Made by a program: the position numbers and the translations under genes
Notes under the pieces: model-generated
The model's input: only the letters and a program-made list of their open reading frames with translations
Told to the model about the DNA's origin: nothing
The model's database searches: none
Source: Candidatus Omnitrophota bacterium
Lineage (GTDB): Bacteria > Omnitrophota > Gorgyraeia > Aquiviventales > Aquiviventaceae
Direction of reading: 5' to 3'
DNA: 64,000 nucleotides
NCBI GenBank assembly: GCA_016180575.1
Contig: JACPAY010000001.1
Location: 64,857-128,856, forward strand
Shown here: positions 1 through 64,000 of the stretch, piece by piece
How the letters are laid out: each line of letters opens with the position of its first letter
How positions within the stretch are numbered: the first letter of the stretch is position 1

Positions 1-456
1 GGAAGGAAACAGAAACAGATACGCGCCGAGCACCGCGGCGATCGCGCCGCTCGCCCCCACCATCGGCATCGAGGAGTGGGGCGTCATGAGCAGCTGGACG
101 ACGGCGGCGGCGACCCCCCCGCCGAGATAGAGGAGGAGGAACCGGGGATGGCCGAGCCGATCCTCCACGTTGTCGGCGAAGATCCACAGGTAGAGCATGT
201 TCGAGCCGAGGTGCAAGAGCCCCCCGTGGAGGAACTGGGAGGTGAGCAGCGTCAGGAACAGGCGGGGCCAGTCCAGGAAGTCGCTGGGGCTGGCCACCAT
301 CCAGTGCGCGGGCACGACCCCGAACCGATAGAGGAATGCCTCGGCGGCGGCTCCCTGCGCGAGCTCCAGGAGGAAGGCGGCGACGTTCGCCGCGAGCAGG
401 AACCGCGTCACCCAGGCGACGCGGCGGGAGGGGATGTTGTCACGGATGGGGATCAT
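1..456 (-). CDS. rhomboid family intramembrane serine protease (3' end beyond window edge)
   Basis: Own minus-strand translation from ATG at 456. It reads MIPIRDNIPSRRVAWVTRFLLAANVAAFLLE...FLHGGLLHLGSNMLYLWIFADNVEDRLG...MVGASGAIAAVLGAYL. The H..N and GASG rhomboid motifs are present. It is absent from the ORF track because the stop lies off-window. It overlaps the lpxI stop by 17 nt. Confidence 0.75.
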   Translation of the reverse strand, partial: MIPIRDNIPSRRVAWVTRFLLAANVAAFLLELAQGAAAEAFLYRFGVVPAHWMVASPSDFLDWPRLFLTLLTSQFLHGGLLHLGSNMLYLWIFADNVEDRLGHPRFLLLYLGGGVAAAVVQLLMTPHSSMPMVGASGAIAAVLGAYLFLFPS

Positions 457-1288
457 CGCTGGACACCCCAACGAGGCAGATCCCCGCATCACCGGCGGAG
501 GCGATCAGCGCCTCGCGCTCCAGGAGGATCGTGGTACCCGCCTCGACCGCCAGGCAGGAGACGCCGGCCTCCTTGAGCGTGGCGAGCGTGTCGGGGCCGA
601 TGACCGGCAGGTCGAAGCGCCGGTCCTGGCGGGGGGCGGCCGCCTTCACGACGACGAGCCCATCGCCTGCCAGCGCGTGCGCCCGCCGGATGGCGGCGTC
701 GGTGCCCTCCAGCGCCTCCACCGCCACCACCACGCGGTCTTTCACGACCACCGTCTGCCCGACGTCAAGCGCGGCGAGGGCGCGCGCGGCGCGCAACCCC
801 ACGGCGATGTCTTCCTGTTGGGCCGCCGTCGGCCCCGCGGAGGTCAAGGGACCTTCGGGACAGAGGGCGGCGCGGAGGAACGTGGAGGAATCGAGCAGGG
901 TGATGCCGGCGTGGGCCAGCCGCTGGCCGACCGCGCCCAGCAGCGCCCCGGCTGAGAAGTCGGGGGCCTGTCGCAGCACCTCGCGGAGGTCCGCGTCGAA
1001 GGCCGCGGGCTTGCCGAGGAGCACCGCCTTGGTCACCTTGCCGGCCATGATCGCCTCGCGCACGCCGTGCGCCTTGAGGCGCTCGAGGAGCCGCGCGAGC
1101 TGGCCGACCGGGAGCTCCTCATAGGCATCGACCTCCCCGGCGAGGGCGGGGTCCGCCCACCCCTGGATGCCGACGGCGATGACGCGCCGGCCCTGGCGCT
1201 TCGCCTCCCGGGCGACATGGAACGGAAATGACCCCGCCCCGGCAATCAGTCCAAGCACCCGTCCGGTATCTGATACCTTTTTAGACAT
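440..1288 (-). CDS. lpxI: UDP-2,3-diacylglucosamine pyrophosphatase LpxI (DUF1009)
   Basis: 282-aa ORF with an LGLIAGAGSFP N-terminus and an RRFDLPVIGPDT region typical of LpxI. It lies directly downstream of lpxA. ATG 1288 sits in the loop of repeat A1, so GTG at 1258 (MLGLIAG...) is an alternative start. Confidence 0.8.
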   Translation of the reverse strand: MSKKVSDTGRVLGLIAGAGSFPFHVAREAKRQGRRVIAVGIQGWADPALAGEVDAYEELPVGQLARLLERLKAHGVREAIMAGKVTKAVLLGKPAAFDADLREVLRQAPDFSAGALLGAVGQRLAHAGITLLDSSTFLRAALCPEGPLTSAGPTAAQQEDIAVGLRAARALAALDVGQTVVVKDRVVVAVEALEGTDAAIRRAHALAGDGLVVVKAAAPRQDRRFDLPVIGPDTLATLKEAGVSCLAVEAGTTILLEREALIASAGDAGICLVGVSSDDPHP

Positions 1289-1310
1289 CGGAAATGGTAT
1301 CAGATACCGG
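1263..1310. repeat. Family A palindromic pair, copy A1
   Basis: CCGGTATCTGATACC (1263-1277), an 18-nt spacer, then GGTATCAGATACCGG (1296-1310). Perfect 15-bp inverted repeat at the lpxA/lpxI junction. Confidence 0.9.
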
Positions 1311-2145
1311 GAGTGTGCACGCTGCGGGCTACGCCGCGTTTTGACGCCCGGATGAAGGCGAGCAGGTGCGCAAGTTCGGGACAGCGGTCGGCGTCCCGAT
1401 CGACCTGCGCGAGCGCGTGGCTCATGGAGAGCTTGGAATGGAAGAGCGTCCGGAAGGCGCGATGGAGGCGCCGCTTGACCTCAGGCGACACCCCGGCCCG
1501 CCGCAGCCCCTCGTTGTTGAGCCCGAAGACGGCGGCGGGATAGCCGACGCAGGTCGCATAGGGCGGGATGTCCTGCACGACGCGCGAGCAGCCGCCGATG
1601 ATGGACAGGGTGCCCACGCGCACGAACTGGTGCACGCCGACGAGGCCGCCGATGACGGCCCGGTCCTCCACCGTGATGTGGCCGGCCAGGGCCGCGCTGT
1701 TGGCGATGACCACATGGTCGCCCACCACGCAGTCATGGGCCACGTGGGCGTAGGCCATGAGGAGGCAGTCCGAGCCGATGACCGTCTTGCCCCCGCCGCC
1801 CGCGGTCCCGACGTTGATGGTCACGTACTCCCGGATCTTGTTCCGGTCGCCGATGAGGAGGAGGCTGGCTTCCCCCTGGTACTTGAGGTCCTGCGGGATG
1901 CTCCCGATCACCGCCCCGGTGAACAGCTCGCAGTCCGCGCCGATCGTCGTGCGGCCCTCCACCACGCAGTGCGCCCCGAGGATGGTCCGCGGCCCAATGG
2001 CCACCTGCGCGCCGACCACCGTGTAGGGCCCCACCGACACCCCGTCGCCGAGCTTCGCCTCGGGATGCACGATGGCCGTCGGGTGGATCGCCGGGGGAGC
2101 GTCCGCCGGGGCCGGCTGGGCCCGCCGCGCCGTCATGGGGCTCAT
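1300..2145 (-). CDS. lpxA: acyl-ACP--UDP-N-acetylglucosamine O-acyltransferase
   Basis: 281 aa from ATG 2145, with an ATGA overlap on the upstream stop. Hexapeptide-repeat beta-helix (IHPTAIVHPEAKLGDGVSVGPYTVVG...) plus a helical C-terminus. The track ORF 1300..2616 is an upstream over-extension. The stop codon lies inside an arm of repeat A1. Confidence 0.92.
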   Translation of the reverse strand: MSPMTARRAQPAPADAPPAIHPTAIVHPEAKLGDGVSVGPYTVVGAQVAIGPRTILGAHCVVEGRTTIGADCELFTGAVIGSIPQDLKYQGEASLLLIGDRNKIREYVTINVGTAGGGGKTVIGSDCLLMAYAHVAHDCVVGDHVVIANSAALAGHITVEDRAVIGGLVGVHQFVRVGTLSIIGGCSRVVQDIPPYATCVGYPAAVFGLNNEGLRRAGVSPEVKRRLHRAFRTLFHSKLSMSHALAQVDRDADRCPELAHLLAFIRASKRGVARSVHTPGI

Positions 2146-3461
2146 TCCACCAGCGCGAACATCAGCTCCGCCTCGCAGACGAGCTTGCCGTCCACGAGCG
2201 CCCGGGACGACACCGCCCCGGTGCGCGAGCGCAGCTTGCCCAGCGTCGCCTCGAGGACCAGGACGTCGCCGGGGACCACGGGCTTCCGGAACTTGACCTT
2301 GTCCACCGCCATGAAGTACGCGAGCTTCCCGCGGTGCTCCCGCGTGTTCAGCATGATGATCCCCGCCAGCTGCGCCATCGCCTCCACGATGAGGACACCC
2401 GGCATGACCGGCCGGCCCGGGAAATGGCCCCGGAAGAAGTAGTCGTTGATGGTCACGCACTTGAGCCCCACCGCCCGCGTTTCGGTCAGCTCGGTCACCC
2501 GGTCCACCAGGAGGAACGGGTAGCGGTGCGGAAGGATCTTCTCGATCTGCGTGATGTCGAGCTGCGGCCCCACCATGACCTCGGACGTCGCGGACTGGAG
2601 GGCGCCGAGCTTCCACTGCTCCAGCGCCTGGTCGAGCTTCTTGAGCAGCTTCACGTTCAGCGGATGCCCGCTCTTCACCGCGATGACATGGGCCTGGAGC
2701 CGCATCCCGAGCAGGTAGAGGTCGCCCAGGAGGTCCAGCACCTTGTGGCGCGCGAACTCATCCTCGAACCGCAGGGTGTTGTCCAGCACGCCCGCCTCGC
2801 CGAGGACCAGCGTGTTCTCGGCGCTCGCCCCCTTGCCGAGGCCGGCCGCCCGGAGCGTCTCCGCCTCCTCCTTGAGGCAGAAGGTCCGGGCGGGCGCGAT
2901 GGCCTCTTCGAACGAGGCGGCGCCGTTCTGGACGTACGAGACGAACTGGGACTTGAGGAGCGGGTGCGGGTAGCTGAGCAGGTACGAGATCCGCAGCGTG
3001 CGATCGGGGAAGACGACGATGGAGGAGTCCCCCTCCTGGACGAAGACCGGCTCGCGCAGCGCGAAGTACCGGCGGGGGGCGGGCTGCTCGACGGTCCCCG
3101 CCGCCGTGAGCTGCTGCACGAACTGGACGGCGGAGCCGTCCAGGCCGGGCAGCTCGACGTTCGTCACCTCGACGTAGGCGTTGTCGATGCCCGTGCCCCA
3201 GAGCGAGGCCATGAAGTGCTCGACCGTCTGGACCTCCACCCCGTCCTTGGAGAGCGTGGTGCGCCGCACGCTCTTCTCGACGTCCACGATCTTGGTGGAT
3301 TTCACGGGGATCGCGGGCCGATGCGGCAGGTCGGTCCGGACGAACACGATCCCGGTGTCCGGCGGGGCGGGCAGGACCCGGAGGGAGACCGGCAGGCCGG
3401 TGTGGATGCCGAGGCCCTTGATGGACACGTCGCGGGCGACGGTCCGCTGGGATTCGCTCAT
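2142..3461 (-). CDS. lpxC/fabZ: bifunctional UDP-3-O-acyl-GlcNAc deacetylase / 3-hydroxyacyl-ACP dehydratase (LpxC-FabZ fusion)
   Basis: 439 aa. N-terminal LpxC motifs (GLGIHTG, HFMASLWG, FARHKVLDLLGDLYLLG) are fused to a C-terminal FabZ hot-dog domain (LPHRYPFLLVDRV, FFRGHFPGRPVMPGVL). Confidence 0.93.
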   Translation of the reverse strand: MSESQRTVARDVSIKGLGIHTGLPVSLRVLPAPPDTGIVFVRTDLPHRPAIPVKSTKIVDVEKSVRRTTLSKDGVEVQTVEHFMASLWGTGIDNAYVEVTNVELPGLDGSAVQFVQQLTAAGTVEQPAPRRYFALREPVFVQEGDSSIVVFPDRTLRISYLLSYPHPLLKSQFVSYVQNGAASFEEAIAPARTFCLKEEAETLRAAGLGKGASAENTLVLGEAGVLDNTLRFEDEFARHKVLDLLGDLYLLGMRLQAHVIAVKSGHPLNVKLLKKLDQALEQWKLGALQSATSEVMVGPQLDITQIEKILPHRYPFLLVDRVTELTETRAVGLKCVTINDYFFRGHFPGRPVMPGVLIVEAMAQLAGIIMLNTREHRGKLAYFMAVDKVKFRKPVVPGDVLVLEATLGKLRSRTGAVSSRALVDGKLVCEAELMFALVE

Positions 3462-3465
3462 GAGC

Positions 3466-4014
3466 TCAGGGGGCCCCTTTCGCGCGGCCGTTCAGCGCCG
3501 CGAGAACCTCGTCGGTGACATCGTAGGCGTCCTGGCCGTAGACCATGGCCTGCCCGTCCAGGATGAGCGAGAACCCGTTGGCCTTGGCGTAGTCCTGCAG
3601 CACCCGCTGGATCTCCTCCAGCAGCCCCTTGGCCACCCCGTCGCGCTCATGGCGCAGGTCCCGCGCCGTGTTGGTGCGGAAGCGCTGCAGCTCGTCCGCC
3701 CGCTCCTCGATCTCCCGGGCCTTGGACTCGCGGGCCTCCGCGCTCAGCAGCTCCAGGCTCTGGCGCATCTTCCGGAGCTCCTCCACGCGGCCCTTGAGCT
3801 CCGCCTCCTTCTGCTTGCCCTTCTTCTCCAGCGCGGCGTCGGAGGCCTGCGTCTTCGCATAGCCGTCGAACACCTTGGCCATGTTCACATAGCCGATCTT
3901 CAGCTCCTCCGCCCTCGCCGTGGGACAGGGGACAGGGGACAGGGGACACGCTGCGAGGATCATGAGGATGAGGATGACGCCGTGGGACCACCCGCGCAAG
4001 ACCGCCTGTCTCAT
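3466..4014 (-). CDS. skp: OmpH/Skp-like periplasmic chaperone
   Basis: 182 aa from ATG 4014. Hydrophobic signal peptide followed by a Lys/Glu/Arg-rich coiled coil. bamA-skp-lpx synteny supports the call. The track ORF 3466..4521 is over-extended. Confidence 0.75.
   Translation of the reverse strand: MRQAVLRGWSHGVILILMILAACPLSPVPCPTARAEELKIGYVNMAKVFDGYAKTQASDAALEKKGKQKEAELKGRVEELRKMRQSLELLSAEARESKAREIEERADELQRFRTNTARDLRHERDGVAKGLLEEIQRVLQDYAKANGFSLILDGQAMVYGQDAYDVTDEVLAALNGRAKGAP
3922..3948. repeat. tandem heptamer GGGGACA x about 4 inside the skp signal-peptide coding region
   Basis: gGGACA GGGGACA GGGGACA GGGGACA on the + strand. It encodes ..CPLSPVPCP.. on the minus strand. Confidence 0.9.
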
Positions 4015-4033
4015 GTCTCCTGTCTCCTGTCTC
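4006..4033. repeat. Family C heptamer array (CTGTCTC x4) at the bamA-skp junction
   Basis: CTGTCTC ATGTCTC CTGTCTC CTGTCTC, which is (GAGACAG)n in gene sense. It contains the bamA stop, GGAG SD-like motifs and the skp ATG. Confidence 0.9.
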
Positions 4034-6344
4034 AGAAACTCCGGCTGATGTTGAAGTGCACCTGCAGCTCGCGTTCCTCGCCGGGATCCAGGTCGCTGAC
4101 GGGCACCCCCAGATCGAGCCGCAGCGGCCCGATGGGCGTGTTCACGCGCACCCCCGCCCCCGCGCCCGCCTTGAACGACTCGCCGAACTCCTTGACGCGC
4201 CGCCAGACGTTGCCGACGTCCAGGAAGACCGATCCCCGGAGGATCGGCCGGCCGCGCTCGTCTTTCAGCAGCGTCACGACCTCCTCCAGCGTCCCCACGA
4301 GCAGCGCCTCGCCGCCGATGGGGTCGTTGGACGCCGGGTCGCGCGGTCCCACGCGCCGCTCCTCGAAGCCCCGGATGGTGCCGGAGCCGCCGCCGAAGAA
4401 CCGCTCGAAGATGGGGACCTCCGACGTGCCCGAATAGGCGTCGACGATCCCGGCGCGGAGGCGGGACTCGAACACCAGGCGGTCCCAGTGGGGGAGGTAG
4501 TGGCTCCCCCCCGCCTGCCACCGGTAGAAGTCCTTGTCGGCCCCGAAGAGCCCGCCCGCCAGATCGGCCGAGCTGAACAGGAACAGGCCGCGGGTCGGGT
4601 CAAAACGGTTGTCCCGATGGTCCCAGGAGATCCCGAGGCCCGCGACGCTGATGGTGTTGCGCCCCTGCTCGGCCTTCAGGTCAGCCGAGGCCTCGGTCAC
4701 CACGTCGGAGATCTCGGTGCGGTAGAGCTGGTAGCTGAGGCTCCCCAGCAGGCCGTCGATGAACTCCCGGCCAAGCCGCAGCCCCGCCCCGCGCTGCTCC
4801 TCCTCGAACGCGAGGCCCAGGTTGCGGCTGCGCAACCGGGTGCGGTTGTACGCGTCGATGCCGAGCGACACCGGGTGGCCGAAGATCCACGGCTCGGTGA
4901 ACGACACGTCGAAGAACCGCCGGACGGTGCCGACCTCCACCCGGAAGCGGAGGTCCTGCCCCGCGCCCGTGAATGTCGGGAAGTTCCGCCAGTCGAAGTT
5001 GCGCTGCTCGAGCTCCACGAGGCCGACGAGGCGATCCACCGAGGAGAACCCGCCGCCGAAGCTGAAGCTGCCGGTCTTGGCCTCCTTGACCTTGACGACC
5101 AGATCCTCGCGGTCGGGCGTCTCGGTCGGCTCCGTCTCCACGCTGACCTCTTCGAAGTACCCCAGGTTGTAGAGCCGGTCGATGGACTTGCGGATCGCAG
5201 CACCGTCGAACCGCTCGCCGGGATAGGCCCGGAGCTCCCGGCGCACGACGACGTCCTTGGTCCGCAGGTTGCCCCGGACCTCGACGCGGTTGATGGACAC
5301 GAGCTCATTCTCGGCGATGCGGTAGGTCAGGTTCACGCGCTTCGTCGCGTCGTCCAGCTGCGGCTCCGGGACGACCTCCGCGTGGATGTAGCCCCGGTCG
5401 CCGTAGTATTGCTTGATGCCCCGCAGGTCCTCCTGCAGCGCCTCCTGGCTGTACACCGCCCCCGGCTTGAGCGTGATGGCCTGCCGGATCTCGCGCTCCG
5501 GAAAGAGCACGGTGCCGGTCAGCGCCACCTGGCCGACCCGATGCTGCAGCCCCTCCGTGATCTTCAGATGGACATAGAGCCCGCGCCCGGCGGCGTCCCG
5601 GTAGACCTCCTGGGTGGCGGCGACGTCCTGGTAGCCGTGCTTCCGGTAGAAGGCCCGCACCCGCTCGAGGTCCTCCTCGAGCACCTGCTCGTTGTAGACC
5701 CCGGAGCGGAACCAGCGCCGGCGCTTCGTCTTGAGCAGCTTCCGGATCCGTCGGTCCGGGAAGGCCTGGTTGCCCTCCACCAGGACGCCGGCGATCCGCA
5801 TGCGGGTCCCCTCCTCGACCAGCAGATAGATGGTCGCCGTGTTGGCTACCTCATCGAGCTGGACGCGCGAGGCGATCTCGCTCTGCGAAAACCCCTTGCG
5901 CGCGTACTCCGCCTTCAGCTGATCGATCCCCTCCTTGACCCTCCGGGGGTCGTACAGCTCGCCCGGACCGACGCCGAACAGCTCAAGGAGCTTGGGCTTG
6001 CCCAGCGCCCGGTTGCCCTCCACCTCGACGGCTGACACCGTCGGCTTCTCGGTGACGACGAACACGAGGCGCAGCCCCTCGGGCGTCTGCTCGACATCGG
6101 CCCGGACGTCGGTGAAGTAGCCGAGCGCGAAGAGGCGCCGGATGTCTTCGCTGACGATCGCGTTCTGATAGGGCGAGCCCGGCTTCGTCCGGACGCGCGC
6201 CAGGACGGTTTCCTTGGCGACCGTCTTCGCGCCGCGGAGCTCCACCGCGACGACCGTTTCGCCCTCCTGGGCGAAGCTGGGGGACGCCGCGAGGCCCATG
6301 CCGCAGAGGAGCAGGGCCAGGCAGCTGCCAGCGGAGCGGCTCAT
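4032..6344 (-). CDS. bamA: outer membrane protein assembly factor BamA
   Basis: 770 aa. Signal peptide (..ASPSFAQEG), POTRA-like N-terminal repeats and a C-terminal beta-barrel ending ..HFNISRSF. Confidence 0.93.
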   Translation of the reverse strand: MSRSAGSCLALLLCGMGLAASPSFAQEGETVVAVELRGAKTVAKETVLARVRTKPGSPYQNAIVSEDIRRLFALGYFTDVRADVEQTPEGLRLVFVVTEKPTVSAVEVEGNRALGKPKLLELFGVGPGELYDPRRVKEGIDQLKAEYARKGFSQSEIASRVQLDEVANTATIYLLVEEGTRMRIAGVLVEGNQAFPDRRIRKLLKTKRRRWFRSGVYNEQVLEEDLERVRAFYRKHGYQDVAATQEVYRDAAGRGLYVHLKITEGLQHRVGQVALTGTVLFPEREIRQAITLKPGAVYSQEALQEDLRGIKQYYGDRGYIHAEVVPEPQLDDATKRVNLTYRIAENELVSINRVEVRGNLRTKDVVVRRELRAYPGERFDGAAIRKSIDRLYNLGYFEEVSVETEPTETPDREDLVVKVKEAKTGSFSFGGGFSSVDRLVGLVELEQRNFDWRNFPTFTGAGQDLRFRVEVGTVRRFFDVSFTEPWIFGHPVSLGIDAYNRTRLRSRNLGLAFEEEQRGAGLRLGREFIDGLLGSLSYQLYRTEISDVVTEASADLKAEQGRNTISVAGLGISWDHRDNRFDPTRGLFLFSSADLAGGLFGADKDFYRWQAGGSHYLPHWDRLVFESRLRAGIVDAYSGTSEVPIFERFFGGGSGTIRGFEERRVGPRDPASNDPIGGEALLVGTLEEVVTLLKDERGRPILRGSVFLDVGNVWRRVKEFGESFKAGAGAGVRVNTPIGPLRLDLGVPVSDLDPGEERELQVHFNISRSF

Positions 6345-7681
6345 TCCCGAGCTGGCGACTCGAAACGCGTATATTCCTTGATGAACGTCAGCTTGACGGT
6401 GTCGGTCGGGCCGTTCCGCTGTTTGGCGATGATCACCTCGGCGGTGCCTCGATTCTCATCGGTCGGGTTGTAGTACTCTTCCCGGAACAGCATCAGCACG
6501 ACATCGGCATCCTGCTCGATGGCCCCGGACTCGCGCAGGTCCGAGAGGCGCGGGCGCCGCAGCTCCTTCTCAGGCGCCCTCGAGAGCTGGCTCACCACCA
6601 TGACGGGAATGCCCAGCTGCCGCGCCAGCGCCTTCAGCCCGCGGGAAATGACCGAAATTTCCTGCTGCCGGTTCTCCGTGAGGGTGGTGGCATCCATCAG
6701 CTGCATGTAGTCAACAATCACCAGCCCGATGTCATGCCGCCGCTTCAGCCGGCGCGCTTTGGCGCGCAGCTCGAGCACCGTCAGGCCCGGGGTGTCATCG
6801 ATGAAGATGGGCGCTTCCGACAGCTTGCCCGCCGCCTTGGTCAGGTTTGGCCAGTCCGCGTTCGACAGCATGCCGGAGCGGACGTTGTGCGCGTTGATCC
6901 GGGCATGCGAGCACAGCATCCGCTGGACCAGGCTCTCCTTCGACATCTCCAGGCTGAAGATCGCCACGGGCTTCTGCTGGACGAGCGCGACGTGCTCCGC
7001 GACGCAGAGGGCAAACGAGCTCTTCCCCATGGCCGGCCGGCCGGCCACCACGATGAAATCAGACGGCTGCAGGCCGGCCAGGTGCTGATCCAGGTCGATG
7101 AACCCGGTGGGGAGGCCGGTGATCATCCCCTTGCGCTGATAGAGGGTGTCGATCATCTCGATGGAGCTCTTGATGATGTCCTTCATCGAGACCGCGTCGC
7201 GCTTGATCTTGCTCGAGGCGATGTCGAAGATCGCCGTCTCGGCTTCGTCGAGCAGGAGATCCGGCTCCTTCGAGCCCTGGTAGGCGTGATCGCCGATCTG
7301 ATCCGACGCCTGGATCAGCCGGCGCAGGATGTGTTTCTCTTTCACGATGTTGCAGTGGTGCTTCACGTTGGCGGGGGTGGCGACGGTCGAGAGCAGCGCC
7401 AGATAGCTCGGCCCCCCCACCTCGTCGAGGCTGCTCTGCTTTTTCAACGCCTCCGTGAGCGTGAGCAGGTCCACCGGAACGTCTTTCTTGTACAGCTCAA
7501 GGATCGCCCGGAAGATTTTCCGATGGGCGGGTTTGTAGAAGGTCTCCTCTTCGAGGATTTCAGCGGCCTGGGTCACGGCGTCTTCCGACAGCAGCATAGC
7601 GCCTAAGACCGCCTGCTCGACCTCGGGGCTGCTTGGGGGGGTGACGCGAAGATCGGCCGTCGTCAATTCATGCTCAGGCAT
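6341..7681 (-). CDS. dnaB: replicative DNA helicase DnaB
   Basis: 446 aa. N-terminal domain (EVEQAVLGAMLL), Walker A GRPAMGKSSF, IVDYMQLM and the ..VVSQLSR motif. Confidence 0.95.
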   Translation of the reverse strand: MPEHELTTADLRVTPPSSPEVEQAVLGAMLLSEDAVTQAAEILEEETFYKPAHRKIFRAILELYKKDVPVDLLTLTEALKKQSSLDEVGGPSYLALLSTVATPANVKHHCNIVKEKHILRRLIQASDQIGDHAYQGSKEPDLLLDEAETAIFDIASSKIKRDAVSMKDIIKSSIEMIDTLYQRKGMITGLPTGFIDLDQHLAGLQPSDFIVVAGRPAMGKSSFALCVAEHVALVQQKPVAIFSLEMSKESLVQRMLCSHARINAHNVRSGMLSNADWPNLTKAAGKLSEAPIFIDDTPGLTVLELRAKARRLKRRHDIGLVIVDYMQLMDATTLTENRQQEISVISRGLKALARQLGIPVMVVSQLSRAPEKELRRPRLSDLRESGAIEQDADVVLMLFREEYYNPTDENRGTAEVIIAKQRNGPTDTVKLTFIKEYTRFESPARE

Positions 7682-7684
7682 CGG

Positions 7685-8128
7685 CTAGGCCTTGACGACC
7701 CACAGCTTGAGGGTCGCTGCCACGTTCGGATGCAGGCGGACCGGAACCTCGAACACGCCCAGCGCCTTGATGGGCGTCTCGAGCCGGATCGCGCCCTTGT
7801 CCACCGGAAGCCCTTCCCGCCCCAGCGCCTCCGCCACATCGTGGGCCGTGATGGAGCCGAAGGGCTGTTCGTTCTCGCCGAGGGTGAGCTTCAGCGTCAG
7901 CGACAGGCCTTCGAGCCGGCGCTTGAGCGTCTCCGCCTCCGCCTGGACGCGCCCGGCCTGCTTGAGGCGCCGCTGGCTTGCGGCCTCGACCGCCTTCAAT
8001 TGCTGGGGGCTCGCCGGCACCGCCAGCCCGCCGGGGAGCAGGTAGTTGCGGGCGAACCCCGGCTTGACGCGCACCACGTCCCCCTCGGCGCCCAGCTTCT
8101 CAATGGCCTTCAGCAGGATGACGTCCAT
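7685..8128 (-). CDS. rplI: 50S ribosomal protein L9
   Basis: 147 aa from ATG 8128: MDVILLKAIEKLGAEGDVVRVKPGFARNYLLP. The longer track ORF is over-extended. Confidence 0.93.
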   Translation of the reverse strand: MDVILLKAIEKLGAEGDVVRVKPGFARNYLLPGGLAVPASPQQLKAVEAASQRRLKQAGRVQAEAETLKRRLEGLSLTLKLTLGENEQPFGSITAHDVAEALGREGLPVDKGAIRLETPIKALGVFEVPVRLHPNVAATLKLWVVKA

Positions 8129-8139
8129 GCGAGCCACTC

Positions 8140-8367
8140 CTAGACCGACACGTAGGGCAACAGCGCCATGAACCGCGCCCGCTTGATGGCGCGGGTGAGC
8201 AGGCGCTGGTGTCTTGCGCAGGTGCCGGTCAGCCGCGAGGGGATGATCTTCCCCCGGTCCGTGACGTAGCGCCCGATCCGCTCCAGGTCCTTGTAATCGA
8301 TGTGCTCGACCTTCTCCGTGCAAAACCGGCAGGGCCGCTTGACGAACGTGCGCCGGACAAATGCCAT
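8140..8367 (-). CDS. rpsR: 30S ribosomal protein S18
   Basis: 75 aa with CRFC...IDYKD...[26 protein letters not shown]. Confidence 0.95.
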
Positions 8368-8375
8368 GGGTCTCC

Positions 8376-8855
8376 TCAGAACGGGACGTCCGCCTCGGCG
8401 TCCCCTTCTGTTGTCGCCGCCTCCGCTTCAGGTTCCTCGGGCCGGGCCGGTTCCGCTTCTTCGCGGGGCCGGCCGGGACCGCCTGGTCCGCCGGGACCGC
8501 CTGCCTGCGCCGCGCCGGACGCGGCAGGCAGGCCCAGGAACTGCACGCGATCCGCCCGCACCTCCATGGTGGACCGGGTCTTCCCCTCGGCCTCCCAGCT
8601 CCGGTAGATCAGCCGGCCTTCCACGAAGACCGAGCGGCCCTTCTTCAGATACTGGTTACAGGTCTCGGCCTGCCGGCCCCACGCGACGACGGTGAGGAAG
8701 CAGGTCTCCTCTTTGCGCTGGCCGGCCTGGTCCTTGAAGGTCGAGTTGACCGCCAGGCGCAGGTTCACCACGGCGGCGCCGCTTGGGGTGTAGCGGAGCT
8801 CCGGATCTTTGGTGAGGTTGCCGATGAGCAGCACGCGATTGAGGCTCGCCATCAC
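8376..8855 (-). CDS. ssb: single-stranded DNA-binding protein
   Basis: 159 aa. OB fold ([21 protein letters not shown]), a Gly/Pro linker and an acidic tail ending DVPF. Confidence 0.93.
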
Positions 8856-9223
8856 CGCCTCCTGACCGGCGGAGGCACCGACCCGATCTTCGCGAGCGCC
8901 GGCGCGGACGGCTCGGCGTCCGGCGCCGGGCCGTCCACCTCGTCCGCGCTCAGGATCATGAAGCGCACCACCGCATCGTTGAGCCGGAAGAGGCGGTCCA
9001 GCTCTCCGACCTGCGCCGTCGGCGCCTGGAACCGCAGCAGGAAGTAGTGGCCCTCGGTCTGCCGGGCGATGCGGAACGCCAGCCGGCGGCGGCCCATGTG
9101 CTGGTTGCTCTCCACGCTGCCGCCCACTTTCTTGATGGGCTCCTCGAGGCCGGTGGACTGGCGACTCATCTCCTGCTCCGTCCCGGCCGCTTTCACGATG
9201 ATCAATGCCTCATACGCCTTCAT
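8852..9223 (-). CDS. rpsF: 30S ribosomal protein S6
   Basis: 123 aa from ATG 9223, with an ATGA overlap on the pth stop: MKAYEALIIVKA...GRRRLAFRI....GHYFLLRF. Confidence 0.93.
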   Translation of the reverse strand: MKAYEALIIVKAAGTEQEMSRQSTGLEEPIKKVGGSVESNQHMGRRRLAFRIARQTEGHYFLLRFQAPTAQVGELDRLFRLNDAVVRFMILSADEVDGPAPDAEPSAPALAKIGSVPPPVRRR

Positions 9224-9801
9224 GTCTCCTGCGCCTTGTTGTACCGGTTCATCGCCGCCGCAATGCCCTCCGCGACCCACGCCTCGCAGGCGTCCACGGC
9301 CTGCGCCACCATCTGCCCCATGCGCGGGCGCTCGTCGCTGCGGAACGGGGAGAGCACGAAATCGGTCAGGTCGCTCGGCATGTCCGGCGCGCCCACCCCG
9401 AGCCGCAGCCGCGGAACCTGCTCCGTGCCCAGCGCCTCCAGGCACGAGACGAGGCCGTGGTGCCCGCCCGGGCCGCCCTCGGCGCGCAGCCGCAGCGCGC
9501 CCAGCGGCAGGTTGACGTCATCGCACACGATCAGCAGATCCTGCGGCGCCGCCTCCACCGTCCTCAGCGCCTCCCCGGACTCGTTCATCATGGTCAGCGG
9601 CATCAGCAGCCTGACGGTCCGGCCGGCCTCTTCGTAGTCGCCGAAGACGCCCGCGGAGCGCCCCCCGCGCGGGCTGACCGCCCGGTGCGTGAGCTGGACC
9701 CCGTGGCGGTCCGCCAGCGCCTGAATCACCGCGAACCCGATGTTGTGCCGCGTGCCCTGATAGGTCTGCCCCGGATTGCCTAAGCCGATGATGACCTTCA
9801 C
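9220..9801 (-). CDS. pth: peptidyl-tRNA hydrolase
   Basis: 193 aa with MKVIIGLGNPG..Y..TRHNIGF and GGHHGL motifs. Confidence 0.95.
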   Translation of the reverse strand: MKVIIGLGNPGQTYQGTRHNIGFAVIQALADRHGVQLTHRAVSPRGGRSAGVFGDYEEAGRTVRLLMPLTMMNESGEALRTVEAAPQDLLIVCDDVNLPLGALRLRAEGGPGGHHGLVSCLEALGTEQVPRLRLGVGAPDMPSDLTDFVLSPFRSDERPRMGQMVAQAVDACEAWVAEGIAAAMNRYNKAQET

Positions 9802-9815
9802 CCCAGCGGATCCGC

Positions 9816-10610
9816 TTATCCCTTCCCCTCTTTCTTGGGCTCGGACTTCTTGGCCTCGGCGGGCTTCTCGCCCTTGGCGGCCGCCTCGCCTTCCGCCTCG
9901 CCGGCCTCCTCTTTCTTCTCCCGGATGACCTCAGGCTCGGTGACGGGCGCGGCCTCCTCGGCGGCCGGCACCTCGACCTTCGGCGTCTGGACCGAGGCGA
10001 TGGCGCCTTCCGGGTCGCTCGTGATCCGGGCGCCCTTCGGCGCGGCCAGGTCGCGGACGTGGATCGTGTCGCCGATCTTCATGGCGCTGACGTCATGCGC
10101 AACACCCGTGGGGAGGTCGGCGGGCAGACACTCCACCTCCACCTCGCGCAGGAACTGCTCGAGGACGCCGCCGTCCTGCTTCACCCCTGCCGGCTCACCC
10201 TTCAGGATGAGCGGGACCTTCACCTTCAGCCGCTCGGTCAGCACGATGGCATGGAAATCGACATGCACGACATGGCCGTCCACCGGGTCGTGCTGGACCG
10301 CCTGCACGAGCGCCGGCTTCTCCCAGGCCTTGCCACCTGCCTGCGCCGCGCCCTTTGTCGCAGCGGAAGGCGCGGCAGGCAGGTCCTCCAGACGGAGGGT
10401 GACCAGCGCGTGCTCGCCCGCCTTGGCGCGCAGAAACTTCACGAGCTCCCGCTGGCTCACCTCAACACTCATCGGCTCCATGTCCCGGCCGTAGATGACG
10501 CCGGGGACCAGCCCCCCGTGGCGCAGCCGCCTCACCGGGCGCTTGCCCGCCGTCGTCCGGCGCTTCACGGTCAGCTGCTGCTGGTGGGTCGTGCGTGCGG
10601 ATGTTGCCAT
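9816..10610 (-). CDS. rplY: 50S ribosomal protein L25/general stress protein Ctc (long form)
   Basis: 264 aa. Contains RR.G.VPGVIYG and an acidic/Lys-rich C-terminal extension. It sits in the ctc-pth synteny. Confidence 0.9.
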   Translation of the reverse strand: MATSARTTHQQQLTVKRRTTAGKRPVRRLRHGGLVPGVIYGRDMEPMSVEVSQRELVKFLRAKAGEHALVTLRLEDLPAAPSAATKGAAQAGGKAWEKPALVQAVQHDPVDGHVVHVDFHAIVLTERLKVKVPLILKGEPAGVKQDGGVLEQFLREVEVECLPADLPTGVAHDVSAMKIGDTIHVRDLAAPKGARITSDPEGAIASVQTPKVEVPAAEEAAPVTEPEVIREKKEEAGEAEGEAAAKGEKPAEAKKSEPKKEGKG

Positions 10611-10623
10611 GCGGCCCTCGAAG

Positions 10624-11598
10624 TTAACTCGGCATCCCGTCGAACAACACGCTGATGGAGAGCTCGTAGTGGATCCGGCGGATCGCCTCGCTCAGGAGGG
10701 GCGCCACCGACAGGACCGTGATTTTGTCCTGCCGTTTCGAGCGGGCAAGCGGGACCGTGTTCGTCACGATGAGCTCCTTCAGGCCGGAGCCCGCGATGCG
10801 CTGCCGGGCCGGCCCGGAGAGGATGGGGTGCGTCACGCAGGCGTAGACCGCCGTGGCCCCGGCCCGGTCCAGGGCATTGGCCGCCTCGATGAGCGAGCTG
10901 CCCGTCGCGATCAGGTCATCAACGAGGAGCACGGTCTTGCCCTTCACGTCGCCCAGGATGTGCATGACCTCCGTGGCCTCCGGCGTGTTGCGCCGCTTGT
11001 CCACGACCGCCAGGCCCGCCCGCAGCCGCTTCGCGTAGGCGCGCGCCAGCTTGATCCCGCCGACGTCCGGCGACACGACGACGATCGGGCGGAGCCGCTT
11101 GCGCCGGATGTACTGCTCGAAGACCGTGATGGCATAGAGGTGATCGAGCGGGATGTCGAAGAAGCCCTGGATCTGGCCCGCGTGCAGGTCCATCGTCAGG
11201 ACCCGGTCCGCGCCGGCCGTCGTGATGAGGTTGGCCACGAGCTTGGCCGTGATGGGCACCCGGGGTTGGTCCTTGCGGTCCTGCCGCGCGTAGCCGTAGT
11301 AGGGGACGACGGCGGTGACGCGGCGGGCCGAGGCGCGCCGCACCGCGTCGAGCATGATGAGCAGCTCCATGAGATTATCATTGGTCGGCGGGCAGGTCGG
11401 CTGGACGATGAACACGTCCTTGCCGCGAACGTTCTCGTTGATCTTGACGCGGATCTCCCCCTCGCTGAACCGCCCGACGAACGAATCCGCGAGCGGCACC
11501 CTCAGCTCCCGGCAGATCGCCTTCGCGAGCTCCGGATTGGCGTTGCCGCTCAGGATGGCCAGCTCCGCGGAGAGCCGGTAGCGCTTCGGGGGGGCCAT
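10624..11598 (-). CDS. prs: ribose-phosphate pyrophosphokinase
   Basis: 324 aa with VVPYYGYARQDRK, DLHAGQIQGFF and the PRPP loop LVDDLIATGSS. Confidence 0.95.
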   Translation of the reverse strand: MAPPKRYRLSAELAILSGNANPELAKAICRELRVPLADSFVGRFSEGEIRVKINENVRGKDVFIVQPTCPPTNDNLMELLIMLDAVRRASARRVTAVVPYYGYARQDRKDQPRVPITAKLVANLITTAGADRVLTMDLHAGQIQGFFDIPLDHLYAITVFEQYIRRKRLRPIVVVSPDVGGIKLARAYAKRLRAGLAVVDKRRNTPEATEVMHILGDVKGKTVLLVDDLIATGSSLIEAANALDRAGATAVYACVTHPILSGPARQRIAGSGLKELIVTNTVPLARSKRQDKITVLSVAPLLSEAIRRIHYELSISVLFDGMPS

Positions 11599-11601
11599 GG
11601 G

Positions 11602-13149
11602 TTACCGCCTGGTCCTCCGCGCGCGGGGCCGCGTCGCCCGCCGCGGGGCGGCCTTCGCGCGGACCGGGCGTCCCTCGACTCGCTTCGCTCGCTCGGGACG
11701 GTGCCGAGCGGCTGGCGCGCGGCGGCGGGCCCCCGCGCCAGCGCGCTTCGCGGCCCTCTTGACCTTCCGGATGGCTCGCCCCGCCGTCGGCGGGGCGGGC
11801 TTGGCCTTCGCCTGACCGTCCTTCCGGCGCGCGGGCGACGCGCGCTCCGCCTTCAGCGGCGGCTTCGCCCCTGCCGCCGGCTCGCGGTGGTCCGTCGGGC
11901 GCGCGGCCAGCGGGCGGGCCGGCACCCCGGCCACCACGCCCTTTGGCGGCACATCGTGCGCCTTGGTGACGACGCAGCCGGCCCCGGTCACCGCCCCGGC
12001 GCCGATCTTGACCGGCGCGACGAGGACCGAATCGGAGCCGATGAAGGCGCCTTTGCCGATGTGGGTCTGGTGCTTGTCCTTGCCGTCGTAGTTCGCGGTG
12101 ACGGTGCCGGCGCCGATGTTGACGTCATCCTCGATGACCGCGTCGCCCAGATAGCTGAAGTGGTTGATGCGCGTGCGGGCGCCGACCTTCGTCCGGACCA
12201 GCTCCGCGAAGTTGCCGACCCGCACCGCCTCGCCCAGCGCGACCCCGGTGCGCAGCCGGGCGAAGGGCCCGATCTCGCACCGCTTGCCGATGGACACCCC
12301 CGTCTGGATCGCCGTATAGGGGTGGATGACGGTGTCGGCCCCGATGCTCACGCCGTAGTCGATGGAGGTGGTGGCAGGATCCTCGATGGTGACGCCGTTG
12401 TGGAGGTGCATCTCGATGATCCGCTGGCGGATGACCCCGATCGCCCGGGCCAGCTCCGAGCGCGAGTTGATCCCGAGCGCCTCGGCGATCTCCTCGACGC
12501 GCGCCGCCTGGATCTTGGTCCCCTCCTGCCGGGCCAGGTGCGAGACGATGTCGGTGAGATAGAGCTCGTGCTTGGCGGCGCTCGGCTTCACCGTCGCCAG
12601 CGCGGCCAGCAGCGCCGGGGCGCTGCAGACGAGCGGCCCGACGTTGATCTCGCGGAGCGCCCGCTGGGCGGCGTTGGCCTCCGCCTCCTCCACGATGCCG
12701 CTGATGAGGCCGCTCTCGTTGCGGAGGATGCGGCCGTAGCCGGTCGGGTCGGCCAGGTGCGCGGTCAGGAGGCTGCAGGTGGCGCCCGTCTTGAAGTGCG
12801 TCTCGATGAGCCGCTGGACCGTCGTGCGGCGCAGCAGCGGGGTGTCGGCGTAGAGGACCAGGACCGCCCCGGACCCGCTCAGCAGCTTCTTCGCTGCGGC
12901 GACCGCGTCCCCCGTGCCGAGCCGCTTGCCCTGGACGACGACGCGCGCCTCGTGGGGGAGCTGGGCCTTCACGTCCTCGGCGCCGTGGCCCAGCACGACG
13001 ATGGGCTGCTTGACCCCGGACAATGCCGCCAGGTCCAGGGCGTACGCGATCATCGGCCGGCCGCAGATCCCGTGCAGCACCTTCGGCCGGTCCGACTTCA
13101 TCCGCGTGCCTTCCCCGGCCGCCAAGATGACCGCCTGCAGGTTTCTCAT
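11602..13149 (-). CDS. glmU: bifunctional GlcNAc-1-P uridyltransferase / GlcN-1-P acetyltransferase GlmU with ~60-aa extra basic C-terminal tail
   Basis: 515 aa. AVILAAGEGTRMKS N-terminus and a hexapeptide-repeat C-domain. This is followed by a Lys/Arg/Ala/Pro-rich tail (..KAKPAPPTAGRAIRKVKRAAKRAG..RRATRPRARRTRR) running up to 3 nt before prs. Confidence 0.93.
   Translation of the reverse strand: MRNLQAVILAAGEGTRMKSDRPKVLHGICGRPMIAYALDLAALSGVKQPIVVLGHGAEDVKAQLPHEARVVVQGKRLGTGDAVAAAKKLLSGSGAVLVLYADTPLLRRTTVQRLIETHFKTGATCSLLTAHLADPTGYGRILRNESGLISGIVEEAEANAAQRALREINVGPLVCSAPALLAALATVKPSAAKHELYLTDIVSHLARQEGTKIQAARVEEIAEALGINSRSELARAIGVIRQRIIEMHLHNGVTIEDPATTSIDYGVSIGADTVIHPYTAIQTGVSIGKRCEIGPFARLRTGVALGEAVRVGNFAELVRTKVGARTRINHFSYLGDAVIEDDVNIGAGTVTANYDGKDKHQTHIGKGAFIGSDSVLVAPVKIGAGAVTGAGCVVTKAHDVPPKGVVAGVPARPLAARPTDHREPAAGAKPPLKAERASPARRKDGQAKAKPAPPTAGRAIRKVKRAAKRAGAGARRRAPAARHRPERAKRVEGRPVRAKAAPRRATRPRARRTRR
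11670..11699. repeat. Family D-related unit inside the glmU tail coding region
   Basis: GTCCCTCGACTCGCTTCGCTCGCTCGGGAC shares the CCCTCGAC...CTCGGGAC ends with the msrA element. Confidence 0.5.
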
Positions 13150-13196
13150 CGTCTGCTCATCCTCGTTGTTCTGTCCGATTCCTCGCTCACGGAGCG

Positions 13197-13267
13197 CTGG
13201 GGAGCCAGGACTCGAACCTGGACGTGGAGCTTCAAAGGCTCCTGTGCTGCCGTTACACTACTCCCCA
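13197..13267 (-). tRNA. tRNA-Gln (anticodon UUG)
   Basis: Hand-folded cloverleaf: UGGGGAG/CUCCCCA acceptor stem (U1-A72, as in Gln tRNAs), GUGU/GCAC D stem, GGAGC-CUUUGAA-GCUCC anticodon arm and CCAGG-UUCGAGU-CCUGG T arm. The discriminator is G and CCA is not encoded. Ends are good to about 1-2 nt. Confidence 0.9.
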
Positions 13268-14161
13268 TCGCACAGACACCTTCGAAGCCGGCTCACCGCG
13301 CCAGGTCTGCACCACCTCGACGCGCCAGGGATGCCGGCGCAGCGACCCGGCGACGGCCTCCGCCTGGGCCGCGTCGCGGCAGAGGCCGAAGACCGCGGGC
13401 CCGCTGCCGGAGACAGAAACCCCCTCACAGCCAAGACGGCTCAGAGAAGACTGGATGGTCGCAATGACAGGGCAACGCCGGATCGCTATAGGTTGAAGAT
13501 CGTTCCGTAATCCCTTAGCGAGCTCGCCGAGCGAGCCGTTGCGTAAGGCGTGCGTCACCATGCTAATCGAGGAGGGGGGGGCTGTCAAGCTGATTTCCAG
13601 CGCCGCCTCCTGATCCCAGGCCGCGAAGATATCCTTCGTGGTCAGGCGATCCGGCGGCACCGCCAGGACATGGGCCAGCGGCCGCACGCCCGCCAGGGGC
13701 TCGCATCGCTCCCCCCGGCCCCGCCCGATCGCAAACGGGGCCTCGCCAAGAAAGAAGGCGACGTCGGACCCCACGCCCGCGCCAAGCTCGGCGAGCCTGC
13801 CGGGGGGCCATCGGAGATCCCAGAGCGCGTTGAGGCCGAGGAGCGCTGCGGCCGCGTCGGAGGAGCCGCCCCCCAGTCCGGCTGCGATGGGGATGCGTTT
13901 GGCAAGATGGATGCGGGCCCCGCGCGTCAGGCCGCTGGCCTGCTGCAGCGCCCTCGCCGCGCGCAGGACGAGGTTGTCCTCGCCGCAGGAAAGCGCCGGC
14001 TCCGTGCAGGTGAGCGCCAGCTCCCCGTGCGGCTCGAAGGCCAGCTCATCACACAGGTCGATCCGCTCGAAGAGCGTTTCGATCTCGTGGTAGCCGTCAG
14101 CTCGTCGCCCGACCACGCGGAGCGACAGGTTCAGTTTGGCAGGTGCGGACAGGCGTATCAT
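13253..14161 (-). CDS. ispE: 4-diphosphocytidyl-2-C-methyl-D-erythritol kinase
   Basis: 302 aa with PAKLNL.L.V and the GHMP kinase loop PIAAGLGGGSSDAAA. The last 15 nt overlap the 5' end of tRNA-Gln. Confidence 0.9.
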   Translation of the reverse strand: MIRLSAPAKLNLSLRVVGRRADGYHEIETLFERIDLCDELAFEPHGELALTCTEPALSCGEDNLVLRAARALQQASGLTRGARIHLAKRIPIAAGLGGGSSDAAAALLGLNALWDLRWPPGRLAELGAGVGSDVAFFLGEAPFAIGRGRGERCEPLAGVRPLAHVLAVPPDRLTTKDIFAAWDQEAALEISLTAPPSSISMVTHALRNGSLGELAKGLRNDLQPIAIRRCPVIATIQSSLSRLGCEGVSVSGSGPAVFGLCRDAAQAEAVAGSLRRHPWRVEVVQTWRGEPASKVSVRWGVV

Positions 14162-14165
14162 TTAG

Positions 14166-14211
14166 AAGTACCGGGTACTTTTCCCGCTTTGCGAAGTACC
14201 CGGTACTTTTT
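14166..14211. repeat. Family B hairpin repeat, copy B1
   Basis: AAGTACCGGGTACTTTTCCCGCTTTGCGAAGTACCCGGTACTTTTT. It fills the whole transketolase-ispE intergenic gap. Confidence 0.9.
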
Positions 14212-15160
14212 AACCGAGCGCGCTTTGCTTGAGGCGGAGGACGTCCTTGGCGGCCTTGACGAGGTCCTCCGGCATGAGGTGGAACGCCTTCAGGAGCTCG
14301 GCGGGATCGCCGGAGGTGCCGAACCGGTCGAGCACGCCCACGAAGCGCATCGGGACCGGATGCGCCTGGACGAGCAGCTCGGCAACCGCGCCGCCGAGCC
14401 CCCCGAGGACGGTGTGCTCTTCGGCCGTGACGACGGCGCCGGTCTCCTTGGCGGCGGCGAGGAGGGTCGCCTGGTCGAGCGGCTTGATGGTGTGCAGGTT
14501 GATGACGCGCGCCTCGATCCCCTCCTTGGCCAGCTGCTCGGCCGCCTGGAGGGCGTGCGCGACCATGACCCCGCAGGCGACAATGGCCAGGTCGTCGCCG
14601 GGCCGCATCACGACCGCCTCGCCGATCCGGTAGGGATCGGCCTCCTTGGTGATCGCCGGCACCGGCGCCCGCCCGAGGCGCAGGAAGACCGGGCCGGAAT
14701 GGTCCGCGCTGGCGAGCGTCGCCTTCTTGGCCTCCACGGCGTCGCAGGGCACGATCACGGTCATGTGCGGCAGCGTGCGCATGTGCGCCAGCTCCTCCAG
14801 CGCCTCGGCCGTGGCGCCGTCGGCGCCGACCGACAAGCCGCCGTGCGAGCCGACGATCTTGACGTTCAGCTTCTGGTAGCAGACCGCCATCCGGAGCTGC
14901 TCCAGCGCCTTGCCGGTCACGAACTGCGAGAAGGAGCACGCGAAGGGGACCTTGCCCATCAGCGCCAGGCCCGCGGCCGTGCCGATCATGTCCTGCTCGG
15001 CGATGCCGACGGAGAAGAACCGGTCCGGGTACTCCTTCTTGAACCAGATGGCCCGCGCCGAATCCTCCAGGTCGCCGGAGAGCGCCACGACATGCGGATG
15101 CGTCTTCCCCAGCGCCAGCAGCCCTTCCCCGAACCCGTCCCGCGTCGGTTTGCCGGCCAT
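14210..15160 (-). CDS. transketolase, C-terminal (pyrimidine-binding) subunit
   Basis: 316 aa with FFSVGIAEQDMIGTAAGLA and GSHGGLSVGADGATAEALEE. It pairs with the upstream N-terminal subunit. Confidence 0.9.
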   Translation of the reverse strand: MAGKPTRDGFGEGLLALGKTHPHVVALSGDLEDSARAIWFKKEYPDRFFSVGIAEQDMIGTAAGLALMGKVPFACSFSQFVTGKALEQLRMAVCYQKLNVKIVGSHGGLSVGADGATAEALEELAHMRTLPHMTVIVPCDAVEAKKATLASADHSGPVFLRLGRAPVPAITKEADPYRIGEAVVMRPGDDLAIVACGVMVAHALQAAEQLAKEGIEARVINLHTIKPLDQATLLAAAKETGAVVTAEEHTVLGGLGGAVAELLVQAHPVPMRFVGVLDRFGTSGDPAELLKAFHLMPEDLVKAAKDVLRLKQSALG

Positions 15161-16005
15161 CAGCGCTTGCCCGCCTCAAGCTCCGCCAGCGCCCGCTCCA
15201 GCTCCTCGGGCTTGGGGGCGACGCCGTGCCAGGCGGGGTTCAGCTCCATGAAGGAGACCCCCCTGCCCTTCACCGTCCGCGCCACGACCACCTGCGGCTT
15301 GCCCTTCACCGTCTCCGCCTCGTCGTACGCCTTGACGACTTGCGCGATGTCGTGGCCGTCGATCTCGATCGCGTGCCAGCCGAACGAGCGCCACTTGTCC
15401 GCGAGCGGCTCGATGTCCTTGATCAGCTTCACCGGCCCGTTCTGCTGGACCTGGTTGGCATCGATGATGGCGCAGACCGCCTCGAGATGGTGGTGGTGGG
15501 CGGTCATCGCCGCCTCCCACACCTGCCCCTCCTGGATCTCGCCGTCGCCCATCAGGCAGAAGATGCGGCGGCTGCGGCCGTCCATCCGGTCCGCCAGCGC
15601 GACCCCGTTGGCCATCGAGAGGCCCTGGCCGAGCGAGCCGGCGGCGATCTCCACGCCGGGCACCGATCCCCGCTCCGGGTGGCCCTGCAGCCGCGTGGGG
15701 TAGCGGCGCAGCGTCATCAGCTCCTCCTGCGGAAAGTAGCCCTGGGCGGCCAGGACGGCGTAGAGCGCCGGGCAGCCGTGGCCCTTGGAGAGGAAGAAGA
15801 GGTCGCGGTCCGGCCAGTCCGGACGCTTTGGGTCATGGCGGAGCGTGTACCAGTACAGGCCGATGAGCAGCTCCACCATGGAGAGCGAGCCGCCAGGATG
15901 GCCGCTGCCGGCCTTGGCGATCATCCGGAGGATGGTCTTGCGCAGCTCGACGGCGAGCCGCCGGAGCGCCTGGAGGTCGGGCTCGCGCCGCGCGCGCGCG
16001 GTCAT
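15160..16005 (-). CDS. transketolase, N-terminal (TPP-binding) subunit
   Basis: 281 aa with GSGHPGGSLS, FLSKGHGCPALY and GDGEIQEGQVWEA. Confidence 0.9.
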   Translation of the reverse strand: MTARARREPDLQALRRLAVELRKTILRMIAKAGSGHPGGSLSMVELLIGLYWYTLRHDPKRPDWPDRDLFFLSKGHGCPALYAVLAAQGYFPQEELMTLRRYPTRLQGHPERGSVPGVEIAAGSLGQGLSMANGVALADRMDGRSRRIFCLMGDGEIQEGQVWEAAMTAHHHHLEAVCAIIDANQVQQNGPVKLIKDIEPLADKWRSFGWHAIEIDGHDIAQVVKAYDEAETVKGKPQVVVARTVKGRGVSFMELNPAWHGVAPKPEELERALAELEAGKR

Positions 16006-17483
16006 GGCGTCGCCACCGCCTCGGTCGCCGTCACGCGCTCAAGCTTCCGCTGAATGGCCTCGCTGGGCGAAAGCGTCAGCGCCCGCTCCCAGCTCCGCCG
16101 GGCCCGCTCCAAGTCGCGCCGCATGAAGTAGGCCTCGCCCAGGTGGTCGAAGATGACCGGGTCGGTGTCCAGGACCCCGGCGGCCCGCTCAAGGTACCGG
16201 ATGGCCTCCTCCAGCTCGCCCATCTTGAAGTACACCCACCCGAGGCTGTCCAGGTAGGCGCCGTTCTCCGGGTCCAGCTCGAGCGCCCGCTCGATCAGCG
16301 CGCGCGCCTCCGCGAGGTTCTCCCCCGCCTCCGCATCGAGATAGCCGAGGTAGTTCATCGCATCCGGGTGGTTCGGGTCCAGCTCGAGCGTCCGGCGCAG
16401 GCTCGCGCGCGCCTCCGGGCGGCGTCCCAGCTGATCCAGCTGCGCCGCCAGGTAGAAGTGCGCCTGGGCGTAATCCTCCTTCCGCGCGATCGCCCGCTCA
16501 AACGCCCGCATCGCTTCCTCCGCCTGCTTCGCTTCCCGGTAGACGAGGCCCAGCGCGAGATACAGCTCCGGCGGGTCGTCCAGCTCCTCGAGCTTCTTCG
16601 CCAGGAACCGCTCCGCCTCGTCGTACCGATACTGGGCTAGCCACCCGCGCACGAGCCCCATGATCGCCTCCAGGTCGCGCGGCGAGAGGTCGAGGATCCC
16701 CTGGTAGTGCGCGGCCGCCTCGGCGTACCGCTTGCCGTTCAGGAAGGCGCGCGCGGCGTGGTGGCGCAGCCGCGGGTTGAGCGGATCCAGCTCGATCGCC
16801 GCCTCATAGTGCGCCGCGGCCTCGTCGAACCGCCCGCTCAGCTCGTAGGTCAGGCCGAGGGCGACGCGGACATCCAGGGAGTCCGGCGCCAGCTCATAGG
16901 CGCGCGAGAGCTCGGCCAGCGCCTCCTCGAACCGGTTCATCCGGCCGTACAGCACCCCCAGGTTGAAGTGGAGCTGGCTCGACGGCCCCGTCTCCTGGAT
17001 CAGCGCCTCGTACAGGGCGGACGCCTTCGGCAGGTTGCCCTGGAGGACGTACAGGTCCGCGAGGGTGCTCATGATGAACTGGTCGCCCGGCGCGAGCGCG
17101 AGCAGCCGCTCATACGCCGCCACCGCCTCGTCGAGTTCCCCCTGCGAGGCGTGGAGCATCGCGACCCATCGCAGCGCGTCGGGATGGTCGGGGCGCAGGG
17201 CCAGCGCCCGCTTGAACGACTGCAGCGCCAGGTCCATCCGGCCCAGCTTCAGGTAGGCCGCCCCGACGCGCACGTGCAGCAGCGCGGACTGGTGGTCGTG
17301 CTCCAGCGCCTCCTGGTAGGCGTCGAGCGCTTCTGGCAATTTTGAGGAGCGCTCCAGCATCAGCCCGCGCAGGTAGGCGCCGTAGGCGATGCGGCTGGCG
17401 TGCCGGCCGGAGGCGGACGAGGTGGCGCAGCCGCTTGCGGAGGCGCCCAGCACCACTGAGAGGACGAGCGTTTTGGCGTTCAG
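16002..17483 (-). CDS. TPR-repeat lipoprotein (start uncertain)
   Basis: Many TPR units (..AYLKLGRMDLALQSFKRALALRPDHPDA..). The N-terminus NAKTLVLSVVLGASASGC has a lipobox. There is no in-frame ATG/GTG/TTG between the hisG stop and the signal peptide. The best candidate start is CTG at 17483. The 691-aa track ORF is over-extended. Confidence 0.8.
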   Translation of the reverse strand: MNAKTLVLSVVLGASASGCATSSASGRHASRIAYGAYLRGLMLERSSKLPEALDAYQEALEHDHQSALLHVRVGAAYLKLGRMDLALQSFKRALALRPDHPDALRWVAMLHASQGELDEAVAAYERLLALAPGDQFIMSTLADLYVLQGNLPKASALYEALIQETGPSSQLHFNLGVLYGRMNRFEEALAELSRAYELAPDSLDVRVALGLTYELSGRFDEAAAHYEAAIELDPLNPRLRHHAARAFLNGKRYAEAAAHYQGILDLSPRDLEAIMGLVRGWLAQYRYDEAERFLAKKLEELDDPPELYLALGLVYREAKQAEEAMRAFERAIARKEDYAQAHFYLAAQLDQLGRRPEARASLRRTLELDPNHPDAMNYLGYLDAEAGENLAEARALIERALELDPENGAYLDSLGWVYFKMGELEEAIRYLERAAGVLDTDPVIFDHLGEAYFMRRDLERARRSWERALTLSPSEAIQRKLERVTATEAVATP

Positions 17484-18406
17484 GCAATGACCTTGTTGAG
17501 CGGGTATTCGATGATGTCTTGGGCGCCGGCTTCTTTCAATTTGGGGAGGAGCGCCTTGACCTGCCGCTCGTCGATGACCGTTTCCACCGCCCACCACGGG
17601 TCGCGGTCGTCCTTGGACCAGAGCTTGGAAATGGTCGGCCGCTTCATGGCCGGGAGCGCCGCCATGACCTGCTGGAGCCGCCGCTCGGGCACGTTCAGCT
17701 TCAGGCCAACCTTGCCGTCCGCCTCCACCGCGCCGAGGAGCAGCGTCTTCAGGCTCTCGATCTTGCGCCGCTTCCAGGGGTCGGCCAGCGCCTGCGCGTT
17801 GGCGATGAGCTGGGTCGTGGACTCGCAGACCGTCTCGAGGATGCGCAGCCCGTTGGCGGTGAGCGTCTGGCCGGTCTCGGTCAGCTCCACGATGGCGTCC
17901 ACGAGGCCGGCGTGGACCTTCCCCTCGGTCGCGCCCCAGGAGAACTCGACGTCCGCGCGGACGCCGTGCTTGGCCAGGTAGGCCTTCGTGACGCTGACGA
18001 GCTCCGTCGCGATGCGCTTGCCCTGGAGGTCCTTCAGGCCGCGGACGGCGCCCTCGACCGGCGCCGCCAGCACCCACCGGACCGGGGTGCGGGTCCGCTT
18101 CGCGTAGACGAGCTCGGCGATGCGCTCGACCTTCGAGCCGCTCTCCAGGATCCAGTCGTTGCCGGTGATGCCGCAGTCCAGGACGCCCTGCTCGACGTAC
18201 CGCGACATCTCCTGGGCGCGCAGCAGCATGGGCGACAGCTCCGGGTCGTCCACCGACGGCCGGTAGGAGCGCTCGCTGATGAGCACCTTGAAGCCGGCCC
18301 GCTCGAAGAGCCGGACCGTCGCCTCCTGCAGGCTGCCTTTCGGCAGGCCCAGCGTGAGGCGCGGCTCGCCGGTAGTCCGTGCGCGAGTTGCGGCTTTGGC
18401 CGTCAT
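17480..18406 (-). CDS. hisG: ATP phosphoribosyltransferase (long form)
   Basis: 308 aa from ATG 18406: RLTLGLPKGSLQE.T..LF..AG, plus a C-terminal regulatory domain. The 520-aa track ORF is over-extended. Confidence 0.92.
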   Translation of the reverse strand: MTAKAATRARTTGEPRLTLGLPKGSLQEATVRLFERAGFKVLISERSYRPSVDDPELSPMLLRAQEMSRYVEQGVLDCGITGNDWILESGSKVERIAELVYAKRTRTPVRWVLAAPVEGAVRGLKDLQGKRIATELVSVTKAYLAKHGVRADVEFSWGATEGKVHAGLVDAIVELTETGQTLTANGLRILETVCESTTQLIANAQALADPWKRRKIESLKTLLLGAVEADGKVGLKLNVPERRLQQVMAALPAMKRPTISKLWSKDDRDPWWAVETVIDERQVKALLPKLKEAGAQDIIEYPLNKVIA

Positions 18407-18460
18407 GCTGAATCCGAAGGGTGTGTGCGGTGCGTGAGCGACGACGTGTGGAGCGGCTCG

Positions 18461-18489
18461 ATTGTACCGGAGCCCCGTGCTGGTGTCAA
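18461..18489 (-). promoter_or_regulatory. sigma70-type promoter of the hisG operon
   Basis: Minus-strand TTGACA (18489-18484), a 17-nt spacer, then TACAAT (18466-18461), about 55 nt upstream of the hisG ATG. Confidence 0.6.
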
Positions 18490-18502
18490 CCCGATGCCGC
18501 CC

Positions 18503-18535
18503 TTGTCCCCTGCGCGGGGGAAGCGTAGAATAGCC
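18503..18535 (+). promoter_or_regulatory. leaderless-type promoter cassette P1 (ppiD-like gene)
   Basis: TTGTCC-N17-TAGAAT with ATG 11 nt after the -10 and no SD. It shares TTGTC-N5-CGCGGGGG-N5-TAGAMTAGCC with 35763-35795. Confidence 0.55.
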
Positions 18536-18542
18536 GGACCCG

Positions 18543-20132
18543 ATGTTCAAGCGGTTGATTGTTTCGCACCGGATGCGCCGGCGCGTCAGCTGGCTCATCG
18601 CGGCCATCCTCATCCTGCCCTTCATCTTCTTCTTCCACGCCACCGGCCGAGCGCCGTCCCGCGGTCCGGGCGGGACGGCCGGGATCGTCTTCGGCAAGCC
18701 CATCGACTGGGACACGTTCCAGGACGAGCGGCGCTCGGTCCAGCGCCAGTTCGAAGAGCAGTTTGCCGCCCAGTTCGACGCGCTGGGCGAGCTGCTGCAG
18801 CCGATGATCACCGGGGCCGCCTGGGACCGCCTCATCGTGCTCGAAGAAGCCCGCCGGAGGCGGCTGCAGGTGGATGACGCGGAGGTGGCGGCATCCATCC
18901 GGCAGTTGCCCGAGCTCCAGGAGGAGGGCCGGTTCCATCCTGAGCGGTACCATCGGCTCCTGCAGCTTTCCGGGACCACCCCGCAGGCGTTCGAATCACG
19001 GATCCGCCGGGGCCTGCTCATCGAGAAGCTCGTCAGCTCCATCCGGAACGCGGTGACGGTCAGCGACGAGGAGGTGCGCGCCGCCTACCGCAAGGCGCGC
19101 GAGGCTCGCACCGCGTCGCTCGTCCTCTTCGATCCCGCCGCGGCCGCCGAGGAGGCCGCCGCAGCGCTCACCGAGGAGGAGCTGCGCGCCGCCTACGGCG
19201 CCCAGCTTGACACGCTGCGGGTCCCCGAGCAGCTGCGCCTCGAGTACGCCGGGCTCACGCGCGAGGAGATGAGCGCCTCGCTCCAGCTCACCGACGAGGA
19301 CATCCGCGGATTCTACGACACCCACCCGGACCAGTTTGCCCGGAGCGACGGGACGCTGAAGCCCTATGAGGAGGTCCGGGAGGAGGCCCGCCGGCAGCTC
19401 CTGGAGGAGCGGGCGCGCCAGCGGCTGGCCACGCTTGCCGTGGACCTGGAGGAGGACCTCAAGGTCCCGCTCCGGTTCGAAGAGATCATCGCGGCGCGAG
19501 GGCTCTCGCGGCACGCGGCCGGCCCGTTTCCCGCCGGGGCGTCCCACGCGGCCGGCGTGCCGGACCCGGCGATCCTCCAGGCAACCGAGGGGCTGGCCGA
19601 GGGCCGGGTGAGCGGCGTGATTGACACGGGCAGCGCCGTGTATCTTGCCCGGATCACGCAGCGCCTCCCGCCCCGCCTGCCGCCGTTCGAGGAGGCGCGC
19701 GGCGAGGTGCGCTCGACGCTGATCAGGGAGCGCGCGCGGGCCAAGGTCCGGGCGGATGCCGAGGCGTTCCGGAACCGAGTGGCGAATGAGCCGAGGCTCC
19801 GCTTTGAAGAAGCGGCCCTGGCGGCGGGCATCGCCCCCATGCCGGTGGAGGTGCGCCGGGGCCAGCCCTTCGACCCCATCGGCTACCAGGAAGCGCTCAA
19901 CGAGGCGGCCTTCGCGGTCCCGCTGGGCGGCCTCACCGAGGTGTTCGACACCCCGCGCGGGTTCGCCCTCCTCCGGCCGGAAACGCACCTGCCAGCGGAT
20001 GAGTCCCTGTTCGCCGAGGAGGCCCAGACCTTCCGGCCGCAGGTGGAAACCGAACGGCGCAACGCCCGCTTGGCGGAGTGGCTGGAGGAGGTCCGGGCCC
20101 GCGCGAAGCTGCGCAGCTTCGTGGAGGACTAG
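18543..20132 (+). CDS. PpiD/SurA-N-like periplasmic chaperone (peptidyl-prolyl isomerase-like)
   Basis: 529 aa. N-terminal membrane anchor (VSWLIAAILILPFIFFF), a SurA-N-like helical region and a parvulin-like region near the C-terminus. The assignment rests on general architecture only. Confidence 0.6.
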   Translation: MFKRLIVSHRMRRRVSWLIAAILILPFIFFFHATGRAPSRGPGGTAGIVFGKPIDWDTFQDERRSVQRQFEEQFAAQFDALGELLQPMITGAAWDRLIVLEEARRRRLQVDDAEVAASIRQLPELQEEGRFHPERYHRLLQLSGTTPQAFESRIRRGLLIEKLVSSIRNAVTVSDEEVRAAYRKAREARTASLVLFDPAAAAEEAAAALTEEELRAAYGAQLDTLRVPEQLRLEYAGLTREEMSASLQLTDEDIRGFYDTHPDQFARSDGTLKPYEEVREEARRQLLEERARQRLATLAVDLEEDLKVPLRFEEIIAARGLSRHAAGPFPAGASHAAGVPDPAILQATEGLAEGRVSGVIDTGSAVYLARITQRLPPRLPPFEEARGEVRSTLIRERARAKVRADAEAFRNRVANEPRLRFEEAALAAGIAPMPVEVRRGQPFDPIGYQEALNEAAFAVPLGGLTEVFDTPRGFALLRPETHLPADESLFAEEAQTFRPQVETERRNARLAEWLEEVRARAKLRSFVED

Positions 20133-20479
20133 AGCGCGGCCGACCAGGTGTGGTCGGAGAAGTCGAACGGCTTGGTGACGTAGCCGGCCGCCCCGAGGAA
20201 GTACGCCTCGCGGCGCAGCTCATCCCGGTCGAGGGCCGTCACCATGATGATCCGCGCCGTCGGGTGGAGCGCCCTGACGCGCTTGAGGAGCTCAAGCCCG
20301 GAGAGGCCGGGCAACAGGATGTCGAGCAGGATGACGTCCGGCGAGGTACCGGCTTGGAGCCGCTCCAGCGCCTCCTCCGCGCTGAAGGCCGACGCGACCG
20401 CGAAGCCCTTGGCGCTGAAGAACTGCTCGAGGCAGTCGCAGATATCGCGCTCGTCCTCCACGATGAGCATCTGCCGCAT
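20129..20479 (-). CDS. single-domain response regulator (CheY-like receiver)
   Basis: 116 aa: MLIVEDE..., LLDILLPGLSGLELL, IIMVTA and GYVTKPF. Confidence 0.85.
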   Translation of the reverse strand: MRQMLIVEDERDICDCLEQFFSAKGFAVASAFSAEEALERLQAGTSPDVILLDILLPGLSGLELLKRVRALHPTARIIMVTALDRDELRREAYFLGAAGYVTKPFDFSDHTWSAAL

Positions 20480-20492
20480 CCGCTACTCCTCC

Positions 20493-20531
20493 CCGGTATC
20501 AGATACCAAAGCGAGTTTGGTATCTGATACC
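20493..20531. repeat. Family A palindromic pair, copy A2
   Basis: CCGGTATCAGATACCAAA-gcgag-TTTGGTATCTGATACC. 16-bp stem and 5-nt loop, immediately upstream of the SD of the CheY-like gene. Confidence 0.9.
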
Positions 20532-20695
20532 AAAATGGGCTGCTGAAGCCTTCGCTTCGGCAGCCCACCCTTCCGGTGCGACGCACCGGACGCGCGGCTT
20601 TGCGTCCCCCGCTCACGCGGGGTTTGCCTTTCTCGGCGTCCGCGTTGTCTGGTTATAGTCTGCCTGATGCCGGGCGGGATTGGCAAGGGGCGGGG

Positions 20696-21157
20696 CTACT
20701 TTGCCTTGAGGGCGAGGAGCTCCTTGAGCTCCCGCATGAACTGCTCGACGTCCTTGAACTCCCGGTAGACCGACGCGAACCGCACGTAGGCGACGGGGTC
20801 GAGCGCGTGGAGCTTGCGCATCACGCGCTCGCCGATCTCGCGCGACGGCACCTCCCGCTCGAACTGCTGGGAGAGCTCCCGCTCCAGGTCGTCCACCAGC
20901 CGCTCCAGGTCGTCCATGCTCACCGGGCGCTTCTCGCACGCCTTGACGAGCCCGGCCAGCAGCTTGTGCCGGTCGAACGGCTCGCGGCGGCCGTCCTTCT
21001 TGATGACCATGAGCGGCTGCTCCTCCACGTGCTCGTAGGTCGTGAACCGCTTGCCGCACTTCAGGCACTCGCGCCGCCGGCGGACGGAGGCGCCGTCGCC
21101 GCTGCCGCGCGAGTCCACGACCTTGTCCTCCTGGTGGCCGCAGAAGGGGCACTTCAT
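20696..21157 (-). CDS. nrdR: transcriptional repressor NrdR
   Basis: 153 aa: MKCPFCGH...VVDSR......[15 protein letters not shown] zinc ribbon plus an ATP-cone. Confidence 0.93.
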
Positions 21158-22407
21158 GGCGCCCGCAGCTCCGGATAGAGCGGGAACCGGTCCGCCAGCG
21201 CCGCGACCTTGCGCGCCACGTCGGACGGGGCGGCCGGGTCGCCGCGGCGCGTGAGCGTTTCGTCGATGAGCTCGGCGACGGTGCGCATCTCCGCTTCCCG
21301 CATCCCCCGGGTGGTGAGCGCTGGGCTGCCGAGGCGGATTCCACTGGCCTTGCCGGGGGGGAGCGGGTCGAAGGGGATGGCGTTCTTGTTGACGGTGATG
21401 CGGGCCTGCCCGAGGAGCTCCTGCGCTTCCTTCCCGGTGAGCCCCTTCGGCGTCAGGTCCACGAGCAGGAGGTGGTTATCGGTGCCGCCGGAGACGATGC
21501 GGTAGCCGCGCTCGGCAAGCGCCGCCGCCAGCGCCCGCGCGTTGGCCACGACCTGCCGCTGGTAGGCCCGGAACGCGGGCGCCGCCGCTTCCTTGAAGCA
21601 GACCGCCTTCGCGGCGATGACGTGCATGAGCGGCCCGCCCTGGTTGCCGGGGAAGTTCGCCGAGTCGATCGCTTTCGCGTGGGTGCTCCGGCAGAGGATG
21701 AACCCGCCGCGCGGCCCGCGCAGCGTCTTGTGCGTCGTGGAAGTCACAAACTCGGCGTGGGGAACCGGATTGGGGTAGACGCCGGCGGCCACGAGCCCCG
21801 CGAAGTGGGCCATGTCGACGAGCAGGAGCGCCCCGACCGCGTCGGCGATCTTGCGGAAGCGCGGGAAGTCCAGCGTCCGCGGGTGGGCGGAGTAGCCCGC
21901 GAGGATGAGCTTCGGCTTGTGCTCCCGGGCCAGCGCCTCCACCGCATCGTAGTCGATCTGCTCGGTGTCCCGGCTGACGCCGTACGGCACGATGGTGAAG
22001 AACCGGCCGGAGAAGTTCTTCGGGTGGCCGTGCGAGAGATGGCCGCCGTGCGCCAGGCTCATCGCGAGGATGGTGTCGCCCGGCTGGAGCGTGGCGTAGA
22101 AGACGGTGATGTTGGCCTGGGTGCCGGAGTGCGGCTGGACGTTTGCGTGCTCCGCGCCGAAGAGTGATTTGACCCGCTCGATGGCCAGGCGCTCCGCCAC
22201 GTCGACGAACTCGCAGCCGCCGTACCACCGCGCGCCGGGGTAGCCCTCGGCGTACTTGTTGGTCAGGATGGAGCCTTGCGCCTCCAGGACGGCCAGGCTC
22301 GTGAAGTTCTCCGACGCGATCAGCTCCAGGTGCTCGCGCTGGCGCTGCAGCTCGCGCTGGATCGCGTCCGCGATCTCAGGATCCACTGCCCGCAGATGTG
22401 ACATCAT
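21154..22407 (-). CDS. glyA: serine hydroxymethyltransferase
   Basis: 417 aa with [21 protein letters not shown] and [14 protein letters not shown]. Confidence 0.96.
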
Positions 22408-22964
22408 GCACCACCTTTCAAAGTACCGGGTACTTTTCCCGCTTTGGGAAGTACGCGGTACTTTTTCTCGAGGGCGGCGATCTGCTTCACGCGGCGCTCA
22501 TGCCGCCCGCCCGACTCGAAGGGGGTCGCGAGCCACACCTCCGTGATGCGCCTGGCCCGCGCCTCGCTCAGCTTCTCCGCCCCCAGCACGAGGATGTTCG
22601 CGTCGTTGTGGCTGCGGCTGCGCTCCGCATCGAAGGGATCATGGCAGACCGCCGCGCGGATGCCCGGCACCTTGTTCGCCGCGATGGCGATCCCGATCCC
22701 GGACTTGCACAGCAGGATGCCCCGGTCGAACGCCCCCTGCGCCACCGCCGCGGCGACCCGGCCGCCGATCGCCGGATAGTCGCACGGCGCCGCGGAATGG
22801 GTGCCCAGGTCCGCCACCTCCAGCCCCCTCGCCCTCAGCAGCGCCACCAGCTTCGCCTTGAGCTGGAAGCCGCCGTGGTCCGCGCCGACCGCGACCCGAA
22901 CAGGTCCGGTATCAGATACCTTCGAGTGTCTGGATATCTTCTTTTGGTATCTGATACCGGTCAT
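22404..22964 (-). CDS. rpiB: ribose-5-phosphate isomerase B with repeat-encoded N- and C-terminal extensions
   Basis: 186 aa. The core is [13 protein letters not shown]...[20 protein letters not shown]...[13 protein letters not shown]. The only in-frame start is ATG 22964 (ATGA overlap), so repeat A3 is translated as [21 protein letters not shown]. The 3' end reads through repeat B2. Confidence 0.9.
22420..22466. repeat. Family B hairpin repeat, copy B2 (inside the rpiB 3' coding end)
   Basis: AAAGTACCGGGTACTTTTCCCGCTTTGGGAAGTACGCGGTACTTTTT. It is read through as ..[20 protein letters not shown]. Confidence 0.9.
22906..22960. repeat. Family A palindromic pair, copy A3 (translated as the rpiB N-terminus)
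   Basis: CCGGTATCAGATACC (22906-22920), a 25-nt spacer, then GGTATCTGATACCGG (22946-22960). Confidence 0.9.
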
Positions 22965-23437
22965 TGGACGCCGAGCGACTTCGCCACGCGCTCGACCGCC
23001 TCGCGGATCTCCGCAAAGCAGACCTCGTACACCTCGAGCGGCTTGCCGATGGGGTCCGGGATGCCCGCGGGGCCCGCCACCTCGCCCGGCCCGCGGCCGA
23101 AGGGTTTCAAGAGGTGCACCTTCCCGGCGGCGGCCGGCTCGCGCCGGATGACCTCCTCGGCCTGAAACGGCTCCATGACGAACACGAGGTCCGCCGCCCG
23201 GATCATGTCGGGGGTGAGGACCCTCGCCCGGTGGCCCGAGCAATCCACGCCGGCCTCCAGCAGCACGCGCTGCGTCTCCCGGGTCGCGCCCATCCCATCG
23301 ATGGCGAAGACGCCCGCGGATTCGACCTGGACCGCCTCCCTGCCGGCTCGCTGGAGCCGCTGCGTCAGCAGCCCTTCCGCCATGACGCTGCGGCAGCTGT
23401 TGCCGGTGCAGACAAAGAGAATCCGCTTCACATTCAT
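22961..23437 (-). CDS. low-molecular-weight protein phosphatase (YwlE-like; Tyr/Arg phosphatase family)
   Basis: 158 aa from ATG 23437. Contains RILFVCTGNSCRS (the CX5R P-loop) and DPIG near the C-terminus. It occupies the ywlE position in tsaC-ywlE-rpiB-glyA synteny. Confidence 0.85.
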   Translation of the reverse strand: MNVKRILFVCTGNSCRSVMAEGLLTQRLQRAGREAVQVESAGVFAIDGMGATRETQRVLLEAGVDCSGHRARVLTPDMIRAADLVFVMEPFQAEEVIRREPAAAGKVHLLKPFGRGPGEVAGPAGIPDPIGKPLEVYEVCFAEIREAVERVAKSLGVQ

Positions 23438-23442
23438 CAGCT

Positions 23443-23491
23443 GAGACAGGAGACAAGAGACGGGAGACAGGTGGGGGCTGTCTCCTGTCTC
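23443..23491. repeat. Family C heptamer palindrome at the tsaC/ywlE-like junction
   Basis: GAGACAG GAGACAA GAGACGG GAGACAG gtggggg CTGTCTC CTGTCTC. The tsaC stop lies in the last unit. Confidence 0.9.
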
Positions 23492-24113
23492 ATGTTGTTC
23501 CGATGATTGCCATGATGGCGTCTTTTGGGATCGCCCCTGCCCGGCGGATCTCGACGCGCCCGTCGCGCACCTCCACGACGGTCGATTCGCGCCCCAGGCG
23601 GGTCGGCCCGCCGTCGAGGATGCAGTCGATCGAGCCGTCCAGGGCGGCGAGCACCTCGCTCGCATCCGTCGGCGGCGGCGAGCCCGACCGGTTGGCGCTG
23701 GGGGCCACGACGGGGACCCCGCACGCCTGGAGAAACACCCGCGCGATGGGGTGGTCCGGCAGCCGGAAGCCGACGGTCTTGCCGTCCGCTCCCGGCATCA
23801 CGATGGTCAGGGGGCCTGGCCAGAACCGTTTCATGAGCGTCGCGGCCAGCGGCGGCACCGAGGCCACGAAGGGGCCCACCTGATCGGGCGCATGGATGTG
23901 CAGCGAATACGGTTTGTCGGGCGGCCGCCCCTTGACCCGGTCCAGCCGCTCGATGGCCGCGGGATTGGCGGCATCGGCCCCGAGGCCGTAGACCGTCTCG
24001 GTCGGGAACGCCACCAGCCCGCCGCCGCGCAGGATCTTCGCGGCCTCCGCGATCAGCGCCGGATCCGGCGCATCACCCGCCACCCCGAAGATCCGCGGCG
24101 TGCTAGAAGTCAT
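23490..24113 (-). CDS. tsaC: L-threonylcarbamoyladenylate synthase (TsaC/YrdC/Sua5 family)
   Basis: 207 aa from ATG 24113 with VAFPTETVYGLGADA, KGRP..KP and SANRSG. The 266-aa track ORF is over-extended. Confidence 0.9.
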   Translation of the reverse strand: MTSSTPRIFGVAGDAPDPALIAEAAKILRGGGLVAFPTETVYGLGADAANPAAIERLDRVKGRPPDKPYSLHIHAPDQVGPFVASVPPLAATLMKRFWPGPLTIVMPGADGKTVGFRLPDHPIARVFLQACGVPVVAPSANRSGSPPPTDASEVLAALDGSIDCILDGGPTRLGRESTVVEVRDGRVEIRRAGAIPKDAIMAIIGTT

Positions 24114-24310
24114 CCCAACACCTCTCGGGGCGGGTCCTGCCGCCTCCGGCACCCCGCCGTCCGTCCTCGTCCCGCCGATGGCGGGACTGCGGCCGGCGGC
24201 AGGGGCCCCCCTCGCCGGGGGCGGCCCCCCTCTGGCTCGCTGACGCTCGCCATCTCCCCCGTCTTGCGGGGGAGTCACCTCCAGCGTCACCCGCCAGAGG
24301 GGTGTTGGGA
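24113..24310 (-). promoter_or_regulatory. structured tsaC 5' leader with SD/AUG-sequestering long-range helix
   Basis: In the RNA sense, UCCCAACACCCCUCU (24310-24296) can pair with AGAGGUGUUGGGA (24125-24113). The second strand contains the SD GAGAGG and the A of the AUG. The helix encloses hairpins CUCCCCCG-caaga-CGGGGGAG and the E2 element. Confidence 0.4.
24132..24205. repeat. Family E long imperfect hairpin, copy E2
   Basis: GGGTCCTGCCGC (24132-43) and CCGTCCTCGTCCCGCCGATGGCGGGACTGCGG (24161-92) are exact reverse complements of 60034-60045 and 59987-60018. Confidence 0.8.
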
Positions 24311-24323
24311 TGGCTCCTGATCA

Positions 24324-24821
24324 TCAGCGCGGCAGCCGCCGGTCGGCCTTCCGGTTGCTCGCGGTCAGCTGGCGCTTGTGGGCCGCCAGCGCGCGCGCGA
24401 GGCGCGCGTCGCGGAGCGCCAGGCACTGGACCGCGAGGATGGCGGCGTTGGCGGCATTGTCGATTCCCACCGTCGCCACCGGGACGCCCTTGGGCATCTG
24501 GACCGTTGACAGGAGGCTGTCGAACCCCTTGAGGCTCTTGGTATTGATGGGCACGCCGATGACCGGCAGGGTCGTGTGGGCCGCCACGACGCCGGCCAGA
24601 TGGGCCGCCCCGCCCGCCCCCGCGATGACAATCTTCAGGCCCCGCGCCGCCGCGGCGCTGGCATAGCGGCGCACGAGCTCAGGGCTGCGGTGCGCCGACA
24701 AGACGCGCGCCTCGCACGGCACGCCGAAGCCCTGGAGCGTCTTCACCGCCTGCTCCATCACCGGCCAATCCGAATCGGACCCCATCAGGATGCCCACCAC
24801 CGGTCGCGGCGTCATCGGCAC
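24324..24821 (-). CDS. purE: N5-carboxyaminoimidazole ribonucleotide mutase
   Basis: 165 aa with [16 protein letters not shown] and [20 protein letters not shown]. Confidence 0.95.
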
Positions 24822-24825
24822 CTCG

Positions 24826-26112
24826 TCAATGGCTCGAGACGGGTTTCTTCAGGGCGCGGAACCCGATGTCCTTCCGGTACGCCATCCCCTCGAAACGGAT
24901 CGCCCCGATCGCGTCGTAGGCGCGCCTCAGCGCCCTCTCCAGGTCCGGACCCGTGGCGACGACGTTCAGCACGCGCCCGCCCCAGCTGAGGAACCGCTCC
25001 TTGTCTTTCTTCGTCCCGGCGTGGAACACGAGCAGGCCGGGAGGCTGCTTGTCCTGGCCCAACCCCTGGATCTCCTTGCCGATCGGGAAGTCGCCTGGGT
25101 AGCCGCCCGACGCCAGCACCACGCACGCGCAGCTGCCCGGCGCCCAGCGGCACTGCGCCGTCGAGAGCCTGCCCTCGACCGCGTCGTCGAGGATGGGCAC
25201 GAGGTCGCTCGACAGGAGGGGCAGGATCGCCTGGAGCTCCGGATCGCCGAAGCGGACGTTGTACTCCAGGACCTTCGGGCCGTCGCCCGTCAGCATCAGC
25301 CCCGCGAAGAGGACGCCCTTGAAGGTGAGCCCCTCGGCCGCCATCGCCCGCAGCGTCGGCGTGATGATCTGGTCCATGACCTGCGCGGCCAGCGCCGCAT
25401 CGACGACGGGCGCCGGCGCGTAGGCGCCCATCCCGCCGGTGTTCGGCCCCTTGTCGCCGTCGAGGAGCCGCTTGTGGTCCTGCGCCGGCAGGAGCGGCAG
25501 CGCCGTGACGCCGTCGGTCACGACGATGATCGAGGCCTCCTCGCCGACGAGCCGCTCCTCCACCACGATGCGCTCCCCCGCCTGCTTGAAGATGCGGTCC
25601 TCCATGAGGAGGTCGACCGCGCCGAGCGCCTCGCTGAGCGTGCTGGCGACGATGGTGCCCTTCCCGCCGCAGAGGCCGTCCGCCTTCACCACGATCGGCG
25701 CGCCGAGCTGCCGGACGTAGGCGCGCGCCGCCTGGGGATCGTCGAAGACGGCGAACTGCCCGGTCGGGATGTGGTACTTCTTCATGAGGTTCTTGGCGAA
25801 CGCCTTGCTGGACTCCAGGCGCGCCGCCGCCTTCGTCGGGCCGAAGATCCGCAAGCCCCGCTTCTCGAAGAGGTCCACGATGCCCTTCGCCAGCGTCATC
25901 TCGGGCCCGACCACCGTGAGGTCGATGTCCTTGTTCTCGGCGAACTCCGCCAGCCCCTCGATGTCCTCCGCCCCCAGGTCGACGAGCTCGGCGAGCTCGC
26001 CGATGCCCCCGTTGCCCGGGGCGCAGAAGAGCTTGGTCACCTCGGGCGATTGAGCCAGCTTCCAGATCAGCGCGTGTTCCCGTCCACCAGACCCCACAAC
26101 TAATACTCGCAT
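24826..26112 (-). CDS. purD: phosphoribosylamine--glycine ligase
   Basis: 428 aa from ATG 26112: [21 protein letters not shown]-grasp fold. Confidence 0.95.
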
Positions 26113-26113
26113 C

Positions 26114-26686
26114 TCACTTCTCCCCCTGAACAGTCGATGTCGGCGGCGTAAAATAAAACGCAACTCCAATCAGCACAAGAAACACCACGAGTGAGGGCAA
26201 TTCAGATGCCGTGCCACCGCGAAGATGTTGTAACATCGCCATGGCATCCTGAATGGCGGTGGGATATCCTCGCACAATTCCAACCACCACCGCGCCGAAC
26301 GCCCAGCCAGCAGCACGTATGAACAAGGGCCATGAAATGAGTGATGAGGTCGTCATGCTCCACCAATATTGGCCGCCGCCCAGTGGCAACAGTTTGATCG
26401 CAAGAAGCGATGACGCCAACGTGAGATACCCACCAACAAGCCAGCAGGCCACTCGTCCAAATGCCCTTCTTTGCATCTGGAGTCTTGAGATGAGCCAGGC
26501 CGGCACGAGGGCCAACAATGCGCTACAAATAGACGCCAACGCAAAAATGGGTGCAAGGTCAGATGCGGCCAGACCTTCAAGGAATCCGAGCCCTGGGCGC
26601 CTCCACACATAAGTGACCCAGTATCCCAAGGCAGGAGCCGGAGAAACTACGAACCAAACCACGACCCATCTCCATCGTCCCCGCAT
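26114..26686 (-). CDS. hypothetical polytopic membrane protein (about 5 TM), low-G+C orphan inside the pur operon
   Basis: 190-aa ORF filling the purM-purD gap exactly. Five hydrophobic segments and no motif I recognise. Hand-counted G+C is 52-57% in four 60-nt lines, against 67% in flanking lines. Confidence 0.5.
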   Translation of the reverse strand: MRGRWRWVVVWFVVSPAPALGYWVTYVWRRPGLGFLEGLAASDLAPIFALASICSALLALVPAWLISRLQMQRRAFGRVACWLVGGYLTLASSLLAIKLLPLGGGQYWWSMTTSSLISWPLFIRAAGWAFGAVVVGIVRGYPTAIQDAMAMLQHLRGGTASELPSLVVFLVLIGVAFYFTPPTSTVQGEK

Positions 26687-26701
26687 CTCGTTAAATCTGC
26701 C

Positions 26702-27691
26702 TCAAATTCGGGATGCCTGTCGTTCAATCGTTCCTATGATCCAGGCGGGCACGCCTGCCCGCTGCAAGAGGCGGATGAGCCGCGCCGCCTGAGGGGCGCG
26801 GCAGACCAGCGCCATCCCGATGCCCATGTTGAAGGTGCGCTCCATCTCCTCGTCGCTGATGCGGCCGGCGCGCTGGATCGTCCGGAAGATCTCCGGCACC
26901 GGCCAGCTGCCCGGTGTGACGCGCACCTGCAGCCCCGGACGCTGCGCCACCAGGCTCGGCAGCCGGCGCGCGAGCCCGCCGCCGGTCACGTGCGCGAGCG
27001 CAAGGAGCCGCACCGACCGCAGCGCCCCCAGCACGGGCCGGACGTAGATGCGCGTCGGCACAAGCAGCCGGCGCGCGAGCCGCCGCAGCTGGGCCGCCGT
27101 GAAGGCGCGGCGCACCAGCGAGAAGCCGTTCGCGTGCACCCCGGCGGAGGCCAGGCCCACCACCGAATCTCCGGCGCGGACGCTGCGTCCGTCGATGAGC
27201 CGCGCGCGCTCCACCACCCCGACGCAGAACCCGGCGACGTCGTAGTCGCCGCGGCGGTAGGCGCCGGGCATCTCGGCGGTCTCCCCGCCCAGCAGCGTGC
27301 AGCCGCTCTCGCGGCAGCCGCGCGCGATCCCGCGCAGCAGCTCGCTCATCAGCCGCGCCTGGAGCCGGCCCACCGCGAGGTAGTCGAGGAAGAAGAGGGG
27401 CTCCGCCCCGTAGACGAGGACGTCGTTCACGTTCATCGCCACGAGGTCCACCCCGATGCCCTCGTGGCGCCCGGCGAGCTGGGCGACCTTCAGCTTCGTG
27501 CCGACCCCGTCGGCCGAGGCCACGAGCACCGGATCGCGCAGCCCGCCCGGCAGCCGCATGAGGCCGGCGAACTGCCCGCGGTCCGCCAGCACCTCCGGGC
27601 GGCGCGTCGTCCGGATGAGCGGGCGCATGCGCGAGAGCCAGGCGTCCGCCCCCTCGACATCGACCCCGGATGCACGATAGGTGGTCGCCAC
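26702..27691 (-). CDS. purM: phosphoribosylformylglycinamidine cyclo-ligase
   Basis: Starts at GTG 27691, 1 nt after the purF stop: (M)ATTYRASGVDVEG... Also DGVGTKLK and GGETAEMPG. The track ORF is over-extended. Confidence 0.93.
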   Translation of the reverse strand: MATTYRASGVDVEGADAWLSRMRPLIRTTRRPEVLADRGQFAGLMRLPGGLRDPVLVASADGVGTKLKVAQLAGRHEGIGVDLVAMNVNDVLVYGAEPLFFLDYLAVGRLQARLMSELLRGIARGCRESGCTLLGGETAEMPGAYRRGDYDVAGFCVGVVERARLIDGRSVRAGDSVVGLASAGVHANGFSLVRRAFTAAQLRRLARRLLVPTRIYVRPVLGALRSVRLLALAHVTGGGLARRLPSLVAQRPGLQVRVTPGSWPVPEIFRTIQRAGRISDEEMERTFNMGIGMALVCRAPQAARLIRLLQRAGVPAWIIGTIERQASRI

Positions 27692-27692
27692 G

Positions 27693-29108
27693 TCAGCAGC
27701 GGCCCTGGCCCGCGTGCTTCTCCAGCGCGAACTTGTCGCCCTCCCCGCCGAAGGGGATCGGGTAGGTGCCGCTCCAGCAGGCGGTGCAGTAGTCGGCGGG
27801 CCGCCCGACCGCCTTGAGCATCCCGTCCAGCGAGAGGTAGCCGAGGCTCTCCACACCGATGAAGGTGCGGATCTCATCGAGCGAGAGCCGGTTGGCGATC
27901 AGCTCCCGCTTGCTCGGGAAGTCGATGCCATAGAAGCAGGCGTGCTTCGTCGGCGGACAGCTCACCCGCATGTGGATCGCCTTCGCGCCGGCCTCGCGCA
28001 GGCTCTTCACGCGGGCGCGGGTCGTGTTCCCGCGCACGATGGAGTCATCGACGATGACGAGCCGCTTGCCCTTGATGATCTCCCTGATCGGGTTGAACTT
28101 GACGCGGATCTTCAGGTCGCGGATCTCCTGCGCCGGCTGGATGAACGTCCGTCCGACGTAGTGGTTGCGGATCATCCCGAGCGCGAAGGGGATCTTCGAT
28201 TCCAGGCTGTAGCCGAGCGCCGCGAAGTTGCCCGAGTCCGGGATGGGCATGACGAGGTCCGCCTCCACCGGGTGCTCGCGGGCGAGCTGACGGCCCAGCT
28301 TGACCCGCACCGCCTGGACGCTCTCGCCGAAAATGTGCGAATCGGGCCGGGCGAAGTAGACGTGCTCGAAGAGGCAGTGGGAGCGGCCCGTCGGCTGGTC
28401 CTTGAAGGGGCGCAGCGAGCGCAGGCCCCCGGCGCCGATGCACACGGCCTCGCCGGGCTCCACCTCCCGCACGAACTTCGCGCCGATGATGTCGAGCGCG
28501 CACGTCTCCGAGGCCAGCACGTGCGTCTTGTTGAGCCGGCCGAGCACGAGCGGCCGAAACCCGTTCGGGTCCCGGACGCCGACGAGCTCGCGCTCCGTCA
28601 GGAAGAGGAGCGTGAAGGCCCCCTTCAGCAGCCGGAGGCACTCCACCAGGTCGTCCTGGAACTCCTTGTTCGTCGCGCGCGCCAGCAGGTGCAGGATGAT
28701 CTCGCTGTCCACCGTCGTCTGGAAGATGGAGCCGTTGGCCTCCAGCTGCTGCCGCAGCTCGTAGGCGTTGACGAGGTTGCCGTTGTGCGCCACGGCGATC
28801 GAGCCCTTCGCGTAGGTGACGACGAGCGGCTGCGAGTTCTTCAGGGTGCTGGAGCCGGTCGTGGAGTAGCGGGTATGCCCGATGGCCGTCCGGCCCGGGA
28901 GCCCGTGCAGCGTCTGCTCATGGAACACCTCGGAGACGAGGCCCATGCCCTTGTGGGTGTGCATCGCCTTCCCGTCATAGGTGACGATGCCGGCGGCCTC
29001 TTCGCCCCGGTGCTGGAGCGAGTAGAGCCCAAGGTACGTCAGGCGCGCCGCGTCCCGGTGGCCGTAGATCCCGAAGAGCCCGCAGGAGTGCTTGACCGCT
29101 TCGTCCAT
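27693..29108 (-). CDS. purF: amidophosphoribosyltransferase
   Basis: 471 aa from ATG 29108, with an ATGA overlap on the purL stop. Propeptide then CGLFGIYG, plus the PRTase loop VIVDDSIVRGNT. Confidence 0.95.
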   Translation of the reverse strand: MDEAVKHSCGLFGIYGHRDAARLTYLGLYSLQHRGEEAAGIVTYDGKAMHTHKGMGLVSEVFHEQTLHGLPGRTAIGHTRYSTTGSSTLKNSQPLVVTYAKGSIAVAHNGNLVNAYELRQQLEANGSIFQTTVDSEIILHLLARATNKEFQDDLVECLRLLKGAFTLLFLTERELVGVRDPNGFRPLVLGRLNKTHVLASETCALDIIGAKFVREVEPGEAVCIGAGGLRSLRPFKDQPTGRSHCLFEHVYFARPDSHIFGESVQAVRVKLGRQLAREHPVEADLVMPIPDSGNFAALGYSLESKIPFALGMIRNHYVGRTFIQPAQEIRDLKIRVKFNPIREIIKGKRLVIVDDSIVRGNTTRARVKSLREAGAKAIHMRVSCPPTKHACFYGIDFPSKRELIANRLSLDEIRTFIGVESLGYLSLDGMLKAVGRPADYCTACWSGTYPIPFGGEGDKFALEKHAGQGRC

Positions 29109-31429
29109 CAGCGCCGCAGCCCCCACGCGCGCGGAAGCCCGGTCCGCCAGGCCTCGCTCAGCTCGTCGACCGGCACATCGATCCATGAGTCGAGGCGCAG
29201 ATGCGCGCCGCCCACCCGGCCCAGGACCGCCATCGGCACGTTGTGGCGCGCGGCCAGGTGCTCGACCCGCTCCACGTGGTACCGCGCGCAGCTGGCGACG
29301 ATGCGGCCCGCCGACTCGCCGAAGAGCAGCGCATCGGTCCGTATTCGCTGACGGCTGCCCGCCCCGGCCCTCGTGATGGGCGGGCCGGGGAAGGCTGACG
29401 GCTGAAGGCTGACCACGGCGCCGAGGAGCCGCGCGGGCTCCATGATGCAGCATTCGGCCAGCGCGACCGCCAGCCCCCCTTCGGAGCAGTCGTGCGCCGA
29501 CTTAAGCCACCCCTGGGAGGCCAGCGCCAGCATCAGCTGCTGCAGCGCCGACTCGCCCGCCAGGTCAACCCGCGGGGGTTTGCCCGCCTTGCGCTTGTGG
29601 ATCATGGCCAGGTACTCGCTGCCGCCCAACTCCTCCCGCGTCTCGCCGAGGAGGATGACGGCGTCGCCCTCATCCTTAAAGTTCGCCGTAATCGGTCCTG
29701 GGACAGGAGACGGGGGACGTGAGACATGTCTCCTGTCTCTTGTCTCCTGTCTCGGTTCAATCAGGCCGATCATGCCGATCACCGGCGTCGGATCGATCGC
29801 GCCCCGCGGCCCCTCGTTGTAGAAACTCACGTTGCCGCCGGTCACGGGCGTCTTGAACGCCCGGCAGGCGTCACTGATCCCGCGGACGCACGCCTTGAAC
29901 TGCCACATGACCGCCGGGTCCTGCGGGCTGCCGAAGTTGAGGCAGTCGGTGACGGCGAGCGGCCGCGCCCCGACGCAGACCAGGTTGCGCGCCGCCTCGG
30001 CCACCGCCGCCTTGCCGCCCTCGTAGGGGTCGAGGAAACAGAAGCGGCCGTTGCCGTCGGTGGTCGCCGCCAGCCACGTGCCGAGCGCCCTGAGCCGCAG
30101 GACGGCGGCATCCGCCCGTCCGGGGAGGACCGCGGTGTTCGTCTGGACCATGTGGTCGTACTGCTCGAAGACGGCGGATTTATCCGCGATCGTCGGCGAA
30201 CCCAGCAGCGTCAGGAGCACGGCGCCGTAATCCTTCGGCAGCGGCAGCCGAGCCAGCAGCAGCCGCTGCGCCCGGGCGAGCCCCGCCGGGCGCCGGACCG
30301 GCCGGCGGTACACCGGCGCCTCGTCGGTGAGCGCCGAGGCCGGGATCTCCGCCGCGACGGCAGAGCCGTCCCGCACCCGCATCAGGCCGTCGCGCGTCAC
30401 CCGCCCGATCTCCACCGCGTTGAGCCCCCATTTGGCGAAGAGCCGCTTGACCCGCTCCTCGCGGCCGCGCTTCGCGATGAGCAGCATGCGCTCCTGCGAC
30501 TCGGAGAGCATCACCTCATACGGGGTCATCCCCTCCGCGCGGCGCGGCACGCGCGCGACATCGATCTCGATCCCCACGCCCCCGCGCGCGGCGGTCTCTG
30601 AGGTCGAGCAGGTCAGGCCGGCCGCGCCCATGTCCTGGATGCCGACGACGTCGCCGGTCGCCAGCGCCTCGAGCGTCGCCTCGATCAGACATTTCTCGGT
30701 GAACGGGTCGCCGATCTGGACCGCCGGCCGGTCCGCATCGCCGTCGGCCAGCTCGCGCGAGGCGAACGAGGCGCCGCCCAGGCCGTCGCGGCCCGTCGAG
30801 GAGCCGACGTACAGGACCGGGTTGCCGACCCCGCCGGCCGCCGCGCGCGCGATCCGCCGCGCCGGCACCAGGCCGATGCACATCACGTTGACGAGCGGGT
30901 TGTCCCGGTAGGCCGGGTCGAAGGCGATCTCGCCGCCCACCGTCGGGACGCCAACCGCGTTCCCGTAGTCGCTGATCCCTTTCACCACGCCCTCCAGGAG
31001 AAACCGGCTGCGGGGCTCCTCCAGCGGACCGAAGCGCAGAGAGTCCAAGAGCGCGATGGGCCTGGCCCCCATGGTGAAGATGTCGCGGATGATGCCGCCC
31101 ACCCCGGTCGCGGCCCCCTGCACCGGCTCCACCGCGGAGGGGTGGTTGTGGCTCTCGCATTTGAACACGACCGCCCAGCCCCCGCCGATGTCCACCACGC
31201 CGGCGTTCTCCTTCCCGGCCGGCACGAGGATGCGCGGGCCCTTCGTCGGGAACGTCTTGAGGTACGGCCGGGAGCTGCCGTAGCTGCAATGCTCCGAATA
31301 CATGACGCCGAAGATCCCGACCTCCGTCAGCGTCGGCTGGCGGCCCAGCGTCTTGACGATGTGCCGGTACGTCTCGTCCGTGAGGTTGTGCGACTTCGCG
31401 ACCCGCTTCAGCAGCTGCGCGTCAGGCAT
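29108..31429 (-). CDS. purL: phosphoribosylformylglycinamidine synthase subunit PurL (FGAM synthase II)
   Basis: 773 aa with SEHCSY, GGIIRDI and the duplicated PurM-like domains. It contains an in-frame insertion encoded by repeat C3. Confidence 0.95.
29700..29755. repeat. Family C heptamer palindrome inserted in frame in purL
   Basis: GGGACAG GAGACGG GGGACGT GAGACAT | GTCTCCT GTCTCTT GTCTCCT GTCTCGG. It is translated as ..[20 protein letters not shown].. Confidence 0.9.
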
Positions 31430-32111
31430 GGGCGTAGGCCTCGAGCATCGACTCGAAGATGAGCCGCCCGTCGGAGGAGCCCAGGGCCGCCTCGGCGGCC
31501 CGCTCCGGGTGCGGCATCATCCCGAGCACGTTGCCCCGCTCGTTGGCGAGGCCCGCGATGGCGTCGACCGACCCGTTCGGGTTGGCCGCGTCGGCGACGC
31601 GGCCGTCCTCCTTGCAATAGCGGAAGACGACCTGGCCCTGGACCGCCTTGAGCGTCTTCGTGTCGGCCGCATAGCGGCCCTCGTTGTGGGCGATGGGCAG
31701 GCGGATGGTCTGGCCGGCCTCAAACCGGTTCGTGAACGGGGTGTCGGTCCGCTCCACCCGCAGCGTCACGAACCGGCAGATGAACCGCAGGCCCGTGTTG
31801 CGCAGCATCGCGCCCGGGAGCAGGCCCGCCTCGAGCAGGATCTGAAAGCCGTTGCAGATGCCGAGGACGAGGCCGCCCTCCCTCGCGAAGCGGGCCACCG
31901 ACCGCATGATGGGCGAGAAGCGGGCGATCGCCCCGGTCCGGAGGTAGTCGCCGTAGCTGAACCCGCCGGGCAGGACGACCGCGTCGGCGCCCTTCAGCGA
32001 CGTCTCCTGGTGCCAAAGCGGCACCGCGCGCTGCCCGATGACATCGTTGAGGACGTCGAGGCAGTCCTGGTCGCAGTTGGACCCCGGGAAGACGACCACG
32101 CCGAACTTCAT
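31422..32111 (-). CDS. purQ: phosphoribosylformylglycinamidine synthase, glutaminase subunit PurQ
   Basis: 229 aa from ATG 32111: [21 protein letters not shown] and HPER. Confidence 0.93.
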
Positions 32112-32350
32112 GAGCCGAGCTCGATGCGGTAGGTCTCGACGACCGGATTGGCGAGCAGTGTCTTGCACATCCGCTCCACATCCTTCCGGGTCGCGCCGGC
32201 GGAGCCGTGGTTGAGCTCAAGCTCCAGGTACTTGCCGACGCGCACGTCGTGGACTCCCTTGAATCCCAGCGACTCCAGCGCCTGCTTGATCGTCTTCCCC
32301 TGGGCGTCGAGCAGGCCCGGTTTGAGCGTAATCGTCACACGAACTTTCAT
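32108..32350 (-). CDS. purS: phosphoribosylformylglycinamidine synthase subunit PurS
   Basis: 80 aa from ATG 32350: [26 protein letters not shown]. Confidence 0.9.
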
Positions 32351-32465
32351 GAGAGCTCTTGGCAGCGGGTCCTGCCGCGCCGCCACCCCACCGGCTGTCC
32401 TCGGCCTCCTGGCCTGCGGGCAGGCGGCGGGGGCCCCGGCTCCGCGTCACCCGCTGCCCAGCGCG

Positions 32466-33197
32466 TCATGTGTTACCCAGCACGCGGCGCAGCACTTCTT
32501 GATAGGCCTCCTCGACGCTGCCCAGGTCCCGGCGGAAGCGGTCCTTGTCCAGCTTCCGGCGGGTGCCCTGCTCCCACAGCCGCATCGTGTCCGGCGAGAT
32601 CTCATCGCCGAGCACGAGGTGCGTCGTCGGCTTCCCGTCCGGACCGATGACGCGCCCGAACTCCAGCTTGAAGTCCACCAGGTCGATCTGCCGCTCCCGG
32701 AAAAATGCTTTGAGCGCGTCGTTGATCTTGAACGACTCCGCGCGGATGTGCGCGAGCTCCTCCGCCGTCGCCCAGCCCATCGCCAGGATGTGGTCGTCGT
32801 TGATGAGCGGATCGCCCAGCGCGTCGCTCTTGTAGTGCCACTCGAACACCGGGCTCTTGAGCGCGACCCCCTCCTCGATGCCGAGGAGCTTGGCCATGCC
32901 GCCGGCGGTGATGTTGCGGATCGTCACCTCAAGCGGAACGATCTCGAGCCGCTTGACGAGCATCGAGCGCTCGTCGAGCTGCTTGACGAAATGGGTCGGC
33001 ACGCCCTGGCGCTCGAGGTACGCGAAGAGGGCGCTGGAGACGCGGTTGTTCACGATCCCCTTGTCGACGATGGTGCCGCGCTTCTGGGCGTTGAACGCGG
33101 TCGCGTCGTCCTTGAAGTACTGGGTCACGAGCGCCGGGTCGTCCGTCGCGTAGAGGATCTTGGCCTTCCCCTCATAGAGCTTGTCACCGCGGCTCAT
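32466..33197 (-). CDS. purC: phosphoribosylaminoimidazole-succinocarboxamide synthase
   Basis: 243 aa with LYEGKAK.LY and ...DKDRFRRDLG. Confidence 0.95.
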   Translation of the reverse strand: MSRGDKLYEGKAKILYATDDPALVTQYFKDDATAFNAQKRGTIVDKGIVNNRVSSALFAYLERQGVPTHFVKQLDERSMLVKRLEIVPLEVTIRNITAGGMAKLLGIEEGVALKSPVFEWHYKSDALGDPLINDDHILAMGWATAEELAHIRAESFKINDALKAFFRERQIDLVDFKLEFGRVIGPDGKPTTHLVLGDEISPDTMRLWEQGTRRKLDKDRFRRDLGSVEEAYQEVLRRVLGNT

Positions 33198-33618
33198 TGC
33201 TCGGCTCCTGTGGCGGCGTCGGTGCCTGGGGGACGGTGGCCGGCTTCAAGGTGTAGGCCCACGTCCGCTCATCGCGGATGGGAAACGGCAGCAGCTCCAT
33301 CGCCAGATCGAGCGGGATCCAGAAATAGACCGGGGCGCGCAGCTCCTTGCGGTCGTCCAGCCGCTCGTAGCCGTCCTTCCGCAGCAGCACCCGGTGCCAG
33401 CCGTACCACGTGAAGTCGTACGTGACCGGGCTCTCCCCCTTGAACTGGTCGTTGACGTACACGAGCGCCCCGGGCGGCTCGGTCCGAATGGTGAGCGAGC
33501 GCCGGATGCAGCCGGTCAGCGCAAGGCAGAGCGCGAGCAGTGTGGCCGCGATAGTCCCGGGTCCGGTTCCCTGTTTCCTAGAGTTGTCCGATGGGAAAGA
33601 GGGAACCGGACTCCTCAT
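33184..33618 (-). CDS. PEGA-domain lipoprotein
   Basis: 144 aa from ATG 33618, with an ATGA overlap on the purB stop. Lipobox LALTGC followed by a PEGA-like IRTEPPGALVYVNDQFKGESP. Confidence 0.65.
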   Translation of the reverse strand: MRSPVPSFPSDNSRKQGTGPGTIAATLLALCLALTGCIRRSLTIRTEPPGALVYVNDQFKGESPVTYDFTWYGWHRVLLRKDGYERLDDRKELRAPVYFWIPLDLAMELLPFPIRDERTWAYTLKPATVPQAPTPPQEPSNEPR

Positions 33619-34910
33619 TTGAGGCCCACCCGCTTGAAAATCCGGTCCACATGCTTCAGGTGCGGCGCGGGGCTGAGGCAGCGCCGCACCGCCGCCGGCG
33701 TGAGGCGGGCGCGGACGGCCGGATCGCGCAGCAGGACGTCCCCGAACTCCCCGCCGTTGCGCCACGCCGACAGCGCGGCGCGCTGCACGAGCGTGTAGGC
33801 CCGGGTGCGGGTCAGGCCCCGCCGCATCAGCGCCAGCAGCACCTGGCCGGAGTAGGTCACCCCGCGCGTGCTCTCCAGGTTGGCGCGCATCCGGTCCGGA
33901 TGGACGATGAGCCCGCGCACCACCTCCGTCATCGTCCGCAGCATGTAGTCCAGGGTGATGGCCGCGTCGGGCAGGATGACGCGCTCGACCGAGGAGTGGC
34001 TGATGTCCCGCTCATGCCAGAGCGCGATGTTCTCCATGGCGGCCACGGCGTAGCCGCGCAGGAGCCGGCTCAGGCCGGCGACCCGCTCGCAGACGACGGG
34101 GTTCCTCTTGTGCGGCATCGCGGAGGAGCCCTTCTGGCCCCGCCCGAACGGCTCCTCGACCTCGCGCACCTCGGTGCGCGCCAGGTGCCGCAGCTCCGTC
34201 GCCAGCTGCTCCAGGCTGCCGCCGATGAGCGCCAGCGTCGAAACGTAGGCGGCGTGCAGGTCGCGCTGGAGGATCTGCGTCGAGATCGGCGCCGGGGCGA
34301 GGCCGAGCCGGCGGCACACCTGGCGCTCCACGGCCGGGTCCACGTTGGCGAACGTCCCGACGGCGCCCGACACCTTCCCGACGCTCACGGCGCGGCGCTC
34401 GCGCGAGAGGCGCTCGAGGTGCCGGGCGAACTGGTCGTAGAACATCGCGAGCTTCAGGCCGAAGGTGGTCGGCTCGGCGTGCACGCCGTGGGTGCGGCCG
34501 ATCATGAGCGTACGCTTGTGCCGGCGGGCCTTGGCCGCGAGCGCCCGGAGCAGCCCGCGGAGGTCCTGCAGGAGCAGGTCCGTCGCCTCGCGCAGCAGGA
34601 CGGCGAGCGAGGTATCGAGGATATCGCTTGAGGTGAGGCCGAAGTGGAGATAGCGGCCGTCAGGGCCGACGCGCGATTCGAGCGTCTCGATGAACGCGAT
34701 GACGTCGTGGCGCGTGCGGGCTTCCCGCTGCTGGATGGCGGCGGCGTCGACGCGGGCCTTGCGGCGGATCGCCTGGACCGCCCGCCGGGGCACAAGGCCC
34801 GCTGCGGCCTGCGCCTCCAGCACCTGCAACTCCACCTCCAGCATGACCTGGAGCCGGTGTGTTTCGCTCCAGACAGCGCCCATCGCCGGAAGGGTGTAGC
34901 GGGGGATCAT
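33615..34910 (-). CDS. purB: adenylosuccinate lyase
   Basis: 431 aa from ATG 34910: [16 protein letters not shown], plus the [10 protein letters not shown] signature. The upstream part of the track ORF is repeat A4 read-through. Confidence 0.95.
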
Positions 34911-34920
34911 CGCCAGCCTC

Positions 34921-34961
34921 CCGGTATCAGATACCAATCGGAAAATGGTATCTGATACCGG
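34921..34961. repeat. Family A palindromic pair, copy A4
   Basis: CCGGTATCAGATACC-aatcggaaaat-GGTATCTGATACCGG in the purB 5' leader, abutting the SD GGGAGG. Confidence 0.9.
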
Positions 34962-35081
34962 AACTTCAGGTTGCGACAAGGCATCCCACCCCTCTGGCGG
35001 GGCAGGCGGTTGGCGAACGTGCTCTTGAAGGATGGCTGGTCAAGCGCGTGGCGCACGGGCGTGCCTTCCGTAGCGGTGTTC

Positions 35082-35110
35082 ATTGTAACACAGGGGGGAA
35101 CGCTCCGCAA
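35082..35110 (-). promoter_or_regulatory. sigma70-type promoter of the pur operon (extended -10)
   Basis: Minus-strand TTGCGG-N17-TACAAT, preceded by TGT (TGn extended -10). It lies about 170 nt upstream of the purB ATG. Confidence 0.55.
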
Positions 35111-35132
35111 GCATCCGGCCAGTTCGTGCGCG

Positions 35133-35750
35133 CTAGCGGGCCGCCCGCTTGATCAGGTAGCCGGAGGGGGTGACGTACACTTCCTGCACGACGCCGGGCT
35201 CGACATAGGCGTAGGCGGAGGAGCCGTAGACCGCCTCGACGAACGGCAGATGCGGATCCGCCCAGTAGAGCGCTTCCCAGAACCGATCTGCTTCCGGCTC
35301 AATCGGATACACGGTTGGGGGGCGGGCGCGCTGCTTGGCAATCTGCGAAAACTGCCCCCCGATCCGCATCGGCTTGTGATAGCTCTTCACGCCCAGCGCG
35401 GCGAGCCAGGGATGCCACTTCACGATGCCGCCGCTGACGGCCCACTGGTCCCCCTCCAGCTGGACCGTCCGGGCGAGCGCCTCCCCGGAAGCGGGGGCGT
35501 AGCGCAGCTCGAACGCCGCCGGCGAACGCCGGACCGTGGTCACCCGCGCGATGAGCGTTTCGCCGGCGAAGGCATGGAAGAGTTGCAGGAGGATCAGGAG
35601 GCTGCCGAGGAGCGTCCCGAGGGCGGCGAACACCGCCGCGGCCAGGAGGCGCTTGAGGGTGCGCACCGGCCCGGGGCGCCGGATCGCGCTCACCACCTCG
35701 AGCAGGACCAGGACCCAGACGACCGCCGTGGCGACGGCGAGCAGCGTCAT
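35133..35750 (-). CDS. hypothetical membrane-anchored protein (2 N-terminal TM + soluble domain)
   Basis: 205-aa ORF with two hydrophobic helices followed by a Trp/Tyr-rich domain. No family recognised. Confidence 0.5.
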   Translation of the reverse strand: MTLLAVATAVVWVLVLLEVVSAIRRPGPVRTLKRLLAAAVFAALGTLLGSLLILLQLFHAFAGETLIARVTTVRRSPAAFELRYAPASGEALARTVQLEGDQWAVSGGIVKWHPWLAALGVKSYHKPMRIGGQFSQIAKQRARPPTVYPIEPEADRFWEALYWADPHLPFVEAVYGSSAYAYVEPGVVQEVYVTPSGYLIKRAAR

Positions 35751-35762
35751 GCGGAGTGGCTC

Positions 35763-35795
35763 TTGTCGGTGTCGCGGGGGTGTGCTAGACTAGCC
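35763..35795 (+). promoter_or_regulatory. leaderless-type promoter cassette P2 (sigma-r4-like gene)
   Basis: TTGTCG-N17-TAGACT with ATG 9 nt after the -10 and no SD. It carries the same conserved blocks as P1. Confidence 0.55.
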
Positions 35796-35800
35796 CCGCC

Positions 35801-36604
35801 ATGATTGATCTTGAGCTTGAGCTGCTCAACGACCAGGACCACCGGCTCGTCCACGTCCAGGAGGAGCCGGCGCTGGAGATCGCGCTGCCCCAGGTGTTCG
35901 TCCAGCCGGAGCTCGCCGCGCTGCAGCGGGGCCGGCTGCCGAACGTGGAAGCGGCGGTCGCCCAGATCTTCCGGCGCTGCCGCGCCAATCCGGAGGCCCC
36001 CCTGGGGCCGGAGTACCAGGAGCTGGTCACGGAGTTCCAGCCGCTCTTCACCTGGACGATCGCCTGCTGGGACTACCTGCTCTCGACGGAAGGGTGCCGG
36101 TTCCTGCCCCGCCACGGCGAGCTCCGCGCCGGGGCGCGCGGCGACTACCGGGCGGTGACGGACAAAGACTACTCGCGCATGGTCCACGCCATCTTCCGGC
36201 AGTGCGTCTTGGAATTCGCCCAGCAGCCCGAGGCCCTGTCGCTCGGCCAGTGGCTGCGGGAGCGGCTCTGGCCCCGCATCCTGGAAGCCTACCGCCGGCT
36301 GGAGAACCCGCCGGACCCCCGCCAGCGCATCCTCACCCCCTACAGCTACCTGCGGTGCGTGCCGTATCAGTTCCTGAACGATTTCCACCATGAGCTCGTC
36401 TACTCCACCGCCAAGCGGCTGCCGCCCCCCGAGTGGGCGGCCATCGACGCGTATTTCCTCCACTTCTACACCGAGCCCGCCTCGGCCGACGCCATGGGCT
36501 GCTCCGTCGAGGAGCTGCTCGCCCGCCTGCGCCAGGGACTGCGCACCCTCCTCCTCAACGACCGGCTGGTCTACTGCCTCCTGCGCCAGATCGAACGCTA
36601 TTAG
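35801..36604 (+). CDS. hypothetical protein with C-terminal sigma-70 region-4-like helix-turn-helix
   Basis: 267-aa ORF. The C-terminus LPPPEWAAIDAYFLHFYTEPASADAMGCSVEELLARLRQGLRTLL resembles sigma region 4.2. I could not recognise a region 2. It is driven by a leaderless-type promoter. Confidence 0.45.
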   Translation: MIDLELELLNDQDHRLVHVQEEPALEIALPQVFVQPELAALQRGRLPNVEAAVAQIFRRCRANPEAPLGPEYQELVTEFQPLFTWTIACWDYLLSTEGCRFLPRHGELRAGARGDYRAVTDKDYSRMVHAIFRQCVLEFAQQPEALSLGQWLRERLWPRILEAYRRLENPPDPRQRILTPYSYLRCVPYQFLNDFHHELVYSTAKRLPPPEWAAIDAYFLHFYTEPASADAMGCSVEELLARLRQGLRTLLLNDRLVYCLLRQIERY

Positions 36605-36658
36605 ATTAGCGCGGCCTTTATTGTACCGTAGCGGTGCCGCGCCGTCGGAAAATAGTGC

Positions 36659-36687
36659 TGGACGCTGACGGCGAAAAACCCTATACT
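36659..36687 (+). promoter_or_regulatory. candidate promoter of the desaturase gene
   Basis: TGGACG-N17-TATACT in a low-G+C intergenic patch. An imperfect inverted repeat CTATAC..GCGC..GTATAG overlaps the -10. Confidence 0.4.
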
Positions 36688-36736
36688 ATAGCGCAATAGT
36701 AGTGTATAGAAGGAACGCGCCGGCCAGGAGGTGTGG

Positions 36737-37642
36737 ATGGACTCAGTCGCAACGGGTGGCATGGTGCTGGCAGCACCGCGGACAAAATGGGAGATCGCGG
36801 CCGGCATCGCCATCGTGCATGCCGGTGCCATGCTGGCGCCCTTCACGTTCACCTGGAGCGCCTTCTGGGTGTTCTTCGTCCTCCAGTTCCTCACCGGCCT
36901 GCTCGGCGTCACGCTCTGCTTCCACCGGCTCCTCGCGCACCGCAGCTTCCAGGTCCCCAAGTGGCTCGAGTACGCCCTGACCGTCTGCGGCTCGCTGGCG
37001 CTCCAGGGCGGGCCCATCAAGTGGGTCGCCACCCACCGGGTGCATCACGCGTTCTCCGACCGCCCGCAGGACCCCCACAGCCCCACCCGCGGCTTCTGGT
37101 GGGCGCACATGCTGTGGCTCTTCGCCTACGATGAGGTGATCGACCATCCGACCAAGTACCACCGCTACGCGCCGGAGCTGGCCCGCGACCCGGTCCACCG
37201 GTTCATCGAGAAGACGTTCGTCTGGCACACCATCCTGTTGGGCGTCGTCCTGTTCGCGGTGGGCGGGCTGCCGTGGCTCGTGTGGGGGTTGTTCTTCCGC
37301 ACCGCCTTCGTCTACCACGCCACGTGGCTCGTGAACTCCGCCGCCCACCTCTGGGGCTACCAGAGCTACAACACGAATGAGGGCTCCCGGAACAACTGGT
37401 GGGTCGCCTTGCTCTCGTACGGCGAGGGCTGGCACAACAACCACCACGCCTACCTCCATTCAGCCGCGCATGGGCTGCGCTGGTGGGAGGTCGACATCAC
37501 CTACCTCACGATCCGCGCGCTGGCCTGGCTGAAGCTGGCCACCCGCATCCGGATGCCGCAGGGCAATCCGGCCAAGCTGCCCGCCATCAAGCCGATTTCG
37601 GTGCGGCCGCTCCGGCTGCCGATCCCGACCCTCTCGGTCTAA
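36737..37642 (+). CDS. acyl-CoA/acyl-lipid delta-9-type fatty acid desaturase
   Basis: His boxes HRLLAH, HRVHH and HNNHH. SD CCAGGAGG lies 6 nt before ATG 36737. The track starts at GTG 36731. Confidence 0.9.
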   Translation: MDSVATGGMVLAAPRTKWEIAAGIAIVHAGAMLAPFTFTWSAFWVFFVLQFLTGLLGVTLCFHRLLAHRSFQVPKWLEYALTVCGSLALQGGPIKWVATHRVHHAFSDRPQDPHSPTRGFWWAHMLWLFAYDEVIDHPTKYHRYAPELARDPVHRFIEKTFVWHTILLGVVLFAVGGLPWLVWGLFFRTAFVYHATWLVNSAAHLWGYQSYNTNEGSRNNWWVALLSYGEGWHNNHHAYLHSAAHGLRWWEVDITYLTIRALAWLKLATRIRMPQGNPAKLPAIKPISVRPLRLPIPTLSV

Positions 37643-37650
37643 CAAAAAAG

Positions 37651-37700
37651 AAAAAGGTACCGGGTACTTTTCCCGCTTTGGGAAGTACCCGGTACTTTTT
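37651..37700. terminator. Family B hairpin repeat, copy B3, acting as a bidirectional intrinsic terminator
   Basis: AAAAAGGTACCGGGTACTTTTCCCGCTTTGGGAAGTACCCGGTACTTTTT lies between the convergent desaturase (stop 37642) and the oxidase IV-like gene (stop 37702). The stem of about 18 bp is flanked by an A-run on one side and a T-run on the other. Confidence 0.75.
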
Positions 37701-37701
37701 G

Positions 37702-37980
37702 TTACAGCCGGATGAGGAAGCTGGAGAAGACGACGCCGAGGGCGAGGGCGATCAGCCCGAAGGGGGCGAGCGCGACGAACGCGAGGAGCCGCCGGTCGCC
37801 CTTGAGGTGCATGTAGAAGAGCGCGACCAGCGCGGCCTTGATGGAGGAGAGCGCCACGACGATGCCCACGATGCCCGCGCGCGGCAGGCGCAGGAGCGGC
37901 CATTCCGACAGGACCACCCCCAGCAGCATGAGCCCTGCCAGCCATCCCCAGATAATCAGATAGAGCCTCGTCCCAGCCAT
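37702..37980 (-). CDS. heme-copper oxidase subunit IV-like small membrane protein (CyoD/QoxD-type)
   Basis: 92 aa with 3 TM. ..AALVALFYMHLK.. resembles prokaryotic COX4 proteins. It directly follows the subunit III-like gene. Confidence 0.7.
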   Translation of the reverse strand: MAGTRLYLIIWGWLAGLMLLGVVLSEWPLLRLPRAGIVGIVVALSSIKAALVALFYMHLKGDRRLLAFVALAPFGLIALALGVVFSSFLIRL

Positions 37981-37983
37981 CGC

Positions 37984-38577
37984 CTAGAAGAGGTAGAGCA
38001 TCGGGAACAGGAAGATCCAGACGATGTCCACGAAGTGCCAGTAGAGACCGGCGTACTCCAGCCGGTGCCCGCGGGCGGCCCACGCCGATTGGGAACGGGC
38101 ATAGGCGAGCACCCAGAGATTGAAGACAATCCCGCCGAGCACGTGCAGCGCGTGGAAGCCGGTCAGGACGAAGTAGCACGACCAGAAGATGTTGGTGCTC
38201 GGAACGATGTGGTGGGAGAACTTCGCGGCGTACTCGAACCCCTTGATGATGAGGAAGCAGGAACCCAGCCCGGCTGTCGCCAGCAGCCAGCCGCGCGTCA
38301 TCCCCAGCGCCCCCCGCCCGGAGGCGGCCAGCGCCAGGACGATGGTCGTGCTGCTGCAGATGAGGATGAGCGTGTTGGCCGTCCCGATCCCCACGTTCAG
38401 GTGCCCCTCGGAGCCCGGCCAGGCGGGGTTCCCCATCCGCAGCACGATGTAGGCGCCGATGAGGCCGGTGAAGAACATCACCTCCGAGGCGAGGAACACC
38501 CACATCCCCAGCTTGCCGCTGGGGATGTGGGTGGCGGTCTCAACCGCGGGATGACCCGCCGTCGCGGTGGTGCTCAT
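37984..38577 (-). CDS. heme-copper oxidase subunit III family protein (CyoC/QoxC/NorE-like)
   Basis: 197 aa with 5 TM: GMWVFLASEVMFF.GL, FHALHV.GG and WHFVD.VW.FLF. No subunit I or II gene is present in the window. Confidence 0.85.
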   Translation of the reverse strand: MSTTATAGHPAVETATHIPSGKLGMWVFLASEVMFFTGLIGAYIVLRMGNPAWPGSEGHLNVGIGTANTLILICSSTTIVLALAASGRGALGMTRGWLLATAGLGSCFLIIKGFEYAAKFSHHIVPSTNIFWSCYFVLTGFHALHVLGGIVFNLWVLAYARSQSAWAARGHRLEYAGLYWHFVDIVWIFLFPMLYLF

Positions 38578-38583
38578 CCACTC

Positions 38584-39105
38584 CTAGAACGCGACTGGCT
38601 TGCCGTCCGCGTCCTGCACGTCCACGCCGCCGTCCGCGCGCGTCCGGGCGACGAACAGCGTGCGGCCGGTGTCGTCGGACCCGACGGTGACCCCGTCGCG
38701 CCGCGACAGCCGCAGGCTGCCGGCCGGCTGGCCGTCGCGGAATTGCTCGACGAGCAGCTCGGGCGCCTCGTATGCCGACGGCGTATAGGTCAGCACGGCC
38801 TCCGCCTCGCCGCGGACGATGCGCTTGGTGGCGGGGTGGTTTACCCCTGCGGTCGTCGGCGGATCAACGGGGTTGTTGCCGGTCCAGAACTCCATGGAGT
38901 TGAACACGACCGCGTCGCCCAGCACCGCGACGCCGTAGATGGGCAGCCACGCGAGGATGAGGAACATGAACTCCCGTTCCCACTTGGCGCCGACCTGCTC
39001 GTTCCACCGGTAGAGCCGCCGGGTGAGGTTGAACGGCCCGAAACACCCGCTCGTCAACAGCCCCAGCGCGACCAGCACGATCCCCGTACGCAGCGCTCGA
39101 TGCAT
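38584..39105 (-). CDS. DUF3332-like lipoprotein
   Basis: 173 aa from ATG 39105, preceded by SD GGGAGGGG. Lipobox LLTSGC then FNLTRRLYRWNEQVG.KWEREFMFLILAWLPIYGVAVLGDAVVFNSMEFWTG.NP. Confidence 0.65.
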   Translation of the reverse strand: MHRALRTGIVLVALGLLTSGCFGPFNLTRRLYRWNEQVGAKWEREFMFLILAWLPIYGVAVLGDAVVFNSMEFWTGNNPVDPPTTAGVNHPATKRIVRGEAEAVLTYTPSAYEAPELLVEQFRDGQPAGSLRLSRRDGVTVGSDDTGRTLFVARTRADGGVDVQDADGKPVAF

Positions 39106-39156
39106 CTGGCCCCTCCCTGTTGTCACGCGCCCCACGTGACCGTAGCGTAACACACG

Positions 39157-39948
39157 TCATTCCCCTTCGCAACCGATGATGAGGCCGCGCGCGGCCCAAC
39201 CGGCGAACCAGTCGGCCACCGGAGGGGCGTCACCCGCCTGCGCCGCCAGCTCCCCGCACACGGCGCCGAGCGGGCGGCCGGCCAGCAGCCCTTCCAGCAC
39301 CGCGTGCTGGCGCTCGTCCACGAGCTCGCAGCGGACCTCCAATCCCTGGCGGAAGACGAGGACGCGCTGGGGGCGGCTGATCAGGTCAATGTCAACCGCC
39401 GGGCGGGGTTGGGTGCGCGCGGCCCAGATGTCGAGGATGGGCCAGGCCGATGCCACGAGCCCGATCGAGGGCTGGAAGACGACCCGCGCGCGGTCCCACG
39501 CCTCAAGCGGCAGCTGGGCGAACCGCCGGGGGTCGATCGGAGGGGCCTCAAAGGCGTGGAACGCCTCGCGGACGGCCCACTCCAGGCGCGCGAGGTCCGG
39601 CAGGAACGGCAGCGTCGAGGTCAGCGGCCAGTCGGCGAGGAACGCGGCCAGGTGGCGGCCGGCCAGGCTGAGGTTGTAGTGCTGCGACGGGTAGCGGTCG
39701 GCGTAGCCGCGGCTCATCTCCGTGAAGGCGCGCTCACCCGCGACATGGCGGATGGCCTCGTACGCCTCGGCGAGCGATTGGCGGATGCGCGCGACGTAGC
39801 CCCCGGCGTACACGGCGAGCCGCTCGGCGCCGGGCGTGCCCCGCTGGGGGTTGAGGAGGTCCGATGGAACGCCGGGGGGCGAATCGCCGCCGGGACGGAG
39901 CCGGGACTTGACCCACCGCTGGACCTCGGCCAGTGGCGGTCCGCTCAT
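39157..39948 (-). CDS. bufC: DUF2063 family protein (BufC/MbnC-like partner of the MNIO enzyme)
   Basis: 263 aa from ATG 39948. Contains ..LAVYAGGYVARIRQSLAEAYEAIRHV.GE.AF. and LARLEWAVREAF. It sits immediately downstream of the DUF692 gene. Confidence 0.75.
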   Translation of the reverse strand: MSGPPLAEVQRWVKSRLRPGGDSPPGVPSDLLNPQRGTPGAERLAVYAGGYVARIRQSLAEAYEAIRHVAGERAFTEMSRGYADRYPSQHYNLSLAGRHLAAFLADWPLTSTLPFLPDLARLEWAVREAFHAFEAPPIDPRRFAQLPLEAWDRARVVFQPSIGLVASAWPILDIWAARTQPRPAVDIDLISRPQRVLVFRQGLEVRCELVDERQHAVLEGLLAGRPLGAVCGELAAQAGDAPPVADWFAGWAARGLIIGCEGE

Positions 39949-39959
39949 CGCGCGGGGGC

Positions 39960-40871
39960 TCACGGCCGCGCCGGCGTTTCGGCGGGCTGGCCGCCGAGGA
40001 CCTGGACGTAGATGGCGCGGGCCCGGTCGGCTTCCTCCGCGAGCCGCGCAAAGGGCGGGATGTCCTCGTCCCATTCGATCAGCGTGGTCACCGGCCCCCA
40101 GCGGGTGAGCGCCTCCCGGTAGAGCGCCCACACCTCGTCGATGACGGGGCGGCTGTGCGTGTCGAAGAGGTACCCGCCCATGTCGGTGTGCCCGGCGAGG
40201 TGGAACTGGCCGACCAGCTCGCCCGGGATGCCGCGGAGGTACTCGAGGGGGTCGAACTGGTGGTTGTAGGCGTTGACGTACACGTTGTTCAGGTCAAGCA
40301 GGATGCCGCAGCCGGAGCGCTCGGCGACGGCGGCGAGGAACTCCCATTCCGGCATCGTCGAGTGCCGGTAGGTCACGTAGGCGGAGACGTTCTCCAGCAG
40401 GATCCGGCGCCCGAGCCGCTCCTGCACCTCGCCCACCCGGCCGGCGACGTGCCGGACCGCTTCCTCGGTGAACGGCAGCGGCAGCAGGTCGTGGAGCTGC
40501 TCCCCCTCCACGCCGGTCCAGCAGAGATGGTCGGAGACGATGGCCGGGTCGATGCGGTCCGCGAGCGCCTTGAGGCGCTCAAGGTAGCGGGGATCGAGCG
40601 GGTCGGAGGAGCCGATCGAAAGCGAGACGCCGTGGAGCGCGACAGGATAGCGGCGGCGCACCGCTTCCAGGATGCGCAGCGGCCGGCCCCCGGAGTCCAT
40701 GAAGTTCTCCGAGATCGCCTCGAACCAATCCATGCGCGGCCAGTCGCGGGTGATGAGGTCGTAGTGCTCGCTGCGCAGCCCCACGCCGCAGCCCAGCGAC
40801 GGCCACCTGGAAAAATGGGACCGGGTGTATTTTTCTATGGTCCTCTGATTGAAAAATATACCCGGTCCCAT
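39960..40871 (-). CDS. bufB: DUF692 / MNIO family (multinuclear non-heme iron oxidative) RiPP-modifying enzyme
   Basis: 303 aa with GVGLRSEHY, FEAISENF, VALHGVSLSIGS, SDHLCW and a TIM-barrel-like pattern. The only in-frame ATG (40871) lies inside repeat B'. CTG after an AGGTGG SD is an alternative start. Confidence 0.85.
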   Translation of the reverse strand: MGPGIFFNQRTIEKYTRSHFSRWPSLGCGVGLRSEHYDLITRDWPRMDWFEAISENFMDSGGRPLRILEAVRRRYPVALHGVSLSIGSSDPLDPRYLERLKALADRIDPAIVSDHLCWTGVEGEQLHDLLPLPFTEEAVRHVAGRVGEVQERLGRRILLENVSAYVTYRHSTMPEWEFLAAVAERSGCGILLDLNNVYVNAYNHQFDPLEYLRGIPGELVGQFHLAGHTDMGGYLFDTHSRPVIDEVWALYREALTRWGPVTTLIEWDEDIPPFARLAEEADRARAIYVQVLGGQPAETPARP

Positions 40872-40905
40872 TTTTCGGTCCCGTTTTTTCCCGGTCCCGC
40901 GGTCC
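40810..40905. repeat. Family B' repeat array between bufA and bufB
   Basis: GAAAAATGGGACCGGGTGTATTTTTC (40810-40835), a 15-nt spacer, then GAAAAATATACCCGGTCCCATTTTTC (40851-40876). The inverted repeat matches at 25/26. It is followed by degenerate GGTCCC(G)TTTTT units up to 40905. Confidence 0.85.
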
Positions 40906-41202
40906 TTACGCGGCGGGCTCGGCCGCTTCCGGCTCTTCGGTCAGGCGGCCGCCCTCGATCCGCAGGCAGTCGTCCTTGTCCAGCTCAATGTAGCTCTGCC
41001 CCTTGCAGGCGTTCTGCCCGGCGCAGGAGTGGCCCTTGCCGCCACAGTCGCCGGTCCCCTGGCACTTGTTGACGCCGTAGCAGTGGACGGTCTCGCCGGC
41101 CTCTTCCGCGGCCTGCGCCTGCTGCCCCAACGAAACCCCTGCTGCCGCCAGCAATCCGGCGACCGACGCCGCCAACAGCGCCCGTTGCGTCTTGCCCTCC
41201 AT
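40906..41202 (-). CDS. bufA: DUF2282-type secreted Cys-rich RiPP precursor (bufferin-like)
   Basis: 98 aa from ATG 41202, preceded by SD GGAGGAGG. Sec signal MEGKTQRALLAASVAGLLAAAGVSLGQQAQA. The core is HCYGVNKCQGTGDCGGKGHSCAGQNACKG...DDC, with 6 Cys. Confidence 0.8.
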   Translation of the reverse strand: MEGKTQRALLAASVAGLLAAAGVSLGQQAQAAEEAGETVHCYGVNKCQGTGDCGGKGHSCAGQNACKGQSYIELDKDDCLRIEGGRLTEEPEAAEPAA

Positions 41203-41237
41203 CCCGTACCCTCCTCCGGTTGATGTGCACCCGCCCC

Positions 41238-41822
41238 TCATTTCACAATCCCTTCGATCTCGAGCGTGATCTCCACCTCGTCCCCCACCAGCAGCTGGCC
41301 GGTCTCCACCACCTCGTTCCAGGTGAGCCCGAACTCCTTCCGGTTGATCGTGACCGTCGCGGTGAAGCCGGAGCGCTGGTTGCCCCAAGGGTCCTTGCCT
41401 TCCCCATGGACGGCCAGATCCAGCACGACGGGCTGCTCGATCCCGTGGATCGTCAGGAGCCCGTGCAGCTTCGCGCCGGCCTCCGTCGCATCGGTCACCT
41501 GGGTGCTGGTGAACGTGATGGTGGGGAACCGCGCCACGTCGAAGAAGTCCTTGGAGCGCAGGTGGGTGTCGCGCTTCTCCACGCGCGTGTCGATGCTGGC
41601 GGCCTGGATGACCGCCTGCGTCTTCCAGTGGTCCGGCTGGCCGGGCACGTACTCGAACGTCCCTTCGAACTCGTTGAAGGTCCCTCGGACGTAGGAGAAG
41701 AGGTGGCGGATCTTGAAGGTGACGGTGGAGTGGTCCTGGTCAATCGTGTAGGCGGTCGCCCAGACCGGCGGCGCGACGAGCAGCGTCCCCAGGACAGCCG
41801 CAATCCCTATGTGCTGACGCAT
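41238..41822 (-). CDS. YceI family periplasmic polyisoprenoid-binding protein
   Basis: 194 aa. Signal peptide, then Y.ID..HS.V.F.I.H...S.V.G.F and ..L.GDLT(I)HG.. Confidence 0.88.
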   Translation of the reverse strand: MRQHIGIAAVLGTLLVAPPVWATAYTIDQDHSTVTFKIRHLFSYVRGTFNEFEGTFEYVPGQPDHWKTQAVIQAASIDTRVEKRDTHLRSKDFFDVARFPTITFTSTQVTDATEAGAKLHGLLTIHGIEQPVVLDLAVHGEGKDPWGNQRSGFTATVTINRKEFGLTWNEVVETGQLLVGDEVEITLEIEGIVK

Positions 41823-41850
41823 GAGATGACCTCCCTAGGCAGGAAACCTT

Positions 41851-41879
41851 ATCTTGATGCCACGGCCCGGCGTTGTCAA
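41851..41879 (-). promoter_or_regulatory. candidate promoter of the yceI-buf operon
   Basis: Minus-strand TTGACA (overlapping the arsC stop), N17, then CAAGAT. The -10 is weak. Confidence 0.3.
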
Positions 41880-42274
41880 GCCCCGGTCCGGCGGCTCATC
41901 AACGCCCGGACGGATGCGCCGAGCTGATCCCGCACCCGGCGGGCCTCCTCGAGCGGCATCGCGACAGGGTCCGGCACCTCCCAGTCGATCCGCTGCCGGG
42001 CCGGCACCGCCGGGCAGGCATCGCCGCAGCCCATCGTGACCACATAGTCCCAGGTCCGCCTCGGGATGTCCGCCAGCCCCTTCGAGCGGTGGCCGGAGAG
42101 ATCGAGGCCCAGCTCGGCCACGAGCTGCGCCGCGATCGGGTGGATCTGGCCGCTCGGACGCGAGCCCGCGCTCCAGATGTCCCATCCTGCTCGGCCAAGC
42201 GACTTGGCCATCGCCTCCGCCATCTGGGAGCGGCAGGAGTTGGCCACGCAGACGAACAGGATGCTTGGCATCAC
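41876..42274 (-). CDS. arsC: arsenate reductase ArsC (low-MW phosphatase fold)
   Basis: 132 aa with ILFVCVANSCRSQMAEA and TMGCGDACP. Confidence 0.75.
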   Translation of the reverse strand: MMPSILFVCVANSCRSQMAEAMAKSLGRAGWDIWSAGSRPSGQIHPIAAQLVAELGLDLSGHRSKGLADIPRRTWDYVVTMGCGDACPAVPARQRIDWEVPDPVAMPLEEARRVRDQLGASVRALMSRRTGA

Positions 42275-42810
42275 TCGCTGGTCATCGGCTCCGTGAGCAC
42301 GATCACGCCGCAGCCGATGCGGCCGCCGGCGTTGCCGGTCGGCTGGCTGAAATCGTCCGCCCGCTCATGCACGACGATCGACCGGCCGCCGACGCTGAAC
42401 GGGCCGCTGCCGAGGATGACGCCGGGCAGGGTGACCGTCAACGAGCCCGACCCGTCCTTCCCGACGTCGATGTTGCCCATGTCTCCCGGGTGCGCGCTCG
42501 TCACCCCGTCCTTCGGCACGAACCCGTGCGGGGTCTTCTCGGGGTTGAAGTGCCCTCCCGCGGCCTCGCCTCCCCGCGCGCAGTCGCCATACTGGTGGAT
42601 GTGCACCGCGTGCTGCCCGGGCGGGGCGCCGGCGAGCTGCACGGTCACCGCCACGCCATCCGGCGTGTCCTGCAGGGTGACGGTCCCGAGCACGCCGGGC
42701 TCCTTCGTTGACCCGATGACCGCCAGGCCATTCTCCGCCCATGCCGCCGCGGCGCCGATCCCCATCGCCATCGCCGCCATCCCCGCCGCCCACATCGATC
42801 CCGGTTTCAT
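42271..42810 (-). CDS. sodC: periplasmic Cu/Zn superoxide dismutase
   Basis: 179 aa from ATG 42810, with SD GAGGAGGG and an ATGA overlap. Contains HAVHIHQYGDC, GGHFNP, HPGDMGN and VVHE..DD. Confidence 0.9.
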   Translation of the reverse strand: MKPGSMWAAGMAAMAMGIGAAAAWAENGLAVIGSTKEPGVLGTVTLQDTPDGVAVTVQLAGAPPGQHAVHIHQYGDCARGGEAAGGHFNPEKTPHGFVPKDGVTSAHPGDMGNIDVGKDGSGSLTVTLPGVILGSGPFSVGGRSIVVHERADDFSQPTGNAGGRIGCGVIVLTEPMTSE

Positions 42811-43469
42811 CGAGCCCTCCTCATTGTTGATGACGACCGCCTCTTCCACGCCGCTTGCCAGAGCAGGAGTCCCATGATGGCCAGGAGCGCCAGCATCAGC
42901 TTCCACGCCTTCGCGAGATCGGTCAGCGAGTAGCCCAGGTACACGAACGCGATGCTCCAGGGGATGATGCCAAGCAGCGTCGCGAACGCGAAGGGGGCGA
43001 AGCGCACCCGGGAAAACCCCAGCCCGTAGTTCTGGACGTCGAACGGCAGATTGGGGATGAACCGGATCAACAGCACCGCCTTGAAGCTGTTGCGGCCCAC
43101 GCGCTCGTCCAGGGACGCCACCCGGCCCTTCAGCAGCGCCGCGACGGCCTCGCGTCCGAGCAGCCTCGCGACGACGAACTGCCCGCAGGCCCGGATCGTC
43201 GCGCCCGTCAGGGCCGCGAGCGTGCCCCAGAGCGGGCCGAACGCCAAGCCGCCGGTGATCGTCATCACGCTCGCCGGCAGCGGGATGAGCGGCTGGCCGT
43301 AGGCCAGGAGATAGATCGCGGGGGACCAGACGCCGAAGGACAGCACGAAGCCCCGCACCCTCTCGGGCGTGAGCGCGGCCACGTTCAGCCCCATGGCCGC
43401 GAGCGCCCAGCCGATGCCCACGATGAGCAGGAGCAGCGCCGCGAGCTTTGCCCAGGCGGAACCGGTCAT
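42807..43469 (-). CDS. TVP38/TMEM64 (DedA-like, SNARE-associated) membrane protein
   Basis: 220 aa from ATG 43469. Multi-TM, with LIPLPASVMTITGGLAFG and RFIPNLPFDVQNY. Confidence 0.75.
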   Translation of the reverse strand: MTGSAWAKLAALLLLIVGIGWALAAMGLNVAALTPERVRGFVLSFGVWSPAIYLLAYGQPLIPLPASVMTITGGLAFGPLWGTLAALTGATIRACGQFVVARLLGREAVAALLKGRVASLDERVGRNSFKAVLLIRFIPNLPFDVQNYGLGFSRVRFAPFAFATLLGIIPWSIAFVYLGYSLTDLAKAWKLMLALLAIMGLLLWQAAWKRRSSSTMRRAR

Positions 43470-43485
43470 GGGGCCCTTCGGCAGC

Positions 43486-45597
43486 TCAGCGGCCAAGCGC
43501 ATCGAGGAGGCGCGCGAGCTCGGCGCGGTCGGTGACCGGGAGCTGGCAGACGTAGCGCTCACAGACATAGGCGGTCGCATGGCCCTCCAGGGGACGCTGG
43601 GTTTTGATGAAGGGGATGAGCGCTTCGACCGCGGCGGAGGTCCCGTTGGCCGGCTGCAGCGCCAGGACCGCCCGCGGGAGGAAGCGCGAGTGGACCGCGC
43701 GGAGCATCGCGCGGGTCGCGGCATCTGCCGGCGTCCCGGCGATCACGATCTCCTGCGAGGGGCCCAGCCAAAAATCTGCGGCGATGAGGAACTGCGGAAA
43801 GGCGGTGGGCGATTGATCCGCCAGGCCGGAGAAGGCCTGAAGCTGCCGCTCCGCGCGGCCCTGGAGGTCGCGGTCCATCGTCAGGATCCCAAGGCGGACG
43901 AGGTTCAGCGCGGCGACCGAGTTCCCTGAGGGGAGCGCCCCGTCGTAGAGCTCCTTCGTCTTGGCGATCAACCGCTCGTTGCGGTCTCCGCTGAAGAAGA
44001 AGCCGCCGCCCGACTCATCCCAGAAGCCGCGGACCGTCTCGGCCGTCAGGCGCCTGGCCTCCGACAGCCACCGCGCGTCGAACGTCGCCTCATAGAGGTC
44101 CGTCAGGCCCCACGCGAGGAAGGCGTAGTCGTCCAGGAACGCGGGGATCGAGGCCTCTCCGTCCCGGTAGCGGTGGAGCAGCGTGCCCTGAGCGGAGTCG
44201 AAGGGCCGGCCCTCGCGCTGCAGCCGGTCCAGGATGAACGCGGCCGCGGCCTGCGCGGCGTCGGCGTAGCGCGGCTCATCCAGGACGCGCGAGCCGTAGG
44301 CGAGGGCGCCGATCATCAGGCCATTCCAGTCGGTGAGGATCTTGTCATCGAGATGCGGCCGCCTGCGCCGGCCCCGGGCGGCGAGCAGCGCATCGCGCGC
44401 CGCCGACAGCCGCCTGCGGAGGTCCTCCGGCGGGAGTCCTTCGCGCCGGGCGAAGGCGTCGAGCGGCTCCTGGATCGACAGGATGGTCGTCCCATGCTCG
44501 AAGTTCCCCGACGGCGTCACCCCGTAGAAGCGGCTGACCAGCGCCGCCTCCTCGGAACCGAGGACCCCCTCGATCTCCTGCGGCGTCCAGACGTAGAACT
44601 CGCCCTCCTTCCCCACCTCGCCTGCATCCTCGGCGGAGCGGAAGGCGCCGTGCGGGTCGCGCAGATCGCGCAGCACATAGTCGAAGATGTCCCGGGCCGC
44701 CTCGGCGTATTGCGGCTTGCCGGTGGCCTGGTGCGCTTCCAGGTAGGTCCGGGCCAGCAGCGCCTGGTCATAAAGCATCTTCTCGAAATGCGGCACGAGC
44801 CACCGCTCATCGGTCGAATAGCGGTGGAACCCGCCGCCCAGGTGGTCGTGGAGGCCGCCGCGGGCCATCGCATCCAGCGTGGTCTCGACCATCTCCAGCG
44901 TCTTCGGGTCCCTGCCCCGGGACCAGGCCCGCAGGAGGAACGAGAGGCTATGGCTCCGGGGGAACTTCGGGGCCGGGCCGAATCCGCCGTGGGCGGGATC
45001 GTACTGCGCGGCGAACTGGCTCGCCGCGCGCTCAAGAATAGCCAGCGTCAGCGGCGCCGACTGGCCGGCGGCCGCGCTCGCTTGGATCGCCTGCGTCAGC
45101 GACCGGCTGGAGGCCAGGAGCTCCCCGCGCCGCGTCCGCCAGGCCTCGCTGATGGACCGCAGCAGGGTCTTCAATCCGGGACGGCCCCACCGGTCCTCCG
45201 GCGGGAAATAGGTGCCGCCGTAGAACGGCTGGCCCTCGTGGGTGAGGAAGACGGTCATGGGCCAGCCGCCGCTGCCCGTCATCGCCTGGACGGCCGTCAT
45301 GTAGATGCCGTCGAGGTCCGGCCGCTCTTCGCGGTCGACCTTGATGGGAACGACGGTCTCATTGAGGAGCTTGGCGATCTCGGGATCGTCGAACGACTCC
45401 TGCTCCATGACGTGGCACCAGTAGCAGGTGGAGTAGCCGACGGAGAGCATCACCGGCTTGTCCTCCCGCTTCGCCTTGGCGAAGGCCTCCTCGCCCCAGG
45501 GGTGCCAGTCCACCGGGTTATACGCGTGCTGGAGGAGGTAGGGGCTCTTCTCGTGGATGAGGCGGTTCGGGCTGCGGCCCTTTGCGTCAACCGACAT
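43486..45597 (-). CDS. thioredoxin-domain protein (YyaL/DUF255, SSP411-like)
   Basis: 703 aa with [18 protein letters not shown]...[16 protein letters not shown], followed by an (alpha/alpha)6-like C-terminal domain. Confidence 0.88.
44185..44205. repeat. Family D single unit inside the yyaL-like gene
   Basis: GCCCTGAGCGGAGTCGAAGGG matches 16 of 20 bases of the msrA unit CCCCGAGCGAAGTCGAGGGG. It is translated as ..RPFDSAQG.. Confidence 0.6.
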
Positions 45598-45611
45598 GGG
45601 ACCCGACTACT

Positions 45612-46562
45612 CTAGCGCGCGGCGTGCTCCGCAAGCCAGCGCTCGCAGTCCATGGCGGCCATGCAGCCGCTGCCGGCGGCGGTCACCGCCTGCCGGTACC
45701 GCTTATCCTGCACGTCGCCGCAGGCGAAGACGCCGGGCACCGAGGTGACGGTGCTGCCCGGCTGGGTGATGAGGTAGCCGTGGTCGTCCATGTCCAGCTG
45801 GCCCTTGAAGAGCGAGGTGTTGGGGTCGAAGCCGATCGCGTAGAAGAGCCCTCCGCAGGCCAGCTCCCGCGCAGCGCCCGTCTTCACGTGCTTGAGCCTC
45901 ACGGCGGACACCGCCTCCTCGCCCAGGACGTCCTCCACGACCGTGTCCCAGATGACCTCGATCTTCGGGTGCTTCAGCACCCGCTCCTGCATGATCTTCG
46001 AGGCGCGCAGGGCAGCGCGGCGGTGCACCAGGTAGACTTTCGAGGCGAACTTCGTCAGGAAGGTGGATTCCTCCGCGGCGGAGTCGCCGCCGCCGACCAC
46101 CACCAGCGCCTTGCCGCGGAAGATCGGCAGCGCCCCGTCGCAGACAGCGCAGGCCGACATCCCGTTGTTCCAGAGCGTCTTCTCCCCCGGCAGGTTGAGC
46201 CGCCGCGCGGTCGCCCCGGTCGCGATGATGAGCGTCTGGGCGGCCACCTCGCGCTGGGAGGAGGCCACGACGAACGGCCGCTTCGAGAGATCTGCCCGCG
46301 TGACGTCCTCGGTGAAGATGCGCGTCTCAAAGCGCAGCGACTGCTTGCGGAAGGCCTGCATCAACTCGGGGCCCTGGATCCCCTCCGGGAAGCCCGGGTA
46401 GTTTTCCACCTCGGTGGTGGTCATGAGCTGGCCCCCTGGGATGCCGCCGGCCGAATACCCCTCGAACAGGATCGGCTTCAGGTTGGCCCTGGCGGTGTAG
46501 ATCGCGGCGGTGTGGCCGGCCGGCCCTGAGCCGATGATGACGACCTGTTCCGGAGTGGCCAT
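45612..46562 (-). CDS. trxB: thioredoxin-disulfide reductase
   Basis: 316 aa with [12 protein letters not shown], the redox CAVCDG motif and GGGDSA.EE. Confidence 0.95.
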
Positions 46563-46575
46563 GGGTGGTCCCGAC

Positions 46576-47106
46576 TCAGTACTGGATGAGGGAAATGATC
46601 GGGTGGGGTGCCAGCCGTTCGCGGCCGTTGAGCGCGGTCAATTCGATGAGGAACGCCAGCTCCACGATGCGCCCGCCGCACTGCTCGATGAGCTGGATGG
46701 TCGCCCCCATCGTCCCGCCGGTGGCCAGGAGGTCGTCCACGAGCAGCACGCTGGCGCCCTTGGCGAGGCCGTCCTGGTGGATCTCCAGCGTATCCCGGCC
46801 ATACTCGAGGGTGTAGCTCGCCTGGTAGGTCTTGTGGGGCAGCTTCCCTTTCTTGCGCACCGGGATGACGCCGACGCCCAGCTCGTAGGCGAGCGCCGAG
46901 CCGACGATCAGCCCGCGGGACTCGATGGCGACGACCGCGTCCGGCCGCTTGCCCTGATGGCGGGAGGCCAGCATGCGGATGGCTTGGCGGAAGGCCGGGC
47001 CGTGCTGGAGGAGGGGCGTGATGTCGCGGAACAGGATCCCCTTCTTCGGGAAATCGGGGATGTCGCGGATGTAGTCGGTGAGGGTGAGCTGGGTGTCCGG
47101 TTTCAT
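46576..47106 (-). CDS. apt: adenine phosphoribosyltransferase
   Basis: 176 aa from ATG 47106 (ATGA overlap) with [18 protein letters not shown] and [13 protein letters not shown]. Confidence 0.93.
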
Positions 47107-47912
47107 GCGCCGCTCAGCGTCCACCAGACGACCAGGGCCAGCGCCAGCCGGTACCAGCCAAACGGCGCCAGGCCCCGCTGCGTCAGGTATTGGATGAACC
47201 CGCGGATCGCCAGGGCCGCGACCCCCGCCGCCCCCAGGAACCCGCTCGCCAGCGAGAGGATCCCGGACTCCTGCAGCAGCGCCTGGCCGCCCAGGGACGC
47301 ATCGAAGAGCGTCGCCGCCCCGAGGGTCGGCAGCGCCAGGAGGAAGCTGTACTCGGCCGCCACGGTCGCCGGGAAGCCGAGCAGCAGCCCGGCGACAATG
47401 GTCGCCATCGCCCGCGAGGTGCCGGGCCACAGCGCCAGGCACTGCGCCAACCCGATGAGGAGCGCATCGCGGGGGGTCATCGATTCGATCCCGCGCGCCG
47501 GGCCCTTGGCCCGGCGGCTCCACTGATCCACCCCCAGCATCAGCACCCCGCCCGCCGCGAGGGCGGCCGCCACCGGCCCGATGGTGAAGAGGTGCGCCTT
47601 GATCAGCCGGTGCAAAGCCACCCCGATGACGGCCGCCGGGAGGAAGCTCAGGATCAGATTCCAGAACAGCCGGCGGCCCGCGGCGTCGCGGCCCAGGAGC
47701 CCGCGCCACATCGCGGCCAGATCGTCACGGTAGAGCGCCGCGACCGCCCCCAGGGCGCCGGCCTGGATGACCACCTCGAAGGTCTTGACGGCATCTCCCG
47801 AGAGCCCCAGGAGATGCGTGACCAGGATGAGGTGGCCGGTCGAGGAGATCGGCAGGAATTCCGTGAACCCCTCCACGACCCCTAAGAGGAACGCGTGGAG
47901 CGGGTCCATCAC
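47103..47912 (-). CDS. uppP: undecaprenyl-diphosphate phosphatase
   Basis: 269 aa with G..EFLPISSTGHL and PGTSR motifs. Eight TM-like segments. Confidence 0.92.
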   Translation of the reverse strand: MMDPLHAFLLGVVEGFTEFLPISSTGHLILVTHLLGLSGDAVKTFEVVIQAGALGAVAALYRDDLAAMWRGLLGRDAAGRRLFWNLILSFLPAAVIGVALHRLIKAHLFTIGPVAAALAAGGVLMLGVDQWSRRAKGPARGIESMTPRDALLIGLAQCLALWPGTSRAMATIVAGLLLGFPATVAAEYSFLLALPTLGAATLFDASLGGQALLQESGILSLASGFLGAAGVAALAIRGFIQYLTQRGLAPFGWYRLALALVVWWTLSGA

Positions 47913-47967
47913 CTGGGGGAACTAGTGACGAAACGGCTGGTCGAGCGGGTCGGAAACGCGCGGCGCG

Positions 47968-48150
47968 TCAGCGGCCGGGACCTGTCCCTTTCCGCTTGGA
48001 GAAACAATCCCTGCAGTAGACCGGGCGGTCTCCGCTGGGCTTAAAGGGGACCTCGCATTCCTGTCCGCAATCCGCACAGGTGGCCTTGTGCATCTCGCGA
48101 GGTCGTCCCCCAAAACCACCACCACCACCTGGACCTCCACCGAACGGCAT
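47968..48150 (-). CDS. small CxxC-x17-CxxC zinc-ribbon protein with Gly-rich N-terminus
   Basis: 60 aa from ATG 48150, with SD GGAGGGG 6 nt upstream: CADCGQECEVPFKPSGDRPVYCRDCF. A strong promoter lies about 120 nt upstream. Confidence 0.75.
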   Translation of the reverse strand: MPFGGGPGGGGGFGGRPREMHKATCADCGQECEVPFKPSGDRPVYCRDCFSKRKGTGPGR

Positions 48151-48267
48151 CCGTGCCCCTCCACTCACCGGTCCGGCATCCGGACGCCGCGTGAGCGCCC
48201 GTGCCCTGACCCGGTTCTGCCCGTCTGCGCGGCGCCGGCCCATGCGCGGCGGCCGCCAGACCCCGAC

Positions 48268-48295
48268 ATTATACCCTCCCGCCTCCCCCTGTCAC
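48268..48295 (-). promoter_or_regulatory. strong sigma70-type promoter upstream of the zinc-ribbon gene
   Basis: Minus-strand GTGACA-N16-TATAAT, with a perfect -10. Confidence 0.6.
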
Positions 48296-48308
48296 TAAAA
48301 AAGAAATG

Positions 48309-50363
48309 TCACCTGGGGAACGCTTCCCGCAGGCCGCCGTCCACCGTGAGGATGCAGCCGGTCGTCTTGGCCGAGCGCCCCGAGACGAAGAAGCCGACCG
48401 CCTCCGCCACGTCCTCGGGCAGGATGCGCGCCTGCAAGAGGTTGCGCCGCTGGTAGTAGGCTGCAAGCCGCCCGGGCCGGATGCGGTACGTCTTCGCGCG
48501 GGACCGCCCGATGGCCTGCCAGAGCCCCGAGCCGTCGAAGACGCCGTCCGGGTTGACCACGTTCACGCGGATCCCGAACTCGCCGTTCTCGATGGCCAGC
48601 ACGCGCGCGAGCTGGACCTGCGCCGCCTTGGCCGCGCTGTAGGCTCCGAACTCCTTGCCGGGCGCCAGGACGTTCTTGGAGGCGATGAAGACGAGCGAGC
48701 CCCCCATCCCCTGGGCGCGCAGGAGGCGGACCGCCGCCCGGCCGACCAGGAAGTGGCCGGTCGCGTTCACGCTGAGGCTGCGCTCCCAGTCCGCCAGGCG
48801 CAGCCGCTCCACCCCGGCCACGTGGGCGATCCCGGCGTTGGAGACGAGGAAATCGAGCCCGCCGAAGGCCCGCAGCAGCGCATCGAACGCCCGCTCGACG
48901 CTCCGTTCGTCCGTCACGTCCATCGCCAGCCCAAGCGCCCGGGCTCGTCCGGCGCGCCGGTTGAGCTCCTCGGCCAGCATTTCGACCCGGCCGCGGTCAA
49001 GATCCGTCACGGCAACGCAGGCGCCGCGGTCAATGAGCTGCCGGGCGATCGCCCGGCCGATCCCGCCGGCGGCTCCGGTGACGAGGCCGATGGCGCGCGA
49101 CAGCTCCTCCTCCGGAGGCGCCAGCGTGAGCTTGTAGAGCTCAAGCGGCCAGTACTCCACCCCGAACGCCTCGCGCGCCGAGACCGAGGTGTACTGCCCG
49201 ATCGCGGCGGCGTTGCGCATGACCGCCATCGCGTGGCGGTAGAGCTGCGCGACCATGCCGGTCTCCGTGGCGTCCTTGCCCGACGTCAGCATCCCCACGC
49301 CGGGAATCAGGATGACCCGCGGGAAGGGCTGCGGCTGTATCGTGGCGGAGCGGCGGAAGCGGCGGACGTACCGCTCATGGTCGGCGGCGTACCGCTCAAG
49401 CTGCCGGATGACCGCCGCGGCGGGCACGGCGTCAGCCGGCCGCGCGCCGAGGCGCACCACAAGCGGCAGCCGCTTGGTCCGGAGCATGTGGTCCGGGGTG
49501 GCGGGGCCGGTGCGCGCGAGCGTCGGCATGCGGCGGGCGTTGACAAAGGCGAGCACGTCCGGGGCGTCGGTGAGCGTGAGGCAAACCTTCCGCGCCCGGC
49601 TGAGGCTGCGCCGGATGGCCGGCGCCCACCGCCGCAGCGCCGCCGTCCGCGCATCGGCCGGCAGGCTCGCGTGCGCGGCCGGGGACCAGGATCGGCGGCG
49701 GTGGCGCTGCGCGATGAAGCGCTCGGCGCGCGTCACAAGGCTGAGCGTGCGCTCGTAGCTGGTGCGGCCGTCCGGCCCCCAGGTGATGAGGCCGTGGTGC
49801 TCCAGCACCGCGCCGTGCGCGTCCGGCTGGCGCTGGTAGGCCGCCGCCACCCGGCGGGAGAGCGCAAACCCGGGCTGCAGGTACGGGATCCACAGGAGCT
49901 GCGGGCCGAGCACGCGCCGGATGAGCCGCTCGCCCCCGCGCGTGTTGGCCAGCGAGAGGATGGCGTCCGCATGCGTGTGGTCCACGGCCGCTTCGGGGAT
50001 GAAGGCGTGCAGCAGCGTCTCAATGGAGGGGCGCGGCGCCTTGGGATCGAGGAGGCACCGCTCGAGGAACGCGACCATCGCCTCATCAGTCATCGCCCGG
50101 CGCGAGCTCAGCGGGCGCAGCGCCGCCATCGGCAGGGGTGAAAAGTGGCGCGCCTCGCAGGTCTTCAGGTCGGCGCCGCTCCCCTTCACCCAGAGGACGT
50201 CCTGGGCCCGCCCGAGGAGATCCCGCTGCCGGCACTTGAGCGAGGTGTTGCCGCCGCCGAACAGCCCAAGGCTCTCCTCGCTCCCCAGCAGGCGCGAGCG
50301 GTAGACGAGCGATTCCAGCGGGCTCATCCGCCGGACCAGATTGGGTTGCCAGCAGCTACGCAT
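48309..50363 (-). CDS. bifunctional class II aldolase / short-chain dehydrogenase (RhaEW/YuxG-like)
   Basis: 684 aa with LVYRSRLLG......FGGGNTS..., AVDHTHAD and a C-terminal SDR (VTGAAGGIGRA...YSAAKAA). The start could also be ATG 50327. Confidence 0.85.
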   Translation of the reverse strand: MRSCWQPNLVRRMSPLESLVYRSRLLGSEESLGLFGGGNTSLKCRQRDLLGRAQDVLWVKGSGADLKTCEARHFSPLPMAALRPLSSRRAMTDEAMVAFLERCLLDPKAPRPSIETLLHAFIPEAAVDHTHADAILSLANTRGGERLIRRVLGPQLLWIPYLQPGFALSRRVAAAYQRQPDAHGAVLEHHGLITWGPDGRTSYERTLSLVTRAERFIAQRHRRRSWSPAAHASLPADARTAALRRWAPAIRRSLSRARKVCLTLTDAPDVLAFVNARRMPTLARTGPATPDHMLRTKRLPLVVRLGARPADAVPAAAVIRQLERYAADHERYVRRFRRSATIQPQPFPRVILIPGVGMLTSGKDATETGMVAQLYRHAMAVMRNAAAIGQYTSVSAREAFGVEYWPLELYKLTLAPPEEELSRAIGLVTGAAGGIGRAIARQLIDRGACVAVTDLDRGRVEMLAEELNRRAGRARALGLAMDVTDERSVERAFDALLRAFGGLDFLVSNAGIAHVAGVERLRLADWERSLSVNATGHFLVGRAAVRLLRAQGMGGSLVFIASKNVLAPGKEFGAYSAAKAAQVQLARVLAIENGEFGIRVNVVNPDGVFDGSGLWQAIGRSRAKTYRIRPGRLAAYYQRRNLLQARILPEDVAEAVGFFVSGRSAKTTGCILTVDGGLREAFPR

Positions 50364-51420
50364 GCATCAGCTCGGCGATCGCCCGCAGCTCCGCGCGGAT
50401 CACGCCCCGTTCGGTCACAAGGCCCGTGAGATACTCCGCCGGCGTCACGTCGAAGGCCCAGTTGCGCACGCGCGAGCCGTCAGGCGAGATGCGAATCCGG
50501 GCGGGCCGCCCCTCCGCGGTGAGGCCCTCGGTCCAGACCACCTCGTCATCCGCGCGCTGCTCGATCGGGATCTCATCGCCGGACGGGCAGCCGAGGTCGA
50601 TGGTGCTGGTGGGCGCGGCGACGTAGAAGGGGATGCGATGCGTCCGGGCCAGCACGGCGAGCTGGTAGGTGCCGATCTTGTTGGCGACATCCCCATTGGC
50701 CGCGATCCGGTCCGCGCCGACGAGGACGAGGTTCACCAGCCCCTGGCGCATCGCTGAGCCGGCGGCCGTGTCCGGGATCAGCGTGCAGGGCACGCCTTCC
50801 TGCGCCAGCTCCCAGGCGGTGAGCCTGGCCCCCTGGGCCCGCGGCCGCGTTTCCGTCGCGAAGACGCTGACCGCCTTCCCGTCCCGATGGGCCCGGTAGA
50901 TGGGGGCGAGCGCTGTCCCCCAGTCGGCGAAGGCGAGCCATCCGGCGTTGCAATGGGTCAGGACCGAGGCGGGCGAGGGCAGCAGGGGCTGGCCGATTTC
51001 CCCGATGCGCTCCCCGGCGCGCGCGTCCTCATCGGCGAGCGCCTGCGCCGCCTCGCCGGCGCGCGCGCGCTTCGCCGCAGGCGCGGCCGGGCCGGCCACG
51101 ACCGCCTCAATCCGCTCGATGGCGTAGAAGAGGTTCCGGGCGGTGGGGCGGGTGGCGCGCAGCGCTGAGGCGGCCCGCGCAAGCGCAGCGTCCACGGCGC
51201 CGTCCGGCGCCGCGAGGGCCGCCTGGGCCATCCCGAACCCGGCCGCCACCCCGATGGCCCCCGCGCCGCGGACCGCCATGTCGCGGATCGCCTCGGCGGT
51301 CTCCTGATAGGTCCGGAGCGAGAGAATCTCGAAGGCGAAGGGCAGCCGCCGCTGGTCGATCAGCCTGACGGTGCTCCCCTCCAGCCAGACAGTCCGATAG
51401 TGCGTGCCGTTGACTCGCAT
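50356..51420 (-). CDS. mtnA: S-methyl-5-thioribose-1-phosphate isomerase
   Basis: 354 aa with L.LIDQR.LP, RGAGAIGVAA, THCNAG.LA and VGADRIA.NGD.ANKIGTY. Confidence 0.92.
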   Translation of the reverse strand: MRVNGTHYRTVWLEGSTVRLIDQRRLPFAFEILSLRTYQETAEAIRDMAVRGAGAIGVAAGFGMAQAALAAPDGAVDAALARAASALRATRPTARNLFYAIERIEAVVAGPAAPAAKRARAGEAAQALADEDARAGERIGEIGQPLLPSPASVLTHCNAGWLAFADWGTALAPIYRAHRDGKAVSVFATETRPRAQGARLTAWELAQEGVPCTLIPDTAAGSAMRQGLVNLVLVGADRIAANGDVANKIGTYQLAVLARTHRIPFYVAAPTSTIDLGCPSGDEIPIEQRADDEVVWTEGLTAEGRPARIRISPDGSRVRNWAFDVTPAEYLTGLVTERGVIRAELRAIAELMHA

Positions 51421-51426
51421 GAAGTC

Positions 51427-51491
51427 CCGGTATCAGATACCAACCCCCGATTGGTATCAGATACCGACTTCTACTTGGTATCTGATACCGG
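51427..51491. repeat. Family A, three-unit copy A5
   Basis: Units at 51427-51441 (centre A), 51453-51465 (centre A) and 51477-51491 (centre T), between the PNP gene and mtnA. Confidence 0.9.
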
Positions 51492-52301
51492 AAGCTTGGC
51501 GATTACGCCTTGCAGGAGCGCGGTGAGCTTGGGTTCGGTGGCGGCGGCGACCCGAAGCAGCTCTTCCACGGACGCCGGCTTGAGCTCTTCAGGGATGCAG
51601 GCGTCGGAGACGACCGTCACCGCCAGCACCCGCAGCCCGCCGTGGCGGGCGGCGAGCACCTCCGGCACCATGGACATCCCGATGACGTCGGCGCCGATCT
51701 GCCGGAGGAACCGGTACTCCGCCTTCGTCTCCAGGTTCGGGCCGGCCACCGCGACGTAGACGCCGGGGCGCAGCGGAATCCCCTCCGCCTTGGCCACCTC
51801 CATCGCGAGCCGCCGCAGGGCGGGGTCGTAGGGCTCCGACATATCCGGGAAGCGCGGGCCGAGCGTCTCGTCGTTGGGGCCGATCAGGGGGTTGGCGCCC
51901 ATGAGGTTGATGTGGTCCTCGACCAGGACGAGTGAGCCGGGCGGCATCCGGCGGTTCATGCTCCCGACGATGCTGGTGAGGATGAGCGTCTTCGCCCCCA
52001 GGGCGTGCACCAGGCGGACCGGATAGGTCACCTGGGCCATCGTGTAGCCTTCGTAGAAGTGGAAGCGCCCGGCAAGGACCGCCAGCCGCTGGGCTCCGAG
52101 CGTGCCCAGCACCAGTTTGCCTTCGTGGCCCGGCGCGGTCGCCTGCGGCAGGTGCGGCAGCGCGGCGTAGTCGAGCTCCGCTTCCACGCGGAGCGCTTTC
52201 GTCAGGCCGCCCAGGCCGGAACCCACGATGAGGCCGATGTCGGGGCGGAAGGCGCTGCGCCCGCGGATCGCCTGGAGCGTTTCATCCAGCTGCTGCCGCA
52301 T
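51471..52301 (-). CDS. purine/5'-deoxy-nucleoside phosphorylase (PunA-type PNP family)
   Basis: 276 aa with GLIVGSGLG, GRFHFYEGY, GPNLET.AE and GMSMVPEV. The last codons (..LPVSDTK) and the stop lie inside repeat A5. Confidence 0.88.
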   Translation of the reverse strand: MRQQLDETLQAIRGRSAFRPDIGLIVGSGLGGLTKALRVEAELDYAALPHLPQATAPGHEGKLVLGTLGAQRLAVLAGRFHFYEGYTMAQVTYPVRLVHALGAKTLILTSIVGSMNRRMPPGSLVLVEDHINLMGANPLIGPNDETLGPRFPDMSEPYDPALRRLAMEVAKAEGIPLRPGVYVAVAGPNLETKAEYRFLRQIGADVIGMSMVPEVLAARHGGLRVLAVTVVSDACIPEELKPASVEELLRVAAATEPKLTALLQGVIAKLPVSDTK

Positions 52302-52928
52302 CTAATACTTCACCGAGCAGCCGTACGGTTTCGTCTGTGGGACGGAAACCGGCTTGCCCGCTAACGCCTCATCGAGCGCTTGCTGGAGGTAGTTGGTCGC
52401 CTCGGGGATGTCGTCGGGATCCACGGACGGCCGGTCGTCGATCGCGCCCGCGTAGAGCAGCCGGCCCTCCGGGCTGATGAGGAAGAGGTGCGGCGTGGCC
52501 TTCGCCCCATAGCGCCGCCCCACCGTCCCGTCCGGGTCAAGCAGCAGCGCCGTCTGCCGCGCGCCCAGCTCGCGGATGACCGCGTTGGCCTCCTCGGCGG
52601 TCAGGTAGCCCTGCTTCCCGGGCGCGGAGGAATCGAGGGTCAGCCACACGACCTCCCGCCCGGTCGCCGCGGCCTGCAGGCGCTGCATGTTGCCGCTGTC
52701 ATAGTGCTTGCGCACGAAGGGGCACTCGGGATTGAACCACTCAAGCACCACGAACCACCCCTTGAACTCCCCCAGCGACCGCGCAGCACCGGTGGAATCG
52801 GCCAGCGCGAAGTCCGGCGCCGGCTCGCCCACGACCGCTTCGGCGCCCGCCGCCGGCGGCCCTCCTGCCGTCGCGGCGGCGAGCCAGAGGAGCCACGCGA
52901 AGGTCCGACGCATCCCAAACCCGCTCAT
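52302..52928 (-). CDS. periplasmic thioredoxin-fold redoxin family protein
   Basis: 208 aa. Signal peptide, then APDFAL.D..G....L.EFKG..VVLEWFNPECPFV.KHY. Confidence 0.7.
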   Translation of the reverse strand: MSGFGMRRTFAWLLWLAAATAGGPPAAGAEAVVGEPAPDFALADSTGAARSLGEFKGWFVVLEWFNPECPFVRKHYDSGNMQRLQAAATGREVVWLTLDSSAPGKQGYLTAEEANAVIRELGARQTALLLDPDGTVGRRYGAKATPHLFLISPEGRLLYAGAIDDRPSVDPDDIPEATNYLQQALDEALAGKPVSVPQTKPYGCSVKY

Positions 52929-53926
52929 CCTCCGCTCGCCGGCAGCCTGATGATGAACCGGCTGCCCTGCCCGATCCGGCTCTCGGCCCAGATGCGGCCT
53001 TGATGCAGCTCCACGATGTCCCGGGCGATGGGCAGCCCCAGGCCCGAACCCTCTTCCGCCCCGTGCCCGACCCGCTCGAACTTGTCGAAGATCCGCTCAA
53101 GGTCCTGCGCGGCAATGCCCGGCCCGGTGTCCTCCACCTCGACCTGGAACGTCCCGCTGTCCTGCAGCAGCCGCACCCGCAGGCCGCCCTTGTCGGTGAA
53201 CTTCACCGCGTTGGCGAAGAGGTTCACGAACACCTGCTGGAGCCGATCCCGGTCGCCGGTCACCCGGGCCGGGGCCTGCGGCAGCTCCATCGTCAGGGTG
53301 AGGCCCCGCTCCTTCAGCAGCCCGCTGAACAGCTGCCCCACCGCCCGCAGCGTGTCCTGGAGCACGAGGTCCTGTTTCTGCATCGGCATCTTGCCGGCCT
53401 CGATCCGCGACAGGTCCAGGAGGTCGCCGACGAGCCGCGTCAGTCGGTTGACCTCCTTTTGGCACATCCGCACCGGTTCGCTCTGGTCCGGGCTCACGGG
53501 GCCGTACAGCCCGTCGGCCAGGTTGTCCAGCGCGCCCTTGAAGATGGCGAGGGGCGAGCGGAACTCGTGCGAGACGTTGCTGACGAACGCCGCCTGCTGC
53601 TCGTTCAGCCGCGCCAGCTTGACATTCGCCGCGACGAGCTGCCGGATGATGTCCCGGATGAGCTGCTGGCCGGCGAACAGCCCGATGAGCGCGATGACCA
53701 GGGCGAGCAGGAAGTAGACCCCGTTCATCCCCTCCAGGATCGAGATGGAGAAGAACCGCACCGTGATGAGATAGAAGCAGGTCAGGAGCGGGATGATGCT
53801 CATGAGGCTGAAGGCGACGTTGAACCGGGACATCAGGCCGCTCACTGGGGGGAGCTCTTGCTGGGACGTCGTACCGGGCAGCGCGGGATCCGGCTGGCGG
53901 CTCGGGGCCTTCGCCTGATCAGCCAT
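52925..53926 (-). CDS. membrane sensor histidine kinase
   Basis: 333 aa from ATG 53926. Two TM, the HisKA H-box SHEFRSPL, an N-box and G-boxes (DTGPGI, GSGLGL). Confidence 0.85.
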   Translation of the reverse strand: MADQAKAPSRQPDPALPGTTSQQELPPVSGLMSRFNVAFSLMSIIPLLTCFYLITVRFFSISILEGMNGVYFLLALVIALIGLFAGQQLIRDIIRQLVAANVKLARLNEQQAAFVSNVSHEFRSPLAIFKGALDNLADGLYGPVSPDQSEPVRMCQKEVNRLTRLVGDLLDLSRIEAGKMPMQKQDLVLQDTLRAVGQLFSGLLKERGLTLTMELPQAPARVTGDRDRLQQVFVNLFANAVKFTDKGGLRVRLLQDSGTFQVEVEDTGPGIAAQDLERIFDKFERVGHGAEEGSGLGLPIARDIVELHQGRIWAESRIGQGSRFIIRLPASGG

Positions 53927-54495
53927 GCGGGCGCCCCGCGTCGACCGCGCGCGCGACGTGCGAGGCGAGCAGCGCGGCGACCTGCCCGAGATCGAACGGC
54001 CACACGTACTCGATGGCGACCTGCGGGTGGGCGCGGCGCAGCGCCTCAAGCGCCTGCGGGATGTCCCGCTCGGCATGGACCCCGCCGGGCGTCAGCATCG
54101 AGGGGATGACCAGCACGCGGGTCGCCCCGTCCCGGACGACCCCCTCGACCGCCTCGGCGATCGACGGCCGGCAGAACTCGTTGTAGCCCACGGCGAGCCG
54201 GTCGGTGGGAAGCAGCGGCCGCAGTGTTTCCGCCAGCCGCTCGAGCCCGGTCCGGTACGGGTCGTTGCCGGGATGGCGCGGCCAGTTGCGGATGGAGGCA
54301 TCCAGCTCCGCCGCCCGCTCCTCCGCGCGATGGGGCGCGCTCCCGTTGGGTGGGACGGCCGCCTGGCGCCACTCGAGACTCATGAGCTCGCCCACGAGCT
54401 GCGGCGGGCAGTCGGTGGCCGGGGCGCCGTGGCCGATCAGGACGACGGCCAGTTGTCAGGACGACGGCCAGTTGAGCACGTGCTGGGGAGGACAT
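53919..54495 (-). pseudogene. cbiX: CbiX/SirB-type sirohydrochlorin chelatase, frameshifted by a 19-bp tandem duplication
   Basis: ATG 54495 opens MSSPARAQLAVVL. A perfect duplication of TCAGGACGACGGCCAGTTG (54437-54455 and 54456-54474) then shifts the frame and creates an in-frame TGA. Deleting one copy restores MSSPARAQLAVVLIGHGAPATDCPPQLVGELMSLEWRQ..., continuous with ORF 53919..54395. Confidence 0.7.
54437..54474. repeat. perfect 19-bp tandem duplication
   Basis: TCAGGACGACGGCCAGTTG occurs twice, head to tail. Confidence 0.95.
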
Positions 54496-54513
54496 GACTC
54501 GCGGCCTATTGTA

Positions 54514-54999
54514 TCACGCCGGTCCTACGGGCGGGGTTCCCTTTTTCCGATAGGTGCCCATGAGTTGCGCCTCGGCCAGGAGGTGCCCCCTCATGGCTGC
54601 TTCGACCTGCGGCTTGGTGGCGCCGGGGGGCACGTCGAGCACGGCATCGAGCGCGTACAGCTTGAAGAAGTACCGATGGGTGCCGCTGGGCGGGCAGGGG
54701 CCGCCGTAGCCGACGCGGCCGAAATCGGTCGTTCCCTGGCGCGCGCCATCGGGCCGCTCCTCGTCGGGAGGAAACGCCTGAGGCAGCGCCCGCGCCGATG
54801 GCGGCAGGTTGTAGAGCACCCAGTGGACCCACGTCTTGCCCGGCGCATCCGGGTCATCGGCGATGAGCGCCAGGCTGTTCGTGCCCGGGGGCGGCTCGGT
54901 CCATGCCAGCGGAGGGGAGATGTCCTTCCCTTCGCAGGTGTAGACGGACGGGATGTGTCCGCCGTCCGTGAACGCCGAGCTGGTCATGGTAAGGGTCAT
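54514..54999 (-). CDS. YbhB/YbcL family Raf-kinase-inhibitor-like (PEBP) protein
   Basis: 161 aa from ATG 54999 with DDPDAP......HWV.YN.P and GY.GPCPP.G.H.Y.F.LYALD. Confidence 0.85.
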   Translation of the reverse strand: MTLTMTSSAFTDGGHIPSVYTCEGKDISPPLAWTEPPPGTNSLALIADDPDAPGKTWVHWVLYNLPPSARALPQAFPPDEERPDGARQGTTDFGRVGYGGPCPPSGTHRYFFKLYALDAVLDVPPGATKPQVEAAMRGHLLAEAQLMGTYRKKGTPPVGPA

Positions 55000-55010
55000 G
55001 GCGCCCTCCG

Positions 55011-55460
55011 CTATGAGGGCAGGGTGTAGTGCGGACGCTCCGCCGGCCGCGAAAAGACGCGCGCCACGGTGTAGCGCCCCGCCCCGATCAGGATGAGGCT
55101 GACGAACACGATGCCGTCTTCGATGGCGTGCGAGGCCACCTGGATGCCGTCGCCCTTCGCCAGGTGCATGGCGGCCGCGACCGCCATCGTCGCCGCCATG
55201 AAGCCGGCGGCGGGCCGGACGAGCAGCCCCGTCATCAGGCACAGCCCGCCGACGCATTCCGAGACCGCGGCGAGGAACCCCCACGCGGCGGGCGCGGCGT
55301 GGATCCCGAAGCTGCCCATCGCCGAGCCGACCGCGCTCCAGCGCTCAGGGCCGCCGAGCAGCTTCGGCCCGCCATGCACCACGGCGAACATGAACCCAAG
55401 CCCAAGACGCAGCACGAGGAGGCCAAGGTCCCTGCGGCCTTCAACGGCATCCGGATCCAT
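55011..55460 (-). CDS. DoxX family membrane protein
   Basis: 149 aa from ATG 55460, with SD AAGGAGG 5 nt upstream. Contains LLVLRLGLG..F..HG..KL. and four TM. Confidence 0.8.
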   Translation of the reverse strand: MDPDAVEGRRDLGLLVLRLGLGFMFAVVHGGPKLLGGPERWSAVGSAMGSFGIHAAPAAWGFLAAVSECVGGLCLMTGLLVRPAAGFMAATMAVAAAMHLAKGDGIQVASHAIEDGIVFVSLILIGAGRYTVARVFSRPAERPHYTLPS

Positions 55461-55482
55461 CCGCCCTCCTTGGGAAAACCTC

Positions 55483-55544
55483 ATTCTACGCCACTCCCGG
55501 GGACACTTCCATTTTTCGCCAGCAACTGGCCGATAGCGAAAAAT
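55483..55544 (-). promoter_or_regulatory. candidate doxX promoter plus upstream 9-bp inverted repeat
   Basis: Minus-strand TGGAAG-N17-TAGAAT, with the -10 at 55488-55483. The inverted repeat ATTTTTCGC (55511-19) / GCGAAAAAT (55536-44) sits just upstream of the -35. Confidence 0.4.
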
Positions 55545-55615
55545 AGAAGCGTCCCCGCATTGAAGTGTGGCGATCCTGCTACAATCTGACCCGCCAACTG
55601 TCTTCTTATTTCACA

Positions 55616-55672
55616 TAACTTATTGTATAACAATGAGTTACATTTGACAAATTGTCAACAGCATGGTAGGCT
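55616..55672 (+). promoter_or_regulatory. AT-rich control region: promoter TTGACA-N17-TAGGCT with two palindromic operators
   Basis: A perfect 15-bp palindrome TTGACAAATTGTCAA (55644-58) overlaps the -35 and the spacer. A near-palindrome AACTTATTGT-ATA-ACAATGAGTT (55617-39) matches at 9/10. Bases 55621-55660 are 25% G+C by hand count. Confidence 0.55.
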
Positions 55673-55688
55673 TTGGGGTGTGAGGTCG

Positions 55689-56444
55689 ATGTCAGCCTTA
55701 CCTGACGGTCCATCGCAACAGGCGGTGTCACAGCGTCAGGTCATGGTGATCGACGAAGACCCGGAGCGGCGCCATCGCTGGTGCACCGTCCTCGTCCGCC
55801 ATGCCCTGTCGGTGCACGGCGTCTGCCCCGCCGAGGCGGCGGCGGCGGCCCGCCAATGGCCCGGCCTCATCCTGATCAGCGATGGGGCCCCGGCGGGGGA
55901 CGGCTGGCGGCTGGCGGGCGAGCTGCGCGCGGCCAATGAGCGAGTCCCCATCCTCTTGCTAGGCGCCACGCCCCGCGGGCCCGCCGAAGCCCTCCCCACG
56001 GTGCAGGCGGCCCTGCCGCTTGACGCCTCAGATGACGCCGTGCTGCAGGAAGTGGAGCGGTGGGTCAAGGGCGTCCCGCAGTCCGTCGAGATCCTGCTGG
56101 TCGATGACGAGCCGAAATGGCGGACGATCCTGCAGAACTACCTGGAGCTCAAGGGATTCGCGGTGCTCACGGCGGGCTCGGGGGAAGAGGCGCTGGCGCA
56201 GCTGGAGCGCGCCAAGCCGCAGGCGTGTCTGCTCGATGTCAAGATGCCTGGCCTGGATGGCTTGGCGACGCTGCAGCGGTTGCGCGTCTCGCACCCGACC
56301 CTCCCCGTCATCTTCCTCACCCAGGTGGACGAGGAGCAGACCGCCGAGGAGGCCAAGGTGCTGGGGGCGCACGATTATCTCGTCAAGCCGTTCATCAGCT
56401 TCGAGCAGCTGGAAGTACTCCTGCGCGCGAAGCTCGGCCGATGA
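55689..56444 (+). CDS. tandem-receiver response regulator (degenerate REC + canonical REC, no output domain)
   Basis: 251 aa from ATG 55689, preceded by SD GTGAGG. REC1 lacks the conserved Lys. REC2 has LLVDDE, LLDVKMPGLDG, FLTQ and YLVKPF. Confidence 0.8.
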   Translation: MSALPDGPSQQAVSQRQVMVIDEDPERRHRWCTVLVRHALSVHGVCPAEAAAAARQWPGLILISDGAPAGDGWRLAGELRAANERVPILLLGATPRGPAEALPTVQAALPLDASDDAVLQEVERWVKGVPQSVEILLVDDEPKWRTILQNYLELKGFAVLTAGSGEEALAQLERAKPQACLLDVKMPGLDGLATLQRLRVSHPTLPVIFLTQVDEEQTAEEAKVLGAHDYLVKPFISFEQLEVLLRAKLGR

Positions 56445-56467
56445 CGGGCGGGTGCGGTGGGTGACGA

Positions 56468-57028
56468 TCAGTACGAGATGCCGAGCTTCTTGAGCCAGCG
56501 GATGAGGCAGTACCGGCTGACGCCGAGCAGCTCGGCGGCTTTGACCTGGTTCCAGCCGGTCCGCCGGAGGGCGGCGAGGATGAGCTTGCGGTAGAGCTGG
56601 TCCCGCCCCTCGCGGAGGGAGAGGCTGGTGAGCGTGACGGGGATCTGCTCCTGCTGCTGCAGGGCCCGGCCGACCGCGTCCAGCAGCGCCTCATGGCTGA
56701 ACGGCTTGGTGATCATGTCGAAGGCGCCCAGCGCATGGTAGTAGCCGGCGGTGGCCTCGTCGCAGTAGGCGGAGACGAGGACGACAGGCAGCTCCGGGCA
56801 GGCCTTCTTCATGAGCGGCAGCAGGTCGCTCCCCTCAAGCCCCGGCATGCGGATGTCGAGCAGCGCGACCTCAAAGGCGCTGGACTTCAGGAGCGGCATG
56901 ACCTGGGTGCTGTCCGGGCAGGTCGTCACGGTAAAGCCGCGGCGCGTGAGCAGCCCCTCATACACGGTGAGGAGCTTCTCATCGTCATCGATGACCAGGA
57001 TGCGGTGTCCCGCCGCGCGCTCAGCCAT
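56468..57028 (-). CDS. response regulator, receiver + Fis-type HTH (no AAA+ domain)
   Basis: 186 aa from ATG 57028 with ILVIDDD, LLDIRMPGLEG, VSAY and ITKPF. The C-terminus is AAELLGVSRYCLIRWLKKLGI. Confidence 0.8.
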   Translation of the reverse strand: MAERAAGHRILVIDDDEKLLTVYEGLLTRRGFTVTTCPDSTQVMPLLKSSAFEVALLDIRMPGLEGSDLLPLMKKACPELPVVLVSAYCDEATAGYYHALGAFDMITKPFSHEALLDAVGRALQQQEQIPVTLTSLSLREGRDQLYRKLILAALRRTGWNQVKAAELLGVSRYCLIRWLKKLGISY

Positions 57029-57153
57029 AGCTGAACTATACCATAGGTGTTGCGCGCTCGACAAATCTGCGGGCGCTATCGCACAGGATGTGGCGCCCCC
57101 GCACAGGCGGATGCGCCCGCGCGGCGGCGCGCGCGGATTTTTCCGGCGCCGGC

Positions 57154-57191
57154 TTGGAGAACCCCGGGCCGTCAGGTAGACTTAAAAGATG
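57154..57191 (+). promoter_or_regulatory. promoter giving a truly leaderless mRNA for the orphan ATPase
   Basis: TTGGAG-N17-TAGACT. The A of ATG 57189 is the 7th nt after the -10 hexamer. No SD is present. Confidence 0.5.
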
Positions 57192-58628
57192 GCGATGGAA
57201 CAAGAACGACGGCTGTCCATGCAGTTCAACCGGGAGCATCGCGGCGACGCCCCGAACCCCGGCGGCGTCCAGCCGTCCGCCTTCCGCGGCGCGCCGTGGC
57301 TGGAGCTGACCGATGCGCTGCTGGAGCGCCTGCGCGGCCGCATGAGCCTCATCCAGCCGCGCGGCGAGCGCCGCGAGATGGTCGCGGAGGCCCTGGAGCG
57401 CGTCTTCCAGGACACGAACGGGAAGTTCCGCGCCCTGGCGGCCCCGGCCGAGCGCGAGGCGTTCATCGAGGCCTTCCTCTCATACGGCATCATCGAGGAC
57501 CTGCTCGACGACCCCGCCGTCGAGGACATCATCATCAACGCCACCAACCCGATCTTCGTCCACCGGGTGGATGACGGTCTCGTGAAAACCGACCGGCGGT
57601 TCGCGCACGCGGCGGAGCTGGCGGTCTTCGTCAAGAAGCTCATCGTCTTTGCCGGCCGGTTCGAGGTGGATTCGATCAACGACGTGGAGCTCTACGAGCT
57701 CCGGGGGCGCGTCAACATCATCCACTCGCCCTTCGGGCCCCAGATCACCATCGCGCGGGGGAAGACCCAGCCCTTCACGATCCTGCAGCTCATCGACACC
57801 GGCATGCTGACCGATGGGCTGGCCGCCCAGCTGTGGATGTACGTCGAGGGGCTGCGCGTCCGTCCGGCGAACGTGCTCATCGCCGGCGGGCCGGGGACGG
57901 GCAAGACGACGCTGCTCAACGCCCTCCTCAGCTTCATCCCCTGGAAGGACCGGCTGGTCATCATCGAGGACACCCTGGAGCTCAACACGACGTTCATGGA
58001 GAACTGCGCGCGCCTCGAGAGCTGCCGCCGCCTGAAGACGCCGGACCTCGTCAAGAACAGCCTGCGGATGCGGCCGGAGCGCATCCTCGTGGGCGAGGTG
58101 CGGGGCGTCGAGGCCCGGGACCTCATGACGACGGTGAACCTCGGCAAGTACTGCATGGGCACGCTGCACGCCTCCTCGGCCCGCGAGACCATCCTGCGCC
58201 TCCAGAATGAGCCGATGAACGTCCCGCCGGTGCTGGTCAGCCTGGTGGATGCCTTCATCATCCTGCGGAAGCTCAACACGGAAGGCAAGATCCGCCGGGT
58301 GGTCAGCGAGCTGGTGGAGACCTCGGGGATGGAGCAGCAGACGGTGCTCCTCTCGACGGTGTGGAGCTATAACCACGCGGAGGAGAAGGTGGTGGAGGGC
58401 CTGCCCAGCAGCACCTACCGCGACCGCCTCGCCACCGAATCGGGACGGACCGCGCCGCAGGTCATGGAGGAAACGGCGCGGCGGGCCGAGATCCTGCGGC
58501 GCATGCGCGAGTCCGGCCGATTCCCGGACATCGCCGCGGTCACGCAGTTCTGCCAGCTCTACGGCGACCAGCCGGACGAGGCGCTGCGCCAGCTCGGCAT
58601 CTCCCCGAAGCCGCACAGCCGCCGGTAA
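57189..58628 (+). CDS. type II/IV secretion-family ATPase (CpaF/TadA/FlaI-like), orphan
   Basis: 479 aa with Walker A GGPGTGKTT, the Asp box IIEDT.EL, Walker B RILVGEVRG and the His box GTLHA. No platform, pilin or secretin genes are nearby. Confidence 0.85.
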   Translation: MAMEQERRLSMQFNREHRGDAPNPGGVQPSAFRGAPWLELTDALLERLRGRMSLIQPRGERREMVAEALERVFQDTNGKFRALAAPAEREAFIEAFLSYGIIEDLLDDPAVEDIIINATNPIFVHRVDDGLVKTDRRFAHAAELAVFVKKLIVFAGRFEVDSINDVELYELRGRVNIIHSPFGPQITIARGKTQPFTILQLIDTGMLTDGLAAQLWMYVEGLRVRPANVLIAGGPGTGKTTLLNALLSFIPWKDRLVIIEDTLELNTTFMENCARLESCRRLKTPDLVKNSLRMRPERILVGEVRGVEARDLMTTVNLGKYCMGTLHASSARETILRLQNEPMNVPPVLVSLVDAFIILRKLNTEGKIRRVVSELVETSGMEQQTVLLSTVWSYNHAEEKVVEGLPSSTYRDRLATESGRTAPQVMEETARRAEILRRMRESGRFPDIAAVTQFCQLYGDQPDEALRQLGISPKPHSRR

Positions 58629-58640
58629 TCCTCCCTTCCT

Positions 58641-59600
58641 TCAACGCGACGCCTCCGGTTGGACCTCGAGCGTCATCCGCTCTGTGCCCCGAACGATCGT
58701 CACGGTCGTCCGCGCCCCGACCTCGCCCTCGGTCAGCAACCGGTGCAGGGCGTCCACCCCATCCACCGGCTCCTCGCCGTACGCAAGGAGCAGATCGCCC
58801 TCCCGCAGCCCCGCGCGACGGGCGGGGCTCTCGGGTTCCACAGCGACCACGAGGAGCGCCCCTGTGGCCGGCCAATGATAGAACCGCCTCAGACGCGGGT
58901 GGAGCGGCACCGTCTGTCCGGCCAGGCCGAGGTAGGCGCGGGTGACCTTCCCGTCCCGCAGCAGCCGCTCCGCGACGAACTTCGCCGTGTTGATGGGGAT
59001 GGCGAAGCAGAGCCCCTGGGCGGGGAGGATGGCGGCGGTGTTGACGCCGATCACCTCGCCGGCGGAGGTCACCAGCGGCCCGCCGGAGTTGCCCGGGTTC
59101 AGCGCGGCATCGGTCTGGAGGACGTTCTCGATGAGCCGGCCCGAGGCCGCCCGCAGCGTGCGCCCCACAGCGCTCACCACGCCGGCGCTGACGCTGCACT
59201 GAAAGCCGTACGGGTTGCCGATGGCAATGACCAGCTGGCCCGCGCGCACCGCCTCGGAGTCGCCCAGGGGAGCGGTCGGCACCAGGCCGGGCGCGTCGAT
59301 CTTGAGCAGCGCCAGATCCGTCTCCGGGTCATCGCCGATGAGGCGCGCCTCGAACCGATTGCCGTCCGGCAGGATCGCGCCCAACGCGTCGGCGCCGTGG
59401 ACGACATGGCTGTTCGTCAGCAGGAAGCCGTCCGAGGTGAACAGGAAGCCGGAGCCGCTGCCGCGCGGCGGACGCATCGCTTCGATGTTCACCACCGCCG
59501 GGCTGACCTTGTCCGCGGCGCCGATGACCGCCTGCGAATAGGCGTCCAGCGCCTCGGCGTCGCCGACGGGTCCCGCGCGAGGCGTCAGATTCCTGTCCAT
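58641..59600 (-). CDS. S1C (HtrA/DegP-like) trypsin-fold serine protease with C-terminal PDZ
   Basis: 319 aa. Catalytic triad contexts TNSHVV, DLALLK and GNSGGPL, then a PDZ-like region (..PESPARRAGLREGDLL..). No obvious signal peptide. Confidence 0.85.
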   Translation of the reverse strand: MDRNLTPRAGPVGDAEALDAYSQAVIGAADKVSPAVVNIEAMRPPRGSGSGFLFTSDGFLLTNSHVVHGADALGAILPDGNRFEARLIGDDPETDLALLKIDAPGLVPTAPLGDSEAVRAGQLVIAIGNPYGFQCSVSAGVVSAVGRTLRAASGRLIENVLQTDAALNPGNSGGPLVTSAGEVIGVNTAAILPAQGLCFAIPINTAKFVAERLLRDGKVTRAYLGLAGQTVPLHPRLRRFYHWPATGALLVVAVEPESPARRAGLREGDLLLAYGEEPVDGVDALHRLLTEGEVGARTTVTIVRGTERMTLEVQPEASR

Positions 59601-59914
59601 CAGTTCAGCTCCCAGGGGTCCCGGCAGAGGACCGCTCTCGACTCAAACAGCTCGCCGAGCACCTGCACCGCCCGGTCGGCATCCGGCCCGTTGGCCGTCA
59701 GGACCAGCGGGGTGTCGCGGACGGCGCCCAGGCGCAGGACGCCGAGGATCGACTTGGCATCCACGCGCTCCGCGCCTGAGACGAAATGAATCGCCGAATG
59801 AAACTGCTTGGCCATCGTGACGATGACCGACGCCACCCGCAGGTGCACCCCCTGCCGGCACGGCACCGTGACGCTGCGGCTGACCGTCTGTTGAAGCTGC
59901 GTCGTAGTGCTCAT
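59600..59914 (-). CDS. ptsH: HPr family phosphocarrier protein
   Basis: 104 aa with a GVHLRVAS (His15-like) context and an AKSILGVLRLG (Ser46-like) context. Confidence 0.8.
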   Translation of the reverse strand: MSTTTQLQQTVSRSVTVPCRQGVHLRVASVIVTMAKQFHSAIHFVSGAERVDAKSILGVLRLGAVRDTPLVLTANGPDADRAVQVLGELFESRAVLCRDPWELN

Positions 59915-59949
59915 AGTGTCTGCTCCTGATCAGTCACGGGGTGAAGGAT

Positions 59950-60054
59950 GCATGTGCCGGGTGACGCGGAGCGAATCCCACCCCGCCCGCAGTCCCGCCA
60001 TCGGCGGGACGAGGACGGGCGTGGGATCGCGTAGCGGCAGGACCCGGCACATGC
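59950..60054. repeat. Family E long imperfect hairpin, copy E1
   Basis: 13-bp closing stem GCATGTGCCGGGT/ACCCGGCACATGC and an apical hairpin GTCCCGCC-atc-GGCGGGAC. It shares 32-nt and 12-nt identical blocks with E2, in inverted orientation. Confidence 0.8.
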
Positions 60055-60064
60055 CCCCCTCATC

Positions 60065-60412
60065 CTACTTCTGACCCTCTTGCCACAGGCGCTGCAACCG
60101 CTCGCGTAGCTGCGCCTTGGCATCGGCCTGCGCCAGCATCGACCGCCACTGGACCCCCATCGCCTCGATGACGGCATCGGCCGCCTTCTCCATCTTGGCG
60201 CCCCACGCCTTCTGGATCTTGGCCTTGAGCAGATCCACCTGCACGTCCTTCATCGCCTGGAAGAAGGAGCAGGTCCACATCCCGGCCGCGCAGTCGACCG
60301 GGTCGCCGCTGCAGCCTGACGTCCCGCAGGGGCAGCCCCCGCGGGTCTCGGAACCGCACGGCTCCGCGCTGCGCGGCGTCTCACACGCTGATGTGCTGCA
60401 CTCACCTGACAT
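60065..60412 (-). CDS. hypothetical Cys-rich protein (8 Cys in first 48 aa + helical C-terminal domain)
   Basis: 115 aa from ATG 60412, preceded by SD AAGGAGA: MSGECSTSACETPRSAEPCGSETRGGCPCGTSGCSGDPVDCAAGMWTC, then an amphipathic Lys/Ala/Gln-rich region. No family recognised. Confidence 0.5.
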   Translation of the reverse strand: MSGECSTSACETPRSAEPCGSETRGGCPCGTSGCSGDPVDCAAGMWTCSFFQAMKDVQVDLLKAKIQKAWGAKMEKAADAVIEAMGVQWRSMLAQADAKAQLRERLQRLWQEGQK

Positions 60413-60505
60413 GTCGCTTGTCTCCTTGTTGTGGTCTTCGATGCCACCCAACACCCTGCCGTCTACGCCGCGATGACCTCTTCCATCCGCCTCACCCCCT
60501 CTCGC

Positions 60506-60535
60506 ATTTTAAACCAACTAGTTGGTATATATCTA
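60506..60535 (-). promoter_or_regulatory. operator T2 and candidate internal promoter upstream of the Cys-rich gene
   Basis: Perfect 14-bp palindrome ACCAACTAGTTGGT (60513-60526), lying between a TAGATA-like -35 and a TAAAAT -10 on the minus strand. Confidence 0.5.
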
Positions 60536-60549
60536 GGCCAAAAAAGAGG

Positions 60550-61152
60550 CTACTGGCCGAAGAGCATCTTGAGGTACGCCTTGAAGTGCTTCAGGTTCGC
60601 CGCGGCCGCCTTCATGTCCCGCGTCGCCTTCCCCAGGATCAGCGACCCCTCCAAGATCGCCAGGAGGTGGTTGGCCAGCTCGCGCGGCTCGAAGGCGGTC
60701 TTCGGGGGGTGCTGCGCTTTGGCGCGCGCCAGCTCCTCGGCGAACTGGCTCGCCCACCCCTCAAACCCCTCCGCGCAGGCCTCGCGGATCGAGGGGTTGA
60801 CGTCGCACAGCTCCTGCGCGAAGGAGCCCAGCAGGCAGCCTTTCGTCGACGGGTCCTCGACCATCCGCGCCGCGCTGTCCACGTAGGCATACACCCGTTT
60901 CAGCGGATCGCGCTCCTGGCCGTAGAATCCCCGGTGGAGCGCTTCCCCCTGCGCGCAGAACCGCTTCAGCAGCTCCCGGCCCAGGTGGTCCTTGCTCTCG
61001 AAATAGTGGAAGAAGCTTCCTTTCGTGAGCCGGGCCGCCTCGCAGATGGCTTCCACGGTCGTCGCCGCGTAGCCCTTGGCCAGCATCAGCCGCTCGGCGG
61101 CGTCGAGCAGCCGGTCCCGTGTCGGCGAATCAGCTGTGGCGGTTCGCATCAT
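60550..61152 (-). CDS. TetR/AcrR family transcriptional regulator
   Basis: 200 aa. N-terminal HTH TRDRLLDAAERLMLAKGYAATTVEAICEAARLTKGSFFHYF. Confidence 0.85.
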   Translation of the reverse strand: MMRTATADSPTRDRLLDAAERLMLAKGYAATTVEAICEAARLTKGSFFHYFESKDHLGRELLKRFCAQGEALHRGFYGQERDPLKRVYAYVDSAARMVEDPSTKGCLLGSFAQELCDVNPSIREACAEGFEGWASQFAEELARAKAQHPPKTAFEPRELANHLLAILEGSLILGKATRDMKAAAANLKHFKAYLKMLFGQ

Positions 61153-61158
61153 GAAGAT

Positions 61159-61205
61159 ACCTACCAGTTGGTATGATAATACAGGGCCGGGTGCCTCCCT
61201 GTCAA
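61159..61205 (-). promoter_or_regulatory. tetR promoter with operator T1
   Basis: Minus-strand TTGACA-N18-TATTAT followed by ACCAACTGGTAGGT (61172-61159). That sequence matches the T2 palindrome at 12/14. Confidence 0.6.
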
Positions 61206-61242
61206 GCCCCTGCCAGGAAAATTCCCGGGTGCGTCCTGGTGC

Positions 61243-61449
61243 CTAGTGGCAGGTCCCCCCGCAGCAGGAGCCGCCCTCATCCTTGATGGCCGCCCGGATC
61301 TTGGCCTGGAGCGCCGGCGTCAGCTGCACGCCGGTGTGGCAGCCCTTGGCATGCTCCGCGGCCTTCCGGAGGATCTCCGCCTCGTCCTGCCCATGCGCCT
61401 CAAAATCGCAGTCCACGCCGACATCCCGGCACTTCAGCACTTTGCCCAT
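61243..61449 (-). CDS. DUF1059 small metal-binding protein with Cys-rich C-terminal tail
   Basis: 68 aa: MGKVLKCRDVGVDCDFEA.G.DE.E....A.EHAK..H, ending in the tail GGSCCGGTCH. Confidence 0.75.
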   Translation of the reverse strand: MGKVLKCRDVGVDCDFEAHGQDEAEILRKAAEHAKGCHTGVQLTPALQAKIRAAIKDEGGSCCGGTCH

Positions 61450-62123
61450 TCCCGCGCCCTCCCCTGTTGTAGATCGCAGAACCAGAAGCCGTCCCGGTGC
61501 ACCACCTCGCCCTTCACGATCTCGATGGGCCGGCGGAAGATCGGCCCCTCGTAGACAAACGTGTGGAACTCGCCGTTCTCTCCGCAGGGATCGGCGCTCG
61601 GCGGCAGATCCGCGAGCAGCCGGTCATCGAACTCGCGGCCGCAGAACGACGGGTCGAGCTGTTTGGGGTCCACGCAGACGAGGATCGCCCGGAAGCCCGA
61701 TGCGATGAACGCCTCCGCGAGCCGGCGGGTCTCCTGCCCCCAGAGCGGGAAGAGCCCCGCCATGTCGAGCTGCGCCAATTGCCGCTCCCGGTAGCGCCGG
61801 ATGTCCTGGAGGAAGAGGTCTCCGAAGATGACGCGCGACACCCCGCGCGCCTGATAGCGTTGGAGCAGCCGCCCCATCGCCTCCTCGTAACTGGCGTTCG
61901 AGGCTTGGATGGGGATGCGGACCTGCTCGAGCGGCAGGCCGATCGCCTCGGCCTGCTCGACGAGCAGCGCGCAGCGGACCCCGTGCATGCTGATGCGCTC
62001 GTAGCCGTCGGTGACCGTCGTGACGAGCGCCTCGATCCGCAGCGCCGGGTCGCGCAGCGCAGCCTGGAGGGCGAGCGAGCTGTCCTTGCCTCCGCTCCAG
62101 CACATCAGCACGGGCTCAGGCAT
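61434..62123 (-). CDS. PP-loop ATP pyrophosphatase, Dph6/MJ0570-related
   Basis: 229 aa from ATG 62123 with the CWSGGKDS PP-loop, FGDLFL.DIR.YRE and GE.GEFHTFV. Confidence 0.75.
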   Translation of the reverse strand: MPEPVLMCWSGGKDSSLALQAALRDPALRIEALVTTVTDGYERISMHGVRCALLVEQAEAIGLPLEQVRIPIQASNASYEEAMGRLLQRYQARGVSRVIFGDLFLQDIRRYRERQLAQLDMAGLFPLWGQETRRLAEAFIASGFRAILVCVDPKQLDPSFCGREFDDRLLADLPPSADPCGENGEFHTFVYEGPIFRRPIEIVKGEVVHRDGFWFCDLQQGRAREWAKC

Positions 62124-62128
62124 GCGGC

Positions 62129-62401
62129 TCACCGCTCCCCATACACGACCCGCCACCACGCCACGGCGCTCAGCAGCATGAGCAGGAGGCCGAGGACCTT
62201 GGTGGTGCGGAGCTCCCGCCGCTCATCGATGGGGCTCACGCGCCAGTTGAACCGGCTCATGAGCCGCTGGTAGAGTGTGATGGACCGTTCCGGCATCGCG
62301 GCGCTGAAGACCCCGAAGAAGAAGATCCCACACGCGAGCACCGGCAGGACGGCCCAGCCGACATTCGCGAGGGTCTCGATCGTGTCCACCGGGTCGCGCA
62401 T
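62129..62401 (-). CDS. hypothetical small membrane protein (2 TM)
   Basis: 90-aa ORF with two hydrophobic segments, packed tightly between msrA and the PP-loop gene. Confidence 0.45.
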   Translation of the reverse strand: MRDPVDTIETLANVGWAVLPVLACGIFFFGVFSAAMPERSITLYQRLMSRFNWRVSPIDERRELRTTKVLGLLLMLLSAVAWWRVVYGER

Positions 62402-62405
62402 CTGC

Positions 62406-62993
62406 TCAGTCGTGCGGCGGCTCGCCCCAGGTCCGCTGCAGGTAGCCTTCCCGGCCCGAGCCGGCGCGGTAGAGCTTGTAGCGCAGCGGGTTTTTCTTAT
62501 GGTAGTCCTGGTGGTAGTCCTCGGCTGGGTAGAAGGGGCCGGCGGGCTTGACCTCGGTCACGATCGGCTGGTCGAACTTGCCCGAACCACTCAACCGCGC
62601 CTTCGACGCCTCGGCCAGCCGCCGCTGCTCCTCCGTATGGTAGAAGATGGCGGTCCGGTACTGCGAGCCCTTATCCGCGAACTGCCCGTCCGCCTGCGTC
62701 GGGTCGATGTTGCGCCAGAAGGTCTCGAGCAGCTCCTCGTAGCTGACCCGAGACGGGTCGTACGTGATCCGGACCGCCTCCACGTGGCCGGTGGCTCCGG
62801 ACGATACCTCCTCATAGGTCGGCCGGCCGGCGCCGCCGTCCCTCGACGAGGCTCGGGACGGCGCCCCGAGCGAAGTCGAGGGGCCGCCGGTGTAGCCCGC
62901 CGCGACCTCCGCCACGCCGTCCAATTTCTCGAAGGGCGGCTCCATGCACCAGAAGCAGCCGCCCGCAAACGTCGCCTGTTGAAGCTCCGGCAT
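62406..62993 (-). CDS. msrA: peptide-methionine (S)-S-oxide reductase MsrA with 20-aa in-frame insertion
   Basis: 195 aa from ATG 62993 with GGCFWCMEPPF, GYTGG and PTYEEV.SG.TGH.EAV...YDP. Extra residues PSTSLGAPSRASSRDGGAGR are inserted between GYTGG and PTYEEV. Confidence 0.9.
   Translation of the reverse strand: MPELQQATFAGGCFWCMEPPFEKLDGVAEVAAGYTGGPSTSLGAPSRASSRDGGAGRPTYEEVSSGATGHVEAVRITYDPSRVSYEELLETFWRNIDPTQADGQFADKGSQYRTAIFYHTEEQRRLAEASKARLSGSGKFDQPIVTEVKPAGPFYPAEDYHQDYHKKNPLRYKLYRAGSGREGYLQRTWGEPPHD
62823..62882. repeat. Family D palindromic element inserted in frame in msrA
   Basis: CCGTCCCTCGACGAGGCTCGGGACGG..CCCCGAGCGAAGTCGAGGGG, with nested inverted repeats CCCTCGAC/GTCGAGGG and CTCGGG/CCCGAG. 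Confidence 0.8.
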
Positions 62994-63020
62994 CGTGGCC
63001 TCGTGTTGACCAGCCCCCAC

Positions 63021-63026
63021 CATTAT
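63021..63026 (-). promoter_or_regulatory. candidate -10 element of the msrA operon
   Basis: Perfect minus-strand TATAAT 28 nt upstream of the msrA ATG. There is no convincing -35. The MITE-like element begins 35 nt further upstream. Confidence 0.3.
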
Positions 63027-63060
63027 AAGCCACGCGGCGGCGGCCTTCGCGACTGTGTTA

Positions 63061-63352
63061 AGAGCTCCTAACGAAATACCCCGCGGCCGCGACGGGCCGA
63101 GGCGCGAGGCCCGCAAGGCGCGAGGAGCGTAGCGTACCAGCCCTGGCGGTACGCGAGCGACGAGCAACGCCGCGGGCCGACGCGGATCGGCCCGTCCCCT
63201 GCGTCTGACGACAGGGTTGCGGCGGCAGGGCCCGTAGCCAGCGTTGCTCCTCCTCGACGTATCGCTTCCTGCTGATACGCCTTCGTCGTCGCGCCTTGGC
63301 CACGGGCCCTGGCGCACGCAACGCGGCTCGCGCGGTATTTCGTTAGGAGCTC
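63061..63352. mobile_element. MITE-like non-autonomous element (292 bp, 19-bp perfect terminal inverted repeats, TAA flanks)
   Basis: GAGCTCCTAACGAAATACC at 63061-63079 and its exact reverse complement at 63334-63352. The match is 24/25 when extended. TAA lies on both flanks (63058-60 and 63353-55). The interior is G+C-rich, partly self-complementary and has no credible ORF. Confidence 0.55.
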
Positions 63353-64000
63353 TAAGACGGGGGCGCATCAGGGGCTTCGCGCGATGCCAGCGCCGGCAAG
63401 ACGAACAACGCCGCCACGGGAACCAGGAGCGTGCCGAGCACGATCGAGAGCCCGAACCGCTGGGTCGGCGGAAAGGCCGACAACCCGAAGACGCCGAAGC
63501 CGGCGCACACGACGACCGTCGCCGTGGTGATCGGCCTCCACATCCGGTTCCGCGCTTCGACCCAGGCCTCCCACCTGATCGGCCCAGGGCCGGAGACCCG
63601 CCGCCCGATGTTCATCAAATGCAGGAGCGAATCAATCCCCATTCCCACCGCCAGATTCGCCGCGGGAGCCGAGATGACATCAAAGGGCATCCGCAGGTAG
63701 CCGATGAGCCCGAGCATCCACAGCGGAATGAGCGCCACGCTGCCCACGACGGCCGCGGCGATCCTCCACGAGCGCGTCCAGCCCCACACGAGCCCGAAAA
63801 ACGCGACCCCCAGGCTCAGGAGTCCCCACAGCAGGCTGGAGACCACCAGCCGGGAGAGCTTGCCCTGCAGCACGTAGACCCCGCCCACCAGGTGCGGCGC
63901 AAACCCCGCCGTCTGCACGACGTCCTTCAGGCGCGCCACCGTGGCGAGGCGCGACCCCACCCGGCCGGCCTCCCGCATGAGGAGCAGGAACAGCCCCTGC
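63352..64000 (-). CDS. RND/MMPL-superfamily transporter, C-terminal fragment (5' part beyond window edge)
   Basis: Open frame to the window end. Multi-TM C-terminal bundle (..NLAVGMGIDSLLHLMN.., ..VVCAGFGVFGLSAFPPTQRFGLSIVLGTLL..). The stop TAG abuts the MITE-like element. Confidence 0.65.
   Translation of the reverse strand, partial: QGLFLLLMREAGRVGSRLATVARLKDVVQTAGFAPHLVGGVYVLQGKLSRLVVSSLLWGLLSLGVAFFGLVWGWTRSWRIAAAVVGSVALIPLWMLGLIGYLRMPFDVISAPAANLAVGMGIDSLLHLMNIGRRVSGPGPIRWEAWVEARNRMWRPITTATVVVCAGFGVFGLSAFPPTQRFGLSIVLGTLLVPVAALFVLPALASREAPDAPPS

Follow-up and report, generated by a model that had tools for sequence, protein, structure and literature searches.

The rpiB gene studied here probably starts at an ATG (22964-22962) that lies just upstream of a palindromic repeat, A3, and would thus read this repeat as protein. 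The case for this ATG as the real start – and hence for translation of A3 – comes from comparative DNA evidence; that A3 is part of the coding sequence is argued, in addition, by a GTT codon at the canonical start position and by the fact that no Shine-Dalgarno sequence is left. Throughout, the window is the whole stretch of DNA analyzed (64 kb; 64,000 nucleotides of a single MAG consensus), which is compared with short related loci.

The rpiB locus

The features of the locus, in the order in which they are read on the minus strand, are:

22961..23437, minus strand: LMW protein-tyrosine/arginine-phosphatase-like gene, 158 aa from MNVKR, upstream of rpiB; orthologues carry PF01451 (LMWPc)
22961..22964, minus strand: ATGA, overlap of the rpiB ATG and the LMW-phosphatase TGA, seen in the sequence and recurring in relatives
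22404..22964, minus strand: rpiB CDS, 186 aa plus stop, from the open reading frame
22906..22960, minus strand: A3, a 55-nt inverted doublet with exact units: CCGGTATCAGATACC, a 25-nt spacer, and GGTATCTGATACCGG
22946..22958, unstranded: A3 unit nearest the ATG, a 13-nt palindrome (exact match) read G-I-R-Y
22921..22945, minus strand: A3 spacer, read ..QKKISRHSK.., varying between orthologues, with an unrelated 22-nt spacer in L036
22908..22920, unstranded: A3 unit nearest the enzyme core (exact match), read V-S-D-T
22899..22901, minus strand: GTT codon of V22, at the canonical RpiB start position by alignment with 3he8; not a start codon
22479..22895, minus strand: conserved RpiB catalytic core, residues 24-162 (Pfam match, pLDDT above 90, invariant residues)
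22416..22466, minus strand: B2, a 51-nt doublet of AGTACCSGGTACT (by unit matches) with conserved spacer, 17 codons in frame
22402..22407, minus strand: overlap of the rpiB TGA (22406-22404) and glyA ATGATG, seen in the sequence
21154..22407, minus strand: glyA (serine hydroxymethyltransferase), downstream of rpiB; orthologues carry PF00464 (SHMT)

The product matches the Pfam family LacAB_rpiB (PF02502) with an E-value of 1.7e-54 and a score of 184 bits (cut-off 24.7): residues 24-162 correspond to profile positions 1-138 of 138, which covers the whole fold. It is a 100% match to a 186-aa NCBI 'ribose 5-phosphate isomerase B' (P0001, from a Candidatus Omnitrophica MAG) and aligns to the solved RpiBs 3he8, 1nn4 and 2vvr with E-values down to 1e-43. 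Residues G27, D29, H30, G31, G32 and C86, among others, are invariant across 97 homologues, and the protein shows both the G-x-D-H-x-G catalytic loop of the N-terminal part and the conserved Cys in C-K/G-S/T-G-I-G.

The gene belongs to a tightly packed string (sua5, LMW-phosphatase, rpiB, glyA, nrdR), with purE and purD farther upstream, beside sua5; synteny around rpiB is common to relatives. From sua5 to nrdR the string is apparently co-transcribed. A scan found no promoter-like sites in 20400-23700, none between genes, and no terminator-like sites on the coding (minus) strand between the genes of the string. A promoter inside the A unit itself (TTGGTA plus TATCWG) was considered and rejected, because sigma-70 spacing is not matched and the same interval holds no promoter-like site.

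The start codon of rpiB

Codons 1-16 of the gene read ATG ACC GGT ATC AGA TAC CAA AAG AAG ATA TCC AGA CAC TCG AAG GTA, and codons 17-32 read TCT GAT ACC GGA CCT GTT CGG GTC GCG GTC GGC GCG GAC CAC GGC GGC. Neither ATG, GTG, TTG nor CTG occurs after codon 1 within the first 30 codons, in agreement with the sequence-only reading, according to which no such start lies between A3 and the motif VAVGADHGG. Its further claim, that the first usable start is ATG 22964 and overlaps the upstream stop as ATGA, is borne out by the minus-strand sequence (rpiB ATG at 22964-22962, upstream TGA at 22963-22961). The only near-cognate codons among the first 30 are ATC (codon 4) and ATA (codon 10), both inside A3. 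A Shine-Dalgarno sequence is absent before ATG 22964 and equally absent before codon 22.

A3 takes up codons 2-20 except for the first two bases of codon 2 and the last base of codon 20, and comprises two exact copies of GGTATCWGATACC, with CC/GG flanking each. As RNA it is predicted to fold into a 15-bp stem (-24.8 kcal/mol) that begins 1 nt after the ATG, and the hairpin ends 6 nt upstream of the GTT codon 22. Covariance models from Rfam 15 gave no match, at E-values up to 1, in the interval 22350-23050 (A3 plus B2).

Comparison with a solved enzyme places the canonical start just past the repeat. In the alignment with the 149-aa RpiB of Clostridium thermocellum (3he8), Lys2 pairs with R23 and, by extension, Met1 corresponds to V22, whose codon, GTT, is not an accepted start codon in translation table 11. 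The alignment stops at query Y169. Relative to 3he8 the protein is longer by 21 aa N-terminally and by 17 aa C-terminally, close to the approximately 20 and 18 aa that had been expected from the sequence.

Starts in related genomes

Orthologous DNA was gathered protein by protein. The rpiB frame is open in five lineages with 76-88% core nucleotide identity to the window, although this sample of open frames is partly biased, its members having been found as called proteins. A scan of JGI metagenomes for rpiB relatives gave two close loci among the matches listed, neither with an A element.

Among the relatives that keep the element (L002, L035, L036 and P0002), only L035 has a GTG after it. In L002 (88% core nucleotide identity) ATGA is followed by an identical element and then by AACG TTA CGG; in L036 (76%) it is followed by identical units around an unrelated spacer and then by CCGT GTC CGC. 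Neither locus offers an alternative start, and the spacer of L036 – 3 nt shorter than that of the window – still keeps the frame. L035 (81.5%) has ATGA, the element, and then GTG CGC CGC, so that a GTG start is possible and the tail may be optional in at least this one relative; P0002, available as protein only, keeps the element and has Thr at the position of that GTG. The closest comparison is an empty site: L001 (GCA_016196345.1; 90% protein identity and 91% core nucleotide identity to the window) has no A element and no codon corresponding to V22, reads ATGACCGGAACTCGGGTC (MTGTRVAVG) from its ATGA start, and has no alternative start. The sequence-only reading had called A3 obligatorily translated; as inferred from the sequences compared, this probably holds for the window, where no other start is available.

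The codon at the canonical position varies: GTT in the window, TTA in L002, GTC in L036, and GTG in L035, L060, L061, L062 and L063, while P0002, P0013, P0038, P0066 and P0101 have no Met, Val or Leu there. ATGA, on the other hand, is also found in L001, L002, L035, L036, L062, L063, L064 and L065. The phosphatase stop context that gives rise to it (NNA-TGA) occurs in 9 of 12 relatives, and in these cases the phosphatase ends in Q, A, T, P, T, T, A, L or A. Since ATGA is kept despite this varying residue, and since a third-position A is rare in a genome of 69% GC, conservation of ATGA points to selection acting on the rpiB ATG itself.

At the protein level, an N-terminus of the VSDT type ([VIL]SD[TI]) is present in 16 of 120 homologues, and all 16 homologues showing the second A unit have it in the VSDT frame. 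Moreover, all 30 unit nucleotides are identical in the window, L002, L035 and L036, while third-codon-position identity in the adjacent core falls to 0.52-0.82 in those orthologues. Judged from these frames, N-terminal read-through is a recurrent feature of the clade.

Alternative explanations

The window is a single MAG consensus, in which a base error from GTG to GTT is conceivable when the window is considered alone. If codon 22 were truly GTG – through consensus error or strain variation – it would be the canonical start, and the palindromes would form mostly a 5' leader or intercistronic hairpin; the lpxI gene shows just this layout (GATACCGG, 4 nt, then GTG), and L035, L060, L061, L062 and L063, differing by one base, have GTG at this very position. 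Independent assemblies, however, carry TTA (L002), GTC (L036), Thr (P0002) or no codon at all (L001) there, codon 22 is not preceded by a Shine-Dalgarno sequence, and the in-frame ATG would give the long form even with a GTG in place: we consider this explanation quite improbable. We regard as more improbable still a start close to the core, at GTT or at some other codon than AUG and perhaps with the hairpin as a guide, which would give a mature protein lacking the repeat peptide. GTT shares only its middle base with ATG and lacks a Shine-Dalgarno sequence, and the empty-site relative L001, having no such codon, must use the conserved ATG of ATGA; what recommends the idea is that GTT stands exactly where Met1 of solved RpiBs aligns, with the hairpin ending 6 nt upstream.

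It could also be that rpiB is being silenced, that is, poorly expressed and decaying, with another isomerase elsewhere in the genome taking over. The strong stem adjoining the start codon and the loss of both Shine-Dalgarno sequence and GTG would fit such decay, as would the reduction of coupling by structure after an upstream stop, as summarized in a review (PMC12548453). Yet the core is intact, with all family-invariant residues and a confident structural model, and the frame is kept in five lineages (76-88% core nucleotide identity) without frameshift or stop, which makes silencing very unlikely. Finally, ribosomes might bypass the element, taking off at ACC-GGT and landing at ACC-GGA with 51 nt skipped (compare phage T4 gene 60 and mitochondrial 'byp'): ACCGG direct repeats do flank a stable 51-nt hairpin, and the product would resemble the empty-site MTGTRVAVG. 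But the element is open and in frame, with no stop or frameshift to force a bypass, and the take-off and landing glycine codons differ (GGT and GGA). To our knowledge, no nascent-peptide signal of the kind invoked for gene 60 is possible after only three codons, which also counts against bypass, and of all the alternatives this one seems extremely unlikely. Initiation at ATG 22964, with A3 read as protein, is the reading carried forward below.

The 3' end of rpiB

The units of AGTACCSGGTACT that make up B2 lie at 22422 and 22450 and form a predicted hairpin of -24.2 kcal/mol. B2 lies between the last conserved RpiB helix and the ribosome-binding site of glyA and would add about 17 residues; an SD-like AAAGGTGGTG is found between B2 and the glyA ATG. 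B2 is expected to be translated because the frame stays open until the TGA overlapping the glyA ATG. Indeed, the proposal that rpiB reads through B2 and ends on the glyA start is upheld by the position of this TGA (22406-22404), within the overlap with glyA ATGATG. As had been proposed, RpiB would carry extensions from two repeat families: A3 over codons 2-20 and B2 over 17 codons.

The number of B units at the rpiB-glyA junction ranges from none (L001 and L002) through one (L061) and two (the window) to three (L060). L001, without B units, ends ..AAIERRLLKKVRR*, L002 has a different, non-repeat tail, and the three units of L060 are read in three successive frames (KYRVL / KVPGT / KSTRYF). Whatever the number of B units (0, 1, 2 or 3), rpiB continues in every locus compared until it stops at the glyA start. 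Past ..IE(R/K), the C-terminal tail is variable across the whole RpiB family.

Predicted structure of the tails

An AlphaFold2 model of RpiB built with 97 homologues has a mean pLDDT of 86.6. Residues 1-22 are coil with the lowest confidence of the chain (pLDDT 48-62), compared to values above 90 in the core; the last helix ends at residue 170, and the tail that follows has a pLDDT of about 67-69. In answer to the question, raised from the sequence, of whether the extensions are disordered, both tails are modeled as unstructured coil at low-to-moderate confidence, and the 21-residue N-terminal tail is probably disordered. The RpiB chain of PDB 3ph3 has approximately 19 additional residues N-terminal to its aligned part and was nonetheless solved, from which it follows that an N-terminal tail is compatible with the RpiB fold. 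On the basis of model confidence and of 3ph3, the tails are plausibly tolerated as well as disordered; they are best seen as tolerated by-products of junction repeats, not as adaptive domains.

Probable origin and proposed mechanism

A clue to the history of A3 comes from L062 (GCA_016198905.1), in which ATGA is followed by a degenerate A element (12/15 and 12/13 matches), the Shine-Dalgarno sequence GGAGGTG, and GTG CGG CGC ATC. This is the layout of the other A sites in the window, where the element adjoins a Shine-Dalgarno sequence and start or, at lpxI, a GTG. L060, L061 and L063 have no A element and GTG at the canonical position. Since the degenerate copy in L062 precedes a Shine-Dalgarno sequence and GTG, the A3 element was probably intergenic at first and entered the coding sequence by decay of the canonical start, not by insertion into the gene. 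On the simplest history, an A element would have come to occupy the short spacer between phosphatase and rpiB; the ATGA restart codon would by chance have been in frame and open through the element; and decay of the Shine-Dalgarno sequence and GTG (to GTT, GTC or TTA) would then have fixed the long form of RpiB. In a neighbor-joining tree of the 133-aa core, which is weakly resolved, the empty-site L001 is nested within the element-bearing clade, which suggests that L001 lost A3 later and precisely, between two CCGG repeats. Whether A3 was gained or lost, the ATG is common to both histories.

Overlapping gene pairs of the ATGA/TGATG type with termination-reinitiation coupling have been described (Huber et al. 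2019, PMC6728339; reviewed in PMC12548453). The locus resembles these in its 4-nt ATGA overlaps at phosphatase-rpiB and rpiB-glyA and in the lack of a Shine-Dalgarno sequence before rpiB; it differs in the very stable hairpin directly after the rpiB restart codon, which is unusual for a pair that would be coupled. Most likely, ribosomes that end the phosphatase would re-initiate at the rpiB ATG of ATGA. A ribosome terminating at the UGA of AUGA would cover approximately 12 nt of the 5' arm of the A3 hairpin, such that a restart at AUG would meet a stem already opened, to be followed by in-frame translation through A3. A free 30S subunit would find the AUG 1 nt from a stem of -25 kcal/mol, without a Shine-Dalgarno sequence; a 15-bp stem 1 nt past the start codon should hinder initiation. 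Translation of rpiB would then depend on that of the phosphatase. Models of coupling by RNA unfolding and by scanning have both been described (PMC12548453). As summarized in the same review, structure immediately beyond the upstream stop made coupling less efficient in a library study (cited in PMC12548453), and by this result expression of rpiB could be low.

If correct, this scenario means, for a candidate phylum that has been little studied, that junction repeats can enter essential proteins without insertion into a gene: the start or stop codon moves past the repeat. It also carries a warning for annotation, since a terminal extension in a high-GC Omnitrophota gene may be genuine and yet derived from repeats. 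The filled, half-filled and empty alleles of close relatives offer a natural test case for whether a strong hairpin after an ATGA restart codon enforces translational coupling.

Two families of palindromic repeats

Beyond A3 and B2, the window contains six further elements:

1263..1310, unstranded: A1 doublet, 4 nt upstream of the lpxI GTG start (minus strand)
14161..14211, unstranded: B1 doublet, filling a gene junction, bounded at the 5' edge by the upstream stop and followed after 6 nt by the downstream ATG
20493..20533, unstranded: A2 doublet, 13 nt upstream of the response-regulator ATG and adjoining the Shine-Dalgarno sequence GGAGGAG
34921..34961, unstranded: A4 doublet, 10 nt upstream of the purB ATG and adjoining the Shine-Dalgarno sequence GGGAGG
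37650..37700, unstranded: B3 doublet, between convergent genes, with terminator-like A-run and T-run flanks
51427..51491, unstranded: A5 triplet, 6 nt before the mtnA ATG, at the junction of the purine/MTA phosphorylase gene with mtnA

The 13-nt palindrome of family A, GGTATCWGATACC, is present in 11 exact copies at five sites, compared to 0.24 expected from shuffled sequence (none of 100 shuffles reached 11). Family B, AGTACCSGGTACT, has seven matches with up to two mismatches against 0.30 expected, and six of these form three pairs. Each A unit is perfectly palindromic over 13 nt (17 nt if the inner flanks are counted), and its copies are organized as inverted pairs – with one triplet (51429-51489) – usually separated by 24 nt, with CC/GG outside and AA/TT inside. 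Spacers are conserved in B; those of A are not conserved between sites. As RNA, the elements of both families are predicted to form stems of 15-17 bp (about -24 to -33 kcal/mol, with z about -4 to -6 in context).

A start codon follows each of the window's five A sites at a distance of 4-13 nt. A2 and A4 are clearly intergenic, while A3, B2 and part of A5 fall within open reading frames as read. Two side claims of the sequence-only reading on the VSDTG peptide call for correction. It had placed VSDTG at the C-terminus of the PNP ORF, but the purine/MTA phosphorylase frame, which terminates within A5, actually ends ..PVSDTK*; and VSDTG is not obligatory at the N-terminus of lpxI, where a canonical GTG start stands 4 nt 3' of the repeat. 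Given centre-to-centre spacings of 24, 31 and 38 bp, which are not helically phased, a transcription-factor operator was rejected as an account of the A elements.

Comparison with known systems

REP/REPIN elements consist of REP doublets that form hairpins and are mobilized by RAYT transposases (Bertels & Rainey 2011, PMC3116915). The A and B repeats appear to resemble miniature doublets of this type: short palindromic units are over-represented, are arranged as inverted doublets with invariant (conserved) ends and a looser spacer, are predicted to form hairpins as ssDNA or mRNA, occur as singlets, doublets and triplets, are uniform within a genome and species-specific, and show no clear target-site duplication (PMC3116915). 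They differ in the unit, which is here 13-17 nt long with a perfect 13-nt palindrome as opposed to about 20-60 nt with an imperfect palindromic core, and in position, elements here lying directly 5' of starts and not randomly over extragenic space. REPs, in addition, nearly always fall outside genes (in SBW25, 14 of 1067 16-mers overlap one; PMC3116915), whereas here repeats such as A3 and B2 would be read as protein.

Rickettsia palindromic elements (RPEs), as reviewed in PMC10969869 after Ogata et al. 2000, are approximately 100-150 bp long and are found in internal surface loops of many proteins. From that summary, the resemblance lies in an in-frame palindrome within housekeeping genes, tolerated by the fold and encoding a repeat-derived peptide (PMC10969869). 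The elements described here are 37-65 nt long and lie at gene termini, A3 seemingly having been drawn into the gene when its start moved upstream. A3 itself does not belong among the RPEs: it is 55 nt long, sits at a gene end in an unrelated organism (Omnitrophota), and has no sequence relationship to them.

The mycobacterial interspersed repetitive units (MIRUs) of Supply and colleagues (1997) are reportedly short repeats in polycistronic operons whose frames overlap flanking stop and start codons, from which coupling is said to have been suggested. Here too, repeat-borne frames overlap neighboring stops and starts. MIRUs, however, are said to be direct tandem repeats of 46-101 bp that encode separate mini-ORFs, unlike the palindromic hairpins fused to a neighboring enzyme at this locus. 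With its repeat-derived peptide extensions and REP/REPIN-like elements at gene junctions, the rpiB locus is a local example of a phenomenon already known from other bacteria.

Spread and variation of A elements

To date the exact paired A unit has a narrow range, since among 185,579 species genomes (species representatives, which do not include the source genome) it occurs in 23 stretches, with real members in three MAGs only, the rest being single chance matches. The three are the 'uncultured Planctomycetales' ERP125453_co1_43 (11 loci), Omnitrophota NC_groundwater_1350 (4 loci) and Omnitrophica WOR_2 RIFCSPHIGHO2_02_FULL_67_20 (1 locus). By simple count, the start of an open reading frame lies 4-36 nt downstream of the element at about 11 of these 16 sites; examples are rpsP and, in two species with different spacers, pyrR.

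Within a genome the A unit keeps to one sequence, which changes from species to species. L064 has GATATCWGATATC at 6 of 6 copies in 12 kb (a change of GGTATC to GATATC), and its phosphatase-rpiB junction is occupied, with the phosphatase stop and the rpiB ATG both in the spacer. The units of L065 are GGTATCAGATATC and GATATCTGATACC: unit 2 is the reverse complement of unit 1, each being without perfect self-symmetry. As a case in which pairing is kept and self-palindromy lost, L065 – a single example – favors a constraint on the hairpin or inverted repeat over a transcription-factor operator. The same junctions are occupied across species: phosphatase-rpiB, nrdR/riboswitch-response regulator, and pyrR. 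At the riboswitch-response-regulator junction (A2) two units are present in the window, a single one in L001 and none in L060, and comparison of filled and empty sites at A2 revealed no target-site duplication. The CCGG on both sides of A3 is either a duplication or the element's own ends. MITEs combine terminal inverted repeats with a target-site duplication, and terminal inverted repeats are present here. The RAYT genes of REP/REPIN systems, which encode Y1 transposases of the IS200/IS605 type, usually have the repeats on their flanks; no transposase was found among the genes flanking elements in the 64-kb window and related loci.

A tentative possibility, which we consider doubtful, is that the A palindromes are more than selfish passengers and form a lineage-specific cis signal, recognized by a factor that acts in trans, be it a protein or an RNase (RNase III, for instance). 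Such a reading draws on the location of sites 4-13 nt before starts (and within 36 nt at about 11 of 16 sites in the MAGs), on the conserved occupancy of junctions together with 100% conservation of units where synonymous sites are near saturation, and on the concerted change of units between species combined with the constant VSDT frame in 16 homologues. If true, the signal would mark ribosome-binding regions and gene junctions and gate translational coupling or mRNA processing in operons; the N-terminal peptide of RpiB would then be a conserved consequence.

The notion that the hairpin loop carries a portable start codon was rejected because most A spacers are without ATG. An ATG does occur in the A spacer at lpxI, in L064 and in L065, and the motif M-[ST]-R-K-K-V-S-D-T is recurrent.

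Peptides encoded by the repeats

The N-terminus M-[ST]-[RK]-K-[KQN]-[VIL]-S-D-[TI] recurs among homologues of RpiB (P0013, P0018, P0022, P0038, P0044, P0070, P0101 and P0110) and is also present in the window at lpxI (1256-1285). An ATG located in the spacer between the two A units (the 13-nt palindromes) is in frame with the reading of the second unit as VSDT. This frame is used in 16 of the 16 RpiB homologues that carry an A-type peptide; the other open frame of the second unit, which reads YLIP, is used in none of them. An open reading frame for a purine/MTA phosphorylase (PF01048) has no stop codon ahead of the A5 triplet of A units, and its C-terminus, at 51471-51491, is ..AKLPVSDTK*. Since the stop lies within the first spacer of A5, the phosphorylase would be a second enzyme with a short C-terminal tail encoded by the repeat.

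Repeats near gene starts, a riboswitch and a putative terminator

In two different MAGs an A doublet is found 18-21 nt upstream of the start of pyrR (L055, 4742-4782; L059, 1470-1517), and the spacers of these doublets are unrelated. Judged from sequence, the pyrR junction is one site occupied by an A doublet across species.

RNA features detected in the window are as follows.

20556-20638, minus strand: c-di-GMP-I riboswitch aptamer (RF01051, 58.4 bits, E 7.7e-9)
13197-13267, minus strand: tRNA gene (Rfam RF00005, 62.8 bits)

The aptamer has nrdR on one side and a gene for a CheY-like response regulator on the other. It is adjoined by the doublet A2 (20493-20533), the hairpin of which lies between the aptamer and the SD sequence GGAGGAG, where the expression platform of the riboswitch should be. 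The riboswitch is kept in relatives, where the number of A units varies: there are none in locus L060, one in L001 and two in the window. In the relative L064 the match to the riboswitch (11410-11527) extends over 118 nt, compared to 80 nt for the model, and contains a GATATCWGATATC doublet (units at 11465 and 11490), so that a repeat element appears to have been inserted into the aptamer itself.

B3 (37650-37700), a doublet of the second hairpin family, has convergent genes on either side, with an A-run at one edge and a long T-run (..GGTACCTTTTTCTTTTTTGTT) at the other, an arrangement that looks like a bidirectional intrinsic terminator. The T-run is absent at B1 and B2.

Other repeats

A third repeat consists of heptamers of the TGTCTCC type in tandem (minus strand: CCACCTGTCTCCCGTCTCTTGTCTCCTGTCTCAG; 23441-23474); it immediately precedes the ATG of the LMW-phosphatase gene and has an 88% complementary copy at 4002-4035. 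Segments of 39 nt at 24158-24196 and 59983-60021 (CGTCCGTCCTCGTCCCGCCGATGGCGGGACTGCGGCCGG), separated by 36 kb, are 95% complementary and form another dispersed repeat.

Follow-up and report, generated by a model that had tools for sequence, protein, structure and literature searches.

Organization of the locus

The window, that is, the whole stretch of 64,000 nucleotides analysed from a Candidatus Omnitrophota bacterium, contains a purine biosynthesis operon in which an additional open reading frame, orfX, is found between purM and purD. All features at this locus lie on the minus strand. The gene for AIR synthase, purM (26702-27691; TIGR00878, E 7e-112), is located directly upstream of orfX and that for phosphoribosylamine-glycine ligase, purD (24826-26112; TIGR00877, E 6e-163), directly downstream; both identities were assigned with NCBIfam equivalog models. 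orfX itself (26114-26686) runs from an ATG to a TGA, and its predicted product is a polytopic membrane protein. An earlier note on this DNA had described a 190-aa ORF filling the purM-purD gap with its stop 1 nt from the purD ATG, and this is indeed the arrangement: the purD ATG occupies 26112-26110, and the single base 26113 separates it from the orfX stop. The codons quoted there for the start of purD (ATG CGA GTA TTA GTT) and for the end of purM (ATT GAA CGA CAG GCA TCC CGA ATT TGA) are exact as well.

orfX is the major part of an inserted segment of 607 nt (26114-26720), at whose borders the blastn alignments break exactly, at 26113/26114 and at 26720/26721. The inserted DNA also contains the 3' end of purM (26702-26719), consisting of the last five codons and the stop codon (QASRI*; stop at 26704-26702); in alignments with the purM tails of relatives, the conserved core of the protein terminates at ...IGTIER. 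The purM stop is followed, after a spacer of 15 nt (GGCAGATTTAACGAG; 26687-26701), by the ATG of orfX, and the two genes share one frame. In a survey of Shine-Dalgarno sites, which is not decisive on this point, the site of orfX is weak and distant, being a GAGG at -17 to -14 that is made up of the spacer together with the purM stop codon. A Shine-Dalgarno-like GGGGGAG for purD (26120-26126) is embedded within the last orfX codons (..Q G E K *), and the survey places its GGAG at -11. The likely start of purM is a GTG 1 nt past the purF stop, so that stop and start are spaced in this 1-nt manner at the native purF-purM junction as well.

A Logan contig of 1402 bp that was assembled independently (SRR12113384) and is on record in two samples carries the exact orfX protein in the same purM-ORF-purD gene order; over the part aligned, its own positions 40-840, it matches the window base for base. 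Therefore, orfX does not stem from an error in the assembly of a single contig. The NCBI (PGAP) annotation covers only the last 101 aa of orfX, as "hypothetical protein"; an extension of this annotation from 101 to 190 aa is probably warranted.

Comparison with related Omnitrophota

When the window was compared by blastn with the related loci L002 and L082, the closest relative (L002, about 87% DNA identity) proved to be collinear with it over about 14 kb. Identity is 84-92% between 18.7 and 32.8 kb of the window, and the only break in this region is the one at which 607 nt in the window stand against 11 nt in L002. In the two closest relatives, the purM stop and the purD start overlap as TGATG. 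The gaps at 66 related Omnitrophota purM-purD junctions range from -4 to 160 nt, with one of 444 nt, and the usual gap in the clade is at most 32 nt. The earlier note had proposed a lineage-specific insertion and had suggested that the pur operons of relatives be inspected for the gene; it is absent from all 66 junctions, none of which holds a gene, and the insert is specific to one groundwater Omnitrophota lineage.

Some relatives bear non-coding inserts of 66-444 nt at this same junction. The insert shows no similarity to these spacers, including the one of 444 nt at L014, and a second copy was found neither in the window nor in 1.4 Mb of related loci. That inserts with no coding content at all are tolerated here in relatives counts against reading the insert as an imported gene.

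Base composition

The low G+C content noticed earlier, relative to purD and purM, is confirmed. orfX has a G+C content of 55.7%, about 4.7 standard deviations below the mean of the window (69.3%, with an sd of 2.9% among stretches of 573 nt), and is the lowest and the sole stretch below 60% at the 573-nt scale in the 64 kb. The values for the three codon positions are flat (GC1/2/3 of 57/53/57), while GC3 in purD, purM and purL amounts to 92-95%; a flat profile with a GC3 of 57% is atypical for any established gene. The coding strand is T-rich (T 28.5%, A 16%). The insert as a whole has a G+C content of about 56%, and the true intergenic spacers of the genome itself range from 44 to 58%, which includes the value of orfX. 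Composition alone can therefore not separate import from local origin.

An A+T-rich codon usage had also been thought to bleed into both flanking genes. This applies to purM, since the insert supplies its last five codons and its stop; the low GC3 at the 5' end of purD is, however, largely clade-wide. For the first 12 purD codons, 70 relatives without the insert average 0.63-0.65 and the two closest ones have values of 0.42 and 0.50, as against 0.33 here.

Coding potential and the predicted membrane protein

One sense frame is free of stops across the insert, giving an open run of 195 codons. The sequence is intrinsically stop-poor, with a mean longest open run of 122 codons in shuffles, and a run of at least 190 codons arises in 1.3% of dinucleotide shuffles (p about 0.013); stop-free frames arise by chance in 1.3-2.4% of shuffles. 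A gene on the opposite strand was rejected: the remaining five frames contain 3-9 stops each and are hydrophilic, with no TM-like segment, and four other ORFs gave no Pfam match.

The encoded sequence is hydrophobic in a frame-specific manner. Its GRAVY of 0.74 in combination with four Kyte-Doolittle segments was matched by 0 of 3000 mononucleotide and by 2 of 3000 dinucleotide shuffles, even with the best of three frames taken per shuffle. The hydrophobicity is significant in each half of orfX (p=0.03 and p=0.008), and four or more hydrophobic segments of TM length appear in only 3.3% of residue shuffles. A 3-periodicity over codon positions is also present (chi-square p=0.007; T2 36%, A2 10%), in a test that is not very specific, because the non-coding spacer of L014 scores as well, if weakly (p=0.035). 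The amino-acid composition compared with random expectation is not discriminating; native genes give similar correlations.

The Kyte-Doolittle scan delineates four clear TM segments (residues 47-65, 79-97, 120-138 and 163-181) and a weaker, Trp-rich hydrophobic stretch at the N-terminus (residues 5-28), so that the "about 5 TM" of the earlier note was a fair estimate. The N-terminus is basic and hydrophobic (MRGRWRWVVVWFVVSPAPA, followed by L) and may constitute a signal peptide or an anchor; GYPTAIQDAMAMLQHLR and VACWLVGGYLTLASSLLAIK are among the predicted peptides. On these grounds, the product of the insert is very probably a small membrane protein, and it is likely but unproven that orfX is coding. 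The Foldseek search on a predicted model that had been proposed was carried out against PDB and BFVD and yielded no match below E=3.6, with a single-sequence AlphaFold2 model that is itself poor (pLDDT 50).

Homology searches

No family had been recognised for orfX, and wide searches agree with this. An exhaustive phmmer search of 1.84 billion cluster representatives retrieved only orfX itself and a truncated copy, and its 90% cluster consists solely of the full-length protein and this truncated copy of the same sequence. No homologue emerged from 5.8 billion clusters searched by word index. Pfam and NCBIfam, at E values up to 10, gave no match apart from one chance match of 6 bits; at the same limit, the best match in PHROGs was to a tape measure protein (E=0.27, chance), and PADLOC, scans of JGI metagenomes and IMG/VR, plasmid blastn and phage tblastn all returned no match. 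With no homologue outside its lineage, orfX is a putative ORFan, or taxonomically restricted gene.

Operon context and proposed expression

Neither a terminator-like site nor a sense-strand promoter-like site is found inside the insert, and there is no unusual RNA structure, the fold energy (MFE) having a z-score of -0.09 with respect to shuffles. Rfam gave no match to the insert at threshold (best E=0.32). A structured RNA or riboswitch in the pur operon was accordingly rejected on the Rfam result and the z-score. A MITE or IS-derived insertion was rejected as well: no inverted or direct repeats pair the borders at 26114 and 26720, neither TIR nor TSD is present, and there are no other copies.

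Since nothing in the insert resembles a terminator or a promoter, and no unusual RNA structure is present, co-transcription of orfX with the purine genes, as had been suggested, would be the simplest reading. The insert is probably transcribed within a purC-(purS)-purQ-purL-purF-purM-X-purD-purE mRNA. Ribosomes that terminate on purM could re-initiate at the in-frame ATG 15 nt downstream, and termination 1 nt before the purD ATG would preserve the coupling to purD, whose Shine-Dalgarno sequence would lie in the last codons of orfX. In the predicted product of 190 aa, a basic N-terminus is followed by a signal-anchor-like stretch and by four TM helices; its Arg-rich loops are predicted to be cytoplasmic.

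Origin of the insert

With somewhat better than even confidence, orfX can be regarded as a recently imported, lineage-specific ORFan membrane protein that is co-transcribed and translationally coupled within the operon. About 600 nt from an unsampled source, most likely imported, would have replaced an overlapping purM-stop/purD-start junction like the TGATG of the nearest relatives. We infer that orfX is of foreign origin and that it is transcribed, translated and inserted into the membrane, where it would be a hitch-hiking accessory protein and not a component of the purine pathway. Import is favoured over local origin because the reading frame holds order at the protein level beyond what composition explains. 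The evidence on the horizontal acquisition proposed in the earlier note is mixed: orfX is absent from the site in relatives and its G+C content is 4.7 sd low, but there is no donor, homologue or vehicle and its composition equals that of native spacers. No trace of a donor or hallmark of a mobile element that would explain the import was detected among homologues, DNA matches and TIR/TSD. It also weakens this reading that orfX is a single sequence with no conservation or dN/dS signal, that its structure model is poor and the fold searches gave no match, that its Shine-Dalgarno site is weak and distant, that its codon positions are atypically flat in G+C and that PGAP trusts only 101 codons. 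As a prior in favour of import, most ORFans of E. coli have been found to be imported and not invented; which of the two holds for bacterial ORFans in general is a matter of continuing debate (PMC13012023).

Local birth of the frame is unlikely, yet it accounts for part of the evidence. A non-coding spacer would have expanded at a recurrent landing site, a T-rich frame would have opened in it and been kept as a translation bridge from purM to purD, and the membrane-like product would be a by-product or newly adaptive. The G+C content of 56% within the range of native spacers, a GC3 that is not raised at all, the non-coding inserts of relatives at the same junction, the stop-poor nature of the sequence and the lack of any homologue among 1.84 billion representatives are in keeping with such an origin. 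Furthermore, TM-like peptides are known from T-rich non-genic sequence (PMC7005711), and E. coli ORFans of resident origin are often membrane-associated (PMC13012023). Against it, the hydrophobic, segmented frame is not reproduced by composition in the shuffles, no precursor is visible, the sister lineages having a junction that is 11 nt long or overlapping, and the insert resembles neither the spacers of relatives nor the rest of the window and lacks the palindromic-repeat architecture of those spacers. In a bolder form, which seems a little less probable still, orfX would represent a bacterial gene at the moment of its birth or shortly afterwards. Lacking any ancestry, its frame would be held open because ribosomes have to cross the insertion between purM and purD in an essential operon, and it would already yield a membrane-inserted protein; as a variant, this protein may have gained a purine-related membrane role. 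It is also rather unlikely, if slightly less so than the local birth just described, that the insert is merely filler, either inserted non-coding DNA or the remains of a decaying gene that had been imported, giving no stable or useful protein, so that only the read-through of the operon matters. orfX being known from a single sequence without conservation signal, the frequency of stop-free frames in shuffles, the 3-periodicity of the L014 spacer, the short PGAP annotation and the poor model are all compatible with this. It leaves unexplained that the ORF lies on the operon strand and extends from end to end of the insert, with an ATG 15 nt past purM and a stop that abuts purD, and that several partly independent, frame-specific signals agree; moreover, an untranslated stretch of 589 nt would be unusual in a tightly coupled operon of a clade with gaps of typically 32 nt or less.

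The two functions that the earlier note had considered, a purine or precursor transporter and a toxin-like protein, gained no support. As a new, small component for substrate binding or transport, comparable for instance to an ECF S component or a salvage permease, orfX could have joined the pur operon and come under common regulation with de novo synthesis. The position of orfX within this operon would suit such a role, and 190 aa with five hydrophobic segments resemble ECF S components, which are small, sequence-diverse and often encoded in operons of the matching pathway. However, no Pfam or NCBIfam model of a transporter or S component matched at E up to 10, orfX is compositionally foreign, and all 66 relatives run the operon without it. 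Genes for purine uptake and de novo synthesis are, in addition, normally regulated in opposite directions and not co-transcribed. Purine permeases proper have about 430-460 aa and 12-14 TM segments, and the NCS2, NCS1, AzgA and MFS PbuE types were rejected on the lack of a profile match and on the 190 aa and 4-5 segments of orfX. A purine-linked role is thus very improbable, and even less credence can be given to the view that a mobile element or phage left orfX stranded in the operon as a membrane protein akin to toxins, holins or immunity proteins. It would fit that the predicted protein is small and hydrophobic, that orfX is an ORFan whose composition is foreign, and that phages often supply ORFans (PMC13012023), but no match was obtained in PHROGs, PADLOC, phage genomes, viral contigs or plasmids, and no holin or toxin model matched. 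Integrase, att or terminal-inverted-repeat features are lacking at orfX, as is a partner gene such as an antitoxin, endolysin or bacteriocin gene, its neighbours being purM and purD. Type I toxins have fewer than 60 aa and one TM segment, far from the 190 aa and 4-5 segments of orfX, and a cell that constantly expressed a toxin along with its housekeeping genes would incur a high cost.

Significance

orfX is a clear-cut instance of a putative orphan gene, and the locus offers an unusually clean case for studying the origin of ORFans: the borders are exact to the base, the site is empty in sister lineages, a single gene is involved with no island or phage context, and the contrast in composition is extreme. 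Its position would force transcription and probably translation. On account of these features, the locus could serve to ask whether a new frame can be held open by its operon context and by translational coupling. If the reading as a newborn gene were true, it would provide a natural, datable and operon-embedded case, the sister lineages having kept the empty TGATG junction. The locus offers no new insight into purine metabolism itself, and a singleton hypothetical protein in a MAG is of limited general interest unless its expression or function is shown.

Comparison with known systems

The S components of ECF transporters (5-6 TM) are similar to orfX in size, in number of hydrophobic segments and in their location in pathway operons; orfX differs from them in having no sequence or profile similarity in Pfam and NCBIfam and in being absent from all relatives; its structure model (pLDDT 50) is too poor for a comparison of folds. 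The palindromic elements that relatives carry between purM and purD share with the insert the landing site, a lower G+C content than the flanks and lineage specificity. They are, however, hairpins of 66-160 nt built from heptamer repeats and without an ORF, whereas the insert measures 607 nt, has no inverted arms and no excess fold energy, and holds one full-length ORF.

The de novo TM proto-genes of yeast, which arise from thymine-rich non-genic sequence (PMC7005711), are reminiscent of orfX in that they are T-rich, have a TM-rich product, are without ancestry and retain a composition like that of non-coding DNA. In contrast to these, orfX has no non-coding precursor at the orthologous site of sister lineages, its hydrophobic frame goes beyond chance, and it resides in a bacterial host and in an operon. 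The ORFans that E. coli acquired by horizontal transfer (PMC13012023) resemble orfX in being confined to a single lineage, short, richer in A+T than the host and present or absent with respect to close relatives. Unlike them, orfX does not reside in an island, a prophage or a tRNA-adjacent hotspot; it is a single gene placed precisely in the overlapping stop/start of a core biosynthetic operon, with tight coupling preserved on both sides and with an extreme contrast in GC3 (57% versus 92-95%).

The pur operon and the position of orfX

The pur operon is continuous, with all genes on the minus strand and assigned by NCBIfam equivalog models: purC (32466-33197), purQ (31422-32168), purL (29108-31429), purF (27693 to about 29105), purM (26702-27691), purD (24826-26112) and purE (24324-24821). 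Beyond purE follow a TsaC/Sua5-type gene and a low-molecular-weight phosphatase gene on the same strand. A c-di-GMP-I riboswitch (20556-20638, minus strand; Rfam RF01051, 58 bits versus a gathering score of 35) lies directly upstream of a 116-aa ORF (20129-20479, minus strand).

As described in an earlier note, a 190-aa ORF, here called orfX (26114-26686, minus strand; ATG start, TGA stop), fills the purM-purD gap, and a single base separates its stop from the purD ATG (TGAgATG). Its own ATG lies 15 nt past the purM stop and shares the purM frame, a match with one-in-three odds by coincidence. In this frame, a TGA stop and five sense codons stand between PurM and the orfX product (...QASRI-stop-GRFNE-MRGRW..., 26684-26719, minus strand); one read-through or mutation of the purM stop codon would yield a fusion of PurM to a membrane anchor. 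orfX has a weak Shine-Dalgarno sequence that lies far from its start (GAGG at -17), and the GGGGGAG serving purD sits in the last codons of orfX.

A lineage-specific insertion

L002, a Candidatus Omnitrophota MAG from New Zealand groundwater and the closest relative, has a purD protein 92% identical to that of the window; in some 70 other Omnitrophota loci, from genomes and metagenomes, the identity is 75-89%. The DNA of L002 aligns collinearly with window positions 18.7-32.8 kb at 84-92% identity and breaks at one place only, where the window has 607 nt (26114-26720) against 11 nt in L002. The two closest relatives have a purM stop that overlaps the purD start (TGATG). Across all 66 relatives with readable junctions the purM-purD gap spans -4 to 160 nt, apart from a single one of 444 nt, and no gene lies in any of these gaps. 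Given this absence and the single break, the 607-nt segment is, from these sequence comparisons, a derived insertion in the source lineage. Its 5' end provides the last five codons and stop of purM, after a conserved ...IGTIER. An exact copy of the orfX product is found on an independently assembled 1.4-kb Logan contig (SRR12113384), which keeps the purM-orfX-purD context and is identical in DNA to the window across the aligned part; the only other public copy is a 101-aa call, MBI2104046.1.

Palindromic intergenic elements seem to have landed at this junction repeatedly. Many related Omnitrophota have a spacer of 66-160 nt here, a long hairpin made up of heptamers in tandem plus the complementary repeats, such as (GGATTTT)n...(AAAATCC)n, (GCGGATT)n...(AATCCGA)n or (GACGATT)n...(AATCGTC)n, and other spacers are different near-perfect palindromes (palindromic spacers: L020, about 2189-2317; L091, L090, L086, L009, L116, L115, L102, L016, L088). 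The 444-nt spacer of another Omnitrophota MAG (L014, 3029-3472) is 48% G+C, has no ORF over 64 aa and bears repeated TGTCATG/CATGACA and TTTTGCAAAA motifs. The insert is related neither to the heptamer-repeat hairpins nor, in sequence, to this ORF-less spacer. A MITE or IS was likewise rejected: no repeat pairs the two borders, and neither the window nor 1.4 Mb of related loci contains a second copy. Among the relatives, purD itself also varies, with an in-frame tandem duplication in L017 (about 944-2263; VDIGAEDVEALAEF twice) and an insertion of ~11 aa near the C-terminal domain in L003 (6001-7311).

Composition

The low G+C content first noticed by hand count holds: orfX has 55.7%, whereas the window averages 69.3% (sd 2.9% for stretches of orfX size), and is the lowest stretch of the 64 kb and the sole one below 60%. 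The contrast with its neighbours is greatest at third codon positions, where orfX has 57%, purD, purM and purL 92-95% and all other confident genes of the window 81-99%; its GC1/2/3 profile is flat (57/53/57). Low G+C alone is no proof of foreign DNA, since true intergenic spacers of the source genome have 44-58%.

The A+T-rich purM and purD codons quoted earlier are correct, and their reading as spill-over from orfX stands at the purM end, because those codons are part of the insert. It largely fails at the purD end, where the bias is mostly clade-wide: in insert-free relatives GC3 of purD codons 2-13 averages 0.63-0.65, against 0.86-0.95 in the rest of the gene. The values are 0.42 and 0.50 in the two closest relatives and 0.33 in the window, which differs from L002 here by three synonymous changes.

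Coding potential of orfX

One sense frame is stop-free across the 589-nt gap, giving an open run of 195 codons. Runs of at least 190 codons occur in 1.3% (same strand) or 2.4% (either strand) of dinucleotide-preserving shuffles, the insert being intrinsically stop-poor because its sense strand is A-poor. Nucleotide use by codon position is uneven (chi-square p=0.007; T2 36%, A2 10%), a weak test given that the ORF-less L014 spacer also reaches p=0.035. The product is strongly hydrophobic (GRAVY 0.74, four Kyte-Doolittle segments of at least 1.6), a GRAVY matched in 0 of 3000 mononucleotide and 2 of 3000 dinucleotide shuffles (best of three frames) and significant in each half (p=0.03 and p=0.008). 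At least four segments arise in 3.3% of residue shuffles. The five other frames have 3-9 stops, GRAVY of -1.56 to 0.05 and no such segment, and an opposite-strand gene was rejected on these grounds; a structured RNA was rejected with no Rfam match and a fold z-score of -0.09. The charged residues lie between the hydrophobic segments: Arg is clustered at residues 2-6, 68-78 and 139-156, in alternation with a loop free of charge (102-114). On our reading, this pattern fits the positive-inside rule with an N-in topology, and the N-terminus (MRGRWRWVVVWFVVSPAPA followed by L) looks like a putative signal peptide with an AxA site.

orfX has no homologue, and the case for coding is statistical: the combined signals make it likely that orfX is protein-coding, and that the insert is a non-functional relic or filler appears unlikely. 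The weak, remote Shine-Dalgarno sequence and a poor AlphaFold model speak against coding. The NCBI annotation (MBI2104046.1, HYT90_00495, 140-kb contig) covers the C-terminal 101 aa only (26114-26419, minus strand; TTG at codon 90) and leaves about 270 nt of orfX unannotated; the frame-specific hydrophobicity of codons 1-89 (p=0.03) suggests that the full 190 aa should be preferred. orfX is probably a genuine orphan gene for a small membrane protein riding in the pur operon.

Proposed expression within the operon

Since no terminator-like or sense-strand promoter-like site was found within the insert, and the genes behind it, purD and purE, act in de novo purine synthesis, the insert is presumably transcribed in the pur mRNA, as had been proposed. 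Stop/start pairs native to the operon are 1 nt apart or overlapping. The 3' end of the insert copies this style, its TGAgATG having the 1-nt spacing of the purF stop and probable purM GTG start (TGAcGTG, 27689-27695, minus strand), which indicates probable operon-wide translational coupling. In the simplest mechanism, ribosomes terminating at purM would reinitiate at the orfX ATG, make the small polytopic protein, which would enter the membrane, and continue to purD. If open and translated, the frame would spare the operon a long untranslated mid-stretch, and selection could therefore hold it open whatever the role of the protein.

Origin of the insert

The favoured origin is the import of a gene that already existed in some unsampled source, because the frame shows protein-level order beyond composition, because the site has no precursor DNA in sister lineages and because most ORFans in the best-studied case were imported (PMC13012023). 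The same order and missing precursor make it quite unlikely that orfX arose de novo, a route described in yeast for T-rich sequence with its tendency to encode TM peptides (PMC7005711). Some doubt on import comes from the wholly unameliorated GC3, which equals native spacer G+C, and from searches that identified no donor, vehicle or, among about 15 billion predicted proteins, homologue; these points leave some room for a de novo origin. The insertion suggested earlier stands, and horizontal acquisition is its more likely origin.

Comparison with known systems

In agreement with the first impression of no recognizable family, the orfX product belongs to none in Pfam, NCBIfam, PHROGs or PADLOC, and plasmid and phage collections hold no similar sequence. 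AlphaFold run on the single sequence gave a poor model (pLDDT 50), and a Foldseek search with this model gave no fold match in PDB or BFVD.

As a lineage-specific ORFan listed as a hypothetical protein, orfX is of an ordinary kind. What sets it apart is its site, within a core operon at a translationally coupled junction, and how large its contrast in composition is. The functions once guessed for it find no support among known proteins: purine permeases are about twice its size, with 12-14 TM helices, which speaks against a purine or precursor transporter, and type I toxins are far smaller, which speaks against a toxin-like membrane protein. An ECF S component resembles the orfX product in size and operon context only, and a role of that kind would be only an analogy.

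Follow-up and report, generated by a model that had tools for sequence, protein, structure and literature searches.

An in-frame palindrome of heptanucleotide repeats in the purL gene of a Candidatus Omnitrophota bacterium

In a stretch of 64 kb from the genome of a Candidatus Omnitrophota bacterium (hereafter the window) the purL gene carries a palindrome which is built from 7-mer units and keeps the reading frame. We consider it somewhat probable that this insert is a heptanucleotide-microsatellite foldback that reached a permissive loop by intragenomic copying and is translated there as a passenger. In such a foldback a few tandem units of a purine-rich 7-mer, here GAGACAG, would be joined head-to-head to the complementary array.

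On the plus strand the 56 bases at positions 29700-29755 read GGGACAG GAGACGG GGGACGT GAGACA/TGTCTC CTGTCTC TTGTCTC CTGTCTC GG, i.e. four units of the GAGACAG type are followed head-to-head by four inverted units. An inverted-repeat search found two arms of 25 nt each (29702-29726 and 29727-29751) with no spacer. They are 80% complementary, being mismatched at five of the 25 positions, and the centre GAGACA/TGTCTC is perfectly symmetric. The sole long open reading frame spanning the palindrome is the host gene itself (29108-31429, minus strand), which according to ORF and translation encodes the FGAM synthase subunit PurL of 773 aa with the Pfam domains FGAR-AT_linker, AIRS and AIRS_C (PF18072/PF00586/PF02769). 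The purS-purQ-purL-purF operon is syntenic in L001, which harbours one of the nearest relatives of this PurL. The protein is 100% identical to a PurL of 'Candidatus Omnitrophica bacterium' at NCBI (P0001); this exact sequence is known from one contig only.

On the coding strand the codons at the palindrome are CCG AGA CAG GAG ACA AGA GAC AGG AGA CAT in the first half and GTC TCA CGT CCC CCG TCT CCT GTC CCA GGA in the second. The purine-rich 5' arm comprises GAGACAG GAGACAA GAGACAG GAGACA (29727-29753, minus strand), the pyrimidine-rich 3' arm TGTCTC ACGTCCC CCGTCTC CTGTCCC (29700-29726, minus strand). Codon comparison with L001 and L002 together with alignments delimits an insert of 20 in-frame codons (29696-29755, minus strand; aa 559-578), which directly follows the VIGMIGLIE segment of PurL. 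The first-pass annotation had described four GAGACAG-like and four inverted units in frame in purL and their translation behind VIGMIGLIE. The former can be seen directly in the sequence, the latter matches exactly, and judging from the intact reading frame the palindrome is a translated part of PurL.

The repeat is not confined to purL. At 29727-29753 TRF detects 3.9 copies of a period-7 unit, and it finds period 7 also at 3922-3948, 4007-4034 and 23443-23471. The 13-mer GAGACAGGAGACA, allowing up to two mismatches, has 15 matches in the window against 1.47 expected, a number which was reached in none of 100 shuffles. A phase-free scan for three units over the 64 kb identifies exactly three loci (95 hit windows, whereas each of ten mononucleotide shuffles gave 0-3). 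A second palindrome family in the window, GGGCCGGGGCGGGCAG, is not enriched (16 matches versus 10.5 expected).

The two loci outside purL had been noticed before as intergenic copies (4006-4033 and 23443-23491). They do exist, but they are not purely intergenic, since gene ends and skp are overlapped. In copy A (minus strand) the purine-rich arm GAGACAG GAGACAG GAGACAT GAGACAG (4006-4034) overlaps the bamA stop codon (4032-4034), contains the skp start (ATG at 4014-4012) and provides AGGAG Shine-Dalgarno motifs. The pyrimidine-rich arm, four times CTGTCCC (3922-3949, minus strand), lies in frame in skp immediately behind the signal peptide and encodes C-P-L-S-P-V-P-C-P with a lipobox-like Cys. 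An orthologous bamA-skp arrangement is present in the metagenome contig L160 from an independent JGI assembly, and between the window and L160 the arms are better conserved than the sequence they enclose, a diverged signal peptide. This sequence comparison hints at a function for at least some family members. Copy B is a hairpin (23443-23491, minus strand) between a sua5/tsaC-like gene and a LMW phosphatase gene; it reads GAGACAG GAGACAG CCCCCAC CTGTCTC CCGTCTC TTGTCTC CTGTCTC, and the sua5 stop codon TGA falls in its first unit. In L001 and L124 the same two genes overlap by ATGA and harbour no insert. The intergenic members of the family are located exactly at stop and start codons.

Comparing PurL sequences reveals a marked difference in length at the junction. 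In the nearest relatives GAA and CCG are separated by four codons, TCC GGA ATG GGA in P0003 (L001) and GGC GGC GCG GAA in P0002 (L002), as opposed to 20 in the window PurL, and Thermus thermophilus PurL (3VIU) has a connection of eight residues at this site. The alignments therefore agree with the extra segment that had been claimed relative to orthologues. The more general statement that PurL orthologues possess only a short linker is true for the nearest relatives but not within the phylum, where 59 of 113 Omnitrophota-type PurLs carry at least 10 aa at the junction, derived from different heptamers (GAATGCG, GGGCTCA, GAGACCA, GCCGAGG). All outgroup PurLs are without an insert here. In total, heptamer arrays occupy the junction in seven independent assemblies. 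L123 contains (GAATGCG)5 and L126 (GAATGYG)5, compared with a remnant of two units in L001, and all three are plain direct repeats in register with the conserved Glu codon. The difference of 21 nt (7 aa) equals exactly three units; this whole-unit variation in copy number is seen for the GAATGNG arrays. L125 and L124 have (GGGCTCA)3..(GCCCAGA)3, the arms of L124 being degenerate and interrupted, L247 has (GAGACCA)4..(GTCTCAK)4, beginning at the Glu codon, and L248 has (GCCGAGG)3..(GCCTCCG)3.

Between lineages these inserts are unrelated, as peptide as well as unit, and some are direct repeats that form no hairpin. An insertion homologous at the protein level, which had been named as evidence against a new insertion, is in the strict sense not what these orthologues share, because their inserts are non-homologous in sequence. 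The insertion may be called recent relative to the split from P0003 but not otherwise, since its arms have already diverged. The junction is either a hot spot that is hit repeatedly or a site that has been filled for a long time, and the insertion is not a unique recent event. Two other identities were considered for the insert and rejected. Inteins in the PurL relatives P0020, P0057, P0062 and P0067 (PF14528/PF14890) are found at another site and are unrelated. Programmed translational bypass of the T4 gene 60 type would fit the CCG on both flanks, but the reading frame continues through the insert, the first CCG is not followed by a stop codon, and skipping the insert would leave a linker of 1 aa, whereas all orthologues have a longer one.

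The junction lies between the second AIRS and the second AIRS_C domain of PurL. An AlphaFold2 model gives pLDDT values below 50 only for residues 213-237, 562-574 and 681-693. Residues 562-574 stand between confident strands (548-557 and 590-594), which lends support to the proposed placement in a tolerated loop; the insert site is thus predicted to be a disordered loop. The segments 562-574 and 681-693 represent the two variable sites of PurL. The second variable loop (aa ~674-696; 29343-29410, minus strand), delimited by alignment and by the low pLDDT at 681-693, also contains a heptamer array, AGCCTTC AGCCGTC AGCCTTC ... AGCCGTC, which is broken by a GC-rich hairpin of 33 nt (CCCGGCCCGCCCATCACGAGGGCCGGGGCGGGC) encoding 11 residues.

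Arrays of period 7 are the dominant repeat class in these Omnitrophota genomes, where they reside in intergenic DNA, at the ends of genes and in protein loops that tolerate them. We counted 27 of them in 164.6 kb from Omnitrophota versus none after shuffling, while the same DNA has no arrays of periods 8-12, four of period 6 and three of period 5. In each genome examined, the PurL array belongs to the same heptamer family as arrays elsewhere in that genome: at 6512-6606 in L247, at 6298-6361 in L248, at 2199-2265 (in frame in a radical SAM gene) and 19850-19880 in L125, and at 13077-13171 in L123, the last in the same sua5/LMWPc spacer as copy B. In the window, the purine-rich arm of purL and positions 23443-23469 (plus strand) have 26 of 27 bases in common, the AA variant unit included. 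The presence of one heptamer family at several loci per genome requires sequence transfer within the genome.

This argues against a purely local origin, in which a proto-repeat was expanded by slippage and snap-back copying made the inverted arm, with nothing taken from other loci. The units and the order of their variants agree with those at other loci of this genome, and sister lineages have GAATGYG at this place, so that GAGACAG did not grow from local sequence. We regard a local origin as quite unlikely, although the exact three-unit difference between the in-register direct repeats of L123, L126 and L001 would fit, as would the spacerless purL palindrome with its symmetric centre, which is what snap-back synthesis yields. 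In addition, a 17-aa insert near residue 447 of L001 PurL consists of inverted and direct copies of the sequence that flanks it.

Outside the phylum, (GAGACAG)n is abundant in Okeania, Trichodesmium and Microcystis and occurs in Acidobacteriota, Verrucomicrobiota, Planctomycetota and others among the matches listed; none of the 120 genome-contig matches listed is labelled Omnitrophota. We found no specific report on heptamer palindromes in Omnitrophota in the literature searched. Purging of stop codons was rejected as the cause of arm mismatches. The pair GGGCTCA/GCCCAGA fits this idea, as a perfectly complementary arm would include a TGA; the evidence is weak, however, because the same mismatched form is also found in an intergenic copy (L124, 18818) and at 69% GC most 7-mers are, by estimate, stop-free anyway.

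The two arms have a fixed order. The purine-rich arm comes first in 32 of 35 pairs of heptamer palindromes, and then in 27 versus none, and it does so on either strand, with unrelated heptamers and in different phyla. No explanation for this rule was found in the literature searched. Such a fixed order is not what one would predict from simple slippage and gene conversion, and it counts against the microsatellite-copying explanation that we prefer. It would be expected from the terminal inverted repeats of a non-autonomous mobile element (MITE, REPIN or foldback-transposon type), having heptamer arrays as termini, a transposase encoded elsewhere and a short target-site duplication. Genome-specific families at several loci are consistent with such an element. 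The same is true for the flanking repeats: ATGA (4 bp) is found on both sides of copy B but only once at the orthologous empty sites of L001 and L124, and ACCGA (5 bp) on both sides of the purL copy. Because these repeats, clean at copy B, resemble target-site duplications, they favour a staggered cut made by an enzyme.

However, the putative duplications are unequal in length and both end in the GA that starts the unit, and a true ACCGA duplication would leave an empty purL linker of 1 aa, below any of the 113 orthologues. Unit number, variant order and spacer (0 to 170 nt) vary freely among copies, so that the family does not represent one conserved full-length unit, and a single arm order across unrelated heptamers is not expected of independent transposon families. 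The PurL array of L247 has no evident target duplication. A Pfam scan of 30 proteins encoded in the window, i.e. in 64 kb of the genome, identified housekeeping families only and neither a transposase nor a reverse transcriptase. The designation of the palindrome as mobile was therefore not retained, as the 30 scanned proteins include no transposase, a conserved full-length unit is lacking and the flanking repeats are short and ambiguous; we consider a mobile element rather unlikely.

There is in our view a slim chance that the heptamer foldbacks are the product of a specific undescribed process other than slippage or, alternatively, that they are bidirectional RNA hairpin signals built from microsatellites. 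In the former case a staggered DNA break would be filled in, and its 3' ends would be extended with G-rich 7-mers by a reiterative polymerase or a reverse transcriptase, in a telomere-like manner, and then joined. The universal arm order and the 4-bp duplication at copy B are what such a process would leave. If true, the two permissive loops of PurL and others like them would preserve a record of repeated breaking and healing. In the case of RNA signals, the purine-first order would reflect the need for a weak pyrimidine-RNA:DNA hybrid.

That the palindrome is kept for a function, either as an mRNA hairpin (ribosome slowing, purL-purF expression, RNA processing) or as a surface loop, for example in PurL-PurQ-PurS assembly, appears very unlikely. 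The predicted RNA fold is significantly stable relative to shuffles, with -30.2 kcal/mol (z -4.05) for the sense and -43.3 kcal/mol (z -5.65) for the antisense strand. Some insert is kept at the junction in more than half of the orthologues, and the conserved arms of copy A as well as the placement of intergenic members at stop and start codons point in the same direction. On the other hand, the inserts differ between lineages, are in part hairpin-free and are absent from the nearest relatives and all outgroups; the arms are decaying, both here and in L124, and a disordered structure is predicted for the peptide. A search of the window against Rfam at gathering thresholds identified a tRNA and a c-di-GMP-I riboswitch only, and no Rfam model at the three repeat loci. 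Bidirectional intrinsic terminators resemble the foldbacks in being extended palindromes, purine-rich then pyrimidine-rich on both strands, and the intergenic foldbacks directly follow stop codons. This identity was rejected because the hairpins are followed by AGGACCGAUU, AGCUGAUGAAUG and ACGGCGAGG and not by a U-run; many foldbacks, moreover, separate genes that are transcribed together or lie within genes, and termination at such places would do harm.

An artefact of assembly or library preparation, e.g. a hairpin chimera or read-through of the Nextera mosaic end CTGTCTCTTATACACATCT, has to be considered because the unit CTGTCTC followed by TT equals the first 9 bases of this mosaic end, and the exact PurL comes from a single contig. 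But the reading frame is kept, substitutions in the arms change codons sensibly, and neither TATAAGAG nor other adapter sequence is present. Copy A is also found in the independent JGI assembly, and analogous arrays recur at the PurL site in the seven independent assemblies. An artefact is therefore extremely improbable, and the mosaic-end explanation was rejected.

How do the foldbacks relate to known systems? Rickettsia palindromic elements (RPEs) are likewise short dispersed palindromes, often in frame in housekeeping genes, translated and tolerated by the fold, and for both no transposase has been identified (PMC10969869). RPEs are about 100-150 bp long, have family consensus sequences, are not tandem 7-mers and are confined to Rickettsia, whereas the purL element measures 56 bp, consists only of 7-mer units and stems from an Omnitrophota MAG, a distinction that is based on the description of RPEs. 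Furthermore, the foldbacks join an array to its complement and vary from locus to locus in copy number and variants, and one protein site is reused across the phylum by different units.

Heptanucleotide repeats are reported to outnumber all other classes of long microsatellites in many bacteria, with polymerase slippage as the suggested cause (PMC4679880 and PMC4692102, which cite Mrazek 2007). As described there, such SSRs (cyanobacterial STRR, the long SSRs of Mrazek 2007, GGGNATC in Xanthomonas/Nostoc, TAACTGA in Beggiatoaceae) share with the foldbacks tandem 7-mers of 2-10 units, dispersal, over-representation compared to other periods, a location mostly at gene boundaries and a unit common to distant phyla. 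At least three head-to-tail units, an excess of period 7 and whole-unit variation of GAATGNG arrays at the PurL site were all found here. The SSRs of those accounts are direct repeats, under-represented in genes, TAACTGA forming one inverted set among 170; the foldbacks in contrast are head-to-head with their complement, translated in an essential enzyme and fixed in arm order.

With MITE, REP, REPIN and FB elements the foldbacks share hairpin-capable inverted arms, dispersed copies and possibly short flanking duplications, and in the way of terminal inverted repeats the whole element consists of two inverted arms, which are arrays rather than defined termini. The FB elements of Drosophila have inverted termini of short tandem repeats in variable number. 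The foldbacks differ in having no conserved termini, free arm length and spacer, and no transposase among the 30 window proteins scanned. REP/REPIN sequences are imperfect palindromes of 20-40 bp with a conserved GTAG or CGTC head, are extragenic and depend on a RAYT transposase (PMC3733652). They were rejected here, as GAGACAG/CTGTCTC has neither head, the copies are partly intragenic and no Y1 transposase was seen among the scanned window proteins. The purL insert thus combines in-frame repeats like those of RPEs with heptamer microsatellites.

Returning to the foldback copied within the genome, we infer that it took the place of a short linker, or of an earlier GAATGYG array, at the PurL junction. 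The route may have been the copying of one array to another within the genome, through template switching or gene conversion, in combination with slippage. The GA of the conserved Glu codon possibly acted as primer, and a dedicated transposase probably played no part. Arrays of GAGACAG and CTGTCTC are stop-free in all six frames, and the insert would survive because of this, because the added length is a multiple of three and because the loop in which it sits is disordered and connects two well-packed strands. The product would be a hydrophilic, proline- and arginine-rich loop, presumably a neutral passenger with no catalytic role. In the 3' arm the deviations from the perfect complement, as read from the sequence, are mostly T-to-C and alter the encoded stretch of 11 residues. 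These changes would be later ones, replacing Cys, Leu and Leu by Arg, Pro and Pro and weakening the mRNA hairpin, which may reflect amelioration by selection.

These data suggest that microsatellite dynamics, and not transposons alone, can write new peptide segments into essential enzymes. Recurrence at the same structural loops across the phylum provides a natural series of loop insertions in PurL, and the fixed arm order is a simple and testable regularity. Since the arrays bring with them ribosome-binding sites, start and stop codons and, at skp, a lipobox-like Cys with linker, they may be a source of new gene-boundary and targeting features. Being stop-free, they also inflate ORF predictions, such as the N-terminal 'extensions' of many annotated PurLs.

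The palindrome at 29700-29755 lies in purL (29108-31429, minus strand), the sole long ORF spanning the site. It encodes a protein of 773 aa with FGAR-AT_linker/AIRS/AIRS_C architecture, 100% identical to the PurL of an NCBI 'Candidatus Omnitrophica bacterium' MAG. On the plus strand the palindrome reads GGGACAG, GAGACGG, GGGACGT and GAGACA, directly followed by TGTCTC, CTGTCTC, TTGTCTC, CTGTCTC and GG; according to the repeat finder its arms, 29702-29726 and 29727-29751, are each 25 nt long, 80% complementary and without a spacer. The coding strand likewise carries four purine-rich units and then their complement. Translation of the ORF places them at aa 559-578, as 20 aa directly behind VIGMIGLIE, which bears out the in-frame position and the peptide reported in the first-pass annotation. 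In the window, which has a G+C content of 69%, GAGACAGGAGACA occurs 15 times with up to 2 mismatches, where 1.47 occurrences are expected. A phase-free scan of the 64 kb finds exactly three loci with 95 hit windows, as against 0-3 in ten mononucleotide shuffles, and RNA folding of the palindrome gives z-scores of -4.05 (sense) and -5.65 (antisense). Because of these match counts, hit windows and z-scores the heptamer pattern is far above chance in the window. That the palindrome is an artefact is hardly credible.

At this junction the window has a linker of 20 codons and the nearest PurLs one of 4, namely TCC GGA ATG GGA in P0003 (contig L001) and GGC GGC GCG GAA in P0002 (contig L002), each between GAA and CCG. 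In the PurL of Thermus thermophilus (3VIU) 8 residues form the connection here. The expectation that orthologues have only a short linker therefore holds for the nearest PurLs, but not for the phylum, across which this linker varies strongly: among 113 Omnitrophota-type PurLs the linker measures 3-5 aa in 46 and at least 10 aa in 59. At the DNA level the junction inserts of relatives are heptamer arrays of other sequence: (GAATGCG)5, in phase with the conserved Glu codon, in L123; (GAATGYG)5 in L126, of which L001 keeps a two-unit remnant; (GGGCTCA)3..(GCCCAGA)3 in L125 and, with an additional nested GC-rich hairpin, in L124; (GAGACCA)4-5, then 9 nt and (GTCTCAK)4 in L247, where the array starts from the Glu codon; and (GCCGAGG)3..(GCCTCCG)3 in L248. 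L126 and L001 differ by exactly three units (7 aa), and from such whole-unit differences between relatives it follows that slippage occurs. In a neighbour-joining tree the window PurL groups with P0003, P0002 and P0004, where the junction is occupied by GAATGYG or by nothing, so that the GAGACAG palindrome in purL is a derived, lineage-specific state.

Each genome examined has, outside purL, further loci of the heptamer family to which its PurL array belongs. These lie at 6512-6606 in L247, at 6298-6361 in L248, at 2199-2265 (in frame in a radical SAM gene) and 19850-19880 in L125, and at 13077-13171 in L123, in the same sua5/phosphatase spacer as locus B of the window. Since the sites are shared but the families genome-specific, sequence must have been transferred within each genome; a purely local origin of the palindrome seems to us quite unlikely. 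In 164.6 kb of Omnitrophota DNA there are 27 period-7 arrays, as against 0 in shuffles, and none of periods 8-12, four of period 6 and three of period 5. The GAGACAG unit itself is not lineage-specific: (GAGACAG)n is found in at least 120 stretches of GTDB representative genomes, including cyanobacteria (Okeania, Trichodesmium, Microcystis), Acidobacteriota, Verrucomicrobiota, Planctomycetota, Chloroflexota and others; a metagenome scan likewise gave it in many phyla among the matches listed. In Okeania hirsuta (L021, L035, L037, L087, L095, L109, L112) (GGAGACA)4-6 lies within a longer conserved repeat, TTGAAGAAGGAGACA...GGAGGAAAATTACATGGGGATTC...GTGGGGTATTAAACCCACAAAGAAAATGATAA; this repeat recurs across numerous contigs and resembles a composite mobile element. 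According to two papers (PMC4679880, PMC4692102), heptanucleotide repeats outnumber every other class of long microsatellite in many bacteria, and polymerase slippage is proposed as their origin. Our literature search found nothing on palindromic heptamer repeats, nor on such repeats in Omnitrophota.

Both sister copies in the window are on the minus strand. The purine-rich arm of locus A (4006-4034) overlaps the bamA stop codon and includes repeated AGGAG motifs as well as the start codon of skp, while about 57 nt downstream the pyrimidine-rich arm, CTGTCCC x4 (3922-3949), lies in frame in skp right behind the signal peptide and codes for C-P-L-S-P-V-P-C-P. This arrangement is reproduced in an independent JGI contig (L160, 1680-1860), and between the two the arms are more conserved than the enclosed signal-peptide sequence, which has diverged with a 23-nt indel. 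The purine arm gives skp its Shine-Dalgarno motifs and ATG, the pyrimidine arm the post-signal-peptide Cys and a Pro/Ser linker. A hairpin of the arms could serve to sequester the SD sequence, or repeat-derived codons could have been exapted. For the purL palindrome we consider a selected function very unlikely. A PEGA-domain protein of L247 has an annotated N-terminus made up of a palindrome (6512-6606) similar to the one at skp.

Locus B (23443-23491) is a hairpin between a sua5/tsaC-like gene and a low-molecular-weight phosphatase gene, and its arm has 26 of 27 bases in common with the purL 5' arm, including the GAGACAA variant in second position. In the empty sites of L001 (17146-17149) and L124 (17808-17811) ATGA is the overlap of the two genes. 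In the window (23435-23492, minus strand) ATGA flanks the insert on both sides, so that stop and start codon are both preserved; since a 52-nt heptamer hairpin lies between the two copies, 56 nt, or eight heptamer lengths, are added. Judged from sequence, the doubling looks like a 4-bp target duplication. This ATGA, and an ACCGA repeat either side of the purL copy, would fit a MITE-like element mobilised in trans, the main rival explanation; however, the flanking repeats are of unequal length, end in the GA of the heptamer unit and would imply an implausibly short ancestral linker, and we regard such an element as possible but rather unlikely.

No transposase or reverse transcriptase is found among the 30 window proteins, Rfam gives no match at the three window loci, and unit number, variant order and spacer vary freely among copies. 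For these reasons we favour, with modest confidence, a microsatellite foldback that would have been spread and homogenised by template switching or gene conversion, its purL copy being a translated passenger. A local origin, a selected function and an artefact are less likely than either this foldback or the MITE-like element. Of the 'mobile or recombinogenic' palindrome proposed earlier, the recombinogenic part agrees with the within-genome transfer; a classical transposon is not supported, given the variable copies and the lack of a transposase in the 30 proteins. The purL element behaves like the Rickettsia palindromic elements (PMC10969869), palindromic repeats that lie in frame within housekeeping genes, but by its make-up it is a heptanucleotide microsatellite; it is a real variant combining known kinds. 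Membership in the RPE or REP families was rejected.

Arm order was compared at the three window loci (3922-4034, 23443-23491, 29700-29755), in L123, L124, L125, L247 and L248 and at the 240 scan loci listed. Whatever the heptamer family, the purine- and G-rich arm comes first and the pyrimidine-rich arm second in 32 of 35 inverted array pairs among the matches listed, and in an independent metagenome set inverted units lie downstream of 27 arrays and upstream of none, again among the matches listed. This order is not predicted by hairpin potential alone. Three candidate causes are conceivable: the 3' arm may have to be pyrimidine-rich, as in a terminator; the 3' ends at either side of a break may have been extended with G-rich sequence and then joined; or fold-back priming may be strand-specific.

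PurL varies elsewhere too. In the second variable loop (29343-29410, minus strand) an AGCCTTC/AGCCGTC heptamer array is broken by a 33-nt GC-rich hairpin, CCCGGCCCGCCCATCACGAGGGCCGGGGCGGGC, a type with no enrichment elsewhere in the window. P0004, P0022 and P0028 have segments resembling PG.P..RAGAG, and so, nested within its junction palindrome, does P0015 (L124); this suggests a second small palindromic family. Many annotated PurLs (P0004-P0029) carry N-terminal 'extensions' of 20-70 aa, e.g. ECGMRNAECGM...IPNSEFRIPNS. Behind them stand heptamer palindromes of the purQ-purL spacer (L124 9991-10083), which are read through as N-termini because they lack stop codons; the extensions are probably gene-calling artefacts. 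In P0003 (L001 11340-11430, aa ~447-477) a 17-aa insert, SGRRPERSRGAAVLRLR, is flanked by duplicated AAVLRLR and composed of inverted and direct copies of adjacent sequence, the signature of a local template-switch duplication. PurL relatives of ~1260-1280 aa (P0020, P0057, P0062, P0067) contain intein domains (PF14528, PF14890), and L247 has a free-standing LAGLIDADG_2 gene between purQ and purL (9058-9915).

Elsewhere the window holds a c-di-GMP-I riboswitch (20556-20638, minus strand; 58.4 bits against a gathering threshold of 35) upstream of a 116-aa ORF (20129-20479, minus strand), a tRNA (13197-13267, minus strand) and tandem repeats at 51429-51490 and 54437-54474, a 24-bp GGTATCAGATACCGACCCCCAATT x2.6 between two genes and a perfect 19-bp x2 TCAGGACGACGGCCAGTTG. 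At 7685-8323 and 9816-10610 on the minus strand, ~65 aa precede the L9_N domain in the ORF of ribosomal protein L9, and the L25 domain match spans 107 residues against an 82-position profile; the extra length may reflect further insertions or mis-set start codons.

The AlphaFold2 model of the window PurL (33-sequence alignment; mean pLDDT 85, pTM 0.89) falls below pLDDT 50 only at residues 213-237, which are conserved in sequence, and at 562-574 and 681-693, the two sites where the family has its major indels. The former of these sites is the palindrome peptide; strand 548-557 comes before the insert and strand 590-594 after it. Tandem GAGACAG and CTGTCTC are without stop codons in all six frames, as read from the sequence, and the insert length keeps the purL frame; these two properties would account for its tolerance. 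The 3' arm departs from the perfect complement mostly by T-to-C changes, and the resulting peptide suits a putative exposed loop. With these changes every arm mismatch becomes a G.U pair on the antisense strand, hence the better antisense fold; GC-biased drift is an alternative cause.

The heptamer inserts follow a pattern that extends across the phylum and has apparently not been described so far; the purL insert, which is not unique to this gene copy, belongs to it.
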